This document shows, in pieces, positions 1-64,000 of a stretch of DNA of 64,000 nt; positions within the stretch are counted from its first letter, which is position 1, and every line of letters starts with the position of its first letter. The position numbers were made by a program, and so were the translations under genes. The notes under the pieces were generated by a model. That model saw nothing but the letters and a program-made list of their open reading frames with translations. It did not search any database and was not told the origin of the DNA. Source of the stretch: a bacterium (GTDB taxonomy: Bacteria; Patescibacteriota; Minisyncoccia; Phycocordibacterales; UBA1550); the NCBI GenBank assembly GCA_030649835.1, contig JAUSES010000060.1, positions 6,411 through 70,410 of the forward strand. The letters run 5' to 3'.

Positions 1-11
1 AATGGAAGCCG

Positions 12-719
12 GTGATTGAGGAAATAAAGCAAGCTTATATTGAGCATTTCGGCGGAGACCTTCACTCGGTGTACATCAGAGGTTCTGTTGCCAAAGGAGA
101 GGCCGTTGATAATTTGTCAGATGTGGATACCATCGCAATAGTAAATTTACCTAAAGACAAAATTGACTTGAAGTGGAGCGAGAAGTTCAGTACGAAAATA
201 GATTCTAAATATCCATTTGTTAATGGGGTGGAAATAGTAGCAGGAACTCCAGAAGATGCAGTAAGTAAAAACCGTGGCGTACACATTATGTTAAAAACCC
301 AAGCGGTTTGTATTTACGGTGATGATATTTCAGAAAAAATTGGTCCACTGAAACCCGGGAAAGAGTCGGCTCAGCATTTTAGGGGAATTCAGAATGAATT
401 ACTAGATACAGTGGATTTTTTTGAAAATGGATGGGCGGAAAATAATGAAGAGCGAGAAGAAAGATGTTCGTGGATAATGAAGCGAATTTTAAGAACTGGG
501 TTTGAGCTAGTAATGGAGCGCGAGCAAAAATATACTCGGGACCTATATCCTAGTTATGTGAGTTTTGCTAAACATTATCCTTCTAAAAAATACGACATGT
601 ATGAGGCTCTTGAGCTGGCTATGAACCCGATACATGATTCTCGGGTACTTGTGCCGTTCCTCAGACTTTGGATTGGCTGGCTTCCCGGAGAAATAGAGCG
701 GGTTTTCAATTTTAAATAA
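12..719 (+). CDS. Nucleotidyltransferase-fold protein (ANT/AadA-like minimal NTase plus helical C-domain). The N-terminus may extend beyond the window edge.
   Basis: The N-terminal motif 'RGSVAKGEAVDNLSDVDTIAIV' matches the [GS]x(9-13)Dx[DE] polymerase-beta NTase signature. It is the long ORF on the + strand, ending before a strong hairpin. Confidence 0.55.
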   Translation: MIEEIKQAYIEHFGGDLHSVYIRGSVAKGEAVDNLSDVDTIAIVNLPKDKIDLKWSEKFSTKIDSKYPFVNGVEIVAGTPEDAVSKNRGVHIMLKTQAVCIYGDDISEKIGPLKPGKESAQHFRGIQNELLDTVDFFENGWAENNEEREERCSWIMKRILRTGFELVMEREQKYTRDLYPSYVSFAKHYPSKKYDMYEALELAMNPIHDSRVLVPFLRLWIGWLPGEIERVFNFK

Positions 720-758
720 AAATATTTAGTGATTCGTGACCAAATCTCTCCGCCCCCG

Positions 759-812
759 CCCCATCACAAAACAAAGTCCAAGTCATGACTTGGACTTTGT
801 TTTGTGATGGGG
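759..812. terminator. Long perfect hairpin (27-nt arms) between two convergent genes, probably a bidirectional intrinsic terminator.
   Basis: ccccatcacaaaacaaagtccaagtca|tgacttggactttgttttgtgatgggg is a perfect inverted repeat. It lies between the 3' ends of ORFs 12..719(+) and 855..1751(-). Confidence 0.6.
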
Positions 813-854
813 CAGTTCGTCACGTTTTACCGCGCGGAAACTTACTACGGACCG

Positions 855-1751
855 TTACTCTCTCATCCCCCTCAACACCGCAATACGCTCCTCTGCGGGT
901 GGGTGGGTTGAAAAAAGTTTGCTCATGAAGGACATTGCCTTGCCGTCTTTGAGCGGGTTTGAAATGTAGAGATGTGCAGTAGCAGTGCTCACACGCTGGA
1001 GTCCTGTGGGGTAGGAGGCGATTTTCTCAAGAGCGGATGCAAGCCCCTCGGGGTAGCGGGTAAGAAGAGCTCCGGAAGCATCGGCAAGGAATTCTCGTTT
1101 GCGGGAGATGGCGAGCTTGATCAGCTGTGCAACGATAGGTGCGAGAATTGCAAGAACAATGCCGACAATGGCAAGGATCGCACCAAGCCGTCCATCACGG
1201 TTATTCCCACCACCAAAAAATGACATTCTCAAAAACATATCGGAAACAATAGCGATGAATCCCACAAGCACCACCACGACTGTCCCCACCAGTGTGTCTC
1301 TGTTGCCAATGTGTGAAAGCTCGTGCGCAATGACTCCCTCAAGCTCGGTTTTGTTTAAAATCTGGAGAAGCCCTGTCGTGGCTGCGACTGCTGCATGGTC
1401 TTTGTCGCGCCCTGTTGCAAATGCGTTGGGAGATGGGTCGTCTATGACATAAAGCGCAGGCATGGGGAGCCCTGCAGTGATGGAGAGATTTTCTACTGCA
1501 TTCCAGAGGTCAAAGTAGTCCTCGCGTGAAGCTGGCTTTGCGCCAGACATTTTGATAACGAGCGAGTCTGAATACCAGTAGCTCCAAATATTCATCCCAA
1601 TAGCAAAGGCTACACCGACGTAGAGAATCATCGAGTTTTGCATCACCTGACTAAAAACAAAGGTAACTCCAATAACCAGCACCAAAAACGTAGTCATGAG
1701 TAACCACGTCTTCCGCACATTTCTGTCTTGTTGGGTGTATAGAGTTGCCAT
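855..1751 (-). CDS. htpX: Zinc metalloprotease HtpX (peptidase family M48).
   Basis: The protein has N-terminal TM helices and an HEXXH motif ('HELSHI'). The overall pattern is HtpX-like: 'GLPMPALYVIDDPSPNAFATG' ... 'FSTHPPAEERI'. Confidence 0.9.
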   Translation of the reverse strand: MATLYTQQDRNVRKTWLLMTTFLVLVIGVTFVFSQVMQNSMILYVGVAFAIGMNIWSYWYSDSLVIKMSGAKPASREDYFDLWNAVENLSITAGLPMPALYVIDDPSPNAFATGRDKDHAAVAATTGLLQILNKTELEGVIAHELSHIGNRDTLVGTVVVVLVGFIAIVSDMFLRMSFFGGGNNRDGRLGAILAIVGIVLAILAPIVAQLIKLAISRKREFLADASGALLTRYPEGLASALEKIASYPTGLQRVSTATAHLYISNPLKDGKAMSFMSKLFSTHPPAEERIAVLRGMRE

Positions 1752-1794
1752 GTGTAATGCAGGTTTTAGGTGTTAGTTTTTAGGTGTTAGCAGA

Positions 1795-2031
1795 TTATTT
1801 CTTAAATAACTTTAAAAACTGTTCTTTTGTTATCTCCGATTGAGTTAATATGCTGTTGACTATAAAAGGTGGGAGTTCAAATTTGTCATGCCGAGGTATC
1901 GTAACCCTCAAATGCTTTTTACTTAAATGACGAAGGTGTACGTGGCTTCCCGCCTGATGATGAACATAAAATCCCTCTTTCAAAAATACTTTAATTATTT
2001 TCTTTGCCTTCAGCGGAGGAATTTTAGGCAT
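1795..2031 (-). CDS. hicA: HicA-family type II toxin (mRNA interferase).
   Basis: 'KVFLKEGFYVHHQAGSHVHLRH...RVTIPRH...LPPFIVNSIL' matches the HicA/YcfA fold motif. It is immediately downstream of a HicB-like ORF. Confidence 0.8.
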   Translation of the reverse strand: MPKIPPLKAKKIIKVFLKEGFYVHHQAGSHVHLRHLSKKHLRVTIPRHDKFELPPFIVNSILTQSEITKEQFLKLFKK

Positions 2032-2037
2032 AGAAAA

Positions 2038-2304
2038 TTAGTGTGCAAAGGAACGACCCAAAGACACCGTAACACGTTCCTGAAGCATTGATTTTTCCAT
2101 TGGAATTTCTTCCTTGTCTTTTTTGAGAGCTTCCAAATGACACAAAATAGCATCACGAGACATTTCTTTTGCTTCCTCAAATGTCCTGCCATATGTAACA
2201 AGCCCAGAGAGCGACGGTACAATTGCCTGATAGCCACCTTCTTTTATCGGCTCATAAATCACTGTGAATGAATATTCCGTTGTTGAAATTTGCTTTGCTT
2301 TCAT
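2038..2304 (-). CDS. hicB: HicB-family antitoxin (UPF0150).
   Basis: 88 aa. 'YSFTVIYEPIKEGGYQAIVPSLSGLVTYGRTFEEAKEMSRDAI' is the typical HicB N-domain. Its stop is 6 nt before the hicA start. Confidence 0.8.
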   Translation of the reverse strand: MKAKQISTTEYSFTVIYEPIKEGGYQAIVPSLSGLVTYGRTFEEAKEMSRDAILCHLEALKKDKEEIPMEKSMLQERVTVSLGRSFAH

Positions 2305-2369
2305 ACCTATATATTATCAATTTTTCTGTTAAAAATCAATTTGTTTTATTATGGCCAAACGAGATTCTG

Positions 2370-2921
2370 CTATCTTAAATCGTACGACATATCGCCTATT
2401 TTTTCAAACTTAAATCTATCCAATTTCTCGCCCAATAAATCTTCAAGTGCTATTGCCATATTAAATTCTTTTTCTAATTTTTCAAAATTATTTGTAACAC
2501 CGTCGATAAAAATTATTATCTCTTGTTTAACAAGCTCGACATCGTAAGAGAAGCCACTGTCTAGTACTTTTGCGAACACATCAGGAGTAAATATTTCTAA
2601 AGCTTCTGTTTCGTATTTTCGCTGCGCTGACAAGACGAACTTTTTATCAAAATCTGAATGTATCGGAATTCTCTCCCCGGTATTTATGCTGTAGGAATTG
2701 TGCCTATTGTTCAAATATATATGCGGAAACGAACCGTTAAATTTAAAAGCAAAAACTGTGTATGGGTAAACTCTTTGATATTTACCCGAACCAACGGTAA
2801 ACATAAAATTGAACATTCTGAATTTCCTTCCATCTACCACTCCTTCAATATGTCTAGATATTGTTCCACTATGCCCCTGTCGAAACATTACTCCAACCTC
2901 ATCCTTGGGATTACGGCTCAT
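2370..2921 (-). CDS. Hypothetical protein, LemA-associated.
   Basis: Clean 183-aa ORF in the same operon and orientation as LemA. I recognise no domain. Confidence 0.5.
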   Translation of the reverse strand: MSRNPKDEVGVMFRQGHSGTISRHIEGVVDGRKFRMFNFMFTVGSGKYQRVYPYTVFAFKFNGSFPHIYLNNRHNSYSINTGERIPIHSDFDKKFVLSAQRKYETEALEIFTPDVFAKVLDSGFSYDVELVKQEIIIFIDGVTNNFEKLEKEFNMAIALEDLLGEKLDRFKFEKIGDMSYDLR

Positions 2922-2930
2922 TTCATATTC

Positions 2931-3209
2931 TCACCCATTAACCTCAGCAACTTTTATCCAAAATGAGGTCACCGCCTTACTCTGTAACCACAATAGATAT
3001 GTAAGAGGAAAAAGAATTGGCCAAAAATCAATTATAAAGAGCCCAAACTGATCCATTCTTTCAATCGAATCCACCGTTATCAATAACGATGCGAAAATGA
3101 AAAAAACCGAGATTAACAAAATAATCCAAAAAAGCCAGCTTACACTAGCTTTCGTCCAGACCTCATGCATCAAGCTTGCACCTTCCGGTTTTAGAATCCT
3201 ATAAGCCAT
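2931..3209 (-). CDS. Small membrane protein.
   Basis: 92 aa with two or three predicted TM helices. It sits between LemA and the 183-aa ORF. Confidence 0.4.
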   Translation of the reverse strand: MAYRILKPEGASLMHEVWTKASVSWLFWIILLISVFFIFASLLITVDSIERMDQFGLFIIDFWPILFPLTYLLWLQSKAVTSFWIKVAEVNG

Positions 3210-3232
3210 GAATATTGTTGGCTTAAATAAAC

Positions 3233-3790
3233 CTAGAAACTAACTTTTACTGGCTCTTTTGCGGCGGAGTTTTCGTCGAGGTCGAAGAATTCTTGTTTTG
3301 CGAAATTGAACATTGACGCAATGATATTGCCCGGGAATGACTCGATACTGGTGTTCAAATCGCGAACATTGCCGTTGTAGAAGCGACGTGCGGCTTGGAT
3401 TTTGTTTTCGGTGTCAGAAAGCTCTGCTTGAAGTGAGAGGAAGTTTTGATTTGCTTTCAAATCTGGGTACGCTTCGGAAACTGCAAAAAGGCTTTTCAAG
3501 GCTCCCGTGAGCATGTTTTCCGATGCAGCGTGTTCTGCGGGAGTTCCTGCCTGCATTGCTTGTGAGCGCGCTTTGGTTACATTTTCAAACACACTGCTCT
3601 CGTGCTTTGCGTATCCTTTTACTGCCTCCATGAGGTTGGGAATAAGGTCATAGCGACGCTTGAGCTGAACGTCAATATCCGCCCACGCCTCTTGTGTGCG
3701 ATTTACCAATGCAACAAAACCGTTGTAAGCAACAATAGCCCATAAAACGATAACTGCGAGAATGCCTAATATAATGTATGTAGTGGTCAT
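3233..3790 (-). CDS. lemA: LemA family protein.
   Basis: It has an N-terminal TM helix and the LemA pattern 'QLKRRYDLIPNL...AKHE...KANQNFLSLQAEL...ENKIQAARRFYN'. Confidence 0.9.
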   Translation of the reverse strand: MTTTYIILGILAVIVLWAIVAYNGFVALVNRTQEAWADIDVQLKRRYDLIPNLMEAVKGYAKHESSVFENVTKARSQAMQAGTPAEHAASENMLTGALKSLFAVSEAYPDLKANQNFLSLQAELSDTENKIQAARRFYNGNVRDLNTSIESFPGNIIASMFNFAKQEFFDLDENSAAKEPVKVSF

Positions 3791-4191
3791 GGTGAATATT
3801 TAAAAACTAATAATTTGATAGCTATATTATAGCACGTGTGGCGCACTAAAAACAAATGGTTGTCTAACCGCCACCCACTTTTGCAGTGACAAGGGAGGAG
3901 TTTGGATTTGTTGGTGGGGCACTTATTATTATTCATTTTTTCTTTTTTTGAGTTTGTGGTTCATCTGCGTTGGTATCCGTACTTCTTCCAGAATATCAGT
4001 ATTGTTGCCCGCTTTTGTGCTTATTCGGTAATCATATGCAAATAAGTTTACGGCCAAGCAGTGAATTTACTAATTCGCAGGCGGTCAGCAAGAATACCAG
4101 ACCCTCTAATTCCTTTTTTTGATTGAATATCCTCATTTCTTTGGTTTCCCAAAGACTGCAATATGTATGTGAGGTTATGCGGTGAACTTAT

Positions 4192-4461
4192 TCACTTATT
4201 CAAATATTGATCTTCGCCCGGAATTGATAATATTTTACCCGGGCTATGATGCCCCGAGATAATTCGTATTTGTTTTGAGTCGATTCTAAAATGAAGCGCT
4301 ACTAGCTCGAGAATTCGTCTGTTTGCTAGGTTTTGCAGAGCTGGCTCCTTTACCGACACAAAGAAGGAGTCTTTTGCGCTTTGCACAAATGTTTCCTTTT
4401 TCGCTCCAGCGGTTACTCGGACTCTGATATACATGTTTGTTATTTGTTCCCCCTGTCTCAA
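4192..4461 (-). CDS. DUF167/YggU family protein (UPF0235).
   Basis: 'IRVRVTAGAKKE...VKEPALQNLANRRILELVA...IISGHHSPGKIL' is typical of DUF167. Confidence 0.75.
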   Translation of the reverse strand: MRQGEQITNMYIRVRVTAGAKKETFVQSAKDSFFVSVKEPALQNLANRRILELVALHFRIDSKQIRIISGHHSPGKILSIPGEDQYLNK

Positions 4462-4468
4462 ATATTCC

Positions 4469-5902
4469 CTATATCACCTCCACCATGATCATATTTGTTC
4501 CTCCAATGTGCCCAAAGGGTACTCCCGCTGCAACCACCACCTTGTCGCCTTTTTTTGCAAGCTTGTGCTTGAGGACATACGTTCGCACTACCTTCATAAC
4601 ATCAAGTACATTCGAAAAATGATCAATGCGCACGGGGAAACATCCGAAAACAAGCTCTAGTTGTCGGACAATATACCCCTTTGGGCTCATAGCGATAACC
4701 GTCTGCGCAGGGCGGTATCGCGACACCATGCGTGCTGTGAGACCTGACTCAGAGAGTGCGATTATTACCTTTGCACCCACTGCAGACGCCGTACTCACCA
4801 CCGAAAAGGTTACCGCGTCTACCACATCTTTACGATGTGCACTCTCGTTGCTTTCATGAACGGGGGTATTTCCGTAGAGCGCCTCGCGGTGTGGATAATT
4901 TTTTTCAGCTATGTTTGCGACATCAGACATCATTTTTACGGTCTCAACGGGGTACTCACCGAGGGCACTTTCCTCAGAAAGCATCACAGCGTCAGCGCCG
5001 TCTAAAATGGAGTTTGCCACGTCAGACACTTCTGCGCGGGTCGGTACTGGAGATTTTATCATTGACTCCATCATTTGGGTCGCTACGATCACTGGTTTTC
5101 CCGCAATGTTACATTTCTCAATGATCATTTTCTGTAAAATCGGTACTTCTTGTGCGGGCACTTCCACCGCCAAATCCCCACGAGCAACCATCACTCCATC
5201 TGCCTCTCTAATAATTGCGTCAATGTTCTGAATGGCTTCGTCTGTTTCAATCTTTGCAATAATTTTTACTGTTGATCTTGCTTTTGTGAGAATTGCGCGA
5301 AGCTCACGAATATCAGAAGCGCGACGAACAAAAGAAAGTGCAATGTAGTCAACTCGATGCTCAACACCAAATACAATATCTTCTTTATCTTTTGGTGTGA
5401 GGCAACTAATCTTTAGCGAGACGCCGGGAAGGTTGACCCCCCTACGCCCTTTAGTTTCGCCACCTACTATCACCCGACATTTTATTTCACTACCCATGAC
5501 ACTGAGAACCTCCAAACGTTTTTTACCATCATCAAGAAGGATAGAGTCCCCCTCTTTTATCTCTTTTGTAAGCGCGGGATAATTCACAAATGCCCTTGTC
5601 TCATCTCCAACACATGCTTTTGTGGTGAGCGTAAAGGTGCTTCCCTTTTTAAGAATCACACTGTCCTTATAAAAACCCCCAATGCGAATTTTGGGGCCAG
5701 ACAGGTCCTGCAATATCGCAGTAGGTGTCCCGAGCTTCTCAGCAACTTTGCGAATGTTCCTTACTTTTTCAAAATGCTCCTCGTGTGTGCCATGGGAAAA
5801 GTTTAGTCTGCAGACATTCATCCCAGCCTTCACTAGCTTGGTAAGCATTATCTCACTGTCAGATGCTGGCCCTATGGTTGCGACGATTTTTGTCTTTTTC
5901 AT
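4469..5902 (-). CDS. pyk: Pyruvate kinase.
   Basis: 'KIVATIGPAS...NVCRLNFSHG' and 'MVARGDLAVEVP' are canonical pyruvate kinase motifs. The protein is 477 aa. Confidence 0.95.
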   Translation of the reverse strand: MKKTKIVATIGPASDSEIMLTKLVKAGMNVCRLNFSHGTHEEHFEKVRNIRKVAEKLGTPTAILQDLSGPKIRIGGFYKDSVILKKGSTFTLTTKACVGDETRAFVNYPALTKEIKEGDSILLDDGKKRLEVLSVMGSEIKCRVIVGGETKGRRGVNLPGVSLKISCLTPKDKEDIVFGVEHRVDYIALSFVRRASDIRELRAILTKARSTVKIIAKIETDEAIQNIDAIIREADGVMVARGDLAVEVPAQEVPILQKMIIEKCNIAGKPVIVATQMMESMIKSPVPTRAEVSDVANSILDGADAVMLSEESALGEYPVETVKMMSDVANIAEKNYPHREALYGNTPVHESNESAHRKDVVDAVTFSVVSTASAVGAKVIIALSESGLTARMVSRYRPAQTVIAMSPKGYIVRQLELVFGCFPVRIDHFSNVLDVMKVVRTYVLKHKLAKKGDKVVVAAGVPFGHIGGTNMIMVEVI

Positions 5903-6122
5903 CCCGTTAGAGGTAGGAAATTGATCCCGTTAGAAGTGGCGTCACGCTGCGTTACCTCGCGACTTCTAATGGGACAAGTTTCCGTAGTTAATTATTATCT
6001 AATAAGCATACAAACTTTATATTTTATTTACCCGCTAGATTCTCCTCAAAACTGAGTCCCACCCGCCATCACTTGAGCACAACTTTTTGCTGTGTTCTGG
6101 CGAAAGTGGGCGGGGACCTCTA
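5903..6122. repeat. MITE-like element, copy A, with 14-bp perfect terminal inverted repeats 'atcccgttagaggt'/'acctctaacgggat'. It abuts the pyk start codon.
   Basis: About 85 nt at 6040..6127 is an exact reverse complement of 21438..21520. The outer ends also match ('ttcatcccgttagaggtaggaaa' versus its RC at 21596..21622). Confidence 0.6.
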
Positions 6123-6311
6123 ACGGGATTCATTGTCGTGTTTGAATTTGAATTGTAAGAACGTATTATATCAAAATTTTGCATTTTCCCCAAGTTTTGC
6201 TATTATGCATTTTGTATTCTGCGTAGCCGAATCAGCTGATTCACATCTTGGATGAAAGCTTGGCCAAAATCGTGGCAATTCCAATCTGCTATTAGTAGAA
6301 TCAAAACATAT

Positions 6312-6386
6312 TCCGCGGTAGCTCAGTGGTAGAGCAAGCGACTGTTAATCGCTTGGTCGTAGGTTCGATCCCTACCCGCGGAGCCA
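6312..6386 (+). tRNA. tRNA-Asn (anticodon GTT).
   Basis: Manual cloverleaf: acceptor tccgcgg/ccgcgga; D-arm gctc-agtggta-gagc; anticodon stem agcga/tcgct with loop cuGUUaa; T-arm gtagg-ttcgatc-cctac; discriminator G; encoded CCA. Confidence 0.9.
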
Positions 6387-8129
6387 GTTAGGACGAGAGA
6401 GCTCGAAAGGGCTCTTTTGTCGTTTAAGGGCAACGCTATTTCTAGGTTCGAGCGCATCAATAAGTGCTTTTTGCTCTCTCATCTCATTTTCTATCAGTAA
6501 ATATGGATGAAGCTTATCAATAGTGAGTATTTTGTCCTTCAAAATTAGGTTCGAGCCAATCGTAGAAAATATCTCTCTTTTCTTTCGAAGATCCGGTTTA
6601 TTAAATTGATCTCTTGCGAAAGTGCAGAAATTAAACACGCGCTCGGCAATTTCAAGATCACCGTCGAGCTTCTCTTTGGTTCCTCCCATTTGTTTTTCTA
6701 TTGCTGTCCTTTGAGCAATAATCTCTTTTTTCTGCTCTTTGAATTCCTCAGGCGTGTATATTTCGTATTTTGAATTCAGTGGTGAGGAAAATTCTCTACT
6801 TATATTCACGAGCCGTGTCTGACAATCATCGTAAGAGGACTGCAAGGACATGCGAACCGCTTTTTCTTCCCCGCCAGAGTTCTTTTGTTTGTCTTGCAAA
6901 TATTCAAGCGCAAGCTCAAGATATTCTCGATCAATCGTAATATCCCCAAGAATCTTGTCGAACTGTGATTCAAGGTCTTCGAGCTTAATGTATTTTTGAG
7001 AACAGTTTTTATTCTTTTTCTTTGTGCAATGATAATACACATAGTTCAAAACCTTCGGGCTCTCCATGTCTGAAATATCAATCGCACATTTAGGGCACGC
7101 GGTACGATTCACATTAGAAAATTTATACTTGCATGCTGAGCAAATTATCTGATTCTTTTCTTCGGCGGTAATAGTAGAATCACACTCACCGCAACGCATA
7201 AGCCCCGTGAAAGCAAACTCTCGCGTTTGTGGTTGAGGCTTTCCATTTTTCCCAAGAAGAACTTGCGCTCTTTTATATTCTTTTTCTGTAATCATCGCCG
7301 GGTGATTCCCTTTAACCATCTTTACTTCACCCGTATCCGGGTCCGTCCATGGATAATAGCCATAGTAGAAAGTATCCTTAAAAATATTATACATATGGCT
7401 CATTGTCGGCGGATTACCTCCAATTTTTCTATGTTTTAAGGTTGTTAGACCCCATTCGGTAATTGCTATCTCGCGTATTTTTGAAACAGAATAAGTGCCC
7501 GTGAGGAATAGGTCCCACATTTTACGAACGAGCTCAAAACGCTCCGGATCTAGTGCAATAGTTTTATTTCCTTTTTCTGTACCTACATTCAAGTAACCTA
7601 TCGGGCCACCTGAGGGTCTCCATCCACGCATAGCTTTGCTATTTAATCCACGCTTCACATTCTTAGACAAGCGCATCACATAGTCAGTAGCACGCCCTCC
7701 TTCGATACTCATGAGCAATCCAGCATCTTCAGGATAGTAAGAGCGCCCGGGGGTCTTTATGACCTTAATGACTCCCTTCTGAAGCATCCACTGCAACCGT
7801 CCGTTGTCTATGGGGTTTCGAGAAAGACGGTCAATATCCCAACATAAAAGAGCGTTCGCTTCTCCTTTTTCAATTCTGTTTAACACATCATTGAAAATCG
7901 GTCGCCCTGGATCCTTCGCACTTTTTTCTTCAGTGAACGGGTCTCTCGCCAAGCTCAACTGCTCACGCTCTGCAACCTGCTTAAGCGCATTAGTTTGATC
8001 GCCAATAGAAGCAACTTGACGCTGAGAATCCTCAGAGCTCTTGCGACAGTATGCGAAGTACTTTAGCTTTTCATTTTTGTGCATAAAATAATCTACTTGT
8101 ACTATCCATTGTATCATCTTCGTAGCCAT
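6372..8129 (-). CDS. Large serine recombinase (resolvase domain, recombinase domain and zinc ribbon; phage-type integrase). The likely true start is an internal Met near 8084.
   Basis: 'YFAYCRKSSEDSQRQ' is the catalytic Ser motif of serine recombinases. A Cys cluster 'CGECD...CSAC..C' matches a zinc-ribbon insertion domain. The 3' end overlaps tRNA-Asn by 15 nt. Confidence 0.85.
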   Translation of the reverse strand: MATKMIQWIVQVDYFMHKNEKLKYFAYCRKSSEDSQRQVASIGDQTNALKQVAEREQLSLARDPFTEEKSAKDPGRPIFNDVLNRIEKGEANALLCWDIDRLSRNPIDNGRLQWMLQKGVIKVIKTPGRSYYPEDAGLLMSIEGGRATDYVMRLSKNVKRGLNSKAMRGWRPSGGPIGYLNVGTEKGNKTIALDPERFELVRKMWDLFLTGTYSVSKIREIAITEWGLTTLKHRKIGGNPPTMSHMYNIFKDTFYYGYYPWTDPDTGEVKMVKGNHPAMITEKEYKRAQVLLGKNGKPQPQTREFAFTGLMRCGECDSTITAEEKNQIICSACKYKFSNVNRTACPKCAIDISDMESPKVLNYVYYHCTKKKNKNCSQKYIKLEDLESQFDKILGDITIDREYLELALEYLQDKQKNSGGEEKAVRMSLQSSYDDCQTRLVNISREFSSPLNSKYEIYTPEEFKEQKKEIIAQRTAIEKQMGGTKEKLDGDLEIAERVFNFCTFARDQFNKPDLRKKREIFSTIGSNLILKDKILTIDKLHPYLLIENEMREQKALIDALEPRNSVALKRQKSPFELSRPNWLRG

Positions 8130-8364
8130 AAAGCATTGGTCTCAAATTTTGAGTTTCGCACTTTCTTACCAATCTTTTTACACTCATTAATTCCCTGAAT
8201 CTTTCTTTTCCAAATTCACCATGTTGCGCTTTTAACAACTGTTTAACAGATTTTTCACCTTCTTCACCCAAATATAATATTCTACATATTGCACATTCTA
8301 TTATTCCACTTTCATTAACTTTAGGATCATGAGTATGTTTGTCCCCTTCGCAATTTTTGACCAT
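8071..8364 (-). CDS. Hypothetical protein on the island.
   Basis: 97-aa ORF immediately upstream of the recombinase. I recognise no domain. Confidence 0.3.
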   Translation of the reverse strand: MVKNCEGDKHTHDPKVNESGIIECAICRILYLGEEGEKSVKQLLKAQHGEFGKERFRELMSVKRLVRKCETQNLRPMLYGYEDDTMDSTSRLFYAQK

Positions 8365-8542
8365 ATAAAGGTCAATGTCTTCGATTGAATTAATTGCCTT
8401 GATTATATTATTTTCATATGATTCGTACCTATTTTCTTGGTAATTTTCTTAATTAGTAATATACACTTGCCGAGTTACCGCCTTATAGCCAAGAAGACAC
8501 AAAGCTTACTCAGCAAAACGGCAACACATTTATTAACTGCTA

Positions 8543-8935
8543 CTAAAATGGTTCATCTTCATTTATCACTAAGGATTCCTGTGGCTCTTTGGGCATAAAG
8601 CAGAAGTTTTCTTTCCCATGTTTCGCTGTATCAATTTTCCCTTCATTAACTAGTTCCCTGAGAGCGACTTGAACATTCTTTGACCCAGCTACTTTCTTTA
8701 GTATTTCAGTCATTTCTCTCTTGGTTTTTCCGCCATCAGGAAGAATCTCAAGTATTCTCTCTTTTGCTTCCTCTTTTTTGTTTTCTTGGTCCTCAATTGC
8801 TCCACCATAACTAAGAATCGTTTGAACCCCATCGGACCCTTCCTGGTCTTTTATAATCGCCTTGAAGGGGTCTATTTCCTTCGTAAGGCGATTCTTTCGC
8901 TGGTATATGTCTATCTTCTTCTCCTCCTGGCTCAC
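8543..8935 (-). CDS. Hypothetical protein with a probable winged-helix. It may be the C-terminal part of the RepA-like protein after a frameshift.
   Basis: 'TKREMTEILKKVAGSKNVQVALRELVNEGKI' looks like a wHTH. It overlaps the upstream AAA_25 ORF by 125 nt in another frame. Confidence 0.4.
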   Translation of the reverse strand: MSQEEKKIDIYQRKNRLTKEIDPFKAIIKDQEGSDGVQTILSYGGAIEDQENKKEEAKERILEILPDGGKTKREMTEILKKVAGSKNVQVALRELVNEGKIDTAKHGKENFCFMPKEPQESLVINEDEPF

Positions 8936-9647
8936 TCTTCAGCATAAGCAATATTTCCACTGAGGCGGTTTTATCAGTTGAGCCAAACAAAAATTCCTTC
9001 TTTGGAACCTTGCCCTCGAAATTGCTTGGCTTGCGGAAGTGGTCCAAGAATACAACAGCGACACCTTTATCTTTGAGGACTTTGAGGCGGTTGAAGAAAG
9101 TTCTAATTTCATCTGCTTTTTCCTCCTTAATTCCACCCGACACTGCCCTAAAAGTATCTAGAAAAACAACTTTTATTTCGTAATACTCAATAACATTTAG
9201 AAGCCACTGCACCCCTTCGTTCGTATTGAGATTTAATTCTGTATCACTGTAAACTAAAATCTTTTTATTGCTCTCGTCAAAGCCTAGCTGTCTTCCTCTG
9301 CGCTGTGCCTCACTCTGAGACATTTCCATGTCAACATACAGAACATTGGACGCTTCGGTTTTGAACTCCTCGCGTCCAAGAAAATCAATTCCAAGGGCAA
9401 TACATCTAGCCATATCCATCGCAAGCCAGGTTTTCTTTTCTCCTGTAACAGAGGCTAGGATGACAAAACCTTCGCAAGGGATTAGGCCCTGAACCAACCA
9501 CCTTCTCTCTGGGAATTTTTTATTTCCTAGAGTTGTCCAGCTCATCGGCTCAAAGAACGGCTTCTCAATCTCTCTATCAATCTCCCTCATTTCTGAGCTT
9601 TCATTCCTTTCCTCCGCAAACTCCTTAAATGTTTTCTCTTCGTTCAT
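8811..9647 (-). CDS. RecA-like ATPase of the AAA_25 / RepA-like family, a probable mobile-element replication or mobilisation protein.
   Basis: 'GFVILASVTGEKKTWLAMDMARCIALG' is a P-loop of the RepA/AAA_25 type. 'VVFLDTFR' and 'VVFLDHFRK' are Walker B-like strands. Confidence 0.7.
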   Translation of the reverse strand: MNEEKTFKEFAEERNESSEMREIDREIEKPFFEPMSWTTLGNKKFPERRWLVQGLIPCEGFVILASVTGEKKTWLAMDMARCIALGIDFLGREEFKTEASNVLYVDMEMSQSEAQRRGRQLGFDESNKKILVYSDTELNLNTNEGVQWLLNVIEYYEIKVVFLDTFRAVSGGIKEEKADEIRTFFNRLKVLKDKGVAVVFLDHFRKPSNFEGKVPKKEFLFGSTDKTASVEILLMLKSEPGGEEDRHIPAKESPYEGNRPLQGDYKRPGRVRWGSNDS

Positions 9648-9870
9648 AACTTTTAGGCAATGTTATTTTATTAATATCAAGACTGCTTGTCACCGCCCCA
9701 ATAAGGCAAACAAGATTTTCGAAATACTCAAAAGCTTGTGCATCAGAGATGACCGTTTTGTTCTTAGCTTCGTAAAGCTCCTTGAATTTTTTGAGATAAG
9801 TATTTTTATCAACCATAAAATAAAACCCACTATTGAGGACCTGACTTCGCCTAGAAAGTCGGGACCTCAA
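9625..9870 (-). CDS. Hypothetical small protein.
   Basis: 81-aa ORF that heads the minus-strand island operon. Confidence 0.3.
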   Translation of the reverse strand: MRSRLSRRSQVLNSGFYFMVDKNTYLKKFKELYEAKNKTVISDAQAFEYFENLVCLIGAVTSSLDINKITLPKSYERRENI

Positions 9871-9892
9871 TAGTGGGTTCCTCTAGGCGAGC
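9835..9892 (-). terminator. Imperfect 22-bp hairpin followed by a U-tract (minus sense), a probable terminator after ORF 9981..10733.
   Basis: aacccactattgaggacctgac...gtcgggacctcaatagtgggtt is an inverted repeat. It is followed on the minus strand by 'tttattttat'. Confidence 0.5.
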
Positions 9893-9980
9893 GGATATAA
9901 AATATCCTGTGTCTAGCATAAAGAAACCCGTGTTTTTTCAACACGGGTCATGGATGGGTTTATTGTGGGTTACAGATGGG

Positions 9981-10733
9981 TTATTCTACAATTATCCTGA
10001 AACCAACTTTTTCAATATTGTGAAATATATCGGTGTTAACAGCACAGCCTTCAGGTAATATCTGCAAGTCTTCTTTAATTGTTTTAATTATTTGTCCTAT
10101 ATCAGAATATTCTGTTTTATTCAGCGGGAAGCCGAGCGCGTTGCAAAGGTCTTTATAGCTAGCTTGCTTTTCATTGGCATTCAATAATGTTTTCAACACA
10201 TTAAATTTTTGTTGATCTGCTTTAAAATTTACTTTTACTTTTCCAAGAGTTGTATCTCCAGTAATTGTATTGAAGGTAAGTTTATTTTTTCTACCAAGTG
10301 TAATTATACTTGGGTTGACGATTGTGGTTTTAGGTAGTTTCTTATTGAATACGTCGTCACCAGCCTCTTTCAAGAGGTTTAGGTGCTTGCTTGTTTCTGT
10401 GCGAATATTTTTTAGCAGGGTCTGAGATTCCTCACTTTGAATATTGCTGTATTCAATTCCTCCCTTTAAATTAGGAACGCTGTCTGCTTCGTAAAACTTA
10501 TAAAATTCGATATTATCCCTTTTTGCCATAGTGAGGAAATCTTTTATATCTGACTTCCAAATTTGATATCTAGAAAAAACTTCATCAAGTATATTTTTCT
10601 CTGCATATATAGCATCTCCTTCTTGGGCTTGGCGAGTAATATTTATACCCTCCAATATCAAGTCAGAAAATACTCTTTTGAGTTTACTAGGCGCCATGAT
10701 TGTAAATCCTACTCTTTTTTGACATAATGGCAA
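9981..10733 (-). CDS. Hypothetical protein on the island.
   Basis: Clean 250-aa ORF. I recognise no domain. Confidence 0.5.
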   Translation of the reverse strand: MPLCQKRVGFTIMAPSKLKRVFSDLILEGINITRQAQEGDAIYAEKNILDEVFSRYQIWKSDIKDFLTMAKRDNIEFYKFYEADSVPNLKGGIEYSNIQSEESQTLLKNIRTETSKHLNLLKEAGDDVFNKKLPKTTIVNPSIITLGRKNKLTFNTITGDTTLGKVKVNFKADQQKFNVLKTLLNANEKQASYKDLCNALGFPLNKTEYSDIGQIIKTIKEDLQILPEGCAVNTDIFHNIEKVGFRIIVE

Positions 10734-10939
10734 TACAACTGAATAGCAGTCGGCCTAACCCTTAGGAGTTTAAATGCTTAAGGTATGGTTGCGCAAATCC
10801 CATGGAAGGTACTGAACCCCGCGTTCAGCGACTCTTCCATGGGTCATATCGGGAAACTGGTATGTGGACGCAAGTCCTAGCTGGCGCGGGGTTCTGTGTT
10901 TATACCCCACGCTAGCTATATTATTGGCTAGCTATTTTT

Positions 10940-11206
10940 ATGAAAATTAACTCATCTTTATTAATATCAGGAATAACATTAATTATAGGTTTAACATTTA
11001 GTAAAACCGATCTTTTTTTACCTATTTCAGTATTAATTGCAAGTATCATTGGCCTCATTACTAGACAATGGGTTACATCAGACAGACTTGGAAGGGCTAC
11101 TAGGTTGAGCATCTTACTTAAATTCTTTTTATCTCTTATTGGTTTTTATGCAATGATAGGTCAACTCGTATGTATTTGGCTATTAGTAAGGTGGTTTATT
11201 CTATAA
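10940..11206 (+). CDS. Small membrane protein (3 TM helices).
   Basis: Hydrophobic 88-aa ORF. It is the first in a plus-strand run of small ORFs. Confidence 0.4.
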   Translation: MKINSSLLISGITLIIGLTFSKTDLFLPISVLIASIIGLITRQWVTSDRLGRATRLSILLKFFLSLIGFYAMIGQLVCIWLLVRWFIL

Positions 11207-11514
11207 AACATGAAAATATGTCCCAAATAATTACATATAGACACGACAGAGAATATGGATACTGTCATATAAAACTCGACTCTGGAGAAAGAATTCTGTT
11301 ATCAGAGGCGAGTGACTATATAAAAATCTTCAAATTACTTTTTGGTATCATTCCAATAAAAACAATTTGGAAATGGCATAGAACAAACGATCCAAAAGAA
11401 ACCGTACTTAAAATTATGGACAATCATCAAGATACTAGTTTCTTTGATTCATTTGTAAAAGAAATACAAAAATATCGCTCAACCGATGAGATTAAAAATA
11501 AATTCGGTAAATAA
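11170..11514 (+). CDS. Hypothetical protein. The probable start is the Met at 11218.
   Basis: Soluble ORF of 98-114 aa. I recognise no domain. Confidence 0.4.
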   Translation: MYLAISKVVYSIKHENMSQIITYRHDREYGYCHIKLDSGERILLSEASDYIKIFKLLFGIIPIKTIWKWHRTNDPKETVLKIMDNHQDTSFFDSFVKEIQKYRSTDEIKNKFGK

Positions 11515-11523
11515 AATAAATTT

Positions 11524-11835
11524 ATGGACAAAAATTATCAGAAATATTTATCGATAACAGCGGGAATAATGCTCCTCTTGGCTATCCCAGCAATCTGGCC
11601 TTATGGATATTTTCAGATTCTAAGGTGGATTGTTGCTGGAGTGGCCGTGTATAACGCATATTTCGCATACGAACTAAAGAAAAATGAATGGGTGCTTATT
11701 ATGATTGCCGTAGCAATACTATTTAACCCGATAGCTCCAATTTTTCTCCAAAAAGAAACTTGGGTAATTCTAGACCTGGTTGCCTCTGTTTTAATGTTTG
11801 TCTCAATTATAAAATTAAAAACTAAAAAATCATGA
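11524..11835 (+). CDS. Small membrane protein (3 TM helices).
   Basis: Hydrophobic 103-aa ORF. Its end overlaps the next ORF by 4 nt (ATGA). Confidence 0.5.
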   Translation: MDKNYQKYLSITAGIMLLLAIPAIWPYGYFQILRWIVAGVAVYNAYFAYELKKNEWVLIMIAVAILFNPIAPIFLQKETWVILDLVASVLMFVSIIKLKTKKS

Positions 11836-12365
11836 TAGAAAAAATTAAAAACATAGGGTGGACTGGGGCTGGCTTGCTCTTTATTCTATTGGTATTTATT
11901 CTAATAGGCTTTTTGGTGGTGGGAGGAGTTGGTTTTATTGAGAATCATCAAAACCTGATAGAATCAGTAAATAATGTAACTGCGGGTATTTTCGTATTAT
12001 TACTTCTTTTTTCTGTAATACCAAAATTACGAATTTTCACTGGAACTGGGATTGTATTTTTAACATACATCTGGATATTTTTGCTATGGTTAACTTGCTT
12101 AGTTATAACTTACGAATTCTGGGGCCTTATAGGAATCTTTATCGGTGTAATAATGTTTGGTGTGGGTTTATTTATTACCGCCCCTCTTGCTTTACTTTTT
12201 TCAGGCCAAGGGTTTGGCGCACTTCTGTTGCTTCTCTCTATTGGGCTTACTTACCTAATAAGAAATTTGGGGATCTGGATTGTCAGCAAGTATCCAGAGG
12301 CAGGTGTCTCTACTGAGATAAACACAAGCGACATAAATGAAGTAAATGATAAATTTGATAAATAA
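11832..12365 (+). CDS. Membrane protein (4-5 TM helices).
   Basis: 177 aa, very hydrophobic, with an acidic C-terminal tail. Confidence 0.5.
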   Translation: MIEKIKNIGWTGAGLLFILLVFILIGFLVVGGVGFIENHQNLIESVNNVTAGIFVLLLLFSVIPKLRIFTGTGIVFLTYIWIFLLWLTCLVITYEFWGLIGIFIGVIMFGVGLFITAPLALLFSGQGFGALLLLLSIGLTYLIRNLGIWIVSKYPEAGVSTEINTSDINEVNDKFDK

Positions 12366-12389
12366 ATTTTTTATAAAAACATTATTAAT

Positions 12390-12761
12390 ATGAGAATTTG
12401 TATCAAATGCAAAAAAAGAGAAGGTTCTTGGTGGGACCATTTGTGTCAGTATTGTCGCAAGATACCAGTATCTAAACCAGAAGCTCTTGCCTATGAAAAA
12501 TTAAATGAATCTAAAGATATTTTGAGTCAAGATAGGATTGAATATACCGTCAATCTAGAAAAAGCAACTAGTAGTTATTCCTCGAAGTTTGTTAATTTAA
12601 GTAAGGAACTTATTGAGAAGCTAGTAGGATTTTTGTTTCTTGTATTGTTTATGTTTTTAATTTATTTTGTAGCTAGTTGGTTTAAATTTGATACAAATAA
12701 TAATGCTGAAAATTACGAGCCATGCAAAACTTCTGGACACCAACTTTGGCAAGATTGCTGA
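12390..12761 (+). CDS. Zinc-ribbon protein with a C-terminal TM helix.
   Basis: The N-terminus 'CIKCKKREGSWWDHLCQYC' is a CxxC...CxxC motif. A hydrophobic segment follows at 'FLFLVLFMFLIYFVASWF'. Confidence 0.5.
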   Translation: MRICIKCKKREGSWWDHLCQYCRKIPVSKPEALAYEKLNESKDILSQDRIEYTVNLEKATSSYSSKFVNLSKELIEKLVGFLFLVLFMFLIYFVASWFKFDTNNNAENYEPCKTSGHQLWQDC

Positions 12762-12787
12762 TGTAAAAATGAGATATAATTACAAAT

Positions 12788-13069
12788 ATGAATGAAAAAG
12801 AAATATTAAAACTTAATGACGAAGTGCTAAAGATGAACAGTCTTGACTTCGCTAACTTTTTAGAAAAGAAAACGAAAACATACCAAGATGTTGAGCAGAC
12901 AGTATCTCAGGGTGGGGATGTTGCGTTTAAAACTATTCTTGCATTAAAGTATAAGGTATTTATTTTGGAAAACTCCAAGAAGAAACTGATTGTATATTCC
13001 TTCTTACTAACTATAATCATAGTACCTTTAATTATCCAAAGTCTTTCTTTTGTACTTCCAGAAATGTAA
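12788..13069 (+). CDS. Small protein with a C-terminal TM helix.
   Basis: 93-aa ORF. Confidence 0.4.
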   Translation: MNEKEILKLNDEVLKMNSLDFANFLEKKTKTYQDVEQTVSQGGDVAFKTILALKYKVFILENSKKKLIVYSFLLTIIIVPLIIQSLSFVLPEM

Positions 13070-13079
13070 AAATAAATGA

Positions 13080-13277
13080 TTGAGGTATCTTAAAGAAAAT
13101 CAAAATACTATGAAAAAATTAATAGGTCTTATCTCAACAAAAGGCAAGACCTCTGAGCAAGCAAGCAAGGAGGTTACGGACGCTTTCCACAAGTTCAACA
13201 AGATACAAAAGCAGGTTGAAATTGAAATGCGAGAGGAGGAGCTGTCACTCACACCCCAGCACGAGTGTCAGAAATGA
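13080..13277 (+). CDS. Small charged/coiled-coil protein.
   Basis: 65-aa ORF. Confidence 0.3.
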   Translation: MRYLKENQNTMKKLIGLISTKGKTSEQASKEVTDAFHKFNKIQKQVEIEMREEELSLTPQHECQK

Positions 13278-13301
13278 AAATAACAGCGGTAATATAAAAA
13301 T

Positions 13302-14063
13302 ATGCTTGGCGCAATTATTGGTGATTTTGTGGGGTCATACTATGAGTTTAACGCGGTCAAAACAAAAGACTTCGACCTTTTCCCCGTGGGCTCGAAATTT
13401 ACCGACGATACTATTCTTACCCTCGCTACAGCACACGCTATTCTAAATAAAGAAGATTACGGTAAATCTTACAAAAACTTTTTTTGGCAATACCCACTTA
13501 AAAACTACGGCGAGCGATTTTACGCATGGGGCAAAAGAGACGACTCTGAGCCATACAATAGTTTTGGTAACGGGTCTGCGATGAGGGTAGCTCCTGTCGG
13601 GTGGGCTTTCAATATCATTGAGCAGGTTCTTGAGGAGGCAAAGAAGAGCGCTGAAGTGACCCATAATCACCCAGAGGGGATAAAAGGCGCTCAAGCCGTA
13701 GCAAGCGCAATATTCCTCGCAAGAACTGGGGCAAGCAAAAAAACAATCAAGGAATACATAGAATTAAATTTTGAGTACGACCTAGATCGTTCCGTGGATG
13801 AGATACGGGAAACGGCCGTCTTTAACGAGACGTGTATGATAAGCGTTCCCGAGGCGATTATTTGTTTCCTTGATTCTGAATCATTTGAAGATGCCCTACG
13901 AAATGCAGTTTCTCTTGGGGCAGATGCTGACACCCAGGCATGCATCGCCGGAGCAATAGCAGAAGCATTTTACAAAGAGATACCGGATTTTATACGAGAG
14001 GAGGTATTGAAGCGCTTACCTAAGAAATTCCATGGGATGATTGATGAAATACTCACTGCATAA
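13302..14063 (+). CDS. ADP-ribosylglycohydrolase family protein (DraG/ARH-like).
   Basis: N-terminal 'GAIIGDFVGSYYEF', mid 'GNGSAMRVAPVG' and C-terminal 'GADADTQACIAGAIAEAF' match the binuclear-Mg ARH signature. Confidence 0.85.
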   Translation: MLGAIIGDFVGSYYEFNAVKTKDFDLFPVGSKFTDDTILTLATAHAILNKEDYGKSYKNFFWQYPLKNYGERFYAWGKRDDSEPYNSFGNGSAMRVAPVGWAFNIIEQVLEEAKKSAEVTHNHPEGIKGAQAVASAIFLARTGASKKTIKEYIELNFEYDLDRSVDEIRETAVFNETCMISVPEAIICFLDSESFEDALRNAVSLGADADTQACIAGAIAEAFYKEIPDFIREEVLKRLPKKFHGMIDEILTA

Positions 14064-14167
14064 GAAACGCTTCCAAATATCTCCCGTTTCCATGTGCTGA
14101 TTCTGCGCGATCAACCAGAATTCTGTAATTTTTTATTTCCATTTTTTAAATATAAATATGATGTACC

Positions 14168-16561
14168 CTACAGGCGAACTTGCTCTTGTACGTCTAGTTG
14201 AATCAGTTCTTGGAATTCATTCAATGTAATTACTTCCTCTCTAAAATTATCTGAATCAGATAAATCTCTTACCGTTAAAATAAAGGCGTAGGGTTGATTT
14301 TCTAAGTTTTCTTTTCCAAGAATTTTACTTTCATAAGATTGTGTTGCAGACAACTGTAAAAGTACCTCTAGCACAGTAGATGGTACTTTTTTCTTTATTT
14401 TTTTAAAATGAATCACATTGTGATTTGGGTTCCTGTAATGGTCCCATGTTGGAGTCTGGTTTAGAGACAGTGCTTTATTTTTTTCTTCAACCTCACCATT
14501 TTCATCAAGGATTGGGACCAAGAACCGAACTGCTGGTTCAACACTCATCATCTTATATTCTTTTGGGTAATTTTTATCAACGGGAGGGTTATAAGCAAGA
14601 GTGAATATAAACTCTACCTTTTTACCCAAGATACTTTCTGGGAGCTGTATTTGTAATTTGTGTTTCCTCTCAACGTAATTAATCTTATCTGCATACATTA
14701 ATGTTAGTTCATTTTCATTATCCTTTAAAGCAAGCTTGTGGTCGGGGACTCCAAAACCATATGCTCGTTTTATATGGTCATCCTCGATTTTTACTTGTGG
14801 AGCTTTTGCGGTTGAATGAATCAAAAGTGCCTTAACGAGATTAAGTTTATTGTTCTCTAAATCAACATAATCTGATGCTTTCGCTTTCTTTATAAAATCT
14901 AACAAAAACGCACATTATCTAGTGATTAAAGGCGCACTTAGGCTAGTGCCAATGTCTTTGTTGAGGCCATCCTTATTTATGCTCTCAACGCCAAAAACCT
15001 GATTTGAGGATATCATGTGAGCATTTCCATAACCAAAGCTTGGGTCTTTTTTTACATTACCTCCATTAGCAACCAATTCTGGTTTCTTAATATCTTTAGC
15101 GACACTGGAAGTACGCGTAAAAGGGGCTGGGAACCCTTGCTCAACATTTACACAACTAGCGTCAGCCTTACCCGAAATTGAGCCAACTGAAATTACATTA
15201 AGAGCATCACTTGGTGATGCAATAAGAGATTTTTCTTGTTTAAAAATAGTATTGTAATTTTCACTAGCGTAAACTTGATGGTTACCGACAGAACAAACAA
15301 ATATCACATCGTACTCCCTAGCTATATTATCCAAGAATTCGGTCAATTCACTCACGTCGTCTTTGTCTATCGGTTCATTTTCATTAATAGAGAGATTATA
15401 TATTGAAATATCTTCATACCTATTTACAACCTCAGAAATTGCACCCTTTAGTTCATCAAGGGAGACGCATTTTGAATCACTACCATCCAAATACAATACT
15501 TGTATGTCTAGAATATTACATGTTGGAGCAATAGAACCACCCCCTGTTAATTGCATAAAGAAGTTGTCACCAAACAAAATTCGGCTGGCCACAATAGTAC
15601 CGTGGTTCTTGTCCTCGACCTGATGTCGAGACAAATAATTATGGTGATGAGCCCTAAGCTGTTGGAGTATTGGATTATATATACCACTATCAATGAGACC
15701 CACTCTTTCTGCTGTTAGTGGAGCAAGGAGATTCAGTGCCCCAAGATTAATCTCTGGGATACACCTCTGTGAACTCAAAATTGGTTGCTCTCTTATTTTG
15801 CCGATAAAATTAAAATCTGCATCACTTAAAATACCAATAATTTCATTTGCTGTAAGGGTCGCCAAGAATGATATGTTACTAAAAAATAAGTTTATATTTC
15901 TCTTTTTCAATTTTCCACGAAAAACAAGTTGATCGTTCAAAGAATCAAAGAGTGTGTCGTATTTATCTTTGCCAATATTTGGGTAAATCTCAATAATGCA
16001 ATCAATTGTTTGATTTAAAATATTGCCATGAATAAGTGAGTAGATATAATTACTTACCCGGCCCTCAATGATTGTATTACGGTCTGTGACTGCCGACATG
16101 GCATACAATTCACGCAACAGATTCTTGTCTTTTTTTCTTGGTAAATCCTCCCCTGTGAGGGCAGCATCAAATGAGCCGCTATTGCTTATACTAACCAAAC
16201 GGTCAAAATCCTCTATTTTCCCACTAACGATAAATGTTTTGTCGTTTTTAGAACCAACAATTTCAAGCCCCGTCTCATTCCACACATCAGCAGGACTGTT
16301 AGATTTTGAGTTTGCCAGCTCATCTAATTCGACTTCGACATACAGTAATTTCCCGGCAGTTTTTGCTTCCGATTTTATTTTTTTAACAGTTGTATCAATC
16401 TGCCTTACGCGCTTTGAAAACACTCTGGCGTAATGTTCGCGGGTATCATCAGTAATTTTCTTTTCCCAAAACGACTTCCAAAAATCAGAACCTCCTCCAG
16501 GCTTTTTACCTTTATTTATCTTCTTTTTGGGTACAACAATTGAAAAGTTCATATATTTCAT
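14168..16561 (-). pseudogene. ietS: Subtilase (peptidase S8), IetS-like. It is split into ORFs 14915..16561 and 14168..14905 by a single in-frame TAA at 14915..14917.
   Basis: The Asp motif 'VGLIDSGI', the His motif 'NHGTIVASR' and the Ser motif 'GTSLSAPLITR*' are present. The downstream ORF is in the same frame and continues with a subtilase-like C-terminus ('LVKALLIHS', 'AYGFGVPD'). Confidence 0.6.
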
Positions 16562-17661
16562 TTTATATTGTCACGAAGCGTAGTGTACGCAATACCAGAA
16601 ACTTCAGATATGTCAATTAAATTGAAACTGCTATCTTTTAACACTTGCGCAATTTCATAAAGATTCTTTTTGTTAAGCCTCTGTTTTGATGTTAATTGGT
16701 GATTAAAAGAAATAATATGTTTTAAGCAAAAAATATTATCTAAGCTTATACCCTCTATTACCGATGCTCTTTTTATGTTTTGGCATATATCATTAATTAA
16801 AGAACCATTTAAACCAACAGTGACTCTTGCCATTAAATTATAGTCTAATGATTTATTTTTATTAAAATCACTTAAAAACAACTCAAACAATAGAGCCCTC
16901 GATTCCTCTTCTGGGGTATTAATTTCTAACCTTAGCCCGAATCGTCTCCATAGTGCCTTGTCCAACAACTCATCATGATTTGTTGCTCCAATTAGAATTG
17001 AAGTCACTGGGAATAAGTCAATATTTTGAAGTAACACAGTAACTACTCTCTTTAATTCCCCCAACTCCCTTGCATCATCTCGATGTTTAGCTACTGTATC
17101 AATTTCGTCAAAAAAGATGACTACTCGCTCCCTTTTTGCAATTTCAAAAACCTCGCTAATGTTTTTCCCTGTTTTACCTAAATACGATGAGACTAGTTCA
17201 TCTAATTTGACAATAATAAGTGGGAGGTTCAATTTATTCGCAAGAGCATAAGCTAATCTTGTTTTCCCTGTACCAGGTGGTCCATAGAAAAGAATTTTGT
17301 TTATAGGGGAAATATTATTTTTAAGTAACTTATCAAAAGCTTCCCAATGCTTTATAAACTCAATTATGGTTGTCCTTGTATTTGGATTAAGGACAACAGA
17401 ATCTAATTCGATGTTTGAGTAAATTTTTTCAAAAAGAGTATCGTTATTGTTTAGATTTATATTCCTAGAAGTTAACGACTGCCCAGATAAGGAATGCCCC
17501 CTAGACACATCTTTAATCAGATTTGACAATCTTTTGGCAACTAATATTTTTCCGTTAGCTCTTTGTTTTTTTATCTCCTTTTCTAGGACAGAAACAACCT
17601 CCTCGTTTTTACCTGAGGAAAAAGCCTTTACGATATCTTCTACGATATTTATAGTTGCCAT
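16558..17661 (-). CDS. ietA: AAA+ ATPase, IetA-like partner of the subtilase.
   Basis: Walker A 'GPPGTGKT', Walker B 'VIFFDEIDTV' and the classic AAA sensor region are present. Its stop overlaps the start of the S8 gene (ATGA). Confidence 0.8.
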   Translation of the reverse strand: MATINIVEDIVKAFSSGKNEEVVSVLEKEIKKQRANGKILVAKRLSNLIKDVSRGHSLSGQSLTSRNINLNNNDTLFEKIYSNIELDSVVLNPNTRTTIIEFIKHWEAFDKLLKNNISPINKILFYGPPGTGKTRLAYALANKLNLPLIIVKLDELVSSYLGKTGKNISEVFEIAKRERVVIFFDEIDTVAKHRDDARELGELKRVVTVLLQNIDLFPVTSILIGATNHDELLDKALWRRFGLRLEINTPEEESRALLFELFLSDFNKNKSLDYNLMARVTVGLNGSLINDICQNIKRASVIEGISLDNIFCLKHIISFNHQLTSKQRLNKKNLYEIAQVLKDSSFNLIDISEVSGIAYTTLRDNIK

Positions 17662-18041
17662 AAAATCCGTAATTTAAAAAAACCAACTAAATTAATACTC
17701 TTATTGTATCATATTACGAAAATTAATGTAAACCATATTTTCGTAATTATATTTGTACCCCCCTGATGAGCACTCCAAAGAATAGCTAAAAAATATAAAT
17801 GAGTTTTTGAGAATTAATTTTCCCCAAGAGCCTGGGGGTATGGGTATCCCCCCAGGCTCAAAATGGCTCTATGTTCACACAAACTACCCAACGCCGTATT
17901 TTCCATCACACGGGGGCCTACGTCGAGGGGTATGCACACCGCCCCTGCCCTATTGCACTGAGAGATTGGGAACATAAAAATCATCAGATCGAGTGGCTAT
18001 CCAAGTTCTAATAGCCTCGACTGTTCGGAGCAAATTAAAAC

Positions 18042-18066
18042 CCCTCGAAAGAGGGTGTTTTTATTT
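18042..18066 (+). terminator. Short GC hairpin plus T-tract (cccctc-gaaa-gagggtg-ttttt).
   Basis: Stem-loop followed by 'tgtttttatttg' inside the long noncoding tract. Confidence 0.4.
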
Positions 18067-18089
18067 GCTCCGCGGAGTAAAGCGAAGCT

Positions 18090-18460
18090 TTACGGTAGGG
18101 ATCGAACAGCGGAGCGATATTTTGTTAGCAAACAAAATCGCGAGCTGGTGCCCAGACAGAACTTTTTGACGAAAAAGTTTTAGTCGAGGGAGATATCCCT
18201 ATCCGCCCGGTAAGATCGAAGACCTTGAGTATATTTATGATGATGTACTCATCTGAAGAAATACAAAGGTGTACCGTTCCTGTAAGGAAAGATACCCCTA
18301 CCCTTAGGGATCGAACCGAAGACCCACCATTTTGGGAATGAGAGTATTCTCGAAGACCTACAAAATGGATGGTCTCGATCGCATGGAAGGGCGATCATGC
18401 ATACAATCAGCACAGCGACCTGGTAAATCGTGACCACTCCCTACTAGCAGAGTCAGTAAG
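18090..18460. repeat. Array of at least three related structured elements (about 110-150 nt each). Each is framed by 'gtagggatcgaa' ... 'ccctac(ccgc)' and contains paired hairpins.
   Basis: Similar cores occur at 18097, 18209 and 18303. 3' motifs 'gata[ct]ccctaccc' occur at about 18200, 18290 and 18447. Internal stems include 'aactttttg/caaaaagtt' and 'gacccaccattttg/caaaatggatggtc'. Confidence 0.45.
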
Positions 18461-18531
18461 GGCACAATAAAAATACCTATAGATACTTTAAAAGACTAGA
18501 ACTTGTTTTAAAAAAATGGTAATTTGAATTT

Positions 18532-19704
18532 ATGAGAAACATTATTTTAGGAATTACGGCCATTGTCATATTTATCGTAGGTTCTCTTGCGATTAGCCAT
18601 CCTTTTTTAAAAGATTCTGAAAATTATCTAGCTGTTATAGAAAAAAATGTTCAAGAGCAAATCACCAATGACGAGAGTCAAGGCGTGTATGAAAACAAAA
18701 CCGTAAAAAAGTGTGAGAACCCTGTGTTCACTTCGTATTTTATTGATCCGCAATATGTACAAAAAGTTGGACAAGTTGGTGTCGTCCATGGTTCCGGCTT
18801 ATACATAGTAGAAAGGTCATATATAAGTGTAAAGGAAAAATTTGCCGCGCAGAAAGTACCAGTATACGCTCCTTCTGACATTGAGCTCGTTGCAGGTAGT
18901 CATTATCGTGATCCTGCTGCTCCAAGTAATGCCCTACCCGATTATGCCCTGTGGTTTGACGCGGGATGTGATGTAGAAGTAAATCTAGCACACCTCAAAG
19001 AAGTTGCTCAACCGATTGCTTTACAATTACCAGATGTAAAAACAGACAGCAGGAATACACGACTAAAGCCTTTGCAATTTAAAGCTGGGGATCTCATAGG
19101 ATATTTTATTTATAGTCATGGGGATGTTGCAGGATTTGATTTTATCGTCAGAGACAAAAAGGTGTTAAATAAATTTATCAATCAAGAAAGATATTCCGAC
19201 CATAGAGCATCAAATCTTATCAATGGCGTTTGTCCTTATGATTATTATGAACCTAACAAGAAAAAAACATATTATAATTTGCTAGGCGGAGCCGGAGGAA
19301 CACTCTTCAAAACTAAAGACTGCGGAAAATCATCAAGAGATGTTGCTGGCACCATTTCGGGGATGTGGTTTTTGAGTCAAGAACCGCAGAATAACATCTA
19401 CGAAAGCTACAAGGAAGGACTGTATGGCAGTACTTTGTCTATAGTAGGAGACGAGGAAAGGATCACTATAGGTAACTTGGGAGAAAGTCGTATGTCTTGG
19501 ATATATAACAACAACCCCACCTACAAACTACCCGAACAGGTAAAGAGCGAGCACTGCTATAAGTTTGATGGGTTCACTCCAGGAGATAATAGGGGCTGGG
19601 TTTACTTTAAGTTCGTTTCAGATACACAGCTTGATGTCTTTTTTTCTCAAACAGGAACTTGCCCATACTCACTTCCGCCAAACGCCAAACGATATTATAA
19701 ATAG
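18532..19704 (+). CDS. Secreted or membrane-anchored hypothetical protein.
   Basis: It has an N-terminal TM/signal 'ILGITAIVIFIVGSLAI'. The ORF is 390 aa with no recognised domain. Confidence 0.6.
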   Translation: MRNIILGITAIVIFIVGSLAISHPFLKDSENYLAVIEKNVQEQITNDESQGVYENKTVKKCENPVFTSYFIDPQYVQKVGQVGVVHGSGLYIVERSYISVKEKFAAQKVPVYAPSDIELVAGSHYRDPAAPSNALPDYALWFDAGCDVEVNLAHLKEVAQPIALQLPDVKTDSRNTRLKPLQFKAGDLIGYFIYSHGDVAGFDFIVRDKKVLNKFINQERYSDHRASNLINGVCPYDYYEPNKKKTYYNLLGGAGGTLFKTKDCGKSSRDVAGTISGMWFLSQEPQNNIYESYKEGLYGSTLSIVGDEERITIGNLGESRMSWIYNNNPTYKLPEQVKSEHCYKFDGFTPGDNRGWVYFKFVSDTQLDVFFSQTGTCPYSLPPNAKRYYK

Positions 19705-19746
19705 ACCCTTTTAATGTAGTAAACAATGAGTGGAGCATAAAAGTAA

Positions 19747-19776
19747 GACCGTCCCCCTCGTGGACGGTTTTTACTT
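19747..19776 (+). terminator. Intrinsic terminator (gaccgtcc...ggacggt + TTTTT).
   Basis: Hairpin plus T-tract about 45 nt after the stop of ORF 18532..19704. Confidence 0.6.
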
Positions 19777-19786
19777 TTGTCATGCT

Positions 19787-19912
19787 TCCGCGCGTGTAGG
19801 GATCGAAGGGATTTTCGGTTTACGCTCGTAGCAACGAGTGCCGAAAATCCCCGTTTTCAATTTCAGTGAGTGGCGACGAACTGAAATTGAAAAAGATACC
19901 CCTACCCGCAAA
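19787..19912. repeat. Fourth copy of the structured element family: an outer 'gtaggg/ccctac' stem enclosing two hairpins. It is a possible small RNA or tRNA-derived repeat.
   Basis: tgtagggatcgaa | gggattttcgg..ccgaaaatccc | ttcaatttcag..ctgaaattgaa | gatacccctacccgc. It is homologous in layout to 18097..18205. Confidence 0.4.
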
Positions 19913-19938
19913 ACCTACAATATTTTCCAAAGAAAAAA

Positions 19939-19962
19939 GGTTGCCACGAGTGGCAACCTTTT
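19939..19962. terminator. Bidirectional hairpin terminator (ggttgccac-gag-tggcaacc), A/T-flanked.
   Basis: Perfect 9-bp stem, with 'aaaaaa' on the 5' side and 'tttt' on the 3' side. It is 20 nt beyond the stop of the minus-strand ORF 19983..20846. Confidence 0.6.
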
Positions 19963-19982
19963 AAATTAATTCAAATACCTAT

Positions 19983-20846
19983 TTACTTAATTGCCTCCAA
20001 ACAAAATGTTCCTTGTGGAGTACAGCGTTTTGGACCATCGAAGAATTTGAAGGCTACGTCAGGCACAGGATATTTGGTCTCTGTTTCATGAACGATATTG
20101 CCATCAAACATCCTGCCACACACCTCATGCGCTTTTTCGAGCGATCCTTGAATATCTTTGCAGGCATCATATTCAACTTTAAGCGCCGCTAATTTATCGC
20201 TAAAGTCTTTTATCCGCGCCACGAGCCTATTATATTTTTCGAAGTATTTGAGCCCCGCTTGATGTATTGCGTTTGCTTCACGATCGCTTTTTTCACCAAT
20301 CTGATTGAGGGTGTCAATGTTTTTAATCAACCGATCTCGGTTTGTATCGATTTCTCCCTTCCACGAATTTACCTTTTCGACAAGCGGATCTAAACGAGCT
20401 TTCTCGATCTGGCACCAATTGTATCTATTCTGATCAACAGTGCCATGGCAAACTCCATTATAAGAATCCGCTTGACCGTTTACGTTTTTTGCAAAGTCAT
20501 TTTGACTTATAATATTATCCTCATGCTTTGTATTCTCCTGCTCAAATGTAGCCCACGCATTGAAAAGAAGGTCTGCTGTCGCAAGCTGGTGTGCTTGTTT
20601 TCCTTCTAAAACTACGCCTTCTTTGTTTGCGATTTTTAAATCCCGAACAGTGCTACGAATAGAGCCAATATATAAGCTGGCTTTTGCATCCCGCGCGTGG
20701 CCTGTGTTTTCATCTGCTGGCACACCACTTGCCCCGCCCTCTGCGTGCGCAAATGCCGTCAGTGCCATCATTAAAACCAAAGTGATATACGTTTTCATTT
20801 TGAACTCCTTATGTTGAATATCTATTAAACCTACAGGCGAAATCAT
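19983..20846 (-). CDS. Secreted hypothetical protein (signal peptide). The probable start is the Met at 20798.
   Basis: 'MKTYITLVLMMALTAFAHA' is a Sec signal. The rest is Cys-containing and coiled-coil-like. Confidence 0.6.
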   Translation of the reverse strand: MISPVGLIDIQHKEFKMKTYITLVLMMALTAFAHAEGGASGVPADENTGHARDAKASLYIGSIRSTVRDLKIANKEGVVLEGKQAHQLATADLLFNAWATFEQENTKHEDNIISQNDFAKNVNGQADSYNGVCHGTVDQNRYNWCQIEKARLDPLVEKVNSWKGEIDTNRDRLIKNIDTLNQIGEKSDREANAIHQAGLKYFEKYNRLVARIKDFSDKLAALKVEYDACKDIQGSLEKAHEVCGRMFDGNIVHETETKYPVPDVAFKFFDGPKRCTPQGTFCLEAIK

Positions 20847-20889
20847 TTTACTCTGCAGGTATTCCTGACCTCAAAAAAATGATGCAAGT

Positions 20890-21243
20890 TTAATCAATCC
20901 ATATACGCCGTTCATCCAAAAAACATAAATCACTACGCGAAACCAACCTTCTTGCCTCTTCGCAATCAAGCCTTGAGGAAAAAGGGCCGCGAGTAGTGCC
21001 CACCTTGTAATAATAGGAAATAAAGTACCAATCTTCCCTTACTGGTTGAGCTGGTCTCACTTCTTTAAATATTAGTGGTACTGGCTTTTGTGTTTCCACT
21101 ACTACTGGCGCTTTTTCTATACCACATAGGGTGCAGGTGAGATCTGGCTTTAAGGTAAGTGGCAGTGGTGCCTCTGCAAAAGCGCCCGAAGTAATCAGCA
21201 AAGCGAAAAGCGAAACCAGCAACATAGCGCGTATTTTTCTCAT
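20890..21243 (-). CDS. Small secreted protein.
   Basis: Signal peptide 'MLLVSLFALLITSGAFA'. The ORF is 117 aa. Confidence 0.5.
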   Translation of the reverse strand: MRKIRAMLLVSLFALLITSGAFAEAPLPLTLKPDLTCTLCGIEKAPVVVETQKPVPLIFKEVRPAQPVREDWYFISYYYKVGTTRGPFSSRLDCEEARRLVSRSDLCFLDERRIWID

Positions 21244-21424
21244 TTCAATCTCCTTGGTTTGTAAATGTTAAGGTGCTCTGCAGGCAAAACTATTTTGCAC
21301 TGTCTGTCTGATACCATATAGATAATTATGTAGACTGTCAAGCGTACGTCCAGCTAGTGACTAGAATATGTAGAATAAACAGTTCCAAAAACCAAAAGTA
21401 AGGTAGTTGTATTCTTATGTTTAT

Positions 21425-21617
21425 GGTAAAATGAATATATGAATCCCGTTAGAGGTCCCCGCCCACTTTCGCCAGAACACAGCAAAAAGTTGTGCTCAAG
21501 TGATGGCGGGTGGGACTCAGTTTTTTAACCTGAGCCTACGGGAGTCTATATAAAAAGTTTATTTATTTACTAGATAATAATCAGCTACGGAAACGCCTAG
21601 CGTTTCCTACCTCTAAC
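21425..21617. repeat. MITE-like element, copy B, inverted relative to copy A. It abuts the start codon of the first M14 peptidase gene.
   Basis: Terminal inverted repeats 'atcccgttagaggt' (21443) and 'acctctaacgggat' (21603). The internal 85 nt are the exact RC of 6040..6127. 'tttcctacctctaacgggATGAAAAA' precedes this gene and also precedes pyk. Confidence 0.6.
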
Positions 21618-21620
21618 GGG

Positions 21621-22517
21621 ATGAAAAAAATAATTATTGCATTGGTTGTTATTGTTCTTATCGGCCTCGGTGTTTGGTTTTTTATGAATAAGAGTGCGGA
21701 GGCTCCGACTCCGGTAGTGACTGCTCCGACAACGACCACGACTGCTACAGTGGTGACAGAGGAGCCTGTTGACACCACAAGGACAGTTCTTGGAACGTCT
21801 GTTGAAAATCGCGACATCACCGCGTACCACTACGGCACCGGCGCAAAAGAAGTTTTGTTTGTTGGAGGAATTCACGGCGGTTACGAATGGAACACTGCGC
21901 TCGTGGCATATGAGCTCATGGACTACCTCACGGCAAATCCTAAGGTTATTCCAAGCAACGTAAGAGTGACTGTCATCCCCGTGCTCAACCCAGACGGTTT
22001 GAAAAAAGTTACAGGAAAAGAAGGGCGTTTTACAAAAGCTGATATCGCTACATCAGAGTCTGTCGTTGTATCTGGTCGCTTTAATGCAAGCGGTGTTGAC
22101 CTCAACCGCAACTTTGATTGTGATTGGCAGACAAAGGCAGTGTGGATGAACAAACCCGTAAGTGGCGGAAGCAAAGTATTTTCAGAACCTGAAAGTATGG
22201 CAATTAAAAACTACATAGAAACTCACAGCCCCGTAGCTACTGTCGTATGGTACAGCTCTGCAGGCGGTGTATTCTCTTCAAACTGTCACAACGGAATCCT
22301 TCCTGAAACAAAAACTCTTACAAATCTTTTTGCAAAAGCATCTGGGTACAAAGCCTACGAGACGTTTGATTTCTATGAGACTACCGGCGACATGGTAAAC
22401 TGGCTTGCAAAAAAGAACGTTCCTGCAATCAGCATTCTTCTCACCACCCACGACGATACGGAGTGGAGCAAAAACCTCGCAGGGATTAAAGCGACACTAA
22501 ACCACTACGCAAAGTAA
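21621..22517 (+). CDS. M14-family zinc carboxypeptidase (gamma-D-Glu-DAP / murein peptide carboxypeptidase-like), membrane-anchored.
   Basis: It has an N-terminal TM helix. 'FVGGIHGGYEWNTA', 'DLNRNFDCDW' and 'SEPES' are M14 zinc-binding and catalytic motifs. Confidence 0.85.
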   Translation: MKKIIIALVVIVLIGLGVWFFMNKSAEAPTPVVTAPTTTTTATVVTEEPVDTTRTVLGTSVENRDITAYHYGTGAKEVLFVGGIHGGYEWNTALVAYELMDYLTANPKVIPSNVRVTVIPVLNPDGLKKVTGKEGRFTKADIATSESVVVSGRFNASGVDLNRNFDCDWQTKAVWMNKPVSGGSKVFSEPESMAIKNYIETHSPVATVVWYSSAGGVFSSNCHNGILPETKTLTNLFAKASGYKAYETFDFYETTGDMVNWLAKKNVPAISILLTTHDDTEWSKNLAGIKATLNHYAK

Positions 22518-23408
22518 ATGAAGTTTCTTGTTTCTAAACAAGCGCTCATAATCATCAGTATTCTTGTTCTTGTTGGACTTGGGTTTTTGTTATCACTATC
22601 TCTAAAAGGCAAACCCAGCGTTCCACAACCTTTGGAAGTGTCTCCTACCCCAACTCCCCTTGTCCTTCATAAAATAATTGGAAAATCCGTACAGGGGCGC
22701 ACGATAAATGCGTACGTCTACGGAAATGGAGCTACACACCTCTTGTTTGTAGGTGGCATTCACGGCGGATACGAGTGGAACAGCGTACTTTTGGCCTATG
22801 AGGCGATGGACTATCTGAAAAAAAATCCTGACGCTGTGCCAAAAAAAATCACTGTGGCAATAATCCCCTCTGCAAATCCTGATGGACTTTTTAAGGTTGT
22901 TCAAAAAGAGGGACGCTTCTCTGTCGCGGATATTCCGACTACAAAACTGATTGAAGGTACGGGGCGTTTCAATGCGCACAATGTTGACCTCAATCGTAAT
23001 TTTGATTGCAACTGGAAACCAAAAAGCACATGGAAAAATAACGTGGTCAGTGCAGGTACAAGTGCTTTTTCTGAACCTGAAGCGCAAGCCATTAGAGATT
23101 TTGTTTTTGACTTCTCTCCCGATGCAGTGGTCTTTTGGCACAGCAAAGCAAATGCCGTATATGCGTCAGAGTGTAACAACGGTGTCCTCCCAAAAACACT
23201 AGACATCATGAATACATACGCAGGTGCATCAGGATACACTCCAATAAAGTCATTTGATGCGTACAAAGTCTCTGGTGACGCTGAAGGATGGCTTGCTTCA
23301 ATAAATATTTCTGCTATAACCGTTGAGCTAAGTACTCACGAGACGGTTGAATTGGCGCAAAACATACGCGGGATGCGAGCTCTAATTGAAAGTTATACTC
23401 ACCAATAA
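22518..23408 (+). CDS. M14-family zinc carboxypeptidase, a tandem paralog.
   Basis: 'FVGGIHGGYEWNSV', 'DLNRNFDCNW' and 'SEPEAQAI' match the upstream gene. Its start overlaps the upstream stop (TAAATG). Confidence 0.85.
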   Translation: MKFLVSKQALIIISILVLVGLGFLLSLSLKGKPSVPQPLEVSPTPTPLVLHKIIGKSVQGRTINAYVYGNGATHLLFVGGIHGGYEWNSVLLAYEAMDYLKKNPDAVPKKITVAIIPSANPDGLFKVVQKEGRFSVADIPTTKLIEGTGRFNAHNVDLNRNFDCNWKPKSTWKNNVVSAGTSAFSEPEAQAIRDFVFDFSPDAVVFWHSKANAVYASECNNGVLPKTLDIMNTYAGASGYTPIKSFDAYKVSGDAEGWLASINISAITVELSTHETVELAQNIRGMRALIESYTHQ

Positions 23409-24153
23409 TCGACCGAGATTAAAACCACATGGATACATTCTCGATGCCCTCCCTTAGAGCTACTATTACATTTGCAGCAATCAACACCCTCTGTTACACA
23501 ATCCAGGGGGTGTTGATTGCCTTCATTACTCGTATTATTGGTTCTTTTTTCCTCTTTCGAGAAGTAACACATATCCACACACTAAACACCATTGGTCACA
23601 GTGATCTGCTCCCTACTTACAAAAATATACACATAAAAGCTTCGCGTGATTACTCAGACTCATCTTCGTCTGTGGACACTTCAGACTTGCCACCTGAGGG
23701 ACTCGCGTTTCCATTATTGTCTTTAGTGGTTGGATGATCATGACTCTGTTGTTTACCATTCTTTTCGTTGGCATGATCGTTATTGTTGTCGCTCCTTGCA
23801 TCTATTGCCTTTTTATTATCATGTGTATGTATCATAATTTTTTCAAATTAAACGAATAAAAAAGTACGACCTTTCAACAATACTGCCGACAATGTATCGA
23901 AATTATTACACATCTATATCAGATTCTGGAGAACAACCATCACCTCAAGCAGGTGGTTTTGTGTTAACAATTCAAAAATAATGATTGCACTATTTGACTC
24001 TTACCACAAACGATGAGTTACGAATTTTTTTAATGACAGTAAAACGGTAAATTCAGAAAAAACCGTACCAACACCTTGTAACGATTTCCAATTAGCGACG
24101 GCTTCCTTGGTACTGGTCGAATGAAAAAATAACTAAATGAATAATTTAAAAAT

Positions 24154-24396
24154 ATGTCAACAATTATAAACACACCACAGCGCACTGATGATTCGAGTTC
24201 CAGCCTAGGGCTGCTCATTGGTATAATTTTTGCAATTGCAATCATTAGCCTATTTTTCTTTTATGCTGTTCCTGCGATAAGAAATAACACGATACCCGCT
24301 AGCCAACAACCATCGCAAAGTAGCACACTAGACGTTAATGTAAAACTCCCCGCATCAAGCGAAGGAAAAACAACACAGACAAGTCAGCCTCAATAG
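24154..24396 (+). CDS. Small membrane protein (one TM helix, Ser/Gln-rich tail).
   Basis: 80-aa ORF before a strong terminator. There is no clear RBS. Confidence 0.35.
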   Translation: MSTIINTPQRTDDSSSSLGLLIGIIFAIAIISLFFFYAVPAIRNNTIPASQQPSQSSTLDVNVKLPASSEGKTTQTSQPQ

Positions 24397-24476
24397 GCAC
24401 AGAAGTTTTTAAAGAACTTTAATGCTTTAAATTACTTCGTCCGAGACACCACTCTGATTGCCTGCGTCTCTTATAA

Positions 24477-24532
24477 AACTGGGGGTATGCAGTGTGAAAG
24501 ATAATATCTTTCACACTGCATACCCCCAGTTT
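24477..24532. terminator. Long perfect hairpin (about 24-bp arms) plus T-tract, a bidirectional terminator.
   Basis: ctgggggtatgcagtgtgaaagat-aat-atctttcacactgcatacccccag followed by tttt. It lies between convergent ORFs. Confidence 0.65.
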
Positions 24533-24610
24533 TATTAGCCGTCAAACCATACCATGATGGAGCGACACCTTTTGTTGCAGAAAAATTAGATTAATTTTTG
24601 CCTTTTAGAT

Positions 24611-25363
24611 CTAGAAGTCGTAGCGATTTAAAAGCATATTCACGCGGATATTTATTAGCTCCATAAAGGAATGGGCGTATGAAAATGTCGTAACCTTTGA
24701 GCCTGCTGGATTTATCCATGTTACAGCAATTTCCTTGATACGATAATTTAACATGCGCGCAAGAAAAAGGAGTTCCATATCAAAACCGAACCGATTCACT
24801 CGTTGCAACGAGAACAGTTTTTGAGCTGCTTTTGCAGAAAATAATTTAAATCCCCGTTGCGTATCATGTATATCTATATTTATAATCATCGATCTAACAA
24901 ATTTTGTTATTTTTCTCAGAAACTTCCTGTGCAACCCGCTATTATCAATCACTCTATCGGTGACGGGGAGCATAATTGATCCGATAACGATGTCATATCC
25001 GGATTCTGCATACAATAAAAATTTTGAGACATGATCAATAGTCACCGAGTTATCAGCATCCATAAAAAGTCGATACTCCCCGATCGCGGACGTCATCCCT
25101 ACCTTTACAGCGTACCCTTTTCCGCGATTTTCAGGATAACTAATAATCCTAATATTTGGGAATTGTTCTACATATTTTCTAACCACGTGAATAAGGGAGT
25201 CCGTAGAACCGTCATCAACAACAATAATCTCACTTGTGTATAATTGCTGTTTTAAAAATACCGTAACATTGTAAAGCGTCACGCCAATTCGCCTCGACTC
25301 ATTGTATGCAGGAATAACGACAGATAAATACACTCCGTGTTTCTGAGTCGTAAATTTTTTCAT
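24611..25363 (-). CDS. GT2 family glycosyltransferase (polyprenyl-phosphate sugar transferase, DPM1-like).
   Basis: 'LSVVIPAYNE...IIVVDDGSTD' and the 'DAD' motif are present. Confidence 0.85.
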   Translation of the reverse strand: MKKFTTQKHGVYLSVVIPAYNESRRIGVTLYNVTVFLKQQLYTSEIIVVDDGSTDSLIHVVRKYVEQFPNIRIISYPENRGKGYAVKVGMTSAIGEYRLFMDADNSVTIDHVSKFLLYAESGYDIVIGSIMLPVTDRVIDNSGLHRKFLRKITKFVRSMIINIDIHDTQRGFKLFSAKAAQKLFSLQRVNRFGFDMELLFLARMLNYRIKEIAVTWINPAGSKVTTFSYAHSFMELINIRVNMLLNRYDF

Positions 25364-25377
25364 AGTAGAATGTGAAA

Positions 25378-25863
25378 TTAAGCAGTGCTCGCGGTAGGAT
25401 TTTCCTCTATCTTAAATACAAGATACTTGTAGGCAACGTAGTTCCACCAAAGGCAGACCGCAGTTCCCAAGAGTGCACCTAGGTTTCCCGCAACCAACAG
25501 TGAAATGTCTGGATAGGTGCTTACCAGCCATGCAAAAACCACTGTGGACACCAAGACATTTACACCCAAACTGACGAGGCATGAAAAAATAAAATTTACT
25601 TTTTCACTAATTACCTTCTTTCCACTACTCAGCGACTTAAAAACATAATATTTATTGAGAAAGTAGCTATTTGTTGAAGCAGCACTAAAGGCAATAATTT
25701 TGTATGCCATGTACACGAGTGATGATGGTGCAGGCGCGATAAACAGTAAAATACTAATAATCGAAAAATCCACGGCTGTGTTACTACAACCTGTAATCAA
25801 GAATTTTCCAACTTGCCCGATTTTCCTTTCGCTCAATATTGTAGGTTGATAATTGGAATTCAT
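25378..25863 (-). CDS. GtrA-family membrane protein (putative lipid-linked sugar flippase component).
   Basis: 161 aa with 4 TM helices. 'GKFLITGCSNTAVDFSI' is the GtrA motif. It is directly upstream of the GT2 gene. Confidence 0.8.
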   Translation of the reverse strand: MNSNYQPTILSERKIGQVGKFLITGCSNTAVDFSIISILLFIAPAPSSLVYMAYKIIAFSAASTNSYFLNKYYVFKSLSSGKKVISEKVNFIFSCLVSLGVNVLVSTVVFAWLVSTYPDISLLVAGNLGALLGTAVCLWWNYVAYKYLVFKIEENPTASTA

Positions 25864-26055
25864 AAAATTGAAATAAAATAAAAAAATTTTAAAGCACGGT
25901 CGGCGTTATACAATTCCTATGTTCAATCATTCTGAGCTGTTACCCAATGTGTAATGTTACTGCCGACCTCGCGTCTTAGATATTACAGAAAAAATATTAC
26001 AAGCTCCCCTTTCCTTTATTAATAAAAATAACTACATACTAATTTACGATTTATC

Positions 26056-27504
26056 ATGGGGACATCTATCCTTGCTTTCAATATCGCGCAGGCATCAGAA
26101 CACAACATATATGACAGCATTGCGATGAACCATCCGTTTGATGCGGTTTTCAGCATGCTTGGGGAAACGAGTCTTTTGATAGGCATCATTCTCCTTGTTC
26201 CGCTCCTCTATCGAAAATCCCGTGCTCTCTACAATAAAACCAGTGATGAGAAAATTGCCCAACAAGATAGAATAGGTGAGTCACATTTTCGCATCATTGC
26301 ATTTTTTCTCATTTGTATTGGTGTGCTATTTATTCTTCTTTCTACATATCTACGAAGTAGTGCCTCACGAATTCCACTCACTTTTTCAACACGGGCAATG
26401 TCAGAGGCGCTTTGGGAAACATACAAGAAAACATACATTGATCACGAGACACAACGAACTTTCGATCCAAGTCGTGAAAATATTACAACTTCAGAGGCAC
26501 AGAGCTACACGATGTTCAGAGCAGTATTGCTTGACGACAAAGAAACCTTTGATAAAAGCTGGAAGTGGACAAAAGAAAACCTGTCTCGCAAGGACGATGC
26601 ACTATTTGCTTGGAAATTTGAAGAGGGTGCAGACGGCACATACGGAATACAAGAGCATGAGGGCGGGCAAAATACTGCCTCAGATGCTGATACTGATATT
26701 GCGCTATCGCTTATCTTTGCATACGCACGGTGGCATGAACCACACTACATTAAAAGCGCAGAAGCAATAGTACGTGCAATATGGGAGCACGAGGTAGTAA
26801 CGGTAAGCGGTAAGCCATACCTTACTGCAAACAACATAGAGAAGGATTCTGGAAAAAATTTTGTAATCCTGAATCCATCATATTTTGCACCCTATGCATA
26901 TCGTACCTTTTCAAAAATAGATCCGGACCATCCATGGCTTGATCTCGTAGACAGCTCCTATGCGGTGATAGAGCAGTCTCTGCTATCGACACTAAACAAA
27001 CAAGCGAGCGTCGAGTTGATCCCAGACTGGATAATACTTGACACGATTACTGGAAAAATATCAGCAACAAATTCAGATCATCTTACTACGGACTATAGTT
27101 ATGACGCGATGCGCTTACCATGGAGGCTCGCCGTTGACTGGAAATGGAACCGAGAAGAGCGCGCTCAAAACATTTTATCTAAAAACGCATTTCTACTAGA
27201 CCGTTGGCAAAGCGACAAAAAATTATACAGTGCGTATGGACATGACGGTACTTTAAATTACAAATACGAGGCTCCTGCGATCTACGGAGGTACACTAGGA
27301 TACTTTGTTGTAACAAATGAGGAGGTCGCAGAGGCTATGTATAGAGAGAAGCTACTTATTCTGTTTGACCCAGACAACAATACATGGCGCGAACCACTAA
27401 GCTACTATGATGATAATTGGGTTTGGCTTGGTATGGCTCTCTATAATGATCATGTCCCAAACCTCGCTGAGAGACTCTCTTATGTAACTATCGATGTTAA
27501 TTAA
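26056..27504 (+). CDS. Glycoside hydrolase family 8 (BcsZ-like endo-beta-1,4-glucanase) with an N-terminal TM helix.
   Basis: The GH8 signature 'ASDADTDIALSLIFAYARW' is present, plus 'TSEAQSYTMF'. Confidence 0.8.
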   Translation: MGTSILAFNIAQASEHNIYDSIAMNHPFDAVFSMLGETSLLIGIILLVPLLYRKSRALYNKTSDEKIAQQDRIGESHFRIIAFFLICIGVLFILLSTYLRSSASRIPLTFSTRAMSEALWETYKKTYIDHETQRTFDPSRENITTSEAQSYTMFRAVLLDDKETFDKSWKWTKENLSRKDDALFAWKFEEGADGTYGIQEHEGGQNTASDADTDIALSLIFAYARWHEPHYIKSAEAIVRAIWEHEVVTVSGKPYLTANNIEKDSGKNFVILNPSYFAPYAYRTFSKIDPDHPWLDLVDSSYAVIEQSLLSTLNKQASVELIPDWIILDTITGKISATNSDHLTTDYSYDAMRLPWRLAVDWKWNREERAQNILSKNAFLLDRWQSDKKLYSAYGHDGTLNYKYEAPAIYGGTLGYFVVTNEEVAEAMYREKLLILFDPDNNTWREPLSYYDDNWVWLGMALYNDHVPNLAERLSYVTIDVN

Positions 27505-27509
27505 CAATC

Positions 27510-29070
27510 ATGACAAAACTACAACCTCAGGCATTGTTTAAAGACACACAAGTGTCACGTCACATTTTACTCATTGGGATAGTGTTTGCATTCTTCTATC
27601 TCTACGTTATCGCATTCTGGTTTCAGTCTGGAAATCTGTATTTATTCACTGCGCTACTGGTTGGTCAAATATTCTCAGTGTGGCAAGTAACAACCTACAT
27701 CTTTACTGTTTGGAACACAGAGAAGACCTTTCCTAAGAACATGTCCTCCTTACCACGCGTAGATGTCTATATCACTGTGGCGGGTGAGCCCATAGAAATA
27801 GTTGAAGAAACTGTTCGTGCCGCTCTTGCAATGAACTATCCGAAATTTTCTGTGTATCTTCTTAATGATGGTTTCGTTGCAAAAAAGGAGAATTGGCGAG
27901 AAGCAAGAAATCTCTGCCGTGCGCTCGGTATCCCCTGCATAACAAGAAGGATACCACATGGTGCTAAAGCAGGAAATATAAACAATGCCCTTACACAAAC
28001 ATATGGTGAAGTAATTTGCGTATTTGATGCCGACCATGCACCCTATAAAAATTTTTTGTTGGAAACTATTCCTTTTCTTTCTGATCCAAAGGTTGCCTTT
28101 GTGCAAACGCCACAATACTATAAAAACAAATCGAAAAATGCGGTTACGCAGGGTGCGTGGGAACAGCAAGAACTATTCTTTGGTCCTATTTGTAAAGGGA
28201 AAAATAATTATAATGCTGCGACAATGTGCGGTACAAATATGGTAATTCGGAGGAGTGCCCTCCTTGAAGTAGGAGGCATGTGTGAAGAAAGTGTCGCCGA
28301 AGATTTTGTAACTGGTCTCCTCATGCACTCAAAAGGATGGAAATCAATTTATCTGCCTATTGTACTTGCGGAAGGACTTGCGCCGGAAGACTTTAATTCC
28401 TATTTTAAACAGCAACTCAGATGGGCGCGTGGGGCTCTTGATATTATCTTCCATTACAAAATCCTAACTAGGGTGGGTTACGTTGGCGCAACGTATTCAA
28501 TATCTATCATCAGCATCACATTTTATTTCGGGAATTGTAATAATCATGAATGCTCTTTTTCCAATTGTTTTTCTTCTTACAGGCGCGCAACCTTTTAAGA
28601 TCACGACAATGGAGCTTGCAGCGGTCTTTCTCCCGTACATCTTCGTCGTCCTCTACATCCTTCGCGCTTCAAGCGGAAACACCCTTACTTTCAAGGCACT
28701 TGCGTTTTCCATGAGCGGATTCAATATACACCTGCAAGCACTTATTGAAGTCCTGAGTGGAAAAAAGGCGACGTTCACCATAACTTCAAAACGTGCACTT
28801 TCGGGAAATTTTATGCACCTCGTCTCACCCCATATTTTCTATGCCTTCTTGTTTCTTGCTGCACTCGCCATTGCATTAGCTCGCGAAGGATTGTCTCCGG
28901 CAGTTGCAAACAATATGGCGTGGGCACTCATTAACTGTGCTGTATTTACCCCGTTCATAATAGCAGCACTGCCCAAAAAACAGATATCAGAGAAGCAAGT
29001 GGGGGCTACCATTCGTCACGAAAGTGGCCACAAAACACAAATTACAAACTTATCAATTACACAATCGTGA
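27510..29070 (+). pseudogene. Cellulose-synthase-like GT2 (BcsA/CesA-like catalytic subunit). It is split by a +1 frameshift near 28470..28485 into ORFs 27510..28598 and 28483..29070.
   Basis: Frame 1 carries 'DAD', 'AED' and 'QQLRWARG' (QxxRW). The second frame starts 'AQRIQYLSSAS...FLLTG', which is the conserved segment that normally follows QxxRW in cellulose synthases, and continues with TM helices. Confidence 0.7.
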
Positions 29071-30622
29071 ATCCATCTCTTTCTCAAAAAAATTATTTTT
29101 CCTCGTAATACTGCTGATGATTGTAGTCGTGTGTATATCGTTGGTGTTATTCGCAACACAAAGCATACGGTTAGATGAAGCACAGACACTCTGGCAAACA
29201 AACCGCTTTCCAGCTGGAATACTACATGTAGTTGCACAGGATGTTCATGTTCCGCTCTACCACCTTGCAGTTCATTTCTGGCAACTAGTTTTTGGAAATT
29301 CAATTGAGAGTGTGCGTAATTTTTCATTACTATTTTTCTTGATTAGTATTCCGCTCGTGTATCGCCTAGGAAAGGAAACATTTGTTTCGACGCGCGTTGC
29401 ACTCATGGGTTGTATGATTTTTTCACTGTCTCCTTTTATGAACTGGTATGCAAATGAGGCCCGTATGTACAGTCTTCTCGTATTTATTTCTCTACTCAAC
29501 CATTATCTCTTTATCCGACTACGAAAAAGTGGCTCCCCGATGCTTTGGTATGCATATACTCTCTCCGCAATCGCGGGAATGTATACGCACTACTTCTTCG
29601 TACTTATTCTTGTAACTCAGATTATCTTCTTTTTACTTAACTATCGAAACTTTCCAAAGGGAGCCTTTGTCCGCTTCGTCCTATCAGCAATTAGCGTTGG
29701 CTTCGCTTTGTTACCATGGATACTCTACGTTCGCTCGCTCGGATCAATGAGTAATTCTCGACCACTTCTTCATTCACCTACTGTTGTCGATATCTTTACT
29801 ACCCTTACTCAGTATTTGTTTGGTACGCAAAGCGTTCCTATAAACTCATTTATTGTTGCGTTATGGCCGCTCATTATGCTTGTGTGGTTTTTCACTTTAC
29901 ACAAGGCCCAGGCAAAAAATATCGACTCAAACTATCTAATAATGCTAATCATACTTCCAATCATGATCACCTTTTTCTTGAGCCTACTTATACGACCTGT
30001 TTTTGAAGCTCGCTATTTAGCATATATCTTTCCCGCTATAGGTCTTTTAATTGCGTCTACGATCGGCAACCTTGGGATAGGACTGCGTCGAATAATTAAT
30101 GTCGCAATTGTCGCGTCCTTATCGATTGCTTTGGTTGTATTGGCAGAAAACCCCAATACCCCAATAAAAGAAAATTATAGGGGAGCAACGGAGTATCTTA
30201 AAATTCATGCGACGCCAAGTGATGTGATTATTGTTTCTGCACCATTTACTATTTACCCACTGGACTATTACTATCAGGGGAGCACAAGAATAACAACACT
30301 TCCGCTTTGGGATCGCTATGCCACCGGACCAATTCCACCACTACAAACAGCAGATATAGAGCGTCAAGTAAAGGAAATTACTGGCACTTATGAGCGCGTG
30401 TGGCTACTTTTAAGCTACGATCAGGGATACGAGTCTGAAATACGTAACTATTTTAATAACCATTACGAAATGCTGGAGAAAAAGGAGCTCTCACCAAATA
30501 TGTCGCTAGCACTTTATAAATTACGCTATGACACTAGTAATATAGTCACTTTAACAACAAACCCATTGCCTATCGATAATCCAGGTAATAAGTTGGGGAA
30601 ACGAACGGCAAAGAAGAGGTAG
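29024..30622 (+). CDS. GT-C family glycosyltransferase (ArnT/PMT_2 / GT39-like) membrane protein. The exact start is uncertain.
   Basis: Multi-TM protein. 'RLDEAQTLW' is the DE motif in the first loop. 'HVPLYHLAVHFW' is ArnT/PMT-like. Confidence 0.75.
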   Translation: MATKHKLQTYQLHNRESISFSKKLFFLVILLMIVVVCISLVLFATQSIRLDEAQTLWQTNRFPAGILHVVAQDVHVPLYHLAVHFWQLVFGNSIESVRNFSLLFFLISIPLVYRLGKETFVSTRVALMGCMIFSLSPFMNWYANEARMYSLLVFISLLNHYLFIRLRKSGSPMLWYAYTLSAIAGMYTHYFFVLILVTQIIFFLLNYRNFPKGAFVRFVLSAISVGFALLPWILYVRSLGSMSNSRPLLHSPTVVDIFTTLTQYLFGTQSVPINSFIVALWPLIMLVWFFTLHKAQAKNIDSNYLIMLIILPIMITFFLSLLIRPVFEARYLAYIFPAIGLLIASTIGNLGIGLRRIINVAIVASLSIALVVLAENPNTPIKENYRGATEYLKIHATPSDVIIVSAPFTIYPLDYYYQGSTRITTLPLWDRYATGPIPPLQTADIERQVKEITGTYERVWLLLSYDQGYESEIRNYFNNHYEMLEKKELSPNMSLALYKLRYDTSNIVTLTTNPLPIDNPGNKLGKRTAKKR

Positions 30623-30671
30623 GGATGGCATGTATTACCAATATACCAGCATATTTAAGAACAAATAGCTG

Positions 30672-32198
30672 ATGAATCTCTTTATTATTGTACAAACAGA
30701 CAATTTGGCAAATATTTTTTGTGCAACAGAGCTTTTTATGCGAAACATTATGACTCAATCCACACTACAACTACACACCACAAGAAGAAACTCATTTTTG
30801 ATGGGGCTTTTGTTTGTGCTGGTGAGCTCATTATTTACATTTACCATACCGCTTTCCGCGTTTGAAACAGAGTATCTTACATTAAATACGTTTAGTGGTC
30901 CTGTCGGAACAGAGCTTACTGTTTCTGGAGGTGGCTTCACCGCAAATCATCCGCTTCAAATATATTTGGGCGGAAGTTCAACGTCGACTAAAACAATCTC
31001 GACAGATGAGCATGCAAACTTTTCAACACAGATTGTTGTTCCAATAACAACTGGGACAGGTAGGCTCTCCGTAGTGGCAAAAAGTTCCAGTCCCAATATT
31101 AGTGCAGAGAACTTTTTCTATGTAGTTCCCTTTAACCCTACTGCAACATTTAACGCAACATCCCACACGCCACTATCTACGATCACCGTATCGGGCTCAG
31201 GGTTTGCGCCTCGCGAAAGAATCAATTTTGAACTCGCAGGAGGAACAAGTTATACGGTAGCAGATCAAAATGGTAGTTTCACTGATGGAGAAATAATTAT
31301 TCCGAACGTAGCGGAGGGACTCTACCATCTCAATGTCGCGGGATCCTCAAGTGGAGCCTCTGTGCCACAGTGGCAGAACTATTTTTGGATTGATAAATTT
31401 TATCCAAGTGTATCGCCCTCGTCATATTATCTAACACCGGGGTCAACGCTTACTTTCTCGGGCTCTGGCTTCTCTGAGCACGAAGTAGTATCTATCTACG
31501 CAAATGGAGGAAGTGTACCGGTCGCAGAATTCGTCACCTGCTCTTGTGAAAAGTTTGAGAACAGAGGAGAGATAGTTATTCCTTTCAGTCTCCAAGACAC
31601 AAAAGCAACCTATGAGCTCCGTGGTTCGCAAAGTGGTGCGACAACATCCACGACCGTCACGATAGGAAAATTGTATGTTTCTATTTCTCCATCGTCCTAC
31701 TATGTGACACCAAACAATGATGTTGTCATTACAGGTAGTGGCTTTGCGCCAGGAGAAACAGTCATCGTCGACATCATGAAAGACGGTACTCGAAACCACG
31801 CCACCTCTACAGCTGATACAAACGGTAGTTTCTCGGCGACTCTTCTCGTTCCCTTTGGTGATGGGTTATCACCCGTGTCTGCCCGCGGTGCATCAAGTGG
31901 CGAAATAGCTACAGTCAACCTTACCCTAGCGCGATTTTACCCGAGTGTTACCCCGAGTATATATTACCTGTCTCTCCATAGCACAGTATCATTCGTAGGC
32001 AGAGGTTATGCCGCACGTGAACAGGTTGTAATATCTTCGCCAAGTTTTGTGACTACCAGTGTCACTGCGGATGCATCAGGAAGCTTCGTCACCGAACCAA
32101 TAACTACCATTAGTCGGTCTTCTTCAAGCACTCCTGTGACTCTCTTTGGTGTGCTGAGTCAAGCCGAGGTAATAGTTAATCTTGCTCTACAAATTTAG
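30672..32198 (+). CDS. Secreted surface protein with five Ig-like repeats of about 90 aa.
   Basis: Repeated 'YPSVSPSSYYLTPGSTLTFSGSGF' / 'YVSISPSSYYVTPNNDVVITGSGF' units. A hydrophobic signal lies near 'LLFVLVSSLFTFTIPLSA'. Confidence 0.6.
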   Translation: MNLFIIVQTDNLANIFCATELFMRNIMTQSTLQLHTTRRNSFLMGLLFVLVSSLFTFTIPLSAFETEYLTLNTFSGPVGTELTVSGGGFTANHPLQIYLGGSSTSTKTISTDEHANFSTQIVVPITTGTGRLSVVAKSSSPNISAENFFYVVPFNPTATFNATSHTPLSTITVSGSGFAPRERINFELAGGTSYTVADQNGSFTDGEIIIPNVAEGLYHLNVAGSSSGASVPQWQNYFWIDKFYPSVSPSSYYLTPGSTLTFSGSGFSEHEVVSIYANGGSVPVAEFVTCSCEKFENRGEIVIPFSLQDTKATYELRGSQSGATTSTTVTIGKLYVSISPSSYYVTPNNDVVITGSGFAPGETVIVDIMKDGTRNHATSTADTNGSFSATLLVPFGDGLSPVSARGASSGEIATVNLTLARFYPSVTPSIYYLSLHSTVSFVGRGYAAREQVVISSPSFVTTSVTADASGSFVTEPITTISRSSSSTPVTLFGVLSQAEVIVNLALQI

Positions 32199-32209
32199 CA
32201 ATATCACCT

Positions 32210-32246
32210 AGACAAAAATCCTCACATCCGTGAGGATTTTTGTCTA
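32210..32246. terminator. Bidirectional hairpin terminator.
   Basis: agacaaaaatcctcac-atcc-gtgaggatttttgtct lies between convergent genes. Confidence 0.6.
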
Positions 32247-32299
32247 TGCTTGTCAGGCACAATCTCTCTACTTAATAGCTGTACCATCCAACATTACCA

Positions 32300-34498
32300 T
32301 TAGTGTTGCACATGAATAGTAATACTCTTTGTGGCAATCACTGCGCCCGCATTGTCTCGTGCGGTGAACGTAAGTGTATAGGGCCCACTTCCCTTCCATT
32401 TCCATCCAGAAAGATCCACCCATGTTTCCTTGTGAGGATAATCCTGGGGAGTACTATACATCCAGTTGTCCTGTCCGGTGTCCACACGCCAGTACATTTC
32501 ATATTGATCAACAGAAAGATTCTCTACTACGGCCTTAAAGGGTAAGGTACCGCCAATAGTTGAATCTGTTGTAGGCCACCACACATTGATAGCTCGAGAT
32601 GTACTCACTGGTGTTGGCGCGGGAGCTACGGGAGTAGGTACAATCACCGGAGCGGGTGGAGGTACAGGAGCTGGTGTGGGTGCGGGAACCACAGGAGTAG
32701 GTACTGGAGCAATAAGTTTCTCTACCTTAAATGTCGCCGTAGAATCCCTCCATATATAGTTCTGAGACCAACCACTCGCAAATATCCCAACAGCCACACG
32801 ATATGCATCTGGCACATCTGTTTGCCATGACACTTGATATTGTTTTTTCTCACCACTTCCGAACGACTGTGACTCTGTGAATTCCTGGAACACTTTTTGA
32901 TTGGCACTATTGTAGATTTCAATATCCACAATTGAGCTACCAACTGCTGTTCCATTATTCGTCACGTCAACCGCTATAGACTGATTCGTATTTGTGTTTA
33001 CTGTCGGCAAAGCAACATTGCTTTGTACCGAGAATCCAACTGCAGATGGTGTAGGAGTAGCTACATCAGCAATCTTAAATGTCGCTGCTGGTCCGCTCCA
33101 ATCATACATAAGGCTCCAGTCGAATTTGAATACACCAACTTTTACTGTGTAGTCGCCTCTGATATCTGTATTCCATACTACAGGATATTTCTGAGCTGTG
33201 TTTGCAGAAATATTTTGCTTCTCGAAGTATTTCTGATACACCTTCGTTCCTGCTGTGTCATAAACTTCCACATCAATGATACCGTTTATGAGATCCCCAC
33301 CCGTGTTCGCAATACTTGCAGTAATGCTAACCTCCTGACCTGGAGTATATGTTCCATTTGATACTACAGCAGTAGCTTTCACCTGCGGAGCGTTTTGCAA
33401 CTCGAGTGGTACTACTGGTGCAACCACCGGAGCGCTACCGTTCCCACTAAACCAGTTGGTAATCACACTCTGCGCAAGTTTATTTTGCGGAGTATAGTCA
33501 CGGTTACCATCACCTCCGTCGAGTGGCGAGGGTTTCCATTCCCAGAAGTAAATTCCTTTCATGAAGCTAACATCGTTCCAATAGGAGAACAGTGCTTCGT
33601 AAGCATTTGCCTGTTCCTCGGCATTAAAGCCGTTATCGATCATATAGTTGCCTGGCTCCAAGTGAGTACCTGAGGTACTCTTATAACCAATCTCAGTAAA
33701 GATAATGGGTTTATTTATTCTCTGCTGAAATGGCGTTATGTCATTTCTATTCCATTCATCCCAATATGCACGATATGCATCTGCGGACGTTTCATTGAAG
33801 TTACTTCCCAATGTGTAATACGCGTCGATACCTGCATAGTCAAGCACATCCCAAAACGCTACTTGGTTTTTTTCATCTGCCCATCCGGTTCCCCAGTTGG
33901 CAGCATACGAAAGCTTGCCACTATATACTGTTCTCACATTAGCAATAAGTGCTTTCCAGTTTTCAGTGTTTGTAGAATTATGGGTGTCAGAGCTCACCTC
34001 AATCATTTCTGTCCCGAGAATCAAAAGCTCGACACCGTTTGTCTCTGCAAGGCGCGCGTAGTGCTCAAGATGTTTCCCATACGCAGCAAACCATGCATTT
34101 CTATCGCTTGGGTCTACGTACGCACGCCACTCCCCTGTCTTTGGGTCTGAGTGAAACTTCACCGCAACTGACATTCCCAATGAATGTGCTTTCTGTATTG
34201 CGTGTATAAGAGACTCATCAGTAGGGGTATTCCATCCCGGCCCAATATCTGAACTCTTTGTTGTCGACTGATACAACTGAACAATGAAACTCACTGAGTT
34301 TGCATTAGTTGCTTTTAAATTTGTAATTGACTCGTCAAATGACGCAGTCCCATATTCCGTAGTATTCGTAGGAGTAATATTCGCACCTCTATTCCATGCA
34401 GACATATCTGCATGTACATATACAGGTATTCCAACACTTAAAATCACGACTGTTGATAATACTGCCACAACCTTCGATATAATTTTTTTAATGTTCAT
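32300..34498 (-). CDS. Secreted glycoside hydrolase (TIM-barrel, GH5/GH113-like) with Ig-like/CARDB-type domains and a Pro/Thr-rich linker.
   Basis: There is a signal peptide. 'IIFTEIGY' is a candidate nucleophile and 'ELLILGTEM' a candidate acid/base Glu. The C-terminus carries 'PVPTPVVPAPTPAPVPPPAP'. Confidence 0.65.
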   Translation of the reverse strand: MNIKKIISKVVAVLSTVVILSVGIPVYVHADMSAWNRGANITPTNTTEYGTASFDESITNLKATNANSVSFIVQLYQSTTKSSDIGPGWNTPTDESLIHAIQKAHSLGMSVAVKFHSDPKTGEWRAYVDPSDRNAWFAAYGKHLEHYARLAETNGVELLILGTEMIEVSSDTHNSTNTENWKALIANVRTVYSGKLSYAANWGTGWADEKNQVAFWDVLDYAGIDAYYTLGSNFNETSADAYRAYWDEWNRNDITPFQQRINKPIIFTEIGYKSTSGTHLEPGNYMIDNGFNAEEQANAYEALFSYWNDVSFMKGIYFWEWKPSPLDGGDGNRDYTPQNKLAQSVITNWFSGNGSAPVVAPVVPLELQNAPQVKATAVVSNGTYTPGQEVSITASIANTGGDLINGIIDVEVYDTAGTKVYQKYFEKQNISANTAQKYPVVWNTDIRGDYTVKVGVFKFDWSLMYDWSGPAATFKIADVATPTPSAVGFSVQSNVALPTVNTNTNQSIAVDVTNNGTAVGSSIVDIEIYNSANQKVFQEFTESQSFGSGEKKQYQVSWQTDVPDAYRVAVGIFASGWSQNYIWRDSTATFKVEKLIAPVPTPVVPAPTPAPVPPPAPVIVPTPVAPAPTPVSTSRAINVWWPTTDSTIGGTLPFKAVVENLSVDQYEMYWRVDTGQDNWMYSTPQDYPHKETWVDLSGWKWKGSGPYTLTFTARDNAGAVIATKSITIHVQH

Positions 34499-34633
34499 AA
34501 CGCCTCGAAGTGTAGCATTGCGGACTTCTCTGTCAACGAGAATCTTTTGTGAAAAATTTCATATTTTTTTAAACCCCTACGGTTAAGCGGTGCTAAAATA
34601 ATTTGCTAATAAGGAATCTTTGTTGCGTAGATT

Positions 34634-35227
34634 TTGACTCGTGTCCCTAGACTCTTTTGTGATATCATTGTCATACAGTTGATCTATAGAAACAACATAA
34701 TGGTACACCGTATACGCGAAAAACCCCATATATTACTTGAAAATCCCTCGGAAAAGGTAGGTATTGTTGCCTTTTCTTTTGGCCTCAGGGCCACGGACGA
34801 AGAACCGAATCCGTGCAATAGAAGGCTCGCTGAAGAAACTTTTCGTATAGCAACATCCCTCTCCTTTCCGGTATACATAGTATCGCAATGGGAGATTACG
34901 CGAGCGCTCAATGAGCTCGGCATGCCACCATCGCTCAGTGTTGAAATGACGCCAGAAAAGTACCTCGATAGCGAGGGAGTCATGGATGTTGCCGCTACAT
35001 TTTTCAAATCAAACGGAATTACCAGCGTGATTCCTATCGCACATCCTTTCCTTCATGGTACCAAGTGTCGAAGGCTCGTTGTAGAACACGGCTTCAAGCT
35101 CATCAAGCGAGATATTCGGAAAATTGGCTTCGATAGAAAATCTCTGCAACCCTACACCCGTGGCCCTCTCCAGCTTCTTCTTTACGCAATCAGACAAAAA
35201 CTTTTTGGACATCGTGGCACAAAATAA
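34634..35227 (+). CDS. Hypothetical protein. The probable start is the Met at about 34700.
   Basis: ORF with no confidently recognised domain. Confidence 0.45.
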   Translation: MTRVPRLFCDIIVIQLIYRNNIMVHRIREKPHILLENPSEKVGIVAFSFGLRATDEEPNPCNRRLAEETFRIATSLSFPVYIVSQWEITRALNELGMPPSLSVEMTPEKYLDSEGVMDVAATFFKSNGITSVIPIAHPFLHGTKCRRLVVEHGFKLIKRDIRKIGFDRKSLQPYTRGPLQLLLYAIRQKLFGHRGTK

Positions 35228-35268
35228 AACGCTAATTTAGTATTAAATATAATGTTAAGTAGTTCCTT

Positions 35269-35619
35269 CTATACCAGAGCAAACGACGCATACTTAGCAC
35301 TACGAAGTACGTTTGGTTTTACGAGACACACCTCGATCTGCCTTTCCCCACACACTGAGAGAACGGTGTTTTTTATCTCATTGGCTAGTCGCTCAATCAG
35401 TTTGAAGGGTTTTTCCACTACAAGCGATTCAATGGCGCGCATAACTTCAACATAATCAACCGTATCCTTAATATCATCACTTTGTGATGGTAGGTCAAAG
35501 TTTCCATATATTTTAAGACTCACGTAGATTTTTTGCGGATGAGCGCGTTCCAAATCAGTTACCCCAAGATGACAGAGAAGTGAAAGATCCTTTATTTCAA
35601 TGTAGCTTTGTTTGTTCAT
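35269..35619 (-). CDS. folB: Dihydroneopterin aldolase family protein (FolB-like).
   Basis: 'IEIKDLSLLCHLGVTDLERAHPQKIYVSLKI...SDDIKDTVDYVEV...FKLIERLANEI' matches the FolB pattern. Confidence 0.75.
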   Translation of the reverse strand: MNKQSYIEIKDLSLLCHLGVTDLERAHPQKIYVSLKIYGNFDLPSQSDDIKDTVDYVEVMRAIESLVVEKPFKLIERLANEIKNTVLSVCGERQIEVCLVKPNVLRSAKYASFALV

Positions 35620-35963
35620 TTTATTTTAATTACTTGACCCCCACACCTATCTTCGCATTATTCTGCTTTCACATGATTATTCATACTCATCAAAAAATCT
35701 TAATTTCTCCAGAAAACCTTATAATTACTATGTAGCACAACAAAAGCTCCGCGAGGATAGGTGTGGGGGTTGACTTTTTTGAGGGGTTATGCTAGACTTG
35801 AGTCACAAAAGTAGTAGGAAGGGTTGGGCTAAATAATTTTGCTCGCAAAATTATCGCCCGAACATTTGTAACCAAATGTTTTAGGGGGGAAGAGTCGATT
35901 TTCTCAAACTAGTCTGTAGCTATATTTTTGTATATTAGTAGATTAAGTAAATAAAAAGATTTT

Positions 35964-36161
35964 ATGAAAGGAACAATTAAGAAAGTTACTGACAAGGGTT
36001 TTGGTTTTATCACTGCAGAAGGTATGGAGAAGGATCTCTTCTTCCACGCTAACTCACTCGTAGGTACCACATTTGATGATATTCGCGAGGGTGACGAAGT
36101 TACATTCGAGACTGAAGATTCCGCAAAAGGAATGAGCGCAGTAAACGTAGAGCGTGCATAA
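35964..36161 (+). CDS. csp: Cold-shock protein (CspA family).
   Basis: '[18 protein letters not shown]...DLFFHANSL' contains the RNP1 and RNP2 motifs. Confidence 0.9.
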
Positions 36162-36174
36162 TGTACGCTATGAC

Positions 36175-36207
36175 AAAACCCCATCAGCCTACGGCTGATG
36201 GGGTTTT
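36175..36207. terminator. Bidirectional hairpin terminator.
   Basis: aaaaccccatcagcc-tac-ggctgatggggtttt lies between csp(+) and the SET gene(-). Confidence 0.65.
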
Positions 36208-36209
36208 GT

Positions 36210-36626
36210 TTATTTCTTTTCCTTTGATTTGCAAGACTCACACCGACACCCAAAAGGTTTTATATACTCATCAAAATGTTCCTCGCCGTAATCATACGTA
36301 AATTCCTCCCCCTCCTCGATACGTTTAATCGCTTTAATAAAAACCCGCCCACCAATAATTTCTACTTCACAGTTTGGCTTACAGGAATGGTTTATGTACC
36401 GAGCTGTGTTTGAGCGCGCTCTTCCGTCTATCATTCTTGTTTTGCTGGTCTCAAAAAGGTACATATTCCCTCCGGGATGTGCGGCAACATCTTTACCAGA
36501 GATTATTGTCCCTACGTATTCGATAATCCACGTTCCTCTTTTAATCGGCTCCGTAGCAAAAAGTCCGAGGCCAGCGCCTGACTTCTTTACCTTATATTTT
36601 TTATCAGTAATTTTTGGAATTGGCAT
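36210..36626 (-). CDS. SET-domain protein (protein-lysine methyltransferase-like).
   Basis: 'RYINHSCKPNCE', 'EEGEEFTYDYGEEHF' and the C-terminal 'CRCESCKS' post-SET Cys cluster are present. Confidence 0.85.
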   Translation of the reverse strand: MPIPKITDKKYKVKKSGAGLGLFATEPIKRGTWIIEYVGTIISGKDVAAHPGGNMYLFETSKTRMIDGRARSNTARYINHSCKPNCEVEIIGGRVFIKAIKRIEEGEEFTYDYGEEHFDEYIKPFGCRCESCKSKEKK

Positions 36627-36782
36627 GATTGATTTTAAAAGAGTGAAGCGATTATTAAAATCATCACCCGGTTAAATGATTTTTTTAATAAAAATCCCTG
36701 CTTTGCAGGATTTAACTGGGTCTGGGAGATTACCATCTTCAACTCAATCGTTAGTATACGCAAAATAGTGTAGAATGCAACA

Positions 36783-38078
36783 ATGCAAAAAGAAGTTGAG
36801 GAAGAAAAAAATAGACTAACCTATGATGTTGCGATAATCGGAGGCGGGCCCGCAGGAATGATAGCGGCTATTCATGCTAGAAAGGAGGGTGCCTCTGTTA
36901 TTCTCGTAGAGAAAAATGGTTCTCTCGGAAAAAAACTTTTAATTACAGGTGGCGGGAGATGTAATGTAACCAATGCAACTTTTGATAATCGCGCGCTCGC
37001 AGAAAAGTACGGGAAAAAGGGGAAATTCCTTCTCTCTCCTTTTTCGAAGTGGGGGGCACAAAAAACAATAGATTTCTTTGAGGCGCACGATATGCCAACA
37101 AAAGTTGAAGCTGAGGCTCGTGTTTTTCCTATGAGTAATTCGGCACAAAGTGTCTGGGAGGTTTTGGTGGAGGAGCTCGAGGACTCAAAGGTTACCATTC
37201 TTAAGGGTGCGCCAGTATTGAAGGTTAATTCCAAAGATGGCGCTATTGTAAGTATTGAAACCGCAGATCATATAATCTCTGCGCGATCATTTATAATCAC
37301 GACTGGAGGAACGGCACGTCCGGAGACTGGCTCCTCGGGTGATGGGTTTAAGTGGCTAAAGAAACTTGGGCACACCATAGCTACGCCGAGTGTTGCGCTC
37401 GTGCCTGTAAAAATAAAAGAGTCGTGGGTTCATCGACTTCAAGGCCTCTCTCTACCCGAAGTAAAAGTTAGCCTTGTTGAGGGAAAAGTATTAACTGAAA
37501 CAAAAGTTGGGAAAATATTATTTACGCATTTTGGGCTCTCTGGTCCGCTTGTCCTTGGCATGAGCCAAATTATAGGTGAAGCAGTGCGTGAGGGAAACAT
37601 TGGGCTTTCATTAGACCTCTATCCTGAATTAGACCACAGCTCTCTCGACGAGAAACTACGCGATCATTTGAAAAAAGTACAAAACAAAAAATGGGCAAAT
37701 GCACTCGCGGGATTTGTCTCACCACTCCTCGCGCCAGTTCTTGTTGAGCTTTCAGGAATAAATGCGACCATGCTCGTAAACAAAATCCCGAGGATAGAGC
37801 GCATCGCTTTTGTAAAGAAATTGAAGGGATTAGTGATAACACCCACTGGACTCCTTGGCACAGAGAAGGCAATCACCACATCTGGTGGTGTCGCGCTTAC
37901 GGAGGTCGACTTCAAGACAATGCGTTCACAAAAAATAGAAAATTTGCACCTTGCAGGCGACATCCTTGACTTCGATCGCCCCTCCGGTGGGTTTAGCCTT
38001 CAGATATGTTGGGCGACCGGTGCGATTGCAGGAGAAAATGCAGGCAAAGTTTCATCGACGAGGAAAGAAGTGGTATAA
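36783..38078 (+). CDS. HI0933/BaiN-family FAD-dependent oxidoreductase (aminoacetone oxidase-like flavoprotein).
   Basis: 'YDVAIIGGGPAGMIAA' is the FAD-binding GxGxxG. 'LLITGGGRCNVTN' is typical of the HI0933 family. Confidence 0.85.
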   Translation: MQKEVEEEKNRLTYDVAIIGGGPAGMIAAIHARKEGASVILVEKNGSLGKKLLITGGGRCNVTNATFDNRALAEKYGKKGKFLLSPFSKWGAQKTIDFFEAHDMPTKVEAEARVFPMSNSAQSVWEVLVEELEDSKVTILKGAPVLKVNSKDGAIVSIETADHIISARSFIITTGGTARPETGSSGDGFKWLKKLGHTIATPSVALVPVKIKESWVHRLQGLSLPEVKVSLVEGKVLTETKVGKILFTHFGLSGPLVLGMSQIIGEAVREGNIGLSLDLYPELDHSSLDEKLRDHLKKVQNKKWANALAGFVSPLLAPVLVELSGINATMLVNKIPRIERIAFVKKLKGLVITPTGLLGTEKAITTSGGVALTEVDFKTMRSQKIENLHLAGDILDFDRPSGGFSLQICWATGAIAGENAGKVSSTRKEVV

Positions 38079-38085
38079 TATACAG

Positions 38086-39339
38086 ATGAAAACGCTCACA
38101 AAAAGTATGAGTTTTTTGAGATCTATCTTTCCAAAAACTTTCTCGAGTATTGGAACAGTAGCCGTCATCATTGTGACTGTTGTTGTATCCGCTGGTAGCA
38201 TTTCGTACTTTTTTTCACAAACAATCAAGCAATACATCATTGAGGAAGAAACGAATATAGTTTTTGAACTTATTGCAAAGCAGGCAGAAAAACACCTGGA
38301 ACACGTTGGAATTACCTCAACTTTCCTCGTGGAAGAAAATGACGAATCCAAAGAAATATTTAGTGATCTTAACTTTGAGCTTTCCCAATCATTGAAGTCG
38401 ATATCTGCAATGAAACTATTTACGCCTCAAGGAAAACTTATCTGGGCAAGTCTCCCAACTGATGAAATCGGTAAGTACAGCGAAACAGAGGAAATCGCTG
38501 GGGCAATAAGCAAAGGACGGCTTGTTAAAAATGCTGATTATACATCCGCTGACGACTCCGCACTACAGGAAACACTTAATCTTTTTGTACCAATAAAAGA
38601 CGTGAGTGGGAACCCTATCGCAGTAGTTGAGGTATATTTTGATACAAGCAGTGTTGCATCATACACAGACAGTGTTGGAAAATTTCTTTGGAGCATTACG
38701 ATTGTAACGGTCGTCGTTATATACCTAATTTTACACTATACACTTAGACGACAAGATGAGAAGTTGGTTGCTCAATCAACTGAACTTCAAAGAATAATCG
38801 ATAAATCGCCAATAGGTATTTACACTATAAACAAACGAGGTAATATCGAGACATACAACCCTGCGATGATGCAAATATCTGGTATCAATGACGCAAAGGA
38901 AACAATTGGAAAAAACGTTTTTGATGCTGAGGCATACAAAAAATGCGGTCTGGATGTGCTTCTTCATGGGAGTACAGAGGGGATACCCTTTGAAACTGAA
39001 GTTGAGATTGAGTCCTCACTGAGAGACCACAAAAAAACGTGGCGACACTACTACGGTGTACCAATTAAAAATCAAGGTGGTGATCTTGAGCGCGTACTCG
39101 TTATGGTTGAGGATGTGACGAAACAAAAAGACCTAGAAAAACAAGTGCGCGAGGATGAGGAAGGCCTCGAGAATAAAATAAAAAGTCGCACAAGAGAGCT
39201 GGGCGAGAAACTTGATGAGCTTCAGCGCTTTCATCGACTAACCGTTGACCGTGAACTTAGGATGGTAGAGCTTAAAAAACAAATGGAAAAAATGCGCATC
39301 AAAATTAAAGAACTCGAAGACAATAGAAACCTACCATAA
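38086..39339 (+). CDS. Membrane sensor protein with a PAS domain and a C-terminal coiled coil. No kinase domain was seen.
   Basis: The N-terminus has a TM helix. 'SPIGIYTINKRGNIETYNPAMMQISG' is PAS-like. The C-terminus is a heptad-rich coiled coil. The ORF track extends it 5' to 37951, overlapping the preceding gene. Confidence 0.55.
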   Translation: MKTLTKSMSFLRSIFPKTFSSIGTVAVIIVTVVVSAGSISYFFSQTIKQYIIEEETNIVFELIAKQAEKHLEHVGITSTFLVEENDESKEIFSDLNFELSQSLKSISAMKLFTPQGKLIWASLPTDEIGKYSETEEIAGAISKGRLVKNADYTSADDSALQETLNLFVPIKDVSGNPIAVVEVYFDTSSVASYTDSVGKFLWSITIVTVVVIYLILHYTLRRQDEKLVAQSTELQRIIDKSPIGIYTINKRGNIETYNPAMMQISGINDAKETIGKNVFDAEAYKKCGLDVLLHGSTEGIPFETEVEIESSLRDHKKTWRHYYGVPIKNQGGDLERVLVMVEDVTKQKDLEKQVREDEEGLENKIKSRTRELGEKLDELQRFHRLTVDRELRMVELKKQMEKMRIKIKELEDNRNLP

Positions 39340-39350
39340 CGGCCCAAACG

Positions 39351-42074
39351 ATGAGCAACAAAACAGAAAAAATACTCCATGAAAACTCACCTGAGCGTGC
39401 TGGCAATAATACTAATGAAGGCCTAGCATCAGATACAGTCAATCTACTATTACTTTTGGGGAAAAGTGAGGGAGATTTTGCTCTCCAAACAATGGGGACC
39501 ACAAGCGATGGTTTACCAATAAATGAGGTAGCGAGTCGTCTAAGTACCTATGGGAAAAATGAAGTAGCACATAAAATGCCTCCACCCTGGTGGGCTCAGT
39601 TTCTCAAAGCGTTTGTAAATCCATTTATCATTATACTTTTTGTTATTGGTATAACATCTTTTATTACAGATATTTTCCTTGCTCACGGAGAAAGTGATTG
39701 GACAAAAATTATTCTCATCTCCATAATGATACTCCTCAGCGGATCCCTCCGTTTTTGGCAAGAATTTCGGTCAGAAAAGGAAGCACAGAAGCTTAAGGCG
39801 CTCGTACAAAACAAGGCGCTGGTTCAAAGAACATCCTGGGGGGACAATGTGGACGAAAAAAAGAGGGAGATTGTCGTTTCAAATCTTGTCCCCGGAGATA
39901 TCGTTCATCTTTCTGCAGGAGATATGGTTCCGGCAGACATGCGTCTCATTTCCTCGGATGATTTTTTTGTGAGTCAATCTGCTCTCACAGGAGAATCCAA
40001 CCCTGTTGAAAAGTTTTCAATCCCACACACAGATCGTGAATGGGCTGAGGCACAAAAAGACTATGATGCAAATAACCCCCTTGAGCTCAACACGCTCTGT
40101 TTTTTAGGAACGAGTGTGGTAAGTGGATATGCGTCAGGCGTCGTCATCACCACGGGTGATCAAACATATTTTGGGTCACTTTCAAAAAATATTACCGGGG
40201 AGCGAGCACTCACCAGCTTTGACAAGGGGGTGAGCAAGGTAAGCTACGTGCTCATTTCTTTCATGCTTGTCATGGTGCCACTTGTTTTTATTTTAAATAT
40301 ATTCACAAAAAACAACTGGCATGATGCTTTTTTCTTTGCGCTTGCGGTGGCAGTTGGTCTAACACCCGAAATGCTCCCTTTAGTGATTACGACCAACCTC
40401 GCAAAGGGTGCGTTCAACATGAGCAAAAAGCGTGTAATTGTTAAAAAACTTAATGCAATTCAAAATTTTGGCGCTATGGATGTTTTTTGTACAGACAAAA
40501 CAGGTACGATAACTGAAAATAGAGTAGTTTTGGTCCGTTACCTAGACTCCGTGGGCAAAGAGAGTGGGCGTGTACTTGGTATCGCTTATCTTAACAGCTA
40601 CTTTCAAACAGGACTCAAAAACCTCGTAGACCAGGCAGTAATAGAGCGAATGGAAAACGAACATCGCGGTAAGGAAGCGCTCGAGTATCACAAAATAGAC
40701 GAGATTCCTTTTGATTTTACGAGGCGAAGAATTTCGTTAGTTGTAGAAAAAGATAAGGAGCGACTCTTCATATGCAAGGGGGCCGTTGAAGAAGTTCTAA
40801 AACTTTGTACAAAAGTTGAACAGGACGGAAAAATAATTGACATTAGCGACCTCACCCGCGACAACGCCTCTCTTTTTACAAGAAACCTAAACTCAGATGG
40901 ACTTCGCGTCATTGCGGTGGCATATAAAAAAGTATCCGCTGAAAAGAATATTTACTCTACGAATGACGAGAGGGATCTGATCTTGGTTGGATATGTAGGT
41001 TTTCTTGATCCACCAAAAGCATCAGCAAAAGATTCACTCAGGCTTCTCAAAGACAGTGGTATTCAGGTTAAAATTATAACAGGCGACAATGAAGTAGTGA
41101 CCACCCGTGTCTGTAAAGACGTTGACCTTGGGGATGGTGAAATGCTATTGGGAAGTGACCTCTCAAAATTGACCGACGCAGAGCTCGCCCTAAAGGTTGA
41201 TGCGACGAATATTTTTGCAAAAATTGATCCGCTTCAAAAAGCGCGTATTATTCGCGCTTTAAAAAGCAATGGTCATACCGTCGGCTTTATGGGTGACGGT
41301 ATCAACGATGCCGCAGCGATGCGTGCCGCTGATGTTGGTATCTCCGTTGACACTGCGGTCGATATTGCGAAGGAAGCCGCGGATATTATTTTACTTGAAA
41401 ATGATCTGCATGTATTGAGCGGAGGGGTACTAGAGGGTCGTATGGTATTTGGAAATATTATGAAGTACATTAAGATGACTTCGAGTTCTAACTTTGGTAA
41501 CGTCATCAGCATCCTCGTTGCGAGCGCATTTCTTCCTTTCCTCCCGATGCTCCCTGTTCAACTTCTAATCCAAAATCTTCTGTATGATTTCTCTCAAATG
41601 TCACTCCCGTGGGACCGGATGGATGCGGAGTTTCTTGAGAAACCCAGAAAATGGGACGCAGGGGGCATAGTTCGGTTTATGTTTTTTGTTGGCCCGGTAA
41701 GCTCCGTCTTTGACATCATCACCTTCCTAACCCTCTGGTTTGTATTTAGCGCAAATGCACCTGAGGTGCAGTCCTTGTTCCAATCTGGCTGGTTCATAGA
41801 GGGGCTCATTTCACAGACACTCATCATTCATATGATACGTACACAAAAGATTCCTTTCTTGCAAAGCACGGCTACCCGCCCCGTAGTCCTCTCCACACTT
41901 GCTATTATCCTTGCGGGGGCGATCCTCCCCTTCACATCCATAGGAGGAAGCGTGGGATTTCAAGGATTACCTATGGTCTACTTTGTATTTCTTGGAGCGG
42001 TGCTTCTTGCCTACTGTATCGCTATACAATTAGTTAAAACATTATATATACGGAAGTTCAAAATTTGGTTATAA
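39351..42074 (+). CDS. mgtA: Magnesium-translocating P-type ATPase (MgtA/MgtB-like).
   Basis: 'CTDKTGTITEN' is the phosphorylation site. 'GDGINDAAAMRAADVGISV' is the hinge motif. The protein is 907 aa with about 10 TM helices. Confidence 0.85.
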   Translation: MSNKTEKILHENSPERAGNNTNEGLASDTVNLLLLLGKSEGDFALQTMGTTSDGLPINEVASRLSTYGKNEVAHKMPPPWWAQFLKAFVNPFIIILFVIGITSFITDIFLAHGESDWTKIILISIMILLSGSLRFWQEFRSEKEAQKLKALVQNKALVQRTSWGDNVDEKKREIVVSNLVPGDIVHLSAGDMVPADMRLISSDDFFVSQSALTGESNPVEKFSIPHTDREWAEAQKDYDANNPLELNTLCFLGTSVVSGYASGVVITTGDQTYFGSLSKNITGERALTSFDKGVSKVSYVLISFMLVMVPLVFILNIFTKNNWHDAFFFALAVAVGLTPEMLPLVITTNLAKGAFNMSKKRVIVKKLNAIQNFGAMDVFCTDKTGTITENRVVLVRYLDSVGKESGRVLGIAYLNSYFQTGLKNLVDQAVIERMENEHRGKEALEYHKIDEIPFDFTRRRISLVVEKDKERLFICKGAVEEVLKLCTKVEQDGKIIDISDLTRDNASLFTRNLNSDGLRVIAVAYKKVSAEKNIYSTNDERDLILVGYVGFLDPPKASAKDSLRLLKDSGIQVKIITGDNEVVTTRVCKDVDLGDGEMLLGSDLSKLTDAELALKVDATNIFAKIDPLQKARIIRALKSNGHTVGFMGDGINDAAAMRAADVGISVDTAVDIAKEAADIILLENDLHVLSGGVLEGRMVFGNIMKYIKMTSSSNFGNVISILVASAFLPFLPMLPVQLLIQNLLYDFSQMSLPWDRMDAEFLEKPRKWDAGGIVRFMFFVGPVSSVFDIITFLTLWFVFSANAPEVQSLFQSGWFIEGLISQTLIIHMIRTQKIPFLQSTATRPVVLSTLAIILAGAILPFTSIGGSVGFQGLPMVYFVFLGAVLLAYCIAIQLVKTLYIRKFKIWL

Positions 42075-43597
42075 TGACATATCTATATATGAAATTTTCA
42101 AATAAACAAATTGTCTGGGGTGCCATTATATTTATGATTATCATTGTAGGTTTTTTTTCATTTACAAACAAAAAAACCGTTGTGCTCCAAGCCACGGTAG
42201 CGGTGAAACGAGGCGCAGTCGTTCAGGAAGTTAGTGTTACTGGGCGTGTAAAACCCACACGTGCAGTTGACCTTGGTTTTGAAAAAAGTGGACGGGTGTC
42301 GAGGGTTTATGTACATGTGGGAAATTATATAGACCAGGGAGCTGTGCTTGCTGAAATAAATTCTTCTGACGCAGAAGGAGGGTTGCTCGAAGCTGAGGCT
42401 CGTCTCACCGAGCTAAAGCGCGGATCCCGCCCCGAGGAGATTGCAGTAAAGGAAGCGGAGCTTAAGAAATATATTCAAGATTTGAATAATAGTTTTGTGG
42501 GTATTTCTGACATTATCAATGATGCAAGCAACAAAGCTGATGATGCGCTTCATTCAAAAACAGCAGGTGTGTTTTCCGGATTTAAAACATCATCATATAA
42601 ATATGCTTTCTCGGTATGTGATAGTCAGCTTGCGATAAGTGGCGAGTGGCTCCGTCTCACTGAAGAAACAAATCTTGATCTATGGCGTAGTGAGATTGCT
42701 TCCCTCCCTATATCCCCCTCAAACGTAGATCTCGAGGCATCTCTTGATCGCGCGGGAAAACACCTTGAGTCTTTGAAATTATTTCTTGAAAATGTGAATC
42801 GCGCGCTCACCCTAGACTGCACCATTGCCAACACTGCTCTTGATACCTATCGCACCAATATCAGCACCGCACGCACAAACATCACTACTGCACTTTTGAA
42901 CGTGAATACGAGAAAGCAGTCCATAGCGACACTTTCGCTCGCTGTTTCCAAGGTGCGCGATGAACTTTCACTTCTCAAAGCAGGTACCGCAAGTGAAGTA
43001 GTGGCTGCCCAGGAAGCCCGAGTACTTTCTGCTCGAGGCGAGCTTACAAAATATCGCATCACTGCACCTATTGCCGGCATCGTGACAAAAATAGACATAA
43101 AAGCTGGTGAAATGTCTTCAGCGGGTAAAATAGTATTCTCTATCATCTCTAATGCTTCATTCCAAATTGAGGCAAATGTTCCTGAAGCAGATATTGCAAA
43201 GATAAAAATTGGAGACCGTGCATCGATCACCCTCGATGCATACGGGTCAGATGAACATTTTGAAGCACGTGTCTCAGCTATTGACCCCGCAGAGACAGTT
43301 ATTGATAATGTTCCTACTTATAAAGTTACGCTTCATTTTTCAAAAAACGATGCACGAATAAAGTCGGGGATGACCGCAAATATTGATATATCGACAGCTT
43401 CCAGAGAACAGGTGCTCCTTATCCCCGAGCGGTCTGTCATTGTCAAAGACGGCGCAAGGTTTGTTCGCAAAACGCTTCCCGACGGTGCAACAAGCGATGT
43501 CCCGATAGCTGTCGGGCTCAAAGGATCAGATGGATCTATAGAAATACTTTCGGGAATCGAAGAAGGCACATCCATAATAATGGCACCAAAGGACTAG
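42065..43597 (+). CDS. Periplasmic adaptor subunit (HlyD/MacA-like) with a long coiled coil.
   Basis: It has an N-terminal TM helix, a biotinyl-lipoyl-like hairpin halves, a long alpha-helical region and a C-terminal beta-barrel with 'TSIIMAPKD'. Confidence 0.7.
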   Translation: MVIMTYLYMKFSNKQIVWGAIIFMIIIVGFFSFTNKKTVVLQATVAVKRGAVVQEVSVTGRVKPTRAVDLGFEKSGRVSRVYVHVGNYIDQGAVLAEINSSDAEGGLLEAEARLTELKRGSRPEEIAVKEAELKKYIQDLNNSFVGISDIINDASNKADDALHSKTAGVFSGFKTSSYKYAFSVCDSQLAISGEWLRLTEETNLDLWRSEIASLPISPSNVDLEASLDRAGKHLESLKLFLENVNRALTLDCTIANTALDTYRTNISTARTNITTALLNVNTRKQSIATLSLAVSKVRDELSLLKAGTASEVVAAQEARVLSARGELTKYRITAPIAGIVTKIDIKAGEMSSAGKIVFSIISNASFQIEANVPEADIAKIKIGDRASITLDAYGSDEHFEARVSAIDPAETVIDNVPTYKVTLHFSKNDARIKSGMTANIDISTASREQVLLIPERSVIVKDGARFVRKTLPDGATSDVPIAVGLKGSDGSIEILSGIEEGTSIIMAPKD

Positions 43598-43658
43598 CTC
43601 CCTGTGGCAAAGCCACCCACCTAAATTCTAAATTCAAAATTCTATATCCTATTCTTGT

Positions 43659-44381
43659 ATGCCCCTCATAGAAGTAACAAATCTCGAAAAAACATACGTA
43701 AACGATGACGTAGAAACGCCCGTGCTTCATGGTGTTTCATTTAATATAGAACGTGGAGAGTTTGTGGCTCTTATGGGGCCTTCTGGTTCTGGAAAATCCA
43801 CCCTGCTTCACGTGCTTGGTTTTCTTGATGGGTATACGAGTGGTTCATATCGCTTTGATGGAAAGGAAGCAAGCACATACGAGGGTGACGCCACAGCTTT
43901 GATACGTAATAAAAAGTTGGGTTTTATTTTTCAGTCCTTCAATCTTCTTCCTCATGCAAGTGTGAGCGAAAACGTTGCCCTTCCCCTTCTCTATTCAGAT
44001 GTCCCTGAAAATGAGTGGGCGAAGCGTACGATAGATGCGATCGAAATAGTAGGTCTTACGCACCGCAGGGACTACGACACGACGCGCCTTTCTGGTGGAG
44101 AGAAACAACGAGTGGCTATTGCTCGAGCGCTTGTCTGTAACCCCGAGGTGATATTTGCCGATGAGCCAACAGGAAATCTTGACTCAAAATCAGGTGGAGC
44201 GATAATGGAGACCTTACAAAATCTCAACGAAAAGCACGGACACACTATTATCCTTATCACCCACGAAACATACACAGCGGAACATGCAGGACGTATTATT
44301 CGTATCAAAGATGGATTAATTGAGAGCGATACTATTGTTACCAAAAGACGACATACTGATGGTGGTGTTCTAAAAAAATAA
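43659..44381 (+). CDS. ABC transporter ATP-binding protein (MacB/LolD-like).
   Basis: Walker A 'GPSGSGKST', signature '[15 protein letters not shown]' and Walker B '[11 protein letters not shown]'. Confidence 0.9.
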
Positions 44382-44385
44382 GGTC

Positions 44386-45621
44386 ATGCGCTTAAAACAC
44401 AGCATCAAAACTGCATACAACGGGCTTGCGCAAAATGCTGCGCGCTCTTTGCTTACCATTCTTGGTATCGTTATCGGTGTTACGGCAATTATTCTTGTCA
44501 TGTCTTTGGGGCAAGGCGCGCAGAACCTTATCCTAGACCAGGTAAAAGGCATGGGGACACGCACGGTTATTGTCGGTGGGGGTCGGGAGCCGACGGGCCC
44601 ATCTGACGCAGGACAGATATTTAACGACTCACTTAAGAAACGAGACTTAGAATTTTTGGAGCGTCGTGAAAATACGCCAAGCCTCAAATATGTCATGCCA
44701 CTTGTGTTTGGCGCGTCGGGTGCTTCATATCAGAGCGATACGTTTAATCTCACCATTTTTGGCGCATCACCCCTCATGGAAAAGATTTTTGATATGCCTA
44801 TTAAAGATGGGGTGTTTTTCACCGATGAGGATGTTCGCGCGCGTGCAAAGTATGTAATCATTGGAAACAAGGTAAAAAAAGAGCTTTTTGGGAGCGACAC
44901 CGCCGTAGGAAAAATAATAAAGATGAAAGGCAATAATTTCCGAGTTATTGGCGTGCTCGCTGAGCGAGGTCAGGATTTTTTCAACTTTGATGAAGCGGCA
45001 ATAATCCCCTACACGACAGCGCAGGACTATGTGCTTGGCATCAAACATTTTACGCGCTTCATCACTGAGGCACAAAGCGAGGCGCTCATTAGCTCTGCCG
45101 CAGAAGAAATCAAAATCACTCTTCGTGAAGCACACGATCTCACTGGTGACGAAAAGGATGATTTTTTTGTCATTACACAAGTAGACCTTGCTAGTCGCCT
45201 TTCTTCTATCACCTCCGTCCTTACGATTTTCCTCGCGGCAGTAGCTGCTATATCCCTCGTCGTTGGGGGTATTGGCATCATGAATATCATGCTTGTCTCG
45301 GTAACCGAACGCACAAAGGAAATTGGGCTTCGTAAGGCTCTCGGAGCAACTCAAAAAAATATCCTCACGCAGTTTCTGCTTGAGGCAGTGATGCTTACGG
45401 GTATTGGAGGGGTAGTAGGAATACTTTTGGGCGCATTTCTTTCATGGGGAGTCTCTCTCGCTATCAGAACATTTACTTCCATTGTGTGGACATTTAGCTT
45501 CCCTGTTTCAGCAGCACTTCTTGGAATTGGTGTTTCTGCCTTGATTGGCTTAATTTTTGGCCTCTACCCCGCACGCAATGCCGCACAAAAAAACCCTATT
45601 GACGCATTGCGATATGAGTAG
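44386..45621 (+). CDS. ABC transporter permease (MacB_PCD plus FtsX domain).
   Basis: It has an N-terminal TM helix, a periplasmic domain and a C-terminal 4-TM FtsX-like region with 'ISLVVGGIGIMNIMLVSVTERTKEIG'. Confidence 0.85.
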   Translation: MRLKHSIKTAYNGLAQNAARSLLTILGIVIGVTAIILVMSLGQGAQNLILDQVKGMGTRTVIVGGGREPTGPSDAGQIFNDSLKKRDLEFLERRENTPSLKYVMPLVFGASGASYQSDTFNLTIFGASPLMEKIFDMPIKDGVFFTDEDVRARAKYVIIGNKVKKELFGSDTAVGKIIKMKGNNFRVIGVLAERGQDFFNFDEAAIIPYTTAQDYVLGIKHFTRFITEAQSEALISSAAEEIKITLREAHDLTGDEKDDFFVITQVDLASRLSSITSVLTIFLAAVAAISLVVGGIGIMNIMLVSVTERTKEIGLRKALGATQKNILTQFLLEAVMLTGIGGVVGILLGAFLSWGVSLAIRTFTSIVWTFSFPVSAALLGIGVSALIGLIFGLYPARNAAQKNPIDALRYE

Positions 45622-45632
45622 GTAGCAACTAA

Positions 45633-46172
45633 CTAATTTGTAATCTCGCTCCACACCGCAGACGTTACTTCGCCATTGCCCGCGACTCCATTGTCTAAAG
45701 TGACACTGACACTGAGGGACCTTTTGCTTCCTTTCATAATACCTTTTGCTGTAATAATTTTTGGGTCACCAGTAATCCCAGATCCTGCGCTCACAGAAAC
45801 TTTTGCACAGTCGTTATTTAATGCGCATCCATTTGCGCTAAAATCAATAGTATAACAATCAGCGCTAGCGCATGTATAATTTTTGTTACGCGCTATTCGG
45901 ATAAGTGCGTCTCGAGCACCAGCTTCTGCATAAAATTGCGCGCGGGAGGATTGTGCTCCTCCTTGAGATACAAAAAGCTCCGTAAGCGAAAGCGTGGTGA
46001 TGCTCACAGTAACAACAAGCGCGAGCACTCCTAAAATCATCACTGTTGGTAATGTTGCCACTCCACGGGAAAAACGAGGGGGAACGAGGGGGAACGAGGG
46101 GGAACGAAAGAACACAAAAAAGATGCGGTCGCGGTTTGATTTTTTTATGAAATTTTTTTTGTCCATGGTCAT
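45633..46172 (-). CDS. PilX-like / minor pilin-like protein.
   Basis: 'SRG|VATLPTVMILGVLALVVTV' is a prepilin-like hydrophobic N-terminus. The leader is Pro/Ser-rich ('SPSFPLVPPRFSRG') and is encoded by 'gggggaacga' repeats. Confidence 0.5.
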   Translation of the reverse strand: MTMDKKNFIKKSNRDRIFFVFFRSPSFPLVPPRFSRGVATLPTVMILGVLALVVTVSITTLSLTELFVSQGGAQSSRAQFYAEAGARDALIRIARNKNYTCASADCYTIDFSANGCALNNDCAKVSVSAGSGITGDPKIITAKGIMKGSKRSLSVSVTLDNGVAGNGEVTSAVWSEITN

Positions 46173-46208
46173 TTGTTAATTGTTTCCATTGTTCTCGCTG
46201 TTGACCTG

Positions 46209-46790
46209 TTATCTAAGTGTTATGGTTGTTCGCGATGTGTCAGAATATGTCCAGTCAGTACTTGACGCATTATAGCGCATTGTCATTTCAATGAGTACCG
46301 CTGTTGTGGTGGCATTTAGAATAGAATTATAATTTTCAAAACGAGTAAACACGGGCATTTCCGCCCACACGCTACTTCCGTTTATTGGCTCAGGGGTGCC
46401 CGCGTTTACCGTACGGCGAAGTACTCCACCTACAACGTCGTACATAACTATGTTTCCTGAAACAGTAACACTCAAAGTACTCGCAGGTGTTCCAAGGAGT
46501 GGTGTTGTTACGGTCTGTGCGTTTTTAATATCCTGCTTGATAACCTGATTAGCAAAACGTACTGCACTATTGACCTCGCTCCGCGCTTCTGACTGTCCAC
46601 GACCTTTTGCGAGTGAAATGAAGGCATTTGCTACAATCACTACCAACACAGAGAGAATAGCAACGTAAATTAGGAGTTCAAGTAGCGAGACCCCTCTCTG
46701 GGGAGAATGGGGAATGGAGAATGGGGAATTTTCATTCTCTATTTTCTTTTCTCCACTATTCATTCCTATTTTAGATGTTTTGTATTTCAT
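46209..46790 (-). CDS. Prepilin-type N-terminal cleavage/methylation domain protein (minor pilin/pseudopilin).
   Basis: '...SPFSIPHSPQRG|VSLLELLIYVAILSVLVVIV' is a class III signal with Glu at +5. Confidence 0.65.
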   Translation of the reverse strand: MKYKTSKIGMNSGEKKIENENSPFSIPHSPQRGVSLLELLIYVAILSVLVVIVANAFISLAKGRGQSEARSEVNSAVRFANQVIKQDIKNAQTVTTPLLGTPASTLSVTVSGNIVMYDVVGGVLRRTVNAGTPEPINGSSVWAEMPVFTRFENYNSILNATTTAVLIEMTMRYNASSTDWTYSDTSRTTITLR

Positions 46791-46878
46791 ATTTATTGTT
46801 TCCCTTCCCCCATCTGCCCATTCCCTCCCTTTCCCCCTCTCTCCCCATTCACCATTCTCTCTTCCTTTCCCTGTATTT

Positions 46879-48177
46879 TTACGGTGCCCAGTTTACTACC
46901 ACGTCACTCACCTTAGGACTTGCGCCCCCGCTCGCAGTGCAGTCTGCTGAGCAAATTTGTATTCTATAGCGAAAATATCTTTTGTTGTTTTGCGACTGAC
47001 GAGCCGAACAAGCTATTTCAACAGGTTTACCGGGCCCACCACCGAGGCCTGAGGTGCCCGTGTCATACCATGACGAAGTATTGCACGTTGCTCCACCATC
47101 GCTACTGCCATAAAAAGTCCACGGCCCCGTATCACTATCTGAAGTAGCAACTTGAAATTGGACTTTTCCTGTTCCTTCTGTCCCCTTCCACATGATTGAG
47201 TTATACGCTGGACCTTGGTCGGCTCCTACGGTCACAAACGTATCAAGTACAGCCGAGGAGAGCTCTCCCGTAGGAGGAAGTCCTGTACAAACTGCAGGTT
47301 TGTATTTATGAGTTTCTTCCAACTTTATTCCTAATCCATAAATCGTAATATCAGTGGGATTGAAATTGAGCACATGGGGGTAGGATCCTGCTGAGGTTGG
47401 GTTTATTGTATCTACGGGGTCCTTATAGTCGATCTCAAATGGTGTGGGAACACCTCCTGTACTAGGCAGAGTAAACGTTTTTTCGGTAGCAGGAATGTTA
47501 TCGATCATAAAAGTTATTGTTCCGCTAGTGACACTTTCATATACCCCGGACGCAGTAAAGCGAAGCGATTTTATTGCTGGAGTAATTCCTGAAAGATTGT
47601 CTCCAATAAAAAGTGTAAACGGAAACTCTGTATTTACTGAAAGTGGAGCATCTGAATCACCAATCATTGATTCTGTCGTTTTGACCTTAAGGTTAGTTGG
47701 CCAGCCGTCTGCACATGTGGGAGGCACGTATCGGTGAGTTTCTTCCATCTTAATACTCATGCCGTACATAGTAACACCGGAATTTATATCAAACGTATAG
47801 GTATACGAGCCGGGAGTAGAGGGGTTAATTTTGCCTGAGTGATCTTTATAGTTAATCTCAAACGGCGTTGGTGTCCCCCCTACGTTGGGGAGCGTAACTA
47901 TTTTTGAGGTGCCAGAGTCATTGTCTATCATCGCCTCTACGGTGCCAACACCTGTGTAAACACCCGACACAGTGAAGTGGATTGATTTTAGCGGGTTTAC
48001 CACACCCGAAAGATCGTCCCCAATATAGAGCGTGAATAGGTATGACTGCGAGCCTATAAAAGTAGCATCTTCGCTCGCTATAAGTGTCTCTGTGGTTTTG
48101 ACTTGGTCAACGGCGAAAACAGAGTGCGCAATGATTCCAAAGCTGATTATAAAGAGTGTTGTGCGAAATATCTTCAT
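46879..48177 (-). CDS. Secreted protein with a two-fold internal repeat, a possible pilus-associated protein.
   Basis: It has a signal peptide. The units 'TFTLPNVGGTPTPFEINYKDHSG...' and 'TFTLPSTGGVPTPFEIDYKDPVD...' are duplicated. Confidence 0.5.
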   Translation of the reverse strand: MKIFRTTLFIISFGIIAHSVFAVDQVKTTETLIASEDATFIGSQSYLFTLYIGDDLSGVVNPLKSIHFTVSGVYTGVGTVEAMIDNDSGTSKIVTLPNVGGTPTPFEINYKDHSGKINPSTPGSYTYTFDINSGVTMYGMSIKMEETHRYVPPTCADGWPTNLKVKTTESMIGDSDAPLSVNTEFPFTLFIGDNLSGITPAIKSLRFTASGVYESVTSGTITFMIDNIPATEKTFTLPSTGGVPTPFEIDYKDPVDTINPTSAGSYPHVLNFNPTDITIYGLGIKLEETHKYKPAVCTGLPPTGELSSAVLDTFVTVGADQGPAYNSIMWKGTEGTGKVQFQVATSDSDTGPWTFYGSSDGGATCNTSSWYDTGTSGLGGGPGKPVEIACSARQSQNNKRYFRYRIQICSADCTASGGASPKVSDVVVNWAP

Positions 48178-48183
48178 AATAAA

Positions 48184-48852
48184 TTAGCGAACAAGCATAG
48201 TTGTGTTGCCCAGTGAAGTAGAAAGACCATATTGCCAAATTTTTCCATCCTCACTATAGAAAAAAATGAGTGAATTTAATGCTGCATCAGAAAACTGTGA
48301 CAGAGCCTGTATGGAAATAATTGCATCCCTTGAATCATACCAATTCCTAGGAAGAATGTACCCAGTCGATGTAGTTTCAGTTTCCCTTTGTACAGTGATT
48401 GAGTTACCCTGAATAATTATCTCATACCCTTTCTTTTTCAATTTCGATCCAAAAGCAAACTGCCATGCACTACTTTTCCCTTGAAGTGTTACAGTCCCGA
48501 GAGACTTAACAAAGATAAGACTTGCATCATTTGACCATTTTTTTGCATCAACAACCGCTACATCAAAGGCATTTTTCAATGTAAATATAGCGTCTGGAAC
48601 TACAATCTCGTCACCTTTCATCTTTGGGACAAGAGGTACATTGTAACCACTTAATACAAACGTTCGCCCACCACCTACCGTAATCTTTTCGGTTTCTGGG
48701 ACGACAATTTTATCATTAACAACTTTCGGCTTTTCAAAAAAATTCACCGCTTTTTTAAACGAGGGTGATTTGCTCGAGAGAAATTCACCAGTTGCTAAGG
48801 CAACGATGATAATTATGGATGCAATAATAATTTTTATATATTTATTTATCAT
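48184..48852 (-). CDS. Membrane-anchored hypothetical protein.
   Basis: It has an N-terminal TM helix. The ORF is 222 aa. Confidence 0.45.
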   Translation of the reverse strand: MINKYIKIIIASIIIIVALATGEFLSSKSPSFKKAVNFFEKPKVVNDKIVVPETEKITVGGGRTFVLSGYNVPLVPKMKGDEIVVPDAIFTLKNAFDVAVVDAKKWSNDASLIFVKSLGTVTLQGKSSAWQFAFGSKLKKKGYEIIIQGNSITVQRETETTSTGYILPRNWYDSRDAIISIQALSQFSDAALNSLIFFYSEDGKIWQYGLSTSLGNTTMLVR

Positions 48853-48857
48853 ATTTC

Positions 48858-50741
48858 TTATTTAATGCCCACCAACGCTTTAATCTCTTGCCCACTATCA
48901 AGTATCGCCTTAATTTGCCACGTACCCGTGGACATGTTGTCGGTAGAGAGATTATAGTTGTAAAGTTTCTGCCCATCAATTCTGAACTGATTCCCTGTAT
49001 CTGCAACGACAGCAGAAAATGGAATACTATCGCTTCCTATCACATTATTGCTAATCTTTGCAATATAAAGATGTGCAGTTGCTTGCGTAGCAAAATTACC
49101 ATTTGCATCTGAAAGGGCAAATTTCACTGGGAGCGTTCTTCCTAGATTATATACTGCGCTGCCATCAGATTTTATGGGGGGGAGGAAGCCAGTTGTATTA
49201 TAGTTTACAGTAAACGTCTTTGTCAGCGTTGTAACATTACCATTATTGTCTGTTGCAATAATCATAAGAACATTACTGCCAAGCTTGTCTAATGTGACAA
49301 TTTGATTATTGCTGACACTTACACCATTTACAGTTGCAAAAATATTTGCGGTGCCAAAAATATTATCGATGGCCTGAAATTGTATTTCAAGATTAGAATT
49401 TAAAAGATACAGTGAACCAATATCCGAGGTAATAATTTTTATTGGGATAATTCTCTCAATGACACACCCGTTTGTACGAATAATGTAAGATGTATCAGGA
49501 ATATATTTTACCGGTGTATTTTCAGATAACGACACAGTGTTACCGCACACCGTGGTTTTAATTGTGTACACATCATCTGGTTGTGCACCGGACTCAGGAA
49601 CAACTCTAATCGCATAGTCACCACTTTTAAGCTGATCAACTGAAGCTATTTCGTATTCTAAAGTATAGTCTCCATCGGATTCTGTGAGTTCAAAATAATC
49701 TGCGTTTGCTCCAAAATCATTTTGGGTCTTACTTAGTATCAATCCATCTGGATCGGTAATAATTACATCAACGGGGCTATATACTGAAACAGAAAACGCA
49801 GATTTAACGTAATTAAAAAAGAGAAGTGGGTCAAGTGCAGTTGTTAATCGATAGTCCAAATTAACTGGAATATCTCCTTGTCTTACTTCGAAATGAAGAT
49901 GTGGAGCAGTACTCACCCCAGTGGTGCCAACAGTACCAAGAATTTCTCCTTGTTCAACTGGTTTCCCGACATAAGTGCTGGTAGCTATTGTGTCCATATG
50001 TAAATATCTTGTTGATATTTTTTCCGCAATGGTACCATCCTTCCTTGTGACACTTCCATGAGAAACCCATACCCATTTACCGGCGGGGCTATCATTGATA
50101 CTATCTATTCTTACAATCGTTCCCTTCGCCGTGGATTTTACCGGCTTCTGGTTGAGCGTCTTGTCTATATCTATTCCATAATGATTACGAGCGGGATCAA
50201 GTTCCTGTTTGAGAATGCCGCTGTCTGTTGGATTTATCATTTGTGGTGACAATGGCTGGGCTCCAATTGCTATTTTACTAACAGTGTTGGAGCCAGAATT
50301 TGTTACCCAAACCGAATTAGTGACATTGTCGAATGCAATTCCATGAGGGAATACGCCAGTAGAATAATCAACCATGGCTCCTGTATTAATGTTCACCTTA
50401 CTTACAGTATTAATGGAACCGTTTGCTACCCACACAGAATTTGTCACATTGTCAAATGCAACACCCAATAGTCTTCCACGAACATCAAAATCAACTCTAG
50501 CGCCTGTATTAATATCTACTTTGCTTACAGTATTAGAGTAATAATTTGTTACCCACACAGAGTTAGTAACATTGTCAAATGCAACACCCCATGGCTCACT
50601 ACCAACAGGATACTCAACCCTTGTCCCCGCAGGTGGAGCAACTTGCGCGAAGATAGTATTGGTATTAACAAAAACTGAACACACGATGACAATGTTAGCT
50701 ATAACGAATTTAAAAAACTTTTGGGTAAAATATTTTTTCAT
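48858..50741 (-). CDS. M23/LytM-family metallopeptidase carrying three YVTN-type repeats and C-terminal Ig-like domains.
   Basis: There are three repeats of 'AFDNVTNSVWVTN..NTVSKV'. The M23 motifs are 'HYGIDID' and 'GTTGVSTAPHLHFEV'. Confidence 0.8.
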   Translation of the reverse strand: MKKYFTQKFFKFVIANIVIVCSVFVNTNTIFAQVAPPAGTRVEYPVGSEPWGVAFDNVTNSVWVTNYYSNTVSKVDINTGARVDFDVRGRLLGVAFDNVTNSVWVANGSINTVSKVNINTGAMVDYSTGVFPHGIAFDNVTNSVWVTNSGSNTVSKIAIGAQPLSPQMINPTDSGILKQELDPARNHYGIDIDKTLNQKPVKSTAKGTIVRIDSINDSPAGKWVWVSHGSVTRKDGTIAEKISTRYLHMDTIATSTYVGKPVEQGEILGTVGTTGVSTAPHLHFEVRQGDIPVNLDYRLTTALDPLLFFNYVKSAFSVSVYSPVDVIITDPDGLILSKTQNDFGANADYFELTESDGDYTLEYEIASVDQLKSGDYAIRVVPESGAQPDDVYTIKTTVCGNTVSLSENTPVKYIPDTSYIIRTNGCVIERIIPIKIITSDIGSLYLLNSNLEIQFQAIDNIFGTANIFATVNGVSVSNNQIVTLDKLGSNVLMIIATDNNGNVTTLTKTFTVNYNTTGFLPPIKSDGSAVYNLGRTLPVKFALSDANGNFATQATAHLYIAKISNNVIGSDSIPFSAVVADTGNQFRIDGQKLYNYNLSTDNMSTGTWQIKAILDSGQEIKALVGIK

Positions 50742-50756
50742 AGATTTTTTATTAAT

Positions 50757-53700
50757 TTACGGCGTATATGAATACGTCATAACAAGGGATGCGGAATTAA
50801 CGTATAGCGTTGTTGCGGCATCAGGTCTAACAGTAAATGTGTTTTGTGTTACTGTGTTTACTGTATTAACTTTGCGAATTATTTTGAAATAATTTCTGAA
50901 CGTACCAGACGGACCTCCCGGCAAAACATAGGTAACCGGCGATTCAGATTCATACTGAACAGTGACTGATGAATTTGTAGGTGAGACATTAGTGGTCTCA
51001 TAAATACCAGTAAGAGTAATGAACGAACTTTTAGCAGTAATGTTCGCCTCCGTTGTTGTAGCATAAAACTGATATATACCGGGGCTTGCGTTTGTTACAG
51101 GACTTGTTCCTCCTGCAACATAAAATTTTGTCGTCTTTGCGGGATTGTTTACGGTTGCTGTTAAGAATGTACTTATTCCGCTTACGGTTTCATTGCCTGC
51201 GGCATCCATGGAACGCACACGATAAGAATAAGTTGTGCCAGAGTTCAGATTTGAAAGAGCGATGCTGTGTAAATTCACTCTCGTCGGTAATACATCTGTG
51301 AGTGCGGTACATTCTGTCGTTCCTGCGCAATTGTACCCACCAGCGAACATACCACCGATGTTATACTCAATTCGACTAGTTGATACCTCGTCAGTAGTAT
51401 CCCATGTGATGGTTGCGCTGTTGCTACCTGGTAGTCCCGACGAAATATTTGTTACTGGAGGAGCGGTTGTGTCAATCTGGAAATCGGTCGAAGTTTCTGG
51501 AGATGCAGAATCAAACGATACCCAACTGCTATAATAATCCGATCCACTTTTATTATACCTCACGCGTGCTTGCCAGTGGTAAATATCGCCAGGTGGTGTT
51601 GATGTGGTTAAAAGATTAATAGTCCCGCCTCCATATGCTGTGCCAGTGCCCTCAAAACAATATGAATTCGCAGAACATGTTGAAGTAAAGTTTCTATTGG
51701 TTCCAAGAACAGGGCGCACCTCCACCTGTGAGTACATTGTTCCACCAGTTATAGCAGAAGATGTATCAAGAGTGTAACGAACCGGCGTTGAGGAAGCGGT
51801 TCCTCCAATAGAAATGGTGGCAAGACTAGCATCTCTTTGGGTAAGGTTTAGCGGATTATCTGGTACTAGCGAGAGAAGTGAAAAAATTACCGCATTTGAC
51901 TTATATATATTTGATGTTATAACCACGTTGCCAGACATGGCACTGGTGGGAACCTGTGTATTTACAGCTGTATCAGTCCATCCACCAATTCCCCACACCG
52001 TTGATGTCGCATACGAGTTAAAAACAATAACATTGTCGATTATACCAAAAGCTAGGGGGCACGTTCCACCTTGGCACAAATGATTGCCGGTTATCGTTAT
52101 GGGGTCTCCAACACTTGCAGATGGAGGAGAAATGATGCGTGGGAAAACACGGAAATTTGTCATTGTATAGGAATGCATTTTGTTGTTTGATCCTAACCCT
52201 TGTTTCATAATAAGACTTCCTGTGTTTATTGTGTCATCAATAACTGGTGGGACTTGCACTTGAATGAGCTCGTTCCCCCATGAATCAACATTCACCGTGC
52301 CAGTTGGAGAGGCACATGTTGTCACATCGCACCCCAAAATACGCACATATCCACCAGTTACGGCAGTACCAAACCTTGTACCATTTAATCTGACCTGCCC
52401 ATCTTTAAGGCCGTTTAAACATACGGAATCGGTGCCGTCGTGTTCGCGTCCGCCATCACCAACAGGAAATTCCGCTTTATTACACATTGTGAGAGAAATC
52501 ACTTGTGGAAATATGTAGAAATCAAGCCCTCCGCTTGCTGCCCCGCCAGCTGTTACTGCCAGAGCACCTACCCCTCCAAATTCGGAGCCCCAATCCGTAT
52601 CCGTGTCTCCAACATTTAATGTGTCAGTCTGAAAAGTAATCGATGTAGACGACCATGTGATTACATTTGCATCAGTAATCTGATGCGTTCCAATTTTTAT
52701 GTTGTCACTTATTGTAGAACAATTACCCGTACCACATGTGCGTACTCCAAAACCAAACCCCGTAATTACAACAGATTGCTTAAAGCCTACACCTCCTCCG
52801 ATACGCGCGCCACAACCAGTCCCTGCACAATTTGAATAGTCAAGTGCTGGCTCAGTGCTGTTGGTATAGCTTGTAATTTTTGGTTTTACTGTAGTGGTGC
52901 CAGCAAGAGACACGGGTGCGCCAGATTTAGCAGACAGTGCAGAGGTTACAACATCGGCAGGGAGGGCAATTTGAAAATTGATAGTCTCCCCTCCCTTGGG
53001 GTCACTTGCGCCATTTATCATATCTGCTCGAACATAAAAATAATATGTTGTTCCCGCCACAAGCGCGAGTGAGCCCGATACCGTCGCTGCTTCTGAAGTC
53101 AAGGACGCGACTGTCGTCCCGTACTGCCCTGTCACTCCATTTGCAAAATTGCCATCAGTGTCATAAAAGACCGCGAGGTTTGAAAGATTATTTGTCGCAT
53201 TGGTCGTTCCTGTTTCAGTGATTTTTGTAGAAGTAAGTGTCTCTCCCGCAGATGACACGAGAGTAAATGCGGAACAGGAAGCAGGGCTATTACAAGTCAC
53301 ATCATTTGCATACTGTGCGGTTGATCCAGAGTTCAGGCTTGCTACTTTATTGCCTGAGGTCGCACCAATGGCTAAGGTAAGGGGCGGTTTAAGGGCTATC
53401 GTCATCCTCGCTTGAATAGATGAGTTGAGGAGAGTTGCGGTACTGTTGCCCGTTGCTCCTGTGGTGAGTCTTGGCCCCACTGCTACGCCGAACCCTCCCC
53501 CACGTCCGGCATTTGTGTTAGCGTCGGCATTGAGTACCTCAGTCAAACTTGAAAGACCCCCGTTCGCCCATCCAGATGTCTGCGGAGTATTGTTTACATC
53601 TGTGTCATTTGCAACCACCGCAACCACGAGTGTTTCTGTGGATGTGGTAGTAACTCCCGGTATAGTCACTGCAGTTGATGCTGTTGCTAAAATGTCTCCC

Positions 53701-54173
53701 GCCGTCACATCCCACGGGTTCCCCGTAGCAATAACTCCTCTAAACGCGATGATCTGTGCAAACTGATGGTCTCCCGAGTCGGAAGTGGTTGGTGCGCCTT
53801 GTGTGCCATTGTACCTACTCCAAAATACGGTGAGTCGCGTTGCCCCTGCAATACCCGCAGTACCGGTGCCTTGTGGTGAATTCGTTACCTGCGCCCACAC
53901 ACCTCCGTTTGGTGTTGGGATGGTGATGGCCTGATTTGCGGTCTCAACAAAAAGAAGCAGGATGTCGTCCACCGCGAGCCCTGCTGGAAGAGGTGGTGTA
54001 ACTGCGGTTATTGCAGAGGCTTTTGCCCCCGCCGCAACGAGGGTGGGGGTAGCAGCATGTGCGTTGTTTATTTCAAAAAATGATGTTACTCCGGAAAAAC
54101 CAAAAAATAAGGCAACAGCAAAGACTGTAAAAATCCTAGAAAGCGTATTGAAAATAGTTCTCTTTTTTTTCAT
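50757..54173 (-). CDS. Very large secreted Thr/Gly/Ser-rich beta-repeat protein with a C-terminal FN3-like domain, a candidate pilus-associated adhesin.
   Basis: 1138 aa with a signal peptide. The composition is T/G/S/N-rich. 'TTYSYRVRSMDAAGNET' is FN3-like. Confidence 0.55.
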   Translation of the reverse strand: MKKKRTIFNTLSRIFTVFAVALFFGFSGVTSFFEINNAHAATPTLVAAGAKASAITAVTPPLPAGLAVDDILLLFVETANQAITIPTPNGGVWAQVTNSPQGTGTAGIAGATRLTVFWSRYNGTQGAPTTSDSGDHQFAQIIAFRGVIATGNPWDVTAGDILATASTAVTIPGVTTTSTETLVVAVVANDTDVNNTPQTSGWANGGLSSLTEVLNADANTNAGRGGGFGVAVGPRLTTGATGNSTATLLNSSIQARMTIALKPPLTLAIGATSGNKVASLNSGSTAQYANDVTCNSPASCSAFTLVSSAGETLTSTKITETGTTNATNNLSNLAVFYDTDGNFANGVTGQYGTTVASLTSEAATVSGSLALVAGTTYYFYVRADMINGASDPKGGETINFQIALPADVVTSALSAKSGAPVSLAGTTTVKPKITSYTNSTEPALDYSNCAGTGCGARIGGGVGFKQSVVITGFGFGVRTCGTGNCSTISDNIKIGTHQITDANVITWSSTSITFQTDTLNVGDTDTDWGSEFGGVGALAVTAGGAASGGLDFYIFPQVISLTMCNKAEFPVGDGGREHDGTDSVCLNGLKDGQVRLNGTRFGTAVTGGYVRILGCDVTTCASPTGTVNVDSWGNELIQVQVPPVIDDTINTGSLIMKQGLGSNNKMHSYTMTNFRVFPRIISPPSASVGDPITITGNHLCQGGTCPLAFGIIDNVIVFNSYATSTVWGIGGWTDTAVNTQVPTSAMSGNVVITSNIYKSNAVIFSLLSLVPDNPLNLTQRDASLATISIGGTASSTPVRYTLDTSSAITGGTMYSQVEVRPVLGTNRNFTSTCSANSYCFEGTGTAYGGGTINLLTTSTPPGDIYHWQARVRYNKSGSDYYSSWVSFDSASPETSTDFQIDTTAPPVTNISSGLPGSNSATITWDTTDEVSTSRIEYNIGGMFAGGYNCAGTTECTALTDVLPTRVNLHSIALSNLNSGTTYSYRVRSMDAAGNETVSGISTFLTATVNNPAKTTKFYVAGGTSPVTNASPGIYQFYATTTEANITAKSSFITLTGIYETTNVSPTNSSVTVQYESESPVTYVLPGGPSGTFRNYFKIIRKVNTVNTVTQNTFTVRPDAATTLYVNSASLVMTYSYTP

Positions 54174-54221
54174 TTAGTATGCTCCAAAACTACAAATAGT
54201 ATACCACACCAACTAAATTGT

Positions 54222-54890
54222 TTAACTCTGAAGTTCTAGTGTTGTACCACTCGTATTTATGTTTCCGTCCTGCGCTTCATACGTGTTGTTAGAGCAGGTT
54301 TTTACACCCGTTGCCACACCACCTGACCAATCAGCTTGATTACAAATCTTATTCTTCCACCGAAATAAATAATTATTTATCGTAAGAGGGCTCCCCGCGC
54401 CCTGCCACGAAACCACCACGGACACCTTCTGTGTACTCGGGTCATTAAAATAATTATTTACTGGTGTACAGATAGTACTGCTTGCGATACTTCTACTACT
54501 ATCATTGCACCTGCTTACATTGTCTACAATAAAATACCGCGTGTAACTCGCATTGTTAAGCAAGATTGTCTCATCACCAGATGTAACGGTTAGGAGGCCA
54601 CTAGAGGGTGCCGTTTTATAATGTGTGATTCCCTTCCCTGTTAGGTTATAGATATTCTGCCACTTTTCATCGGCTACTGCGCGCACCGCTTCCAGTGTTT
54701 CATTTGCAAGGCCCATCGCTACGTCATTTTCACCAGAGGTTTTTCCACTTTGCATGCTTACATACACTGCCTGAGAACCAATAGACAAAATAATCGCAAG
54801 GATGGATATCGCCACAAGTAGCTCCAAAAGAAGAGCTCCACGAACGAGGGAGTAACGAGGGATGGGGAATGGGGAATGTTTATTTCTCAT
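54222..54890 (-). CDS. Pseudopilin / minor pilin (prepilin-type N-terminus).
   Basis: 'MRNKHSPFPIPRYSLVRG|ALLLELLVAISILAIIL' has an 18-aa leader that ends in Gly, with Glu at +5. Confidence 0.7.
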   Translation of the reverse strand: MRNKHSPFPIPRYSLVRGALLLELLVAISILAIILSIGSQAVYVSMQSGKTSGENDVAMGLANETLEAVRAVADEKWQNIYNLTGKGITHYKTAPSSGLLTVTSGDETILLNNASYTRYFIVDNVSRCNDSSRSIASSTICTPVNNYFNDPSTQKVSVVVSWQGAGSPLTINNYLFRWKNKICNQADWSGGVATGVKTCSNNTYEAQDGNINTSGTTLELQS

Positions 54891-54891
54891 G

Positions 54892-55515
54892 CTAGTTTAT
54901 TGTACCGATACTTGAAATGGTTATGGTCTCCATTGTGTTCCCTGACAAGATGCTAATTGTGGTTGAAGTTGTCGTGCCGGAAATTCTCGAAAAAATAATA
55001 TCCTTACTCGTTCCTGCGCTCGGGTCAGAAAACGTCACTCCACTTGAAAGTGTTGTTGTTCCTGTTATTGTTCCTCCTGCATACCCGGTAGCTGTTGAAA
55101 AAATCTCATAGTAGTGGGGCCCGCCGTTTGTGTTAACTACGTGCACTCCCCACTTTAGTTCCGCCTCCCCCGACATAGATTTAGAGCGCATATGCTTTAA
55201 ATCACTGGCAATTGCTCTCGAAACGGACTGAACTTCTATCTTCGTTACAGCGCCATGATAAAAACCCGATCCCGCAGCTCCTAAAATAGCTACAATAGCA
55301 ACAACAATAAGGAGCTCCAAGAGGCTAAAACCACGGGGGGAACGAGTGGGAACGAGTGGGAACGAGGGGGAACGAGAATGCACATTTGGGACAGAGAGAA
55401 CAGTGGGGACAGAAACGCACAGTCGCTCCGTGACTGTGCGTTTCTTTTGTCCCCCGGTTCTTACCGTTCCCCTTGTGTATTTTTCGTTCCCCCCGTTGTT
55501 GTTCTTTATAATCAT
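54892..55515 (-). CDS. Pseudopilin / minor pilin. The likely true start is the in-frame GTG at 55383, giving the leader MHSRSPSFPLVPTRSPRG.
   Basis: 'RSPRG|FSLLELLIVVAIVAILGAAG'. The 5' part of the annotated ORF lies inside a palindromic G-rich repeat. Confidence 0.7.
   Translation of the reverse strand: MIIKNNNGGNEKYTRGTVRTGGQKKRTVTERLCVSVPTVLSVPNVHSRSPSFPLVPTRSPRGFSLLELLIVVAIVAILGAAGSGFYHGAVTKIEVQSVSRAIASDLKHMRSKSMSGEAELKWGVHVVNTNGGPHYYEIFSTATGYAGGTITGTTTLSSGVTFSDPSAGTSKDIIFSRISGTTTSTTISILSGNTMETITISSIGTIN
55322..55510. repeat. Imperfect palindromic repeat element. It has 'gggaacgag' tandem repeats, a central hairpin (gaaacgcacagtc..gactgtgcgtttc) and 'cgttcccc' repeats.
   Basis: Left arm 'ggggggaacgagtgggaacgagtgggaacgagggggaacgag'. 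Centre hairpin at 55412..55444. The right arm is the approximate reverse complement. Confidence 0.55.
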
Positions 55516-55517
55516 GA

Positions 55518-55904
55518 TTATTTTTTTGGAGTCCGTAAAATCGAATTACGAAAAGAGATTAGTTGATGAGCAAGAAACTCCGCATTTTTAAGCAATTCAT
55601 TGTGTTCATCTATGGAAAAATACTTACTATCAAAAGCAACATCGAAGCAAGCAACAACCTCGTTAAGCGAAGTATGTGCTATGTTCAAAAAATGAGCAAA
55701 ATCCTTATCTGTCCCTCTGTCAGCCCCCTCTGCAATATTAAGCAATACAGAATCGAGTGCACGACATAATTGCTGTTGTAAAGAAAATTGTTCACGTTTA
55801 GGAAATTTTGCATAGGATATCTTTTTTGCAGAGGAAATAAAAGCTCGCACATCTGCGTATACAGGAAATTCTCGGAACCTAAATATTCTATGCGTGTTTG
55901 TCAT
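55518..55904 (-). CDS. Four-helix-bundle protein (23S rRNA intervening-sequence protein family).
   Basis: 'LNIAEGADR...FAHFLNIAHTSLNEV' matches the family signature. Confidence 0.75.
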   Translation of the reverse strand: MTNTHRIFRFREFPVYADVRAFISSAKKISYAKFPKREQFSLQQQLCRALDSVLLNIAEGADRGTDKDFAHFLNIAHTSLNEVVACFDVAFDSKYFSIDEHNELLKNAEFLAHQLISFRNSILRTPKK

Positions 55905-55924
55905 TTTTTATAGTATCCTAACTC

Positions 55925-56035
55925 TTTAGTCCTTTATGTTCTATCGTTCCCCCTCCTTCCCCTTGTGGGTTACTGTCCCAAGTGTGCATTTCTGTTCCCC
56001 CTGTTCCCCTCGTCCCAAACGTTCCTTCCCTCCCC
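55925..56035. repeat. Half-copy (C-rich arm) of the same palindromic repeat family.
   Basis: Its reverse complement reads 'ggggaacagggggaacagaaatgcacacttgggacag', which matches 59860..59925. Confidence 0.5.
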
Positions 56036-57253
56036 CTATGTAAAATGTCCTACAAGCTGATAAATAGGAAGGATAATAGAAACAGCAATGGATCCAACAA
56101 GGAGGCCCATAATGAGCAGGAGTGCAGGCTCCAGAACTGCAGTGAGGTCCTTGAGCTTGTTGTCCACATCTTCTTCGTAAAAATCTGAAAATGTAATCAG
56201 GATTTCAGATAGTGTACCTGTGCGCTCCCCTACTACAGAGAGACTCACAAGAAGTCGTGGAAAAAGTTCCGGAAACTTTAGGAGCGCATCTGAAATAGAA
56301 ATTCCATTTTTTACATCATCAACAACAGCAGAGATCGCTCTCTGATAGTTAAGGTTTCCCACAGAATCTCCTGCAGACTGGAGAGAATCCACGGCAGAAA
56401 GCCCACTTGACATCAGGTTGCCAAGTGTGCGGGTAAACCTCACCAAGGCAATCTTTCTTACCAACTCATTTGCAACAGGCGTATGTGAAATAACCCAGAA
56501 AAAAACCTTCTTACCTGTTCGTGTTGTCCTAAAATAGATAAAAAACCATACAATAAATGCGAAGGCAAAAATATCAAGGAAAAAATTATAGGTAAGAGCG
56601 TTTGAAATAGCGAGAAAAAACTTTGTGAACCATGGGAGCGCAACGCCACTTGAAGCGAATGCTTTCGTGAGCTTTGGAAGAACAAAAATAAGAAGGAGGG
56701 AAACAACACCAAGTGAGGCAACGAGCAAAATAACTGGGTAGGTTAATGCAGATTTGACTCTTGCGCGTAGTGCATATTCCTTTGAAAGATATTTACCGAG
56801 CTCAGCAAAGGTACGATCAAGCTGACCCGATGCCTCGCCCGAACGAAGCATCCCTAAAAATACTGGAGGAAATGACTCTGCGTAATTTTCAAATCCCATA
56901 GAAAGTGGCTGTCCGTTTTTTACGATTGCCTGAATCTCTTGCAACATATTCTTTACCACTTTTTTTTCTGTATCTTGTATAAGGATGTCTAGCGCCTCTA
57001 CTACAGACAGTCCTGCTTTAATTGTCGCGGACAAGTTGCGTACCAGAAACAAAATATCCACTGAGTTAATTTTTTCAAAAAGGGACATGGAGAGGTTTAT
57101 CCCCTTTTTCCCTCCACCGAGGAGCTTTACTGTTATGGGAGTAAGATCGCGTCGAAGTAGGTACCCCACAGCCTCATCACGTGTGTCCGCCTCGTACTCC
57201 CCGCGCACAATCGCTCCGTCACGGTTATATGTTTCGTAAAGATATATTGCCAT
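56036..57253 (-). CDS. pilC: Type IV pilus assembly platform protein PilC (GspF family).
   Basis: 405 aa with two T2SF repeats and 3 TM helices. Confidence 0.9.
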   Translation of the reverse strand: MAIYLYETYNRDGAIVRGEYEADTRDEAVGYLLRRDLTPITVKLLGGGKKGINLSMSLFEKINSVDILFLVRNLSATIKAGLSVVEALDILIQDTEKKVVKNMLQEIQAIVKNGQPLSMGFENYAESFPPVFLGMLRSGEASGQLDRTFAELGKYLSKEYALRARVKSALTYPVILLVASLGVVSLLLIFVLPKLTKAFASSGVALPWFTKFFLAISNALTYNFFLDIFAFAFIVWFFIYFRTTRTGKKVFFWVISHTPVANELVRKIALVRFTRTLGNLMSSGLSAVDSLQSAGDSVGNLNYQRAISAVVDDVKNGISISDALLKFPELFPRLLVSLSVVGERTGTLSEILITFSDFYEEDVDNKLKDLTAVLEPALLLIMGLLVGSIAVSIILPIYQLVGHFT

Positions 57254-57258
57254 AATAA

Positions 57259-58977
57259 TTATTCCTTAACTACTCTTAAAATTTCCTCTATGGTTGTCGT
57301 CCCGCGCTCCACCTTGTTTAAACCATCAGCAAACATGCTGGTCATACCATCTTCAATTGCGCGCTTGCGAATCTCATTAACATTTGCCTCGCGAAGAATA
57401 AATTCTCGTATGGTATCAGTAATTATAAAAAATTCAAATATACCAATTTGACCCTGAAACCCAGAATTCCCACAAACTTTGCACCCCTTTCCTCTGTATA
57501 ACGTAGTAGGAACATTATGAGAAACATTTCCCGAAAGCTCCATCTGCGCTTTTATCAACCGCACAATTTCAGGACTTGCGGAGTATGACTCAGTGCACGA
57601 AGCACAAATGCGGCGCACCAAACGCTGAGCAATAACCAGGTTTACGGTGGAAGAAAGAAGAAATGCCTGTGCTCCCATGTCAAGCAACCGTGGAAGCGCT
57701 GATGTCGCGTCGTTAGTATGAAGTGACGATAACACAAGGTGCCCCGTCAGTGCTGCATGCACAGCAATTTCAGCTGTTTCGTTATCACGAATCTCTCCGA
57801 TCATAATGATATCAGGATTCTGACGAAGAAGCGCGCGAAGTCCATTTGCGAAGGTTATTCCTGATTTTAGATTTACCTGCGTCTGGTTTACACGAGGAAA
57901 TTCATATTCGATAGGGTCCTCGATTGTGGTAATGTTAACTGTTGGGGTATTAAGAATTTGCAGTATCGCGTAGAGCGTGGTTGTTTTTCCATGTCCTGTT
58001 GGACCTGTAACAAGAACCATTCCGTGTGGTTTTCTAATTTCATTAAAAAGGATTTCTATACCCTCGTCTGAAACACCCAAATCTTTTAGTGTAAGTGGTC
58101 GTGCAGATCCTTTCAAAATACGCATTTCAACTTTTTCACCATGGAAAACAGGCATTATATTTACACGTATATCAATAGATGCTCCGTCGTCCATGTCAAA
58201 ATGAAAACGTCCGTCTTGGGGGGTGCGGTGCTCGTCTATTTGCATTCCAGCTAGAATTTTTACTCGCGCGACGAGCACAGGGGCTATCGCTTTTGGGAGA
58301 CTCACTATTTCCTGCATGATACCATCAATACGAAATCGTACTAAAAGCTCCTTATCCAATGGTTCAAAATGAATGTCCGAGCTATTCAAACTCGCGGCAT
58401 GATCAATGATATTGTCCAGAATACTTACGATGGGGACGGCTGTTGCACCTTTTGTTACATCGCCTTCACCGGTAATTGCTAGAGACTGCTCTACGTTTTC
58501 TGAAATAATCTGATCAAAATTTATACCAACTTTTTTCTTGTATTGTTTTAGTCCAAAACGAAGGCTTGGAAATGCGGTTAAATACACATCCACCCATCCC
58601 CCCACGCGCGCCCGCACGTATTCAATGGTTTCGTAGTCAAAAGGATCAAGCATCGCGAGCTTTGCACGATTTTCTACCTTGTCATAGGCAAACAAAACAA
58701 TGTTTTTAGATTTTGCATACACCTCAGGAATAAGTTCTAGGACTTCCGGGTCTATCGGTTCTCCCTCTTTTTTTAGATTTATAATCGGTACTCCATAATA
58801 TGGTGAAAGAAGCTCTGCGAAATAATCCTCAGGGATTTTCCCTCTCCCAATGAGTACATTTTGAATGGTGTGTCCCGAGCGTCGAGCTTCCTCTACGGCA
58901 ACTGCAAACTCGTCGTCAGTTACTAAGCCTGACTCAACTACAATAGATTTTAATTTGTCTGGCGTGATGTGCATCAT
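57259..58977 (-). CDS. pilB: Type IV pilus assembly ATPase PilB (GspE family).
   Basis: It has a GSPII_E N-terminal domain, Walker A 'GPTGHGKTTTL', Asp/His boxes and a tetracysteine 'CASC...CKVC'. Confidence 0.9.
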   Translation of the reverse strand: MMHITPDKLKSIVVESGLVTDDEFAVAVEEARRSGHTIQNVLIGRGKIPEDYFAELLSPYYGVPIINLKKEGEPIDPEVLELIPEVYAKSKNIVLFAYDKVENRAKLAMLDPFDYETIEYVRARVGGWVDVYLTAFPSLRFGLKQYKKKVGINFDQIISENVEQSLAITGEGDVTKGATAVPIVSILDNIIDHAASLNSSDIHFEPLDKELLVRFRIDGIMQEIVSLPKAIAPVLVARVKILAGMQIDEHRTPQDGRFHFDMDDGASIDIRVNIMPVFHGEKVEMRILKGSARPLTLKDLGVSDEGIEILFNEIRKPHGMVLVTGPTGHGKTTTLYAILQILNTPTVNITTIEDPIEYEFPRVNQTQVNLKSGITFANGLRALLRQNPDIIMIGEIRDNETAEIAVHAALTGHLVLSSLHTNDATSALPRLLDMGAQAFLLSSTVNLVIAQRLVRRICASCTESYSASPEIVRLIKAQMELSGNVSHNVPTTLYRGKGCKVCGNSGFQGQIGIFEFFIITDTIREFILREANVNEIRKRAIEDGMTSMFADGLNKVERGTTTIEEILRVVKE

Positions 58978-59118
58978 AAATAGTATACTCCTGAGCCTTA
59001 CTTTTTCATAGTATATACTATGAAAAAGTAAGGCTCAGGAGTATAAGGAGATTTTAATATGCAAAACAAAAGCGCCTCGCGGCGCTTTTGTTTTGTGAAC
59101 TACTAATCGAGAGATTGA

Positions 59119-59658
59119 CTAGAGTGCTAGATTTGTTCCCACCTCATAGCGAGTGTCGTCAGTTCCGCCATCCGTTGCATTTAACATACGTGGGCTATAT
59201 TCAGAACTTTCAAGTACTGCGCTAACCTCAAAGGTTTTAGCAGTATTGTTACACTTATAAGCGTATCCCATTGCGCCGCTGTTTACTGGATCAACAGGAA
59301 GACTTGAGATTGGAGATCCACTTGTAAGGGAGTTAAGATTGATTGGTAACCAACCCGTTCCGTCTGTAAGCACGCTTAGGGTCGTTGTGCTACTGCTCCA
59401 TGGAGCACAAGCGACATCTGTATTCCCATTCATCCATGGTGTAGATGTACTTGTAAGGTAGAGTCCAAGCGCAGTCTTGATAGTATTCAAATCAGAAATA
59501 CGCTGAGTGTCGCGAGATTTCTTCAGAGTTTCCGCTGGGTTCAAGATGAGCACGAGTGCGACTGATAAAATTGCGATGATCGAAATAACGATCAAAAGTT
59601 CAAGGAGAGTAAAGCCCTTTGCGTGACCTGCTCCTTTTTTCATATTCATTGAAATCAT
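59119..59658 (-). CDS. pilA: Type IVa major pilin (PilA-like).
   Basis: 'MKKGAGHAKG|FTLLELLIVISIIAILSVALV' is a class III signal. The size is pilin-like and there are C-terminal Cys residues. Confidence 0.85.
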   Translation of the reverse strand: MISMNMKKGAGHAKGFTLLELLIVISIIAILSVALVLILNPAETLKKSRDTQRISDLNTIKTALGLYLTSTSTPWMNGNTDVACAPWSSSTTTLSVLTDGTGWLPINLNSLTSGSPISSLPVDPVNSGAMGYAYKCNNTAKTFEVSAVLESSEYSPRMLNATDGGTDDTRYEVGTNLAL

Positions 59659-59710
59659 ATTCTTTAAAAATTAATTAATTACTACCACAATATTATACCA
59701 AGGTGTTTCG

Positions 59711-60015
59711 GGAAAAGGAAATAGGGCTGTGGATAACTCGGAAGGGGGAACGGGGGTGCACAGGGGGAACGTTTGGGACAATGGCCCACAAGGGGAACGC
59801 GTGGGGACTTGGGAGGGGCACACACGGGACAGGAACCCACAAGGGGAACGAGGACTCACTGAGGGAACAGGGATACACATTGGGGACAGGGGGAACGGAA
59901 ATGCACACTTGGGACGGGGGGAACAAATAACGCACAGTCGCGTAGCGTCTGTGCGTTATTCGTTCCCCCTGTTCCCCCTGTCCCAAGTGTGCCCCTCCCA
60001 AGTTCCCTCTGTTCT
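59711..60015. repeat. Large imperfect palindrome of about 300 nt built from 'ggggaacg'-cored repeats with about 27-nt period, then a central hairpin (59926..59960), then the C-rich mirror arm. It sits upstream of pilA.
   Basis: 'gggggaacg' recurs at least seven times at roughly regular spacing. The centre is 'aataacgcacagtcgcgtagcgtctgtgcgttatt'. The mirror arm is 'cgttccccctgttccccctgtccc...'. Confidence 0.6.
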
Positions 60016-60022
60016 CGCGTTG

Positions 60023-60397
60023 CTACGCGAGATACCCCTTTACCTTATCTATAATCTCCTGTATTGGGTAGTCCACCTTTACCAGATATTCCTTTGCGCC
60101 AAGTGCGAGCGCGCGGTCCTGGTCCACCTGTTGCCCTAGGTTCGAAAGAACGACGACAGGAATATTGGCAATATCAGGGTTTTTTTGAAGGTCTTCAAGT
60201 ACGCTAAATCCATCCTTTTTGGGGAGCATGATATCAAGGAGAATGAGATCTGGTCTTTCACTAATAATTTTTGGAATCGCTTCCTCCCCACTACGCACAA
60301 GACACGAGGCTATCCCCTCTTTGGCAAACTTAATTTCATACACCTTTGAAATATGCTCATCGTCCTCCACTATTAAAACTTTTTTCATGATGTCCAT
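60023..60397 (-). CDS. Single-domain response regulator (CheY-like receiver).
   Basis: 'VLIVEDDE', 'LILLDIMLP' and 'VVVLSN...K' are receiver motifs. Confidence 0.85.
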   Translation of the reverse strand: MDIMKKVLIVEDDEHISKVYEIKFAKEGIASCLVRSGEEAIPKIISERPDLILLDIMLPKKDGFSVLEDLQKNPDIANIPVVVLSNLGQQVDQDRALALGAKEYLVKVDYPIQEIIDKVKGYLA

Positions 60398-60403
60398 AAA
60401 ATA

Positions 60404-60787
60404 TTATGCGTAACTCAGCATCTTGTCTGCAAGTGTATTAATATCGTAGTCGCTTTTTACCAAATAATCAACAACGCCAAGTTCAAGTGCAGTACCTTTT
60501 GATTCTTCTCCCCCCGAGACGGAGCAAATAGCTACCTTCAAATCCCTATACTCTTCATTTTTGCGAACCTTCTCAAGAAACTCTATTCCATTCATCCCAG
60601 GAAGAAGGAGGTCGAGCCACACAATATCTATATGAGGATGCTCAGAATCAAGCACACGAAGTGCGTCCTCCGCGCGCATTGTTGATATAACGCGATGACC
60701 CTTTTGCTCAAGTTTAAGCACAATAGCGTGATTGAGCGCAATATCGTCTTCTAGGAGAAGGACTGTCTTTGGAAATTGTTCATTCAT
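60404..60787 (-). CDS. Single-domain response regulator (CheY-like receiver).
   Basis: 'VLLLEDDIAL', 'IVWLDLLLPGMNG' and 'VAICS' are receiver motifs. Confidence 0.85.
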   Translation of the reverse strand: MNEQFPKTVLLLEDDIALNHAIVLKLEQKGHRVISTMRAEDALRVLDSEHPHIDIVWLDLLLPGMNGIEFLEKVRKNEEYRDLKVAICSVSGGEESKGTALELGVVDYLVKSDYDINTLADKMLSYA

Positions 60788-60860
60788 ATTCTGAAATTAC
60801 TTTAACTATAGTAACATTCCTATCGCGTTATGCAACCTTGTAGTGAACCCCCACACCTAC

Positions 60861-61118
60861 TTATCTATTGCAGACATTCAGCGACACGTTTTTAAGCTGA
60901 GAAAGCGCGCGACCATCTCTCTTAAGCGACGCTTCTCTTTTGCGAGCATCGCTCTCACTTATATATGCTTCATAATATCTAATTTCAAATGGTCGCCTAC
61001 TCATTGTAGATTGTACTTTACCAGAATTATGGTCTGCAAGTCTGCGTCGTAAATCATTAGTAGAACCGATGTACAAAAGTTCATCTTTTCGACTTTTTAG
61101 TACATATAGGTAATACAT
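60861..61118 (-). CDS. GIY-YIG nuclease-domain protein (small, stand-alone).
   Basis: 'YYLYVLKSRKDELLYIGSTNDLRRRLADH' matches the GIY-YIG signature. Confidence 0.8.
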   Translation of the reverse strand: MYYLYVLKSRKDELLYIGSTNDLRRRLADHNSGKVQSTMSRRPFEIRYYEAYISESDARKREASLKRDGRALSQLKNVSLNVCNR

Positions 61119-61121
61119 TTT

Positions 61122-63566
61122 TTACGACGATAGATAAGTAGGTGTGGAGGTGAACGGCACGGTAAAGAAGAATGTCGTTCCCTTACCCTCCTCGCTTTCA
61201 AACCATACTCTTCCACCCCACGAGTCCACGAGATCCTTCACGAGTGCCAATCCGAGCCCTGTGCCGTCGGGGATTTGCGCGCGCGCATTCTCTGCACGGA
61301 AAAATTTGGAAAAAATGCGAGAGCGTTGTGCTTCAGGGATACCGATACCATTGTCACTCACAGATACCACTGCTTCCTTTCCGCTGTCTTCCACCCACCA
61401 TTTTATCTCGATTATACCATCCTTGTTTGTATACGAAATAGCATTTGAGATTAAATTGAGAATAACCTGACGCAAAATAATTGAGTCTAGCCAGACAACT
61501 ACAGGATCTCTCTCCGGTGGCGATACCTTTAAAGTAAGCTTTTTATCCTCAAGTTGTGGTCCAATCTCTTTAGCAACTTCGCTTGTAAACATACTCATAT
61601 CTATCGGTGTTCTATCTGCTTTAATTTTTCCACTCTCAATGCGCGAAATTCCCAGAAGTAGGTCCACTGTCTGATACAAACGTTCTGCCCCCCCATGGAT
61701 TTCCTTCATAAAATCCCTTTGTGAATCGTTGAGCGTCCCCGCATCCTCGGACAAAAGCATTTCCGAATACCAACGAATAGAGGTAAGGGGGGTACGAAGC
61801 TGATGCGATGCCACTGAAATAAACCCTGACTTTGCTTCATCGAGCGCATAATCTCCCGCGATATCACGAATAACAATAACTGCACCGTGAAATCTCCCAC
61901 TAAGTGGTGCGATCGAAAGCGCTACAGGAAGCTCTGCTTCTCGTCCATCTGTCGTAATACAAAAGCTATCCTCAAGAGATGTCGTAACCGCTCGCTTGGT
62001 ACGAAACATTTCCTCAGTTGGCCAATCCTTTACATCAAGAATTTCCTTCTTTTTGAAAAACTTTACAACACTACGCAGGTCTCTCCCCGCAAGCTCCTCC
62101 TCTTTCATTGCAAATATTTCAAGTGCTTTTGTGTTTACTAGAACGATTTTATATTCCGGATCAATGAGTACAAGTCCGTCCCCAATAGAGGAAAGAATTG
62201 TTTGCAGTTTCGTTCCCTCCTCCTCAAGCCTCTCCTTTGCCTTCCATGAATCCTCAAGGAGGTTTAAGGTTGCGATCTTTGATTCTTCGAGGAACCTCTC
62301 TTGTTCCTCATGCGCGTGAATATCTTTTTCGAGAGCCAGTGCTTTCTCTTCAATCTCTGCTTTAGACTTCACGAGCTCACCTTGTGTTGTGCGAATGGAC
62401 TGCACCATTGTGTTAAACATTCCTGCGAGCTTTCCTATTTCGTCCTTTGTGTGCACTATTGCCTGTGCGGTGAGATCCCCTTTCATCACGCGCTCGAGAG
62501 CTGATACAACTTCCTCAATACGTTTAAGTGGAAGTCGTACAAAAAATATTATTATAAATATTCCAAAAATCAGTACTATCTCACCGGTAAAAATAGTTGT
62601 TCGAGCAAGGGATGCAAGCGCCGAGAAGGCTTCTTCTTTGCTTACCTCAACAAGAAGGACTAGATCATCAGACGCGAGACATCGCGAAACGCCAAAAACC
62701 CGAATTCCATGATAATCATCGTATTCCATACTTGTGTCAATGCCTTTTTCCAAGCATTCACGTACTGGAGGGACGTCAGCTTTCTGCTTTTTGTTTATGT
62801 CAGCAATATGCCGAGATGGGGTAACGATTAACTTATGACTATTTACTATATATATGTCTGAGGTCTTATAATTTGTATTGAGCACACTTCTTGATAATCC
62901 GACTTCTTTATTTTTAATTTCCCCAGAAATTGTTTCAGCTATTTCGTTGATACTCAAAAAATGTATTAGAAGAACTGCATCCAATGGTACAAATTTACCC
63001 GAAGCGCTCGTTTTAAAAAAACGTGCAGTTACGTGAACCATAGGCTCTGTCGACTCGTCTGTCTCAAAAACAATGCTTCTTACAAATGTCTCTCCAAAAT
63101 TGGCTCCAATTGTTTTGCTAAAATAGTGCGCCTTTAACTCTACTTCTTCCTTGAGCTCGTCAGTTCCTAGACGTTCTGGTCGAGTGGATGCAATAACTAT
63201 TCCATTCTTGTCGAGAATCTCCGCCATCATAACCGACTTATCATACGGTATTCTTTTTTCTATAATATGTTTAGCAAAATCGCTTTCTGCTGTCTTGCGT
63301 GCAGTGCTTCCCTCTTTTGTCTCTAGAAGTCTTGTTACAACATCCTGTAGTGTCGCAGAAGCTGTCCATTCGAGCGCCTCTCTACGGAGTGACTTCAAAA
63401 ATGTATAGTAGGATCCCTCGGCCTGACCAGCACTAATACGGAGAGTATCTGTAATCTGACTCTTAAATGCTACGCTCACAACATGCTGTGCATAAAAAAC
63501 AACCACAAATACGGTAACGAGAAGAAATGATCCAAAAAATATAATCGCCTTTGTACGAAGTTTCAT
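61122..63566 (-). CDS. Sensor histidine kinase (TM helix, extracellular sensor, HAMP, PAS, HisKA, HATPase_c).
   Basis: 'HQLRTPLTSI' is the H-box. 'DNGIGIP' and 'GTGLGLALVK' are the G1 and G2 boxes. A PAS-like region precedes them. Confidence 0.85.
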   Translation of the reverse strand: MKLRTKAIIFFGSFLLVTVFVVVFYAQHVVSVAFKSQITDTLRISAGQAEGSYYTFLKSLRREALEWTASATLQDVVTRLLETKEGSTARKTAESDFAKHIIEKRIPYDKSVMMAEILDKNGIVIASTRPERLGTDELKEEVELKAHYFSKTIGANFGETFVRSIVFETDESTEPMVHVTARFFKTSASGKFVPLDAVLLIHFLSINEIAETISGEIKNKEVGLSRSVLNTNYKTSDIYIVNSHKLIVTPSRHIADINKKQKADVPPVRECLEKGIDTSMEYDDYHGIRVFGVSRCLASDDLVLLVEVSKEEAFSALASLARTTIFTGEIVLIFGIFIIIFFVRLPLKRIEEVVSALERVMKGDLTAQAIVHTKDEIGKLAGMFNTMVQSIRTTQGELVKSKAEIEEKALALEKDIHAHEEQERFLEESKIATLNLLEDSWKAKERLEEEGTKLQTILSSIGDGLVLIDPEYKIVLVNTKALEIFAMKEEELAGRDLRSVVKFFKKKEILDVKDWPTEEMFRTKRAVTTSLEDSFCITTDGREAELPVALSIAPLSGRFHGAVIVIRDIAGDYALDEAKSGFISVASHQLRTPLTSIRWYSEMLLSEDAGTLNDSQRDFMKEIHGGAERLYQTVDLLLGISRIESGKIKADRTPIDMSMFTSEVAKEIGPQLEDKKLTLKVSPPERDPVVVWLDSIILRQVILNLISNAISYTNKDGIIEIKWWVEDSGKEAVVSVSDNGIGIPEAQRSRIFSKFFRAENARAQIPDGTGLGLALVKDLVDSWGGRVWFESEEGKGTTFFFTVPFTSTPTYLSS

Positions 63567-63762
63567 TTAGTTAGAATGTAGGATATGGAATTTAGAATTT
63601 AGGAACAGGGCTGGTGGGCCTTCGGCAACTAGCCTCCACACTCCATTTTATTGTAGCATGCGTTTCTGAAACTTGATATACTTAAATGATAGGATTTAGT
63701 AGATAGAAATTTGAATATAGGAAAATCAGATTCAGGATCCTAAATTCTATATTCTATATTCC

Positions 63763-64000
63763 ATCTGTATGAACCTACTTCGTATTTTTACAAAAGAAAA
63801 ACGTGTTGCGGGGATAGAGATTAGCGACTCGGTTATTCGTATCGCTTTTTGGAGACCCCACAAGCATATTAAGGATTACGGTGACTCAAGCCACGGAGAT
63901 GAGCTCGTACTCATAGAGGAGCCTATCCCCTCAAACCTTATTGTGGGGGGAGTTGTAACCGATATTGATTTTCTTGGTAAAATATTGAGAGGTATTTGGA
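63763..64000 (+). CDS. pilM: Type IV pilus assembly protein PilM (N-terminal fragment, runs off the window end).
   Basis: Manual translation gives 'MNLLRIFTKEKRVAGIEISDSVIRIAF...GGVVTDIDFLGKIL', which is a PilM-like actin-fold N-terminus. Confidence 0.6.
   Translation, partial: MCMNLLRIFTKEKRVAGIEISDSVIRIAFWRPHKHIKDYGDSSHGDELVLIEEPIPSNLIVGGVVTDIDFLGKILRGIW

Follow-up and report, generated by a model that had tools for sequence, protein, structure and literature searches.

A probable diverged ietAS pair with an interrupted ietS gene on a small integrative element of a Parcubacteria genome

The ietAS module consists of two neighboring genes that code for an AAA+ ATPase (IetA) and an S8 subtilase (IetS). 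According to later accounts of the work of Yamamoto et al. 2009 (PMC13069673, PMC8562856), ietAS is a toxin-antitoxin system of the Agrobacterium plasmid pTiC58, and it was shown as an anti-phage system later, as a subsequent study relates of Gao et al. 2020 (10.1101/2022.08.27.505566). IetS is the toxin and IetA the antitoxin; mutated ietA could not be cloned, and the protease activity is required for defense (PMC13069673). Phage resistance has been shown for the homologs of E. coli and B. cereus (10.1101/2022.08.27.505566; 10.1101/2022.08.21.504612), and abortive infection by ietAS is set off by the SPbeta protein YosG (bioRxiv 10.1101/2022.08.27.505566). The founding pair stabilizes pTiC58 (PMC13069673), and the pair sgiAT stabilizes the integrative island SGI1 (PMC5006074). 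In mycoplasma, deletion of the antitoxin alone is lethal, whereas loss of the toxin, or of both genes together, is tolerated (PMC8562856). Toxicity and its neutralization are known only for the members from pTiC58, SGI1, mycoplasma and E. coli (PMC13069673, PMC5006074, PMC8562856), and the mechanism by which ietAS acts against phages is still unknown (PMC13069673). No report of ietAS in CPR bacteria was found in the literature searched.

The window, which is the whole stretch of 64,000 nucleotides that was analyzed, belongs to a Parcubacteria MAG, and the closest named relatives of its pyruvate kinase are found in Candidatus Yonathbacteria, Nomurabacteria and other Patescibacteria (80-86% identity). 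It is quite likely that the window carries a diverged ietAS pair on an integrative element of about 11.4 kb with a large serine recombinase, in which ietS has recently become toxin-null and ietA is intact. The preliminary description had proposed an ietAS-like pair on a tRNA-Asn island, and both open reading frames lie exactly at the coordinates it gave, with the AAA+ motifs in IetA and the catalytic Asp, His and Ser in IetS in place.

The gene ietA (16558..17661, minus strand) is intact and codes for a single-domain AAA+ ATPase of the classical clade with 367 aa, the putative antitoxin or regulator of the pair. It contains the Walker A motif GPPGTGKT, the Walker B motif FFDEID, a YLG pore loop, the sensor-1 motif ATN and the WRRF arginines. 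In 11 aligned IetA sequences, both Walker motifs are kept, as are the pore loop (YLG), sensor-1 and the arginines (RRF), and the alignment showed that these motifs are also common to an IetA-like protein from a Rhizobium plasmid. The generic Pfam AAA model matches IetA with E = 7.5e-32, and the PADLOC IetA model PDLC02196 matches residues 3-365 of 367 with E = 1.1e-92; three more PADLOC IetA models match with 5e-82 to 3e-49. The family-specific PADLOC profile thus spans the whole protein, beyond the AAA core. In NCBIfam, the best match is IteA_antiphage NF042959, with 273.8 bits, below the cut-off of 510 bits, followed by proteasome-activating nucleotidases and FtsH. The closest solved structures are the D2 domain of Cdc48/p97 and VAT (E about 1e-50); no solved structure of IetA or IetS was found in the PDB search. 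A helix-turn-helix was considered for the conserved C-terminal tail of IetA (...YTTLRDNIK), with no Pfam match for the tail of the window's protein; the tails of its relatives gave sub-threshold helix-turn-helix hints in Pfam. A pattern scan placed a sigma-70-like site (TTTACA, 18 nt, TG-TACAAT) at 17703..17732 on the minus strand, some 42 nt before the start codon of ietA. Since promoter-like sites in this region are no more numerous than in shuffled sequence, it is only a candidate promoter for the ietAS operon.

The second gene, ietS, lies on the same strand and codes for an S8 subtilase. It extends over 14168..16561 as the longest open reading frame, which begins MKYMNFS, or over 14168..16552 when it starts at the second ATG (MNFS), where all homologs and the NCBI call begin. 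This choice bears on the overlap between the ietA stop and the ietS start that had been described earlier: the ATGA overlap exists for the longest reading frame only, and from the MNFS start the two genes are separated by about 5 nt. The gene is one frame of 797 codons from the longest start, or about 794 from MNFS, and is interrupted by a single internal stop, a TAA at 14915..14917 (minus strand).

Upstream of this stop, the 5' part of ietS (14918..16552, minus strand; 545 codons from MNFS, 548 from 16561) codes for an alpha/beta region at the N-terminus, extending to about residue 280, and for the larger part of the S8 catalytic domain, including the catalytic Asp, His, Asn and Ser. These residues, D291 (IDSG), H320 (HGT), N427 and S540 (GTS), occupy columns that are invariant in 14 aligned sequences. 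The Pfam Peptidase_S8 model matches residues 287-547 with E = 2.6e-25, covering model positions 6-247 of 288. Downstream, the 3' part (14168..14914, minus strand) codes for the remainder of this domain and for an IetS-specific C-terminal beta-sandwich domain, and is now untranslated, or read only from a TTG at 14905. The PADLOC IetS model PDLC02197 matches the 5' part at profile positions 27-504 of 749 (E = 2e-51) and the 3' part at positions 514-737 (E = 7.7e-20), and the two matches are colinear. In NCBIfam, IteS_antiphage NF042956 is the only family match, with 138.3 and 50.2 bits for the two fragments, the cut-off being 900 bits; the intact homolog P0001 also reaches just 201.4 bits. When a full-length IetS model was compared with the PDB, the matches, at 11-18% identity, were all generic pro-subtilases that bear C-terminal beta domains (Tk-SP, KP-43, EpiP and furin/Kex2). 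Among 1.84 billion cluster representatives, just 46 have the C-terminal domain itself, and in each case it stands at the C-terminal end of a protein of about 750-800 aa.

The family-specific HMMs therefore match both proteins end to end and colinearly, beyond the generic AAA and S8 folds, and the profile searches bear out the proposed ietAS identity. In addition, a clade profile aligned by hhalign with the S8 partner of the Rhizobium plasmid IetA-like gene over residues 66-676, with a probability of 98.2%; this span takes in the N-terminal domain and the beginning of the C-terminal domain, beyond the S8 core. The upstream neighbor of this plasmid IetS-like protein shares 34% identity with IetA across 95% of its length; compared with the proteobacterial and plasmid members, IetA reaches about 34% identity and IetS 29% at most. 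Judged from its sequence, the pair is a diverged subfamily under the NCBIfam equivalog thresholds, which refines the preliminary description. Because both proteins score far below these cut-offs, functional equivalence to ietAS is an extrapolation across about 25-35% identity.

The related loci, denoted here by L numbers, indicate that the pair belongs to a small, diverged ietAS clade that in this analysis was found only in Patescibacteria (CPR); all seven GTDB relatives of IetS come from CPR MAGs. Wherever the upstream region of a related locus was inspected and intact, ietA immediately precedes ietS (9/9: L002-L007, L012, L013 and L016), so the comparison of gene order agrees with ietAS, and L014 and L015 have the same arrangement as L013. 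A large serine recombinase is nearby in L003, L004, L006, L007, L012, L013-L015 and L016. DNA similarity between the window and L002 is limited to 14199..17726, which is the two-gene cassette. A further conserved gene beside the pair, for instance a helicase like that of ietHAS, was seen neither in the window nor at the related loci.

Regulated proteolysis is as a rule carried out by AAA+ ATPases teamed with proteases, and the closeness of IetA to Cdc48/p97 and VAT, and next to proteasome-activating nucleotidases and FtsH, would also fit a housekeeping unfoldase-plus-protease for protein quality control. This explanation is very improbable in view of the sporadic distribution of the pair, illustrated by the rarity of the IetS C-terminal domain, and of its location on low-GC mobile DNA. 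The family-specific defense HMMs are by far the best matches, and only ietA, ietS and the large serine recombinase recur around the relatives, the other flanking genes being different in each locus. Moreover, one copy of the pair is interrupted by a stop and another is disrupted by an IS element, which would not be tolerated for core genes. The pair is thus best read as a diverged ietAS, outside any housekeeping context.

The main biological point of the locus is the nonsense change in ietS. The TAA lies eight codons after the catalytic Ser, in the helix following it, and translation across it reads ...GTSLSAPLITR*CAFLLDF.... At this position, the four closest relatives have a Glu codon, GAA or GAG, and ietS is free of internal stops in all ten related loci. 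In the AlphaFold model of the intact homolog (pLDDT 86.9), a helix formed by residues 540-556 comes right after Ser537, and residue 546 is the counterpart of the stop; the Pfam S8 domain reaches residue 601 in this homolog. The stop would therefore cut a central helix of the S8 fold, by which the IetS effector is almost certainly dead. The change is most likely a single GAA-to-TAA substitution that, judging from the homolog's model, inactivates the protease. An alternative genetic code was considered for this TAA and rejected: TAA ends 23 of the 38 long open reading frames in the window and is the commonest genuine stop.

The nonsense event appears to be recent, creating a toxin-null allele, since no further decay is seen in the 797 codons (no frameshift and no second stop) and the 3' part is conserved as well as the 5' part. 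Identity to the L002 homolog is 76.6% (pN 0.144) downstream of the stop vs 73.2% (pN 0.153) upstream; this check for relaxed selection uses pN only, as synonymous sites are saturated (pS about 0.82) and dN/dS is not computable. The same lack of decay, together with the intact codon in ten of ten related loci, could also mean that the module is really intact, with the TAA being a consensus or sequencing artifact or an allele of a part of the population, so that most cells encode an IetS of 794 aa. Breaks in the assembly graphs near both ends of the island would fit such a heterogeneous population. This reading is considered unlikely. The stop was reproduced in the Logan assembly of run SRR13727527, which agrees with the MAG contig at all 11,632 bases of window 6558..18189 (100% identity), the two being separate assemblies that probably use the same reads. 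A substitution that creates a stop is an atypical assembly error, the NCBI annotation also ends the protein at this position (MDO8604594.1, 545 aa, 'S8 family peptidase'), and inactivating mutations are expected in a gene for a toxic protease.

It can also be asked whether the split gene is still functional, with translation restarting at the TTG at 14905 and two polypeptides assembling into an active or differently regulated protease. This TTG is in frame, 10 nt (four codons) after the stop, and the frame downstream is open for 245 codons. Such a split protease is nevertheless highly improbable, as no Shine-Dalgarno-like sequence precedes the TTG, the break falls inside the buried helix that runs on from the catalytic Ser, and no split homolog was found. 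A truncated, inactive IetS therefore stays the preferred reading.

The pair is carried by an integrative element (~6372..17800, about 11.4 kb) that was delimited using GC content, contig breaks and comparison with L013. The island has a GC content of 36.7% vs 42.6% on both flanks, and the Logan contigs of SRR13727527 break at about 5966-6558 and 18166-18391. The left end is formed by a tRNA-Asn gene (GTT; 6312..6386, plus strand; ARAGORN, Rfam tRNA 72.2 bits), the putative integration target. Next to it lies the integrase of the element (6372..8129, minus strand; 585 aa), in agreement with the tRNA-Asn, integrase-bearing, low-GC island described earlier; it belongs to the large serine recombinases rather than to the tyrosine integrases. 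It contains the Pfam domains Resolvase PF00239, Recombinase PF07508 and Zn_ribbon_recom PF13408 and matches PHROG 95 (integrase) with E = 1.3e-57. The last five codons of the recombinase gene overlap the 3' end of the tRNA-Asn on the opposite strand, and this geometry recurs in L006 (tRNA-Asn) and L013 (tRNA-Ser).

The right end of the element is uncertain, between 17.7 and 18.4 kb; in L013, no more than 350 nt of the element lie upstream of ietA. A search for repeats of the tRNA-Asn 3' end gave no clean att direct repeat, and the right boundary is therefore approximate. This search found matches of 10-17 nt, mostly inverted, with short tRNA-like fragments at 18094-18107, 18288-18317 and 19791-19909 and one exact 16-nt repeat (18288..18303 and 19892..19907). 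No direct repeat was found in the L006 element either. Exact-protein look-ups of both flanking genes returned one sample only, and no relative with an empty site was found by this route.

Between the recombinase and the pair, the element carries a replication-type gene for a RecA/DnaB-like AAA_25 ATPase (8811..9647, minus strand; Pfam AAA_25 E = 8.4e-32). Its PHROG matches are primase, helicase and polymerase families, and the corresponding gene adjoins the recombinase in L013, L014 and L015. A LOOT RNA (Rfam RF03000; 10752..10878, plus strand) scores 73.4 bits vs a gathering score of 46.4, and the family recurs in the related elements L012, L013 and L006 with 74-90 bits. To our knowledge, LOOT RNA has no assigned function. 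Among 20 other open reading frames of the window that were scanned with PADLOC, no other defense genes were found; in the same scan, a DarT partner was sought for the neighboring ADP-ribosylglycohydrolase and none was found.

Tentatively, these CPR elements of about 8-12 kb may form an undescribed family in which four features recur together. The first may be insertion at tRNA 3' ends by a large serine recombinase whose stop overlaps the tRNA, and the second may be a replication-type gene, either AAA_25 or Prim-Pol. An orphan LOOT RNA may be a standing non-coding component, and a CPR-specific ietAS clade may serve as combined addiction and defense cargo. If such a family is real, LOOT would be an RNA for element maintenance or replication control, and the toxin-null allele would show a symbiont with a tiny genome disarming the addiction module of its element.

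In CPR bacteria, the pair could mainly be an addiction module that keeps the element in the chromosome by post-segregational killing, with defense being secondary or absent. Wherever an element could be identified at a related locus, the pair is a standing cargo of this small recombinase element, and often its only recognizable one, and the precedents of pTiC58 and SGI1 (PMC13069673, PMC5006074) point the same way, as does the mycoplasma pair, which is a chromosomal toxin-antitoxin in a minimal genome (PMC8562856). Against this, ietAS homologs from E. coli and Bacillus protect against phages through abortive infection (10.1101/2022.08.27.505566; 10.1101/2022.08.21.504612), addiction and defense are not exclusive, and with its toxin broken the window's pair now serves neither role. 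A mainly addictive role is thus a serious possibility, which we hold to be slightly less probable than its negation.

By analogy with the described members, IetS would act as a cytoplasmic protease toxin that is neutralized by IetA, which appears to need an active ATPase for this. A phage protein could trigger the toxicity of IetS and so lead to abortive infection, and the pair could stabilize plasmids or integrative elements through post-segregational killing. In the window, IetA is predicted to be a hexamer-type classical AAA+ ATPase and IetS a three-domain subtilase. IetA most likely holds IetS in check by engaging or unfolding it at the expense of ATP, as suggested by the intact Ar-Phi-Gly pore loop of IetA, its arginine fingers and its Cdc48/VAT unfoldase relatives. 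This restraint would end upon infection or when the element is lost. In the present genome, the S8 fold would be truncated and the C-terminal domain lost, with the antitoxin gene retained, and the module would be toxin-null, probably neither defending nor addicting any longer.

The finding extends the range of the ietAS family to CPR bacteria. A compact, deeply diverged clade also helps to show which features are truly conserved, namely the pore loop and arginine fingers in IetA and, in IetS, a basic N-terminal tail (residues 1-30) and the motif 'YNPPV' of the C-terminal domain. The natural Glu-to-stop allele offers a ready-made toxin-null control that is one base away from a working gene and in which the antitoxin is retained. 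Knowledge of how the ietAS system works is left unchanged, and the finding is useful rather than surprising.

Compared with the described ietAS systems, the pair in the window has the same ATPase-then-protease order, on one strand and nearly touching, the same combination of a single-domain AAA+ protein of ~370 aa with a subtilase of ~750-800 aa (N-terminal, S8 and C-terminal domains), and the same location on mobile DNA. It differs in its low identity to the proteobacterial and plasmid members (~34% for IetA, <=29% for IetS), its scores below the NCBIfam equivalog cut-offs, its CPR host and the nonsense codon in ietS, and its function is a prediction from sequence. The ietHAS system (Liu-DS4) shares the IetA and IetS core (PMC13069673) but has in addition an SNF2 helicase, whereas the window has the plain two-gene form. 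The likeness to two further systems is one of architecture and role. The sgiAT pair (S026/S025) of SGI1 also combines an AAA-ATPase antitoxin with a subtilase toxin on a chromosomally integrated mobile element; however, SGI1 is a mobilizable island of 43 kb with a tyrosine integrase from Enterobacteria (PMC5006074), whereas the element in the window is ~11 kb long, has a large serine recombinase, with a tRNA 3' end as its target, and belongs to a CPR bacterium. The TA132/133 pair of Mycoplasma mycoides (JCVISYN2_132/133) is similar in architecture and in size (353 aa and 757 aa), and is likewise chromosomal in a reduced genome (PMC8562856). In contrast to the pair in the window, it comes from Mollicutes, is intact and has been functionally validated, and its tolerance to loss of the toxin represents the same route as that taken by the allele described here.

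The two genes of the pair lie co-directionally on the minus strand (14168..17661), with the ATPase gene ietA (16558..17661) upstream of the subtilase gene ietS. The 367-aa product IetA has a single AAA+ domain (Pfam AAA, E = 7.5e-32) with Walker A GPPGTGKT, Walker B FFDEID, sensor-1 ATN, a WRRF arginine pair and an aromatic-hydrophobic-glycine pore loop, SSYLGKTG. In an alignment, the Walker A and B motifs, the pore loop, sensor-1 and the arginines are kept in ten relatives, including a protein from a Rhizobium plasmid. Among solved structures, IetA comes closest to the Cdc48/p97 D2 ring and to archaeal VAT (E about 1e-50), and this kinship makes it a classical-clade AAA protein of the substrate-threading kind. 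The ietS gene, on the minus strand, is one frame interrupted by a single internal TAA; it begins at 16561 or, more probably, at 16552 and ends at 14168. Its S8 catalytic residues D291, H320, N427 and S540 are all in invariant alignment columns. An ATGA overlap between the ietA stop and the ietS start, described previously, is present for the longest ORF only; homologues and NCBI's call start at MNFS..., three codons later, which leaves a spacer of ~5 nt.

The preliminary description had assigned the pair to the ietAS defense system, and this assignment is supported. The PADLOC IetA profile covers IetA residues 3-365 (E = 1.1e-92), and both halves of IetS match the best PADLOC IetS profile colinearly (positions 27-504 and 514-737 of 749, E = 2e-51 and 7.7e-20). 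The top NCBIfam matches are IteA_antiphage for IetA and IteS_antiphage for IetS, the latter being the sole NCBIfam match of IetS. In addition, a profile of IetS from this clade aligns over residues 66-676 (probability 98.2%) with an S8 protein from a Rhizobium plasmid, whose gene comes after an IetA-like gene. This alignment goes beyond the S8 core, including the N-terminal domain and the beginning of the C-terminal domain, and together with the family matches it rules out similarity confined to generic AAA and S8 folds. The NCBIfam scores lie under the cut-offs: 273.8 bits for IetA (cut-off 510) and 138 and 50 bits for the IetS halves (cut-off 900, against which an intact homologue 76% identical to IetS reaches only 201 bits). 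Plasmid-borne members share ~34% identity with IetA and no more than 29% with IetS. The pair represents a diverged ietAS subfamily, hence the unspecific PGAP product names "AAA family ATPase" and "S8 family peptidase". The IetS C-terminal domain of this clade is seldom found, occurring in 46 of 1.84 billion cluster representatives.

The internal TAA of ietS (14915..14917, minus strand), seen in the translation, is premature. A search of 5.8 billion clustered proteins found 21 IetS relatives; every close one (63-76% identity) is an uninterrupted protein of 785-795 aa, and no internal stop was found in ietS in ten related loci. The stop falls in the alignment column of a conserved Glu (LITR-E-CAFLLD), encoded by GAA or GAG in the four nearest loci, and a single G-to-T change would account for it. 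Recoding of TAA was considered and rejected, since TAA is the commonest genuine terminator in the window, ending 23 of 38 long ORFs. An independent Logan assembly of sequencing run SRR13727527 equals the window over 11,632 bases, stop included; it probably shares reads with the MAG. Compared with the homologue in L002, a related locus from another genome, ietS is 76.6% identical 3' of the stop (pN 0.144) and 73.2% identical 5' of it (pN 0.153). Because the sequence after the stop is as well conserved as that before it, the nonsense change is judged very recent. A TTG without a ribosome-binding site is located four codons past the stop.

The effect of the truncation was assessed on an AlphaFold model of P0001, an intact IetS homologue, which is confident (pLDDT 86.9, pTM 0.86) and consists of an N-terminal alpha/beta region (~1-260), the S8 domain (~281-601) and a C-terminal beta-sandwich (615-782). 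In this model, the catalytic Ser537 continues straight into helix 540-556, and the stop maps within this helix, to residue 546. Truncated IetS is therefore predicted to lose most of this buried helix, three more helices of the S8 fold and the entire C-terminal domain, and is very unlikely to fold as an active protease. In ietAS, IetA serves as antitoxin against the toxin IetS (PMC13069673). Given the nonsense change, the window ietAS is most likely a toxin-null remnant that retains its antitoxin. A second decayed copy is present in a Candidatus Saccharimonadia MAG (L008 1..3490), where IS3-family transposase genes stand where ietA would be and the 741-aa ietS product is without about 55 N-terminal residues.

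The pair belongs to an island of ~11.4 kb with a GC content of 36.7%, versus 42.6% on either flank. At its left end, a large serine recombinase of 585 aa (Resolvase, Recombinase and zinc-ribbon domains; PHROG integrase, E = 1.3e-57) is encoded on the strand opposite to a tRNA-Asn gene, whose 3' end is overlapped by the last recombinase codons over 15 nt (6372..6386). The recombinase is followed by a small ORF, an AAA_25 replication-type ATPase, a LOOT RNA, small membrane-protein genes, an ADP-ribosylglycohydrolase, ietS and ietA, the last two at the end opposite the recombinase. Candidates for the right end lie at 17.7-18.4 kb. The left flank, island and right flank are three separate Logan contigs of SRR13727527, with breaks at 5966..6558 and 18166..18391, near both island ends; the cause may be a mixture of cells carrying and lacking the element, or short repeats. 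The LOOT RNA (Rfam RF03000, 10752..10878, plus strand; 73.4 bits, gathering score 46.4) adjoins the replication-type genes, and no function for it was found in the literature searched. The small plus-strand genes between it and the ADP-ribosylglycohydrolase (11524..12365 and neighbours) are mostly membrane-protein-like and, except for one DUF6804, have no Pfam, PHROGs or PADLOC match. The ADP-ribosylglycohydrolase (13302..14063, plus strand; Pfam E = 4.4e-35, PHROG 6572 E = 2.4e-56) closes the cargo operon of the plus strand and is convergent with ietS. A PADLOC scan of its neighbours turned up neither a DarT-like nor any other partner, and it may be an antitoxin-like or anti-defence gene that acts on its own.

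Upstream of ietA, a non-coding, GC-rich (46%) stretch at 17780..18470 has hairpins and a bidirectional terminator-like stem at 18042..18055, with no match in Rfam. Inverted copies of a tRNA T-arm motif (GGGATCGAAC) occur at about 18099, 18307 and, within a further segment at 19780..19910, again at about 19800. Also, a 16-nt exact repeat is shared by 18288..18303 and 19892..19907, the latter copy continuing into CCCTACCCGC, the 3' acceptor strand of tRNA-Asn. These copies and the repeat may be scars of earlier integrations.

Across the related loci, the only recurrent genes are ietA, ietS and the recombinase, which, together with the low-GC recombinase element, rules out a housekeeping context and bears out the mobile setting proposed previously. 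Elements of the same kind are found in the closest relatives (L012, L013-L015 and L016), where the ietA-ietS pair is accompanied by a recombinase, a small ORF and a replication gene of the AAA_25 or Prim-Pol type. With L002, the window shares similar DNA only in the two-gene cassette (14199..17726). The recombinase overlaps a tRNA-Ser gene in L013 by the same 15 nt (L013 13983..13997) and a tRNA-Asn gene in L006 in the same geometry (L006 3805..3846), suggesting that recombinase-proximal sequence of the element serves to rebuild the tRNA 3' end. LOOT RNAs are also present in three other ietAS serine-recombinase elements (L012 8510..8628, L013 9985..10105 and L006 18110..18224; 74-90 bits), in varying orientation to the neighbouring genes, and this RNA thus looks like a standing component of the element family. 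In L002, from a Candidatus Paceibacterota MAG, a group I intron (Rfam RF00028, 64.2 bits; L002 12739..13063) is located ~400 nt downstream of ietS and overlaps or abuts two pieces resembling the 5' and 3' parts of the window tRNA-Asn; this is probably an intron-containing tRNA gene, which ARAGORN does not call. All seven GTDB genomes encoding an IetS relative are CPR MAGs (Paceibacterota, Parcubacteria, Nomurabacteria, Shapirobacteria and Saccharimonadia), and the nearest named relatives of the window pyruvate kinase (80-86% identical) are from Candidatus Yonathbacteria, Nomurabacteria and other Patescibacteria.

[quoted passage not shown] A Bacillus cereus ietAS works through abortive infection, and expression of the SPbeta protein YosG turns it toxic (10.1101/2022.08.27.505566). 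Related pairs have a stabilising effect on pTiC58 and on SGI1, an integrative island (PMC5006074), and in a minimal mycoplasma the antitoxin alone is not deletable (PMC8562856). IetA looks like a competent threading ATPase and probably restrains IetS by engaging or unfolding it at the expense of ATP; if a phage trigger or the loss of the element lifted this restraint, the freed protease would kill the cell or arrest it. One lead is the conserved basic N-terminal tail of IetS: a model of the N-terminal region by itself leaves it disordered (pLDDT <50 at residues 1-20), and in the full-length model it forms short strands (pLDDT about 78), as might be expected of a docking or engagement segment. 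Three features of the locus are of some interest: its CPR host, the toxin gene knocked out naturally by a single base, and the tight tie to tRNA-targeting serine-recombinase mini-elements that also bear LOOT RNA. As its architecture, gene order and family profiles are all those of ietAS, the pair is a new, diverged member of this system and not a new system.

Follow-up and report, generated by a model that had tools for sequence, protein, structure and literature searches.

A premature in-frame TAA codon in the protease gene of an IetAS locus from a Candidatus Yonathbacteria-like bacterium

IetAS systems and the locus in the window

The first description of IetAS was that of a toxin-antitoxin pair which stabilises an Agrobacterium Ti plasmid; later it was recognised as an anti-phage defence system (both as summarised in PMC13069673). 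The serine protease IetS is the toxin and the ATPase IetA the antitoxin (PMC13069673; bioRxiv 10.1101/2021.01.21.427616). The same sources state that defence needs the protease activity, that ietA mutants cannot be constructed and that the mechanism is still unknown (PMC13069673; also bioRxiv 10.1101/2021.01.21.427616).

Here we describe an IetAS locus within a stretch of bacterial DNA of 64,000 nucleotides that was analysed as a whole (the window). As in the known systems, ietA is positioned directly upstream of ietS on the same strand and the two genes overlap, i.e., the TGA of ietA and the ATG of ietS share the sequence ATGA at 16561. The features of the locus are:

16558..17661, minus strand: ietA, intact, coding for the IetA AAA+ ATPase of 367 aa (Pfam AAA, 7.5e-32; PADLOC PDLC02196, 1.1e-92)
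17703..17732, minus strand: promoter-like site about 40 nt ahead of ietA, TTTACA-18-TACAAT preceded by a TG (consensus match only)
14918..16561, minus strand: 5' part of ietS, 548 codons from the ATG at 16561, with the N-terminal domain and the S8 core including D291, H320, N427 and S540
14915..14917, minus strand: premature TAA at codon 549, in frame with ietS (TTA on the plus strand, next base T), aligned with a conserved Glu
14168..14914, minus strand: 3' remnant of ietS, 248 sense codons and a TAG, with S8 profile positions 248-288 and the C-terminal beta-sandwich domain

The minus strand from 16561 to 14168 translates as one frame of 798 codons, interrupted by a stop only once, at codon 549, and closed by TAG. 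The original prediction had listed two ORFs in the same frame, 14915..16561 and 14168..14905 on the minus strand, and the ORF list and the translation agree with it. Across the stop the minus-strand translation reads ...DIGTSLSAPLITR*CAFLLDFIKK..., also given as ...KDIGTSLSAPLITR*CAFLLDFIKK.... The stop follows 8 residues after the catalytic Ser540 (AGC, 14944..14942; GTSLSAPLITR*CAF), which the translation likewise bears out. The 248 downstream codons contain no additional stops and no frameshifts. Counted from the ATG at 16552, the start used by NCBI and by the homologues, the 5' part has 545 codons. The protein on record, P0001 (545 aa, NCBI 'MAG: S8 family peptidase [bacterium]'), is the window's own truncated product and 100% identical to it. 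The 3' remnant is annotated by NCBI as a separate hypothetical protein, Q7K40_04355, of 245 aa with a TTG start at 14905.

Profile matches treat the two parts as one gene. Pfam Peptidase_S8 (PF00082) matches the upstream ORF alone over profile positions 6-247 of 288; the downstream ORF alone has no Pfam match. When the stop is bridged with an X, the Peptidase_S8 match covers positions 6-288 of 288 in one stretch and scores 107.3 bits instead of 89.7. The PADLOC IetS model PDLC02197 matches the bridged product in one stretch as well (27-731 of 749, E 1.4e-75), a full-profile match which, with the X placed at the stop, holds at the level of DNA and frame only. D291, H320, the oxyanion N427 and S540 are invariant columns in the window copy and in 17 full-length homologues, all of which are colinear across the site. 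That an IetS-type subtilase is split by a single in-frame TAA, and that the downstream ORF with its LVKALLIHS and AYGFGVPD segments is the rest of the enzyme, thus rests on translation, on Pfam and PADLOC profiles and on homologue alignment. The IetA match is nearly full-length (residues 3-365 to positions 3-367 of 374 of PDLC02196), with GPPGTGKT as Walker A and VIFFDEID as Walker B motif. As for the promoter-like site ahead of ietA, such sites are no more numerous in this region than in shuffled sequence.

Because the bridged frame fits the IetS model and the gene directly upstream fits the IetA model, the locus is an IetA-IetS pair. A co-oriented ATPase-subtilase pair, the IetA profile with its Walker motifs, the IetS profile (bridged) and the catalytic residues, i.e., the D/H/S triad and the oxyanion Asn, are all present. 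The one element missing is an uninterrupted ietS frame, and the encoded protein ends at position 247 of 288 of the S8 profile. Since every sequence-level hallmark except the intact ietS frame is found, the locus is filed as pseudogenised IetAS. Judged by its sequence, it is an IetAS locus with a pseudogenised effector and, unlike the known systems, the module carries a nonsense codon and is predicted to be inactive.

The tRNA-Asn island and its host

A second difference concerns location. The Agrobacterium pair is plasmid-borne, whereas the module described here is found in a member of the CPR/Patescibacteria, on an island at a tRNA-Asn gene with a gene for a serine integrase. A Candidatus Yonathbacteria MAG has a pyruvate kinase 86% identical to that of the window, and the best matches of the window enzyme are all Patescibacteria/CPR from groundwater. 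To our knowledge, detailed descriptions of defence systems are scarce for this Candidatus Yonathbacteria-like CPR group. The features of the island are:

6385..18304, no strand assigned: integrated island of about 11.9 kb carrying IetAS (absent in relatives by synteny with L006-L018; span of a Logan contig; composition)
6312..6386, plus strand: tRNA-Asn (GTT), the probable integration target, overlapped at its 3' end by the terminal part of the integrase ORF
6372..8129, minus strand: large serine recombinase (integrase) of 585 aa (NCBIfam XisF/CcrB-like; phrog_95 integrase, 1.3e-57)

In the relatives the order is pyruvate kinase, then tRNA-Asn. In two of them, L007 and L018, the tRNA-Asn almost abuts a homologue of window positions 18305-18378, a conserved segment of 74 nt which in L007 is 96% identical. 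In the window the tRNA-Asn and this segment are 11.9 kb apart. The GC content is 32-38% over 9.5-17.5 kb versus 41.6% for the window. A contig from the Logan assembly (L085), on which the recombinase displays Resolvase/Recombinase/Zn_ribbon_recom domains, ends at window positions 6356 and 18189, close to the island borders. The interval further contains genes for an AAA_25 primase/helicase-like protein and a DUF6804 protein, a LOOT RNA and an ADP-ribosylglycohydrolase gene which is convergent with ietS. Since ietS is the last gene of the operon and the next gene is convergent, a polar effect of the stop is not expected.

A segment missing in relatives thus lies beside a tRNA gene with an integrase gene at its edge. 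A search for att repeats of the island found no direct repeat of the tRNA 3' end (attL/attR); it returned inverted tRNA-like fragments only, at 18305-18324 and 19791-19807. Integration by a serine integrase does not depend on long direct repeats. The two inverted fragments (18.3 and 19.8 kb) were also considered as tRNAs and rejected, the relaxed ARAGORN calls being low-threshold, intron-containing and not credible. Because the junction of tRNA-Asn and the 18305 segment seen in relatives is split by 11.9 kb, the GC content is low and the contig ends fall near the borders, IetAS is, on this comparative evidence, cargo of an island integrated into the genome of a Candidatus Yonathbacteria-like CPR bacterium.

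Relatives of ietS and the truncated product

A protein search among 5.8 billion proteins returned P0001 and 17 full-length relatives of 782-795 aa. They are 39-76% identical over the full-length alignment and not a single one is interrupted (0 of 17). In the column of the stop 13 have Glu, including the 10 closest, two have Gln, one Asp and one Ala. The DNA of two close relatives has GAA (L003) and GAG (L001) at this position. The same stop, sought in relatives as a check on the original prediction, is therefore peculiar to the window copy, and the prevalence of Glu supports a recent nonsense mutation. Given Glu (GAA/GAG) at the site, one G-to-T change suffices for a TAA; most likely, by these alignments, the stop arose from the change of GAA to TAA at Glu549.

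Six intact metagenomic orthologues (P0002-P0007, on Logan/ENA contigs; 786-794 aa, 64-76% identical) are colinear with the window ietS over the full length and, as in the window, are directly adjoined upstream by an IetA gene of 367-368 aa. They differ from the window copy in having Glu (GAA/GAG) instead of TAA, and their flanking genes are different. A serine recombinase gene is located near the IetAS of L003. Such differing neighbourhoods, one of them beside a serine recombinase gene, fit a mobile cassette.

How much damage has accumulated downstream of the stop? Retention of conserved columns was used as the measure of decay because synonymous sites are saturated at about 75% protein identity. 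Compared with its four closest relatives, the window copy shows 72-76% identity upstream of the stop and 74-78% downstream, no lower than intact genes show among themselves. The window copy has kept 67 of 68 columns invariant in all 17 homologues before the stop, and after the stop all 30. For columns conserved at the level of 15 of 17 the numbers are 116 of 117 and 52 of 52, respectively. In leave-one-out comparisons the intact homologues retain their columns to the same extent as the window copy. There is no sign of relaxed constraint downstream of the stop. The lesion is therefore either very recent or not real.

To examine the consequence for the protein, the orthologue P0002, which shares 76% identity with the fused window product, was modelled with AlphaFold2 (mean pLDDT 77.6, pTM 0.83). 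In this model the catalytic Ser537 starts a helix of 21 residues (536-556, pLDDT about 90), and Glu546, the equivalent of the stop, is located in the middle of it. A second core helix (569-583, the LVKALLIHS segment) follows and then a beta-sandwich domain (615-782). Missing from the truncated window product are ~41 positions at the end of the S8 fold and the entire C-terminal beta-sandwich, i.e., 31% of the protein. Because the break falls within a core helix and the C-terminal domain is gone, the model of the relative predicts that part of the S8 hydrophobic core is lost and that the protease is almost certainly inactive. By the same model, a two-piece enzyme split within a core helix appears implausible.

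A Foldseek search with the P0002 model retrieved subtilases with a C-terminal beta-jelly-roll at E-values of 4e-18 to 6e-11. A separate sequence search for a solved IetS structure found none; it gave generic subtilases only, with weak matches. Tk-SP (3afg), KP-43 (1wmd) and SubHal (5fax) share with IetS a similar fold of S8 core and C-terminal beta domain. Yet their sequence identity to IetS is 16-17%, and they are proteases secreted for degradation rather than effectors of toxin-antitoxin or defence systems. Unlike them, the IetS clade possesses an extra N-terminal domain of ~270 residues and a partner ATPase.

Explanations for the stop codon and their meaning

Most probably the stop is a genuine, very recent GAA-to-TAA nonsense mutation by which an IetAS module acquired horizontally has lost its active protease. 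The original prediction had left three options, a recent nonsense mutation, a sequencing or assembly error and regulated readthrough. The first is favoured by the evidence, the other two are not. An error of some kind has arguments on its side: the sequence comes from a MAG and from a single sample of origin, and the complete absence of downstream decay is also what one expects of an intact gene. The TAA might then be a sequencing or consensus artefact, a rare systematic read error or the assembled minority allele of a mixed population, and the real gene would be intact with GAA. However, the downstream ORF (P0022, identical with Q7K40_04355) is on record also from Logan, an independent assembly of public runs. 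The contig mentioned above, SRR13727527_547242 (L085; 11,834 nt), is 100% identical to window positions 6356..18189, TAA included, and has the same split into 548 aa and 245 aa. An exact look-up of the 545-aa NCBI protein gave no record; in Logan the gene is called as 548 aa, with the upstream ATG as its start. Because this assembly has the identical TAA, an assembler-specific error behind the stop is largely excluded: two different assemblers arrive at the same base, and their sequences agree perfectly over the surrounding 11.8 kb. The Logan contig is on record from one sample and both assemblies probably rest on the same reads; a second sample of the strain was not found in the collections searched. 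Consensus-level single-base substitution errors are rare in short-read assemblies. Moreover, ietS is the only window gene for which a break by an in-frame stop is shown; the one other same-frame pair that abuts directly consists of complete paralogues. An intact allele of the same species was not encountered: the 5.8 billion proteins hold no full-length variant of at least 90% identity, the collection of genome contigs gave no relatives and the best match in JGI metagenomes is 65%. Taken together, we regard an artefact as unlikely.

Bypass of the stop fares worse, and we rate it as very unlikely. It could take the form of programmed or leaky readthrough of the TAA, or of termination and reinitiation at the TTG at 14905, and would yield little full-length enzyme or an enzyme in two pieces, possibly as a throttle on a toxic protease. 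In its favour, the frame is perfectly kept after the stop and an in-frame TTG (14905) is available four codons downstream. No Shine-Dalgarno sequence precedes this TTG; because 31 of 40 window genes are likewise without one, its absence says little about translation of the downstream piece. Against bypass, TAA is the commonest stop in the window, where it ends 26 of 44 long ORFs, and the only tRNA encoded there is tRNA-Asn, not a suppressor. The base after the premature TAA is a T, and TAA-T is among the strongest termination contexts in E. coli. With no relative sharing the stop, conservation as a regulatory device is out of the question, and regulated readthrough, as originally contemplated, is without support. 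Natural N-only or C-only homologues were not found on contigs long enough to judge in the search of 5.8 billion proteins, including homologues that end naturally after the Ser motif; the short matches P0020, P0021 and P0023-P0026 were rejected as natural splits as they are truncated by their contigs (1.2-4.9 kb). The modelled break within a core helix, finally, makes assembly from two pieces structurally implausible. A general recoding of TAA was considered and rejected on similar grounds. Any likeness to stop reassignment or programmed readthrough, e.g., the recoding of TGA or TAG in some CPR lineages and phages, is superficial and limited to an in-frame stop within a conserved gene. Unlike in those systems, the codon is TAA, the main terminator, ietS is the only gene shown to be split rather than one of many conserved genes with the codon in frame, and the stop is conserved in none of the 17 orthologues. 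The window has six other same-frame pairs of long open stretches, and same-frame neighbours are expected by chance in about one third of adjacent pairs. The one pair tested, 21621..22517 and 22518..23408, joined by TAA-ATG, consists of two complete tandem M14 paralogues, 47% identical. Similarly improbable is a new role of the 548-aa product as a selected allele, e.g., with the N-terminal domain binding IetA as a non-toxic decoy or regulator. The N-terminal domain of ~270 residues and ietA are indeed intact, and the mutation hits the toxin, a change the cell can survive. Yet no N-terminal-only homologues were found on long contigs in the protein search, nothing sets the allele apart from an ordinary new pseudogene, and, according to the model, the truncated S8 core would probably misfold.

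The favoured explanation, a fresh nonsense mutation, would entail the following. A module of an AAA+ ATPase regulator/antitoxin and a subtilisin-like protease effector/toxin sits on an island integrated at tRNA-Asn and acquired recently. Evolutionarily very recently, Glu549 of ietS would have changed from GAA to TAA. Translation would now end 8 residues past the catalytic Ser, halfway along the core helix that this residue starts, and the defence/toxin function of the module would be lost while ietA stays intact. Given the roles of IetS as toxin and IetA as antitoxin, a nonsense mutation in ietS would be a survivable loss, whereas losing ietA first would be toxic. Inactivation of the toxin first may thus be the tolerated route of decay for a toxin-antitoxin-like module.

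One may ask whether the TAA is instead a selected off-state allele of a toxic IetAS island, the protease being turned off by one reversible point mutation or throttled to what rare readthrough or reinitiation at the TTG at 14905 would supply. This we consider extremely improbable. If true, a population of a minimal-genome CPR symbiont could regain its defence by reversion of TAA to GAA, and the allele would do by point mutation, in a defence system of the toxin-antitoxin type, what phase variation does elsewhere.

For annotation the consequences are practical. In the public MAG the two CDSs, 'S8 family peptidase' (545 aa) and Q7K40_04355 (245 aa), ought to become a single entry marked as an ietS pseudogene, and censuses of defence systems should not count the window IetAS as functional. 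Nonsense losses of this sort are common in defence islands. What we have here is an ordinary fresh loss-of-function allele of a known defence system and not a signal of recoding; it is illustrative, not surprising. Beyond the corrected annotation, its main value is that of a tidy example of toxin-first decay, a snapshot of what would be the first step in the decay of a toxin-antitoxin-like defence module, with the toxin hit, the antitoxin intact and no secondary damage.

Further cargo of the island and the neighbourhood of IetAS

Two start codons come into consideration for ietS, the subtilase gene of the IetAS pair. Beyond this pair the island holds an RNA element and a block of plus-strand genes:

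16561, minus strand: ATG, candidate start 1 of ietS, overlapped by the stop codon of the ATPase gene ietA (ATGA)
16552, minus strand: ATG, candidate start 2 of ietS, the choice of NCBI, which matches the MNFSIVVPKK start in all close homologues
10752-10878, plus strand: LOOT RNA (Rfam RF03000), matched over its full length with 73.4 bits (gathering cutoff 46.4; E 1.7e-12)
11170-13277, plus strand: five or six small ORFs of unassigned function, one of them DUF6804, upstream of the following gene
13302-14063, plus strand: gene for an ADP-ribosylglycohydrolase, matched by Pfam (4.4e-35) and by the phage family phrog_6572 (2.4e-56)

The LOOT RNA is positioned within the island with divergent gene blocks on either side. 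The ADP-ribosylglycohydrolase gene and ietS are convergent. A search with PADLOC yielded no match for the ADP-ribosylglycohydrolase gene. Its region could constitute a second toxin-antitoxin or defence module of the island, because the DarG-type antitoxin of a DarTG variant possesses the same ADP-ribosylglycohydrolase fold (PMC13069673).

In the closest relative, IetAS adjoins a divergent three-gene block (contig L001, 1242-3832) which encodes a Trypsin_2 protease, a protein of 154 aa and an ATPase of the AAA_15/AAA_21 type (SMC_N-like). The block resembles a further defence-like module that pairs a protease with an ATPase; this suggests a defence-island context.

Repeats and tRNA-like segments around the island

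The island region lies between the two copies of a perfect inverted repeat, which are 15.3 kb apart and part of wider intergenic elements. Segments with a tRNA-like T-arm are present at the island edge and beyond:

6048-6133 and 21439-21524: perfect 86-nt inverted repeat
5901-6129 and 21443-21622: intergenic elements of about 180-230 nt each, holding the repeat copies
18305-18378 (also 18066-18105): 74-nt non-coding segment, 96% identical to a segment in a Yonathbacteria relative (L007)
19732-19807: second, weaker copy of the 74-nt segment, likewise with a tRNA-like T-arm
21621-22517 and 22518-23408, plus strand: tandem M14 zinc-carboxypeptidase paralogues, 47% identical

Inverted 13-mers, CCTCTAACGGGAT, form the boundaries of both elements. 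The 13-mer has five matches, every one of them inside the two element regions, versus 0.03 expected. In both copies its terminal AT is included in the ATG of the flanking gene, i.e., pyruvate kinase (5902, minus strand) and an M14 peptidase (21621, plus strand). Folding of the 86-mer gives a hairpin of -34.4 kcal/mol (z -2.95). Since relatives have no counterpart of positions 5903-6167, the elements could plausibly represent either a duplicated leader or a mobile element of the MITE-like type. The M14 paralogues share a common frame with a direct TAA-ATG junction; they resemble a split gene, but each of the two is complete.

The minus strand of 18305-18378 carries the tRNA-like T-arm GGTTCGATCCCTA, and its counterpart in L007 adjoins tRNA-Asn. 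Neither this segment nor 19732-19807 was called a tRNA by ARAGORN or Rfam. The two are contiguous in relatives and are separated here by a 390-aa ORF (18532..19704) without a family match. Possible identities are remnants of att sites, tRNAs that are degenerate or carry an intron, and a conserved RNA of unknown kind.

Coding signals and the pilus cluster

Among 44 long ORFs in the window, 26 end with TAA, 16 with TAG and two with TGA; ietA, on the island, is one of the latter. The presence of long uninterrupted ORFs argues against TGA as a sense codon in the window, though the bias against TGA stops is strong. A recognisable Shine-Dalgarno sequence precedes only 9 of 40 genes. The 1138-aa ORF at 50757..54173 has no NCBIfam match. 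Close to it is the following cluster:

54222-58977, minus strand: type IV pilus/type II secretion-like cluster, comprising a PilB/GspE ATPase gene (57259..58977) and its neighbours

Such a cluster fits the CPR lifestyle.

Follow-up and report, generated by a model that had tools for sequence, protein, structure and literature searches.

The window analyzed here, a 64-kb stretch of patescibacterial DNA, carries a tRNA-Asn(GTT) gene and, downstream on the same strand, an array of folded elements whose ends are built from that gene (Table 1). The 3' block of the tRNA, TTCGATCCCTAC-CCGCGGAG-CCA (6364-6386), is copied in both orientations at the termini of these elements, which we call units. Between gene and array lies an integrated island with the features of large-serine-recombinase islands: the same short core bounds it on either side, and one of its ends carries the recombinase gene. 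The island stands outside the unit family, the units form no part of its attachment sites, and we found no significant structure in its right end (17790-18030). Joining the sequence left of attL to that right of attR gives a tRNA-terminator-unit layout, as in related loci L003, L004, L006, L010, and L029. Ancestrally, the array flanked the present plus-strand tRNA-Asn on its downstream side, and the serine-recombinase island has split it off; the former minus-strand tRNA suggested in the initial annotation is not needed to account for it.

Ahead of el1 lies long hairpin T, in which the original 3' end of the tRNA with its trailer, CGGAGCAAATTAAAACCCC, is followed by a terminator loop and then by the reverse complement, whose closing CTCCGCGGAG serves as the acceptor-like 5' strand of el1. 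A terminator-like site lies inside this hairpin on the plus strand (18042-18055). The small hairpin hp follows, and its GCGAAGC core is a notably stable DNA mini-hairpin. Hairpins of this class, with covarying stems, also occur in L004, L019, L021, L024, and L025. Further along, el2 adjoins el1 and el3 directly, with neither a terminator nor an hp between them, and a 390-aa ORF lies between el3 and el4, co-oriented with the units and followed by a terminator (19745-19771). This ORF segment is the sole gene-bearing part of the array within the window. GC skew was too weak for a replication-strand assignment.

Table 1. Features of the tRNA-Asn locus and the downstream array in the window
Feature	Positions	Strand	Basis and details
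tRNA-Asn(GTT)	6312-6386	+	ARAGORN; Rfam tRNA, 72 bits
Large serine recombinase	6372-8129	-	Pfam Resolvase, Recombinase, Zn_ribbon_recom
Integrated island	6379-18031		11.6 kb; core CGGAGC at both ends (attL 6379-6384, attR 18026-18031)
Long hairpin T	18026-18077	+	Inverted repeat I2, 19 nt, 89%
Small hairpin hp, GTAAAGCGAAGCTTTAC	18077-18093	+	Folds; C-GAA-G triloop, GCGAAGC core
el1, type A	18095-18206	+	R1 model, 46.3 bits, E 2e-9, outside the training set
el2, degenerate type B	18209-18303	+	R2 model built without el2, 58.6 bits, E 2.6e-13; alignment A3
el3, not classifiable	18304-18461	+	Local alignments
390-aa ORF, no Pfam family	18532-19704	+	ORF list
el4, type D	19789-19910 (narrower bounds 19796-19907)	+	Member of alignment A1; R1 (type D model), 118.5 bits, as a training sequence

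Four elements had been proposed at this locus, each starting with the reverse complement of the tRNA-Asn T-arm and each with the same right end. Their termini are present in the sequence, with starts 1-7 nt from where they had been placed. The exact 11-mer TAGGGATCGAA, the reverse complement of the tRNA-Asn T-loop/T-stem, occurs four times in 64 kb (one copy being the tRNA itself) against 0.02 expected from shuffles. The left terminus is GTAGGGATCGAA in el1 (18095-18106) and el4 (19796-19807) and TTAGGGATCGAA in el3 (18304-18315); in el2 it is a degenerate GTAAGATCGAAG (18209-18220). The right-terminal GATAYCCCTAYCC recurs exactly at 18192, 18291, and 19895, which bears out the description for three of the four elements; the right end of el3 differs (...CCACTCCCTACTAGCAGAGTCA, 18430-18455). 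Family membership extends to el1, el2, and el4, and el3 has only the left terminus in common with them. The left 20 nt of el3 are the reverse complement of the tRNA-Asn variable loop to T-arm (18/20), and at its right end TCCCTACTAGCAGAGTCAGTAAGG repeats the tRNA 3' end and trailer directly, in decayed form (19/24). Its fold is weak (z -2.0 on the plus strand, -1.0 on the minus strand), and it has no homologue among 40 loci and no covariance-model match. el3 has what is seen in a decayed attachment site, similarity confined to the tRNA block and neutral decay elsewhere, whereas the interiors of el1, el2, and el4 are conserved and covarying. Across the 64 kb, the covariance models matched nothing but these three.

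Each unit is a three-way junction of about 90-112 nt, in which a closing stem encloses two hairpins (H1 and H2). In the closing stem, an inverted copy of the tRNA block pairs with a direct copy; the block starts at position 54 in the T-loop and takes in the 3' end and the trailer. The inverted (left) arm is interrupted by a small hairpin and the direct (right) arm carries a 2-nt bulge. In el1, the stem P1 pairs GTAGGGATC with GAT-AT-CCCTAT around H1 (18107-18147) and H2 (18151-18190, apical loop T-GACG-A). The left arm of el2 is degenerate (GTAAGATC). In el4, an extended closing stem of CGCGCGTGTAGGGATC with GAT-AC-CCCTACCCGC encloses H1 (19808-19851), with a conserved GTTT bulge and an inner hairpin, and H2 (19854-19893). 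The internal hairpins named in the initial annotation are present, and el1 (z -4.3 as RNA, -5.4 as DNA) and el4 (z -8.0 and -7.9) fold far better than shuffles. Covariation among the copies, named early on as a check of structure, is strong and compensatory. In the type D alignment (A1), 98% of cells are paired and 25 of 42 pairs show compensatory changes, with none of 500 shuffles as good; in the type A alignment (A4), 20 of 37 pairs do so. Loops and bulges, including a GTYT bulge and AGYA and GACG loops, are conserved across units and across CPR classes. Conservation of the arms is partly an artefact of the search, whose patterns demanded exact arms.

The folding strand is the plus strand, the sense strand of the tRNA. 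It folds better in 33 of 41 units, by a mean of 3.1 kcal/mol (p 4e-6), and type D units contain 23 G.U cells versus 3 A.C cells, including one conserved G.U pair. The units had been read on the minus strand as tRNA 5' and 3' ends around an insertion. This reading fails, since the plus strand folds better and shows G.T where the minus strand would have A.C. What looks like a tRNA 5' end on the minus strand is due to the palindromic acceptor stem sequence of tRNA-Asn, TCCGCGGA. Rather than a T-loop, the left arm contains the antisense of the T-loop and of the T-stem 3' strand, and complementarity extends through the acceptor into the trailer; the two arms therefore represent the two strands of the tRNA gene 3' block. 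The unit hairpins are almost wholly Watson-Crick (~3% G.U), with loops such as C-GAA-G and T-GTA-A, and the neighboring terminators have GAAA loops. We considered the type B loop CUGUAAG as an anticodon-loop mimic and rejected it, as the flanking C:G covaries to A:U, which shows a closed GUA triloop.

How widespread are the units? Pattern scans detected about 35 further loci, all in Patescibacteria except for four chance-like GC-rich matches, under the lineage labels Saccharibacteria, Parcubacteria/Paceibacterota, Nomurabacteria, and Taylorbacteria. The family is limited to Patescibacteria among the sequences searched. Subtypes A, B, and D are conserved and covarying across these loci, and all three discrete subtypes are common to Saccharibacteria and Parcubacteria lineages. 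Units lie directly downstream of tRNA-Asn(GTT), in the same orientation, in 14 of the 14 loci with a detectable tRNA. Each matching species genome in the collection has matches on one contig only. Since the units occupy a single locus in each genome and are not dispersed, the SINE-like repeats initially considered, like MITE-like ones, are a poor fit. Exact-protein look-ups also found two short contigs from sample SRR13727527 that are identical to the window where compared.

No Rfam family accounts for the units. A covariance-model search of positions 17600-20100 against Rfam 15, a check proposed at the outset, gave nothing relevant even with E values as high as 10 allowed. Matches in the window that reached the gathering score were confined to tRNA and LOOT, neither on units, and 16 related loci (141 kb) matched only tRNA and group I introns. 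ARAGORN called the true tRNA-Asn and no tRNA at the units. Two pattern scans of viral contigs and BLAST found no units in viral contigs, plasmids, or phages. Neither a linked recombinase nor a conserved protein partner emerged from Pfam searches of ~180 neighboring ORFs and clustering of the first downstream ORFs, and integrases were absent from the 25 commonest of 130 matched families (150 neighboring ORFs in loci of up to 14 kb) and from the individually scanned ORFs flanking units. Literature searches on CPR tRNA-like RNAs, Patescibacteria tRNA-Asn islands, CPR integrons and attC sites, and folded tRNA attachment sites likewise yielded no account of the units.

The loci have conserved housekeeping genes on their upstream side (HPF-fmt-def-priA; in the window, pyruvate kinase). 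On the downstream side, the genes are accessory and unrelated, among them glyoxalase/PhnB-like, VanY, beta-lactamase, methyltransferase, restriction-modification, STAND NTPase, and Replic_Relax genes. Units sit between a terminator and the next TTGACA promoter; an intrinsic terminator precedes almost every one, and we found no promoter belonging to the units themselves. Some units follow each other without a terminator between them (el1-el3 in the window; B-A in L004). Island junctions fall inside the tRNA-Asn 3' block in the window (attL/attR) and in L008, L009, L015, and L020, and the region downstream of tRNA-Asn is an integration hotspot. The number, order, and type of units vary between genomes, and mixed units occur, both hybrids of a type D H1 with a type A H2 and a B+D fusion joined at GATCGA. 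There are also half-units broken at the T-loop sequence (for example, L011 4356) and isolated tRNA 3' fragments with motifs of the form GTTACCAG...TTCGAAC. Gene-bearing segments lie between units in the window and in L009, L010, L020, L024, and L036. Most array modules are empty apart from a terminator; a number of genes are oriented the other way, and certain boundaries are junctions of the serine-recombinase type. At least 10 units with otherwise intact bodies have lost the acceptor-like stem or have it disrupted, among them el1, el2, el4, a type A unit of L010, a type B unit of L009, L011a/b, L019, and L023.

The fold and its conservation, the folding strand, the association with tRNA-Asn, the layout of the array, and its setting in a hotspot are direct observations, and the units are an undescribed family of strand-specific folded elements built on the tRNA-Asn 3' block. 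Of the origins first suggested for them, a new structured class is supported by compensatory covariation, conservation across Patescibacteria, and absence from Rfam. The idea of attachment-site remnants survives in part: the arms copy a typical integration block and the locus is a hotspot, but the units are conserved folds rather than decaying scars. Two identities are probable for them, a site of recombination that acts in folded form or a new small RNA.

We tentatively favor the reading that the units are folded single-strand sites of a recombination or attachment type that mimic the tRNA-Asn attachment site. We infer that the folded molecule would be DNA rather than RNA, that it would take part in recombination, and that an enzyme would act on it. 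Through the pairing of the inverted and direct copies of the block, the single-stranded plus strand would rebuild the double-stranded tRNA-Asn attachment region as a stem, with a conserved A, B, or D two-hairpin junction as its cap. Terminator-plus-unit modules and gene-bearing segments would be added serially, in one orientation, at the tRNA-Asn 3' end by a recombinase supplied in trans. Arms representing both strands of the gene fit a mimic of a duplex DNA target and are hard to get from a duplicated tRNA. Moreover, in 6 of 6 independent informative cases the acceptor-like 5' strand is complementary to the preceding 3' block at 8-10 of 10 positions and to the following block at 5-7 of 10, exactly as expected if a folded single-stranded circle were inserted through one strand exchange. 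Also in favor are the three covarying subtypes, the single folding strand, the placement of units behind a terminator with no promoter of their own, the hotspot, the changing arrays with their hybrids, fusion, and half-units, and the nearly pure Watson-Crick hairpins with loops such as C-GAA-G.

Known systems offer partial parallels to such a site. Like integron attC sites, which are imperfect inverted repeats (57-141 nt) whose ends are conserved and whose terminal structure varies, the units are imperfect palindromes of which one strand folds, with extrahelical bases and, as terminal structure, the H1/H2 junction. They would likewise form co-oriented arrays beside a fixed primary site, with accessory genes between sites, and the sequence past the crossover would belong to the next cassette, although most modules are empty and not every gene shares the array's direction. 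Unlike attC sites, the units lack R''/L''...L'/R' boxes (RYYYAAC...GTTRRRY) and have the termini GTAGGGATCGAA...GAT-nn-CCCTACC in all units, no IntI gene adjoins the array, and the primary site would be a tRNA gene 3' end. Most modules contain only a terminator, gene-bearing segments have their own promoters, and the internal domain comes in three discrete types with conserved loops. In the attP hairpin of CTX phage, which uses host XerCD, two inverted target copies ~90 nt apart similarly pair in single-stranded DNA to mimic the duplex target, and a host recombinase acting in trans gives oriented integration and tandem arrays. There, however, the target is dif rather than tRNA-Asn, and the units have neither linked phage or rolling-circle replication genes nor a copy in the viral collections searched. 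Tyrosine-integrase sites with T-loop sublocation in tRNA genes (P4-like islands) also pile up direct copies downstream and have a variable downstream region. Those classical sites are double-stranded direct repeats without an inverted partner, folded insert, or strand bias, and the islands carry an integrase gene, unlike the units.

Several points weigh against the DNA site. There is no linked recombinase, there are no viral, plasmid, or phage copies, each genome has a single locus, and modules are mostly terminator-only. Cargo insertion can be explained without the units because a number of the gene-bearing segments end not at the unit core but at CGGAGC, in junctions of the serine-recombinase type. 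An extended terminator hairpin, combined with insertions that later entered the following block, could account for the complementarity to the preceding one. Conservation of bulges and loops across CPR classes is expected of a functional RNA more than of the variable part of attC, and G.T tolerance does not tell single-stranded DNA from RNA.

Could the units act as RNA instead? It is possible, if somewhat doubtful, that they are structured noncoding RNAs with tRNA-like topology, produced from the plus strand when transcription of tRNA-Asn or of genes upstream reads through. A minihelix ending in ...CCGCGGAG(C)CA would then be formed by the acceptor-like stem and the T-stem-like P1, with hp in place of the D and anticodon arms and the two-hairpin domain replacing the T-loop, and RNase P or RNase Z could free a stable RNA acting as a tRNA-Asn mimic, decoy, or scaffold. 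Consistent with this, hp sits at the exact junction of the acceptor-like and T-stem-like helices, and equivalents of U1-A72 and G73 are retained. The constant position and orientation behind tRNA-Asn, the preferred plus strand with its conserved G.U, the strong covariation with loops and bulges kept over distant CPR lineages, and the terminator-free runs of units also argue for an RNA. An acceptor-like stem on a T-stem-like helix and a tRNA-like 3' end are shared with the tRNA-like domain of tmRNA, YrlA Y RNAs, viral tRNA-like structures, and mascRNA. Unlike these, the units have the T-loop replaced by its antisense, which forms the 5' arm, and lack a D-loop/T-loop elbow, a linked Rsr/SmpB context, a promoter, and an Rfam match, the tRNA model included. 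Terminators before almost every unit, the many defective acceptor-like stems on intact bodies, the varying type and number of units between genomes, a G.U content of only ~3%, and the lack of GNRA or UNCG loops likewise argue against an RNA.

Serial integration, inversion, and deletion of islands at tRNA-Asn could leave direct and inverted 3'-block fragments as by-products of conventional double-stranded integration, with no function of their own or serving only as extra landing sites; the target contains palindromes, TCGA and GATC within the T-loop and CCGCGG within the acceptor, that would permit wrong-orientation events. Islands demonstrably insert into the tRNA blocks, half-units and isolated 3' fragments exist, el3 resembles such a scar, and a study of Thermococcales documents inversions between tRNA fragments driven by integrases (PMC5495485). 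We nevertheless regard this as unlikely. Scars would not retain near-complete pairing through 25 compensatory pairs or conserved loops, and they would lack a strand bias and three discrete subtypes common to Saccharibacteria and Parcubacteria; as a complete explanation, it is already opposed by the covariation. Highly improbable, in our judgment, are MITE-like elements with tRNA-like terminal inverted repeats recognized by a transposase. Imperfect terminal inverted repeats of 12-22 nt, a size of about 100-190 nt, and the hybrids and tandem copies would suit them, but the models match only el1, el2, and el4 at one locus of the window, each species genome matches on a single contig, and orientation to tRNA-Asn is constant. 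Target-site duplications and a nearby transposase gene are lacking, and the interiors differ between subtypes.

What might the units mean for their hosts? CPR/Patescibacteria have tiny genomes, and their gain and loss of accessory genes are poorly understood. The units are an easily recognized structured marker of the variable region downstream of tRNA-Asn in several CPR lineages, and on either reading the covariance models from this analysis can be used to annotate them. A wider proposal, which we consider rather doubtful, is that Patescibacteria possess an integron-like gene-acquisition platform on the tRNA-Asn 3' end. Its sites would be folded, self-mimicking strands that rebuild the tRNA duplex, its recombinase would be encoded elsewhere, and the A, B, and D caps would serve as specificity or accessory-factor modules. 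If the units are RNA, they would constitute a new tRNA-derived class with a junction in place of the T-loop. If they are folded recombination sites, they would be the third target-mimicking single-strand attachment site, after attC and CTX-phage attP, and the first to be tied to a tRNA gene.

The sole tRNA of the window, tRNA-Asn(GTT), has the 3' part GTAGG-TTCGATC-CCTAC-CCGCGGA-G-CCA, and GTAGGGATCGAA is the reverse complement of its T-loop and T-stem 3' strand. Four elements, el1 to el4, carry copies of this motif, and three of them also carry the right-hand motif GATAYCCCTAYCC (see table). The 11-mer TAGGGATCGAA is found four times in the window, where 0.02 occurrences would be expected. 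Compared with shuffled controls, el1 and el4 have much the better folds, both as RNA and as DNA. Covariance models confirmed the family membership of el1 (46 bits, E 2e-9, type D model with el1 outside its training set) and of el2 (59 bits, E 3e-13, type B model built without el2), and they gave no further matches within the 64-kb window. The element family proposed by the initial annotation therefore stands as to its termini and the folding of el1 and el4; el3 is the exception, as it lacks the right-hand motif and had no match to anything among the covariance models or in the homologue search.

Coordinates of features in the window and in related loci (L numbers) recovered by pattern scans
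Feature	Position	Strand	Remarks
tRNA-Asn(GTT)	6312-6386	+	
Island	6372-18031		11.6 kb
Large serine recombinase	6372-8129		stop codon inside tRNA T-stem
attL	6379-6384		
attR	18026-18031		
LOOT RNA (Rfam RF03000)	10752-10878	+	inside island
el1	18095-18206		type A; GTAGGGATCGAA exact at 18095; GATAYCCCTAYCC exact at 18192
el2	18209-18303		type B; GTAGGGATCGAA degenerate at 18209; GATAYCCCTAYCC exact at 18291
el3	18304-18461		GTAGGGATCGAA with one mismatch at 18304
el4	19789-19910		type D; GTAGGGATCGAA exact at 19796; GATAYCCCTAYCC exact at 19895
Pyruvate kinase	4469-5902	-	leader with 86-nt/31-nt repeats
M14 carboxypeptidase	21621-22517	+	leader with 86-nt/31-nt repeats
Perfect 86-nt inverted repeat	6048-6133, 21439-21524		
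31-nt repeat (94%)	5890-5920, 21603-21633		
GGGGAACGAG-type repeats	46063-46126, 55321-55384, 55946-56026, 59760-60010		intergenic
Palindromes	758-813, 24470-24538, 58984-59045		56-69 nt, spacer 0-1 nt
Group I introns	L010 58-300, L003 2363-2639		anticodon loop of tRNA-Asn
Common island end	L009 2108-2150, L010 717-760, L015 666-720		
Inverted tRNA 3'-end-like fragment	L011 4600-4625		also L021, L025, L028, L029
Composite unit	L036 11040-11350		

A two-anchor pattern derived from the termini, scanned against one genome per prokaryotic species, recovered 10 loci, nine of them in metagenome-assembled Patescibacteria genomes (Paceibacterota, Parcubacteria, Nomurabacteria, Taylorbacteria and Saccharibacteria), and a slightly looser pattern recovered 29 metagenome contigs. 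Because both scans demanded exact arms, the sampling itself accounts for part of the arm conservation, and it does not reach lineages whose tRNA-Asn has another T-arm. Matches in L007, L034, L037 and L040 are GC-rich and unrelated in sequence, and look like chance. Removing them leaves 49 units (41 distinct sequences), which fall into discrete types: D, A, B, hybrids joining a type D H1 to a type A H2, and a small fourth type in L023 and L031. No Rfam family matched the units, and literature searches found no description of them.

Every unit is a three-way junction, in which a closing stem, P1, pairs GTAGGG-ATC with GAT-nn-CCCTAC around a constant 2-nt bulge and encloses two hairpins, H1 and H2. 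Pairing across the 14 type D sequences reaches 98% of H1/H2 cells, and in 25 of 42 pairs both partners have changed; no column shuffle out of 500 did as well, and sliding the partners lowers pairing to about 40%. Together with the compensatory pairs of types A (20 of 37) and B (14 of 24), these changes provide the covariation between copies that the initial annotation had called for. Conservation extends to unpaired positions: H1 of type D has a GTYT bulge, the apical loops of H1 read AGYA, types A and D cap H2 with T-GACG-A or T-GTCG-A, and type B has the loop T-GTA-A. P1 is preceded by a small hairpin, hp, which covaries and has the loop C-GAA-G or T-GGG-A. The sequence 5' of hp is a reverse-complement copy of the acceptor 3' strand of the tRNA, and that 3' of P1 is a direct copy of the same strand, followed by the discriminator base and (C)CA.

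Of the 41 distinct units, 33 have the better fold on the + strand (mean gain 3.1 kcal/mol, p 4e-6). In type D, G.U cells outnumber A.C cells by 23 to 3, one G.U pair being retained in 10 of the 14 sequences. This places the fold on the sense strand of the tRNA, contrary to the earlier suggestion of a tRNA 5' end on the minus strand, an appearance created by the palindromic acceptor sequence TCCGCGGA.

In all 14 ARAGORN-positive loci the tRNA is tRNA-Asn(GTT) and precedes the units on their own strand; it is directly upstream in 13, with a gap of about 3.3 kb in L018. ARAGORN missed the tRNA-Asn of L003 and L010 because each contains a group I intron, in agreement with a 2026 mSystems report of tRNA introns in Patescibacteria (PMC13011429). 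Housekeeping genes (HPF, fmt, def, priA) lie 5' of the tRNA in up to ten loci, and unrelated accessory genes lie downstream. The arrangement that recurs is tRNA...CCCTACC / X - terminator hairpin - reverse complement of X - hp - P1 - body - P1' / X', with X standing for the acceptor 3' strand and trailer. It is at times tandem, as in the two identical 190-bp modules of L003, and genes bearing their own promoter sometimes lie between units. Since a TTGACA box follows CCCTACC by 12-14 nt in 11 of 13 promoter-followed units, the units have a terminator before them and the next promoter after them.

The serine-recombinase island of the window is inserted at CGGAGC of the acceptor 3' strand, and similar junctions (.../CGGAGC...) occur in L008, L009, L015 and L020. 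Joining the left of attL to the right of attR restores the tRNA-terminator-unit order seen elsewhere, which shows that the el1-el2-el3 array is the old downstream flank of the present tRNA-Asn. The array is neither island debris nor a remnant of the minus-strand tRNA once proposed as its origin. Among the cargo genes of the island are an AAA_25 ATPase, an ADP-ribosylglycohydrolase, and a subtilase and AAA ATPase pair that may be a defence system. The LOOT RNA scored 73 bits, the gathering score being 46; a scan of 16 related loci gave no LOOT match at gathering score. L009, L010 (both labelled Saccharibacteria) and L015 have an island end in common, AAAT...GGTACCTGACC, which abuts a truncated unit 3' block (CGCGGA/ or CGCG/), a candidate second island family inserting in the units' tRNA 3'-end copies.

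The 86-nt repeat copies flank a 15.3-kb segment holding tRNA-Asn, island and array, and could mediate its inversion. With the 31-nt repeats they lie in the leaders of two divergent genes, where repeated copies of the motif CCCGTTAGAGGT and of its complement extend as far as both start codons. These repeats had no Rfam match and could be a common cis-regulatory leader; a public short-read contig ends within one. The GGGGAACGAG-type families are short tandem or inverted repeats around type IV pilus/T2SS-like genes, and the window also holds three perfect or near-perfect palindromes.

Three facts point to a DNA-level origin of the units and, we think, a DNA-level function: their arms, the pairing of their 5' strand, and their placement and variation. 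The left arm is antisense to the T-loop and complementarity to the tRNA block runs via the acceptor into the trailer, so the arms are both strands of the T-loop-to-3'-end block, the segment that tRNA-targeting integrases typically use, as reportedly described by Williams in 2002. In six of six independent informative cases, it is the preceding block and not the following one to which the 5' strand is complementary. This match would arise if a folded single-stranded circle integrated via a single strand exchange, the route taken by integron cassettes and CTX phage. The units are promoterless and stand behind terminators. Their stems are nearly all Watson-Crick and capped by GAA and GTA triloops (including a GCGAAGC core), whereas adjacent terminators have GAAA, a suggestive but not decisive hint of action as DNA. 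We favor, tentatively, a folded single-strand recombination-type site. Against a DNA-level function, we found no recombinase linked to the units and no unit copies on a virus or plasmid, and most modules are without cargo.

The loops and bulges are deeply conserved, as one expects of a functional RNA, and this too counts against a DNA-level function. A structured RNA would also account for the tRNA-like topology, in which hp exits at precisely the place of the D and anticodon arms, and for the retained equivalents of U1-A72 and G73; we consider it somewhat less likely than the recombination-type site. That the units are wholly by-products of conventional integration and inversion fits el3 but is contradicted by the covariation, and is improbable. 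A MITE-like repeat, which one locus per genome contradicts, is very improbable indeed.

Past the last array terminator, five loci carry a recurrent inverted fragment (examples GTTACCAGAAATCATTTCGAAC and GATACCAGAGGAGGGGATCGAAC) that resembles another tRNA's 3' end and stops precisely at the T-loop sequence; this could represent either a half-unit or what remains of an attachment site at a convergent tRNA gene. The composite unit of L036 has an extra left-arm hairpin and a 33-nt right-arm insertion. The 8 kb between it and the unit at 3114 holds a LexA-fused Eco57I-like restriction-modification gene, and a Replic_Relax gene lies upstream. Many metagenome contigs (L013, L014, L023, L024, L030, L033, L038 and others) have an end no more than about 150 nt from a unit, and L033 and L038, from one sample, overlap only in a common type D unit, which suggests that assemblies break at units owing to repeats or strain-level variation.

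Much of the gene turnover could be the work of the serine-recombinase islands by themselves, which again counts against a DNA-level function of the units. In favor of such a function, the number, order and type of the units differ among genomes. The hybrids, a B+D fusion in L036 with its junction at GATCGA, and half-units broken at the T-loop sequence suggest recombination at that sequence.

Follow-up and report, generated by a model that had tools for sequence, protein, structure and literature searches.

What are the G-rich and C-rich repeats that recur between the type IV pilus genes of this ultra-small bacterium, and why do they encode prepilin leaders? The window, by which we mean the whole 64-kb stretch of Patescibacteria DNA that was analysed, holds a family of such repeats, built of 7-nt and 10-nt units and clustered in its type IV pilus locus. 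A first-pass annotation had described the repeats; its main omission was that they are arms of a hairpin cassette able to carry a 23S_rRNA_IVP gene. With a probability of about 0.65, we propose that they are the inverted arms of hairpin cassettes, and that this intervening-sequence-like family colonised the gene junctions of the pilus locus, with the RNA processing that we infer for them included in that figure.

The repeat family in the window

The arrays lie where the first-pass annotation had put them and exceed chance expectation. Allowing at most one mismatch, GGGGAAYGRG matches 38 times in the window vs 8.1 +/- 2.8 times in shuffled sequences (0 of 100 shuffles reach 38), in clusters at 46.07, 46.70-46.85, 54.86, 55.33-55.49, 55.94-56.01 and 59.74-59.98 kb. 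Tandem units include AACGAGGGGG (3.5 copies, 46073-46107), GGGAACGAGT (3.9 copies, 55338-55376) and GAATGGG (46705-46729 and 54862-54878). Because 55341-55375 and 46073-46107, direct repeats in two gene leaders 9.2 kb apart, are 94% identical over 35 nt, 59886-59915 is 97% complementary to 56004-55975, and the two central hairpins (55414-55442 and 59929-59957) have 90% similarity, the copies are homologous and not independent microsatellites. Two supposed mirror arrays, at 54843-54885 and 46070-46125, turn out to be single arms. The family also extends beyond the range first described, to its largest copy upstream of the major pilin gene and to a solo arm near the start of the window, and array-family repeats precede pilB, pilC and non-pilus genes as well; the enrichment in the pilus locus is in part a product of locus sampling. 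The features of the window are as follows:

59740-60010, minus strand: E1, the largest palindrome of the family, with its central hairpin at 59929-59957
59119-59658, minus strand: major pilin gene, with PF07963 and TIGR02532 matches
56036-57253, minus strand: pilC (T2SSF), with arm E3 directly after its stop codon
55925-56035, minus strand: E3, a left (5') arm, G-rich in gene sense, the "half copy" of the first-pass annotation
55518-55904, minus strand: 23S_rRNA_IVP / four-helix-bundle (S23p family) gene in the cassette loop
55414-55510, minus strand: E2 inner left arm (55443-55510) and perfect central hairpin (55414-55442, AACGCACAGTC...GACTGTGCGTT)
55322-55412, minus strand: E2 right arm, four 10-nt units TCGTTCCCMC plus the module GTCCCAAATGTGCAT
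54892-55383, minus strand: minor pilin 1 (GspH/ComGD-like), which gene callers extend to an ATG at 55515, across the whole palindrome
54837-54890, minus strand: leader MRNKHSPFPIPRYSLVRG of minor pilin 2 (gene 54222-54890)
46692-46878, minus strand: E5, the GGGGAATGG variant, with left arm 46795-46878 and right arm 46692-46730
46062-46115, minus strand: E6, a solo right-type array, 3.5 copies of TCGTTCCCCC, 94% identical to the pilin-1 arm
4434-4470, minus strand: solo left-type arm GGGAATATTTGAGACAGGGGGAACAAATAAC, lying between the stop codon of pyruvate kinase and the start (ATG) of a DUF167 gene

The arm beside the DUF167 gene shows that the family is not confined to pilin genes. E1 is flanked on one side by the stop codon of a response-regulator gene (60023-60397) and on the other by the promoter of the major pilin gene, a conserved TGGTATAAT, and a related element occupies the same position in another locus, L045 (compared loci carry L numbers). 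This position, the 10-nt spacing, which equals the helical repeat, and -10-like boxes in some loops would suit a role as operators bound by a regulator, such as one tied to the adjacent two-component system. We nevertheless consider such a role very unlikely: the adjacent response regulators are receiver-only and have no DNA-binding domain, most units have a 7-nt period, the units differ completely between close strains, where regulators would be conserved, and in unrelated operons the arrays are found around IVP genes. Still less probable is a reading in which G4 structures, formed by the G-tracts in DNA or RNA, drive variation of the pilins or stop transcription, like the pilE G4 of Neisseria gonorrhoeae. 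All five canonical G4 motifs of the window do fall inside these elements (shuffle mean 0.19), one of them upstream of the major pilin gene, but equivalent elements elsewhere are AT-rich (GTCAAAT, TTCAATA, CGATATT) and have no G4 potential, the window is without silent pilin donors, and the G-richness follows from the unit sequence of this genome; a G-quadruplex role is thus unsupported.

Leaders translated from the C-rich arms

That the gene-proximal C-rich arm encodes the prepilin leader is borne out for four pilin-like genes; it does not extend to the half copy at 55925-56035, said to lie near a pilin start, which adjoins no pilin and lies after the pilC stop codon and before the 23S_rRNA_IVP gene. 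The four genes have no usable start codon downstream of the array, so the array is translated, and the resulting leaders are, as had been noted, unusually long and Pro/Ser-rich. The major pilin, also as noted, has an ordinary leader (MISMNMKKGAGHAKG, followed by FTLLELL). In pilin 1 (called at 54892-55515) the leader MHSRSPSFPLVPTRSPRG is followed by FSLLELL; the E2 right arm contains the GTG (55383-55381) and all 17 further leader codons to Gly-1 (55332-55330), no other in-frame start lies between, and the gene probably starts at this GTG. Pilin 2 (54222-54890), whose mature part begins ALLLELL, takes its leader from a solo right-type array of CATTCCC units (54843-54885), which has no mirror arm because just 1 nt separates the gene from its upstream neighbour; its orthologue in L045 reads MRN, four CAATATT units and KRG at the same place. 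The right arm of E5, an element whose left arm lies directly 3' of the stop codon of gene 46879-48177, encodes the leader of pilin 3 (46209-46790, with a TIGR02532 match), which ends in NSPFSIPHSPQRG before VSLLELL. E6 encodes the end of the leader, (M)FFRSPSFPLVPPRFSRG, before VATLPTV in a pilin-like ORF (45633-46172) whose sole match is weak and TadE-like. Pfam and NCBIfam recognise a prepilin in only two of these four minor genes. The arrays before pilB and pilC are untranslated and hold an in-frame TAA, hence the arrays are not intrinsically coding.

Could the Pro/Ser-rich leader be a selected signal, read by a particular prepilin peptidase, as the first-pass annotation had suggested, or by a targeting factor? 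Similar Pro/Ser/Phe-rich leaders do occur in four genes of one locus, but the likeness is automatic, because a 10-nt or 7-nt repeat gives the same cyclic peptide in any frame, and the upstream mirror arm is equally conserved though non-coding. Among 135 orthologues of pilin 54892, the leader is at most 10 aa long in 74 (typically MxTSRG) and at least 16 aa in 51. The long leaders are plain translations of whichever array is present, and 22 of 53 show a 7-aa-offset repetition, which marks a 7-nt DNA repeat translated through all three frames. Only two leader residues are conserved, Gly-1 (130/135) and Arg/Lys-2 (105/135). Orthologues with mature pilins at least 90% identical carry unrelated leaders, either short and canonical or from unrelated arrays: within single 90%-identity clusters, nearly the same mature protein follows MKNSRG, MKFPIPHSPFPILISSRG or leaders ending in SCHMSKVKCFQKG or SAVSCHMSKVKCFQKG. 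No peptidase gene was found among the ORFs scanned. A dedicated leader is already contradicted by the orthologues, and we regard it as extremely improbable; the comparison shows the leader peptide to be a by-product of a DNA element rather than a signal under selection. Prepilin leaders are cleaved off by prepilin peptidase. As such a leader needs little (a start codon, a basic residue and Gly-1) before it is removed, a cassette arm can take the place of a pilin gene's 5' end, and its translation then yields a long, odd-looking, throw-away leader.

Architecture and turnover of the hairpin cassettes

In the cassettes, the left arm lies right after the upstream stop codon, the right arm adjoins the next gene, and the loop holds either a short perfect hairpin (a miniature copy) or a 23S_rRNA_IVP (S23p, four-helix-bundle) gene. 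The order in the window is pilC stop codon, arm E3, IVP gene, inner arm, central hairpin, right arm and Gly-1 of pilin 1. The IVP gene matches PF05635 (E 5.6e-25) and TIGR02436 (4.7e-24), with a weak match to Avd. E3 pairs with the pilin-leader arm (55322-55412) around it, with a duplex energy of -113 kcal/mol (z -8.7) and a z of -7.5 for the 723-nt fold. RNA folds in gene sense reach -84 kcal/mol at 55318-55517 (z -7.2) and -133.4 kcal/mol at E1 (59735-60025, z -8.9). The E5 copy (46690-46885) folds weakly (z -2.05); like the junction hairpins of L033, L035 and L038 (z -0.2 to -1.3), it is no more stable than shuffles. No mirror arm lies close to two of the window's four leader arrays, or to the arrays of several pilin-2 orthologues, so the hairpin cannot account for every array. 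Sense vs antisense folding energies were mixed or slightly favoured antisense, with no sense-strand G-U signature; a DNA-level palindrome with no RNA role fits equally well. Neither a target-site duplication nor a transposase or any other means of mobility was identified for the cassettes.

The same architecture was found across about ten lineages, including Uhrbacteria, Peregrinibacteria, Azambacteria and Yonathbacteria. In all 12 IVP cassettes tested (window, L005, L011, L028, L030, L032, two in L045, L046, L049, L051 and L054), the spacer upstream and the region downstream are complementary (RNAduplex z -2.8 to -8.9), and in 11 of them none of 200 shuffles was as good; L027, whose flanks look the same by eye, has scores from the strand comparison alone. 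The L046 cassette sits in a glycosyltransferase/asparagine-synthase operon, and the cassette is therefore not pilus-specific. Eleven loci have a gap of at least 90 nt at the pilC-pilin junction, and in each of them a left array follows the stop codon and a mirrored right one ends in (R/K)G; short-gap loci have no arrays. The unit families at this junction are unrelated (GAATGTT/CGATATT, CAATTGA/GTCAAAT, TGGGGAA/TTCCCCA, CGAGCTA, AATTCCA, GGTTATC). The paired arms co-vary and the leader peptide does not. Among loci with mature pilins at least 90% identical, L003 is without the element (TAA GT ATG AAA AAT TCT CGC GGA), L002 has a TTCCCCA-type and L005 and L008 have a GTCAAAT-type element. Copies within a genome have complex modules and the central hairpin in common, as in the window; L005 carries GCAGATTTTCGCgaaGCGAAAATCTGC upstream of both pilB and pilin, and L008 a compensatory version of this module (ACAGA...TCTGT).

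Strains thus differ exactly at the repeats, by presence, absence or another array family, as the first-pass annotation had expected of recombination there; the exchange among pilin genes that it had thought possible was not seen, and the differences are turnover of an inserted palindromic element. Could shared arms also promote exchange, deletion or cassette shuffling among minor pilin 5' ends? The 94%-identical direct repeats in two leaders would allow it, the leader/arm region is a breakpoint in relatives between conserved mature pilin and variable upstream sequence, and the module CGATTTATAATAGAGYATATGAAATTCCCCATTCC is common to L002 pilin 1 and L008 pilin 2. We find it unlikely, as the repeats are short, silent pilin copies are absent from the window, chimeric pilins and exchanged mature parts were not found, and the variation seen concerns the element itself, which is present, absent or replaced. 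Phase variation, in which slipped-strand gain or loss of one unit between start codon and cleavage site would change the reading frame and so turn a minor pilin off or on, as in Neisseria opa (CTCTT) or pilC (poly-G), is likewise doubtful. Unit lengths inside the leader codons are not multiples of three, the heptamer copy number of the Coxiella intervening sequence differs between strains (PMC4990558), and surface pili of an episymbiont would be plausible on/off targets. Against this, arrays have 2-4 copies, far fewer than typical contingency loci; no unit-number difference was found between near-identical or 92%-identical relatives (L005, L006 and L007 vs L008 and L009), and two assemblies of the window organism are identical; pilB and pilC are preceded by the same arrays, untranslated; and GTCAAAT arrays, with ATGs in all frames, would act as a buffer and not as a switch. 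A phase-variation role is accordingly unsupported.

Under the hairpin-cassette reading, pairing of the arms within the polycistronic pilus mRNA may hide the start codon of the pilin. The stem would be a putative RNase III substrate, as in the intervening sequences of rRNA, and cleavage of the operon mRNA at the junctions would uncouple the stability and translation of the pilin cistrons. An SD-like motif, even of 4 nt, lies upstream of only 9 of the 55 window genes; with almost no Shine-Dalgarno sequences in the organism, start-codon accessibility should matter strongly.

Comparison with known elements

Several known repeats share single traits with the cassettes. Correia/NEMIS elements of Neisseria are, like them, short palindromic insertions between genes; they are co-transcribed with their neighbours, form hairpins cut by RNase III and can donate promoter elements. 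They have defined 26-bp terminal repeats, a TA target duplication and no ORF, show no sequence similarity to the cassettes and, to our knowledge, do not supply signal-peptide codons. REP, BIME and REPIN sequences with RAYT transposases are also dispersed imperfect palindromes just after stop codons in operons, and REPINs form long hairpins, but the cassettes have tandem arrays as arms and an IVP as cargo; no RAYT occurs among the window ORFs scanned, and the Y1_Tnp genes of L002 are flanked by another palindrome, CCCATAGGAATTGCCTATGGG, not by arrays. Neisseria opa (CTCTT) and pilC (poly-G) likewise place short repeats, not multiples of three, in the leader-coding part of surface-protein genes, whereas cassette arrays have 2-4 units and a mirror arm, also occur untranslated and showed no length variation. 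Cyanobacterial STRRs, like the cassette arms, are intergenic tandem heptanucleotides; their arrays are long, and we know of no description of them as mirrored pairs around a gene or as leader-coding.

The closest counterparts are the ORF-bearing intervening sequences of 23S rRNA (Coxiella, Leptospira and others), and the cassette is a small, selfish hairpin element related to these sequences that split rRNA. In Coxiella, the selfish element has terminal inverted repeats that form an RNase III-cut stem with an S23p ORF in the loop, preceded by tandem GACAGAT heptamers of strain-variable copy number (PMC4990558). IVP ORFs have also been found in CPR bacteria, within insertions in their rRNA (10.1101/2024.02.27.582315), and in cas operons, where they lie between genes (PMC3936711). 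The cassettes share with the rRNA sequences the ORF family (PF05635 and TIGR02436), its place in the loop of a long stem made by flanking inverted repeats, GACAnnT-type tandem heptamers directly 5' of the ORF (PMC4990558 for Coxiella), the sporadic distribution of a selfish element and the existence of ORF-less versions. They differ in lying between protein-coding genes of operons instead of in helix 25 or 45 of 23S rRNA, in having unit arrays for both arms, in an RNase III cleavage that is putative here, and in a 3' arm that overlaps the next gene and supplies coding sequence to it.

A repeat family and an IVP cassette in the pilus locus

The window, whose protein matches are "MAG ... [bacterium]" entries (nearest relatives Yonathbacteria, Nomurabacteria and Paceibacteria), carries a type IV pilus locus on the minus strand of this Patescibacteria/CPR contig. 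The major pilin and the three minor pilins share the N-terminal motif G(F/A/V)xLLELL, with cleavage after the Gly (a class III signal with its Gly end and Glu at +5), and three of these four are matched by TIGR02532 and PF07963. The pilin-like ORF downstream is without Glu+5 and has only a weak TadE-like match.

Features of the pilus locus and associated repeat sites
60023-60787, minus strand: two response regulators, receiver-only
59119-59658, minus strand: major pilin
57259-58977, minus strand: pilB
56036-57253, minus strand: pilC
55518-55904, minus strand: 23S_rRNA_IVP / four-helix-bundle gene (PF05635, E 5.6e-25; TIGR02436, 4.7e-24)
54892-55383/55515, minus strand: minor pilin 1
54222-54890, minus strand: minor pilin 2
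pilus locus, minus strand: surface protein of 1138 aa, M23/NHL protein and two unknown proteins
46209-46790, minus strand: minor pilin 3
45633-46172, minus strand: pilin-like ORF
59740-60010: repeat family copy, outside the range of the first-pass annotation
4434-4470: solo arm, in the gap that separates pyruvate kinase from a DUF167 gene
46802-46846, 55335-55370, 59744-59828 and 59965-60007: G-quadruplex (G4) motif sites

The repeat family is real: the arrays are present and the repeat motif is found 38 times in the window against 8.1 expected. Its tandem units are of 10 nt (AACGAGGGGG, GGGAACGAGT) and 7 nt (GAATGGG). Because the complex modules GTCCCAARTGTGCAT and the hairpin AACGCACAGTC...GACTGTGCGTT are common to the copies at 89-97% identity, these are copies of one element. 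The full palindromes at 55318-55517 (z -7.2) and 59735-60025 (z -8.9) are set apart from shuffled sequences by their much better folding, the 46.7-kb copy being marginal (z -2.05). Of the mirror arrays listed in the first-pass annotation, 54843-54885 and 46070-46125 are single arms; the half copy that it placed beside a pilin (55925-56035) exists, but has the pilC stop codon on one side and the IVP gene on the other. An Rfam search (E up to 1) matched no known RNA family; its hits were all to miRNA models with long hairpins and due to chance.

The half copy is one arm of a larger structure. In a 723-nt fold from the pilC stop to minor pilin 1 (z -7.5), it pairs with the arm that encodes the pilin leader (as a duplex of the two arms, -113 kcal/mol, z -8.7), and the IVP gene lies in the loop together with the inner hairpin. 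This inner hairpin (55414-55510) and the copies at 59740-60010 and 46692-46878 are without an ORF. In the related loci compared, IVP genes sit in the pilB-pilC gap or between pilC and a pilin; a left array follows the upstream stop directly and a right array stands just ahead of the next ATG, both built from the genome's own unit family. Flank complementarity was found in all 12 cassettes scored (z -2.8 to -8.9); a further one (L027), scored only in the strand comparison, has flank arrays that match by eye. Four additional IVP homologues, chosen only by how long their contigs were, have flanking arrays like those of the pilus cassettes: one, from Uhrbacteria, lies in a glycosyltransferase/asparagine-synthase operon, and the other three immediately precede pilins, their right array overlapping the leader (MPKVKSQISTVNCQMSKVKCANG before mature FSLVELL, MNFLSNITCQTSHVKCGLRG before mature FSLFELI).

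Other repeats and mobile-element-like features occur in the window. Between the major pilin gene's terminator-like hairpin and the pilB ATG, directly upstream of the latter, is a perfect 62-nt palindrome with TATACT in each end (58984-59045). AT-rich heptamer arrays (CCTAAATTCTAAATTC...) at 43621-43644, 63571-63602 and 63740-63761 stand immediately 5' of three start codons, those of an ABC transporter gene, a histidine kinase gene and a gene starting at 63770, and the 43.6-kb and 63.6-kb arrays are mutual reverse complements. A coding tandem repeat of 123 nt, with copies 70-80% identical, is found within the M23 peptidase/NHL-repeat protein gene (50265-50611). An 85-aa GIY-YIG-like ORF (60861-61118), wedged between response-regulator and histidine-kinase genes and enclosed by 34-nt inverted repeats (60835-61163), is another small selfish cassette. 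Finally, a perfect 86-nt inverted repeat (6048-6133 and 21439-21524) surrounds a segment of ~15 kb with a tRNA-Asn (6312-6386), a large serine recombinase (6372-8129), an AAA_25 protein, a subtilase and an AAA ATPase, which is probably an integrated mobile element.

Leader codons and turnover at the pilC-pilin junction

The four minor genes have no canonical in-frame start beyond the C-rich array: all lie upstream of it or inside it, and therefore the arrays are translated, if the proteins are made; the claim that the C-rich arrays nearest the gene starts encode the leaders is thus borne out. For minor pilin 1 the most plausible start is GTG 55383, which gives the leader MHSRSPSFPLVPTRSPRG before mature FSLLELL. 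Open frames in the palindromes are uninformative here: none of the three is closed in the G/C-rich copy of the window, and the pilin frame has to be open in any case.

We compared 135 pilin 1 orthologues with a recognisable cleavage motif, the nearest being ~65% identical. Their leaders are of at most 10 aa in 74 (typically M-x-T-S-R-G) and of at least 16 aa in 51; a GTDB genome scan returned, among the loci listed, few relevant ones, mostly with short leaders. Long leaders resemble translated repeats (HSPFPIP from CATTCCC, VKCQMSN from GTCAAAT, HSTFNIQ from CATTCAA), and in 22 of 53 the best self-match falls at exactly 7 aa, as expected of a 7-nt repeat across all three frames. Within clusters of at least 90% identity, the mature pilin is essentially the same and the leader is MKNSRG, MKTQRG, MKFPIPHSPFPILISSRG or ...SAVSCHMSKVKCFQKG. 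Only Gly-1 and Arg/Lys-2 are conserved. The likeness of the four window leaders, which had suggested a dedicated leader recognised by a particular prepilin peptidase, is automatic because a 7-nt or 10-nt repeat gives the same cyclic peptide in any frame; together with the variable N-termini on near-identical mature pilins and the retention of those two residues alone, this rules out the dedicated leader. The selected feature is thus not the leader peptide, and the functional interpretation in the first-pass annotation was mostly wrong.

The pilC-pilin junction of relatives points to the palindrome. In element-free loci the spacer is almost absent (TAA GT ATG AAA AAT TCT CGC GGA TTT). All 11 loci with a gap of at least 90 nt follow one common plan: the pilC stop, followed at once by a left array, a loop (often with a perfect central hairpin) and a mirrored right array that reaches the (R/K)-G codons. 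Arm units are unrelated between lineages, yet left and right arm always match each other; among close strains the element is missing in one or replaced by another array family, and copies upstream of pilB and pilC in the same genomes are untranslated, with an in-frame TAA. Because the arms match each other, turn over and occur untranslated, the palindrome is the unit of evolution and leader coding is secondary.

In the related locus L005, an ORF-less copy upstream of a pilin (4259-4345) and an IVP cassette (5962-6040) are alike through the IVP start codon and ~25 nt further. This likeness, in low-complexity sequence, suggests that internal deletion gave rise to the ORF-less miniatures and that MQEKQLT..., the long-leader start, may be the old IVP start. 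Other small genes are likewise bracketed by perfect palindromes in the pilus loci of three relatives (L002, L003 and L045), including a PaaX_M-like gene between 40-nt palindromes and Y1_Tnp genes between CCCATAGGAATTGCCTATGGG, and NYN and PemK genes sit between their pilins; small cassettes of many kinds seem to collect in the pilus locus as in a general sink.

These results explain a recurrent annotation oddity of CPR/Patescibacteria, namely prepilins with leaders of 20-60 aa and bizarre composition, and show how such starts should be called. They also provide a clean example of exaptation, in which a selfish hairpin element donates coding sequence at a cleaved signal peptide, one of the few sites where such an insertion costs nothing.

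Possible functions of the elements

The arms, which are complementary, enclose either a short hairpin or an IVP gene and span the interval from stop codon to start; between strains they turn over, and the right one supplies leader codons. What this would mean in the transcript is conditional: the stem may form and hide the start codon, and RNase III could cut it, segmenting the operon mRNA and setting pilin translation. An SD-like motif, even of 4 nt, occurs within 20 nt upstream of only 9 of the 55 predicted window genes, upstream regions being A/T-rich; initiation therefore probably depends mainly on how accessible the start site is. A promoter/terminator consensus scan gave counts that did not differ from those of shuffles. 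Should RNase III cut at the stems, these would fix the stoichiometry of pilin to machinery in organisms without Shine-Dalgarno-based control. Against an RNA-level role stand several weak hairpins, the solo arms and a G-U asymmetry that does not favour the sense strand: comparison of sense and antisense folding energies and G-U counts was mixed, 2 cassettes being better in sense and 9 in antisense. The elements may instead be largely neutral passengers, persisting at prepilin genes since the cleaved leader tolerates them. We consider it unlikely that the IVP cassette and the ORF-less hairpins are more than tolerated passengers and act as a functional regulatory module in the type IV pilus operons of Patescibacteria. 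Such a module would use the stems to gate which minor pilins get translated, perhaps jointly with RNase III or the IVP protein, a pentameric four-helix bundle; pilus tip composition, and with it host attachment in these episymbionts, would then be switched heritably when units slip or arms are replaced.

Slippage of the arrays could in principle cause phase variation, but each has only 2-4 units and the limited comparisons available gave no length variants: an indel search between related loci (L005-L009) found no change of unit number, and the sole other assembly of this organism (Logan SRR13727527) is 100% identical to the window over 14.8 kb. A role as G-quadruplexes would fit the placement of all five canonical motifs of the 64 kb inside repeat elements (shuffle mean 0.19); it is contradicted by related elements in other lineages, which are AT-rich and without G-tracts, and by the absence of silent pilin copies from the window. 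The shared arms had also been proposed to drive recombination among minor-pilin 5' ends. Direct repeats of 35 nt (94% identity) do link two leader regions 9.2 kb apart and strains do vary at these sites, but the change observed is element turnover, which leaves a recombination role unproven.

Relation to 23S rRNA intervening sequences and other systems

Coxiella burnetii's 23S rRNA intervening sequence (IVS) has been described as a selfish element with an S23p ORF in its loop, terminal inverted repeats pairing into an RNase III-cleaved stem, and tandem GACAGAT heptamers directly before the ORF, in strain-variable copy number (PMC4990558). In CPR bacteria, rRNA insertions are reported to contain IVP ORFs (10.1101/2024.02.27.582315), and such ORFs are likewise reported between cas operon genes (PMC3936711). 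Our literature search found no published description of mirrored arrays, of ORF-less operon derivatives or of signal-peptide codons provided by an arm. REP/REPIN-RAYT systems differ: in L002 another palindrome, not the arrays, flanks the Y1_Tnp genes, and the ~40 window ORFs scanned include no Y1_Tnp, RAYT, reverse transcriptase, PilD or RNase III. A pilE-type G4 system differs as well, since G4 motifs are present but the window is without repeated pilin segments that could act as silent donors.

The elements do resemble the IVS in structure. Complementary terminal repeats enclose the element (the half copy and the leader arm in the window; 12 of 12 cassettes), a PF05635 ORF occupies the loop (55518-55904), and the left arms of CPR relatives (TGACAAT TGACATG TGACTTT TGACAAT before ATG) are of the same kind as the Coxiella heptamers, whereas the window has irregular GGGGAAC units at 9-10-nt spacing. 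All copies lie between protein-coding genes, not in helix 25 or 45 of 23S rRNA, and the window has no rRNA gene; because they are not in rRNA, we class the elements as IVS-like and not as IVS. They take the S23p/IVP "intervening sequence" element beyond rRNA genes and into mRNA operons, in a form with arms built as arrays of 7-10-nt units and with ORF-less miniatures. Altogether, the feature is a set of IVS-like S23p/IVP hairpin cassettes and their miniatures in pilus operons, one arm of which has been exapted as a prepilin leader.
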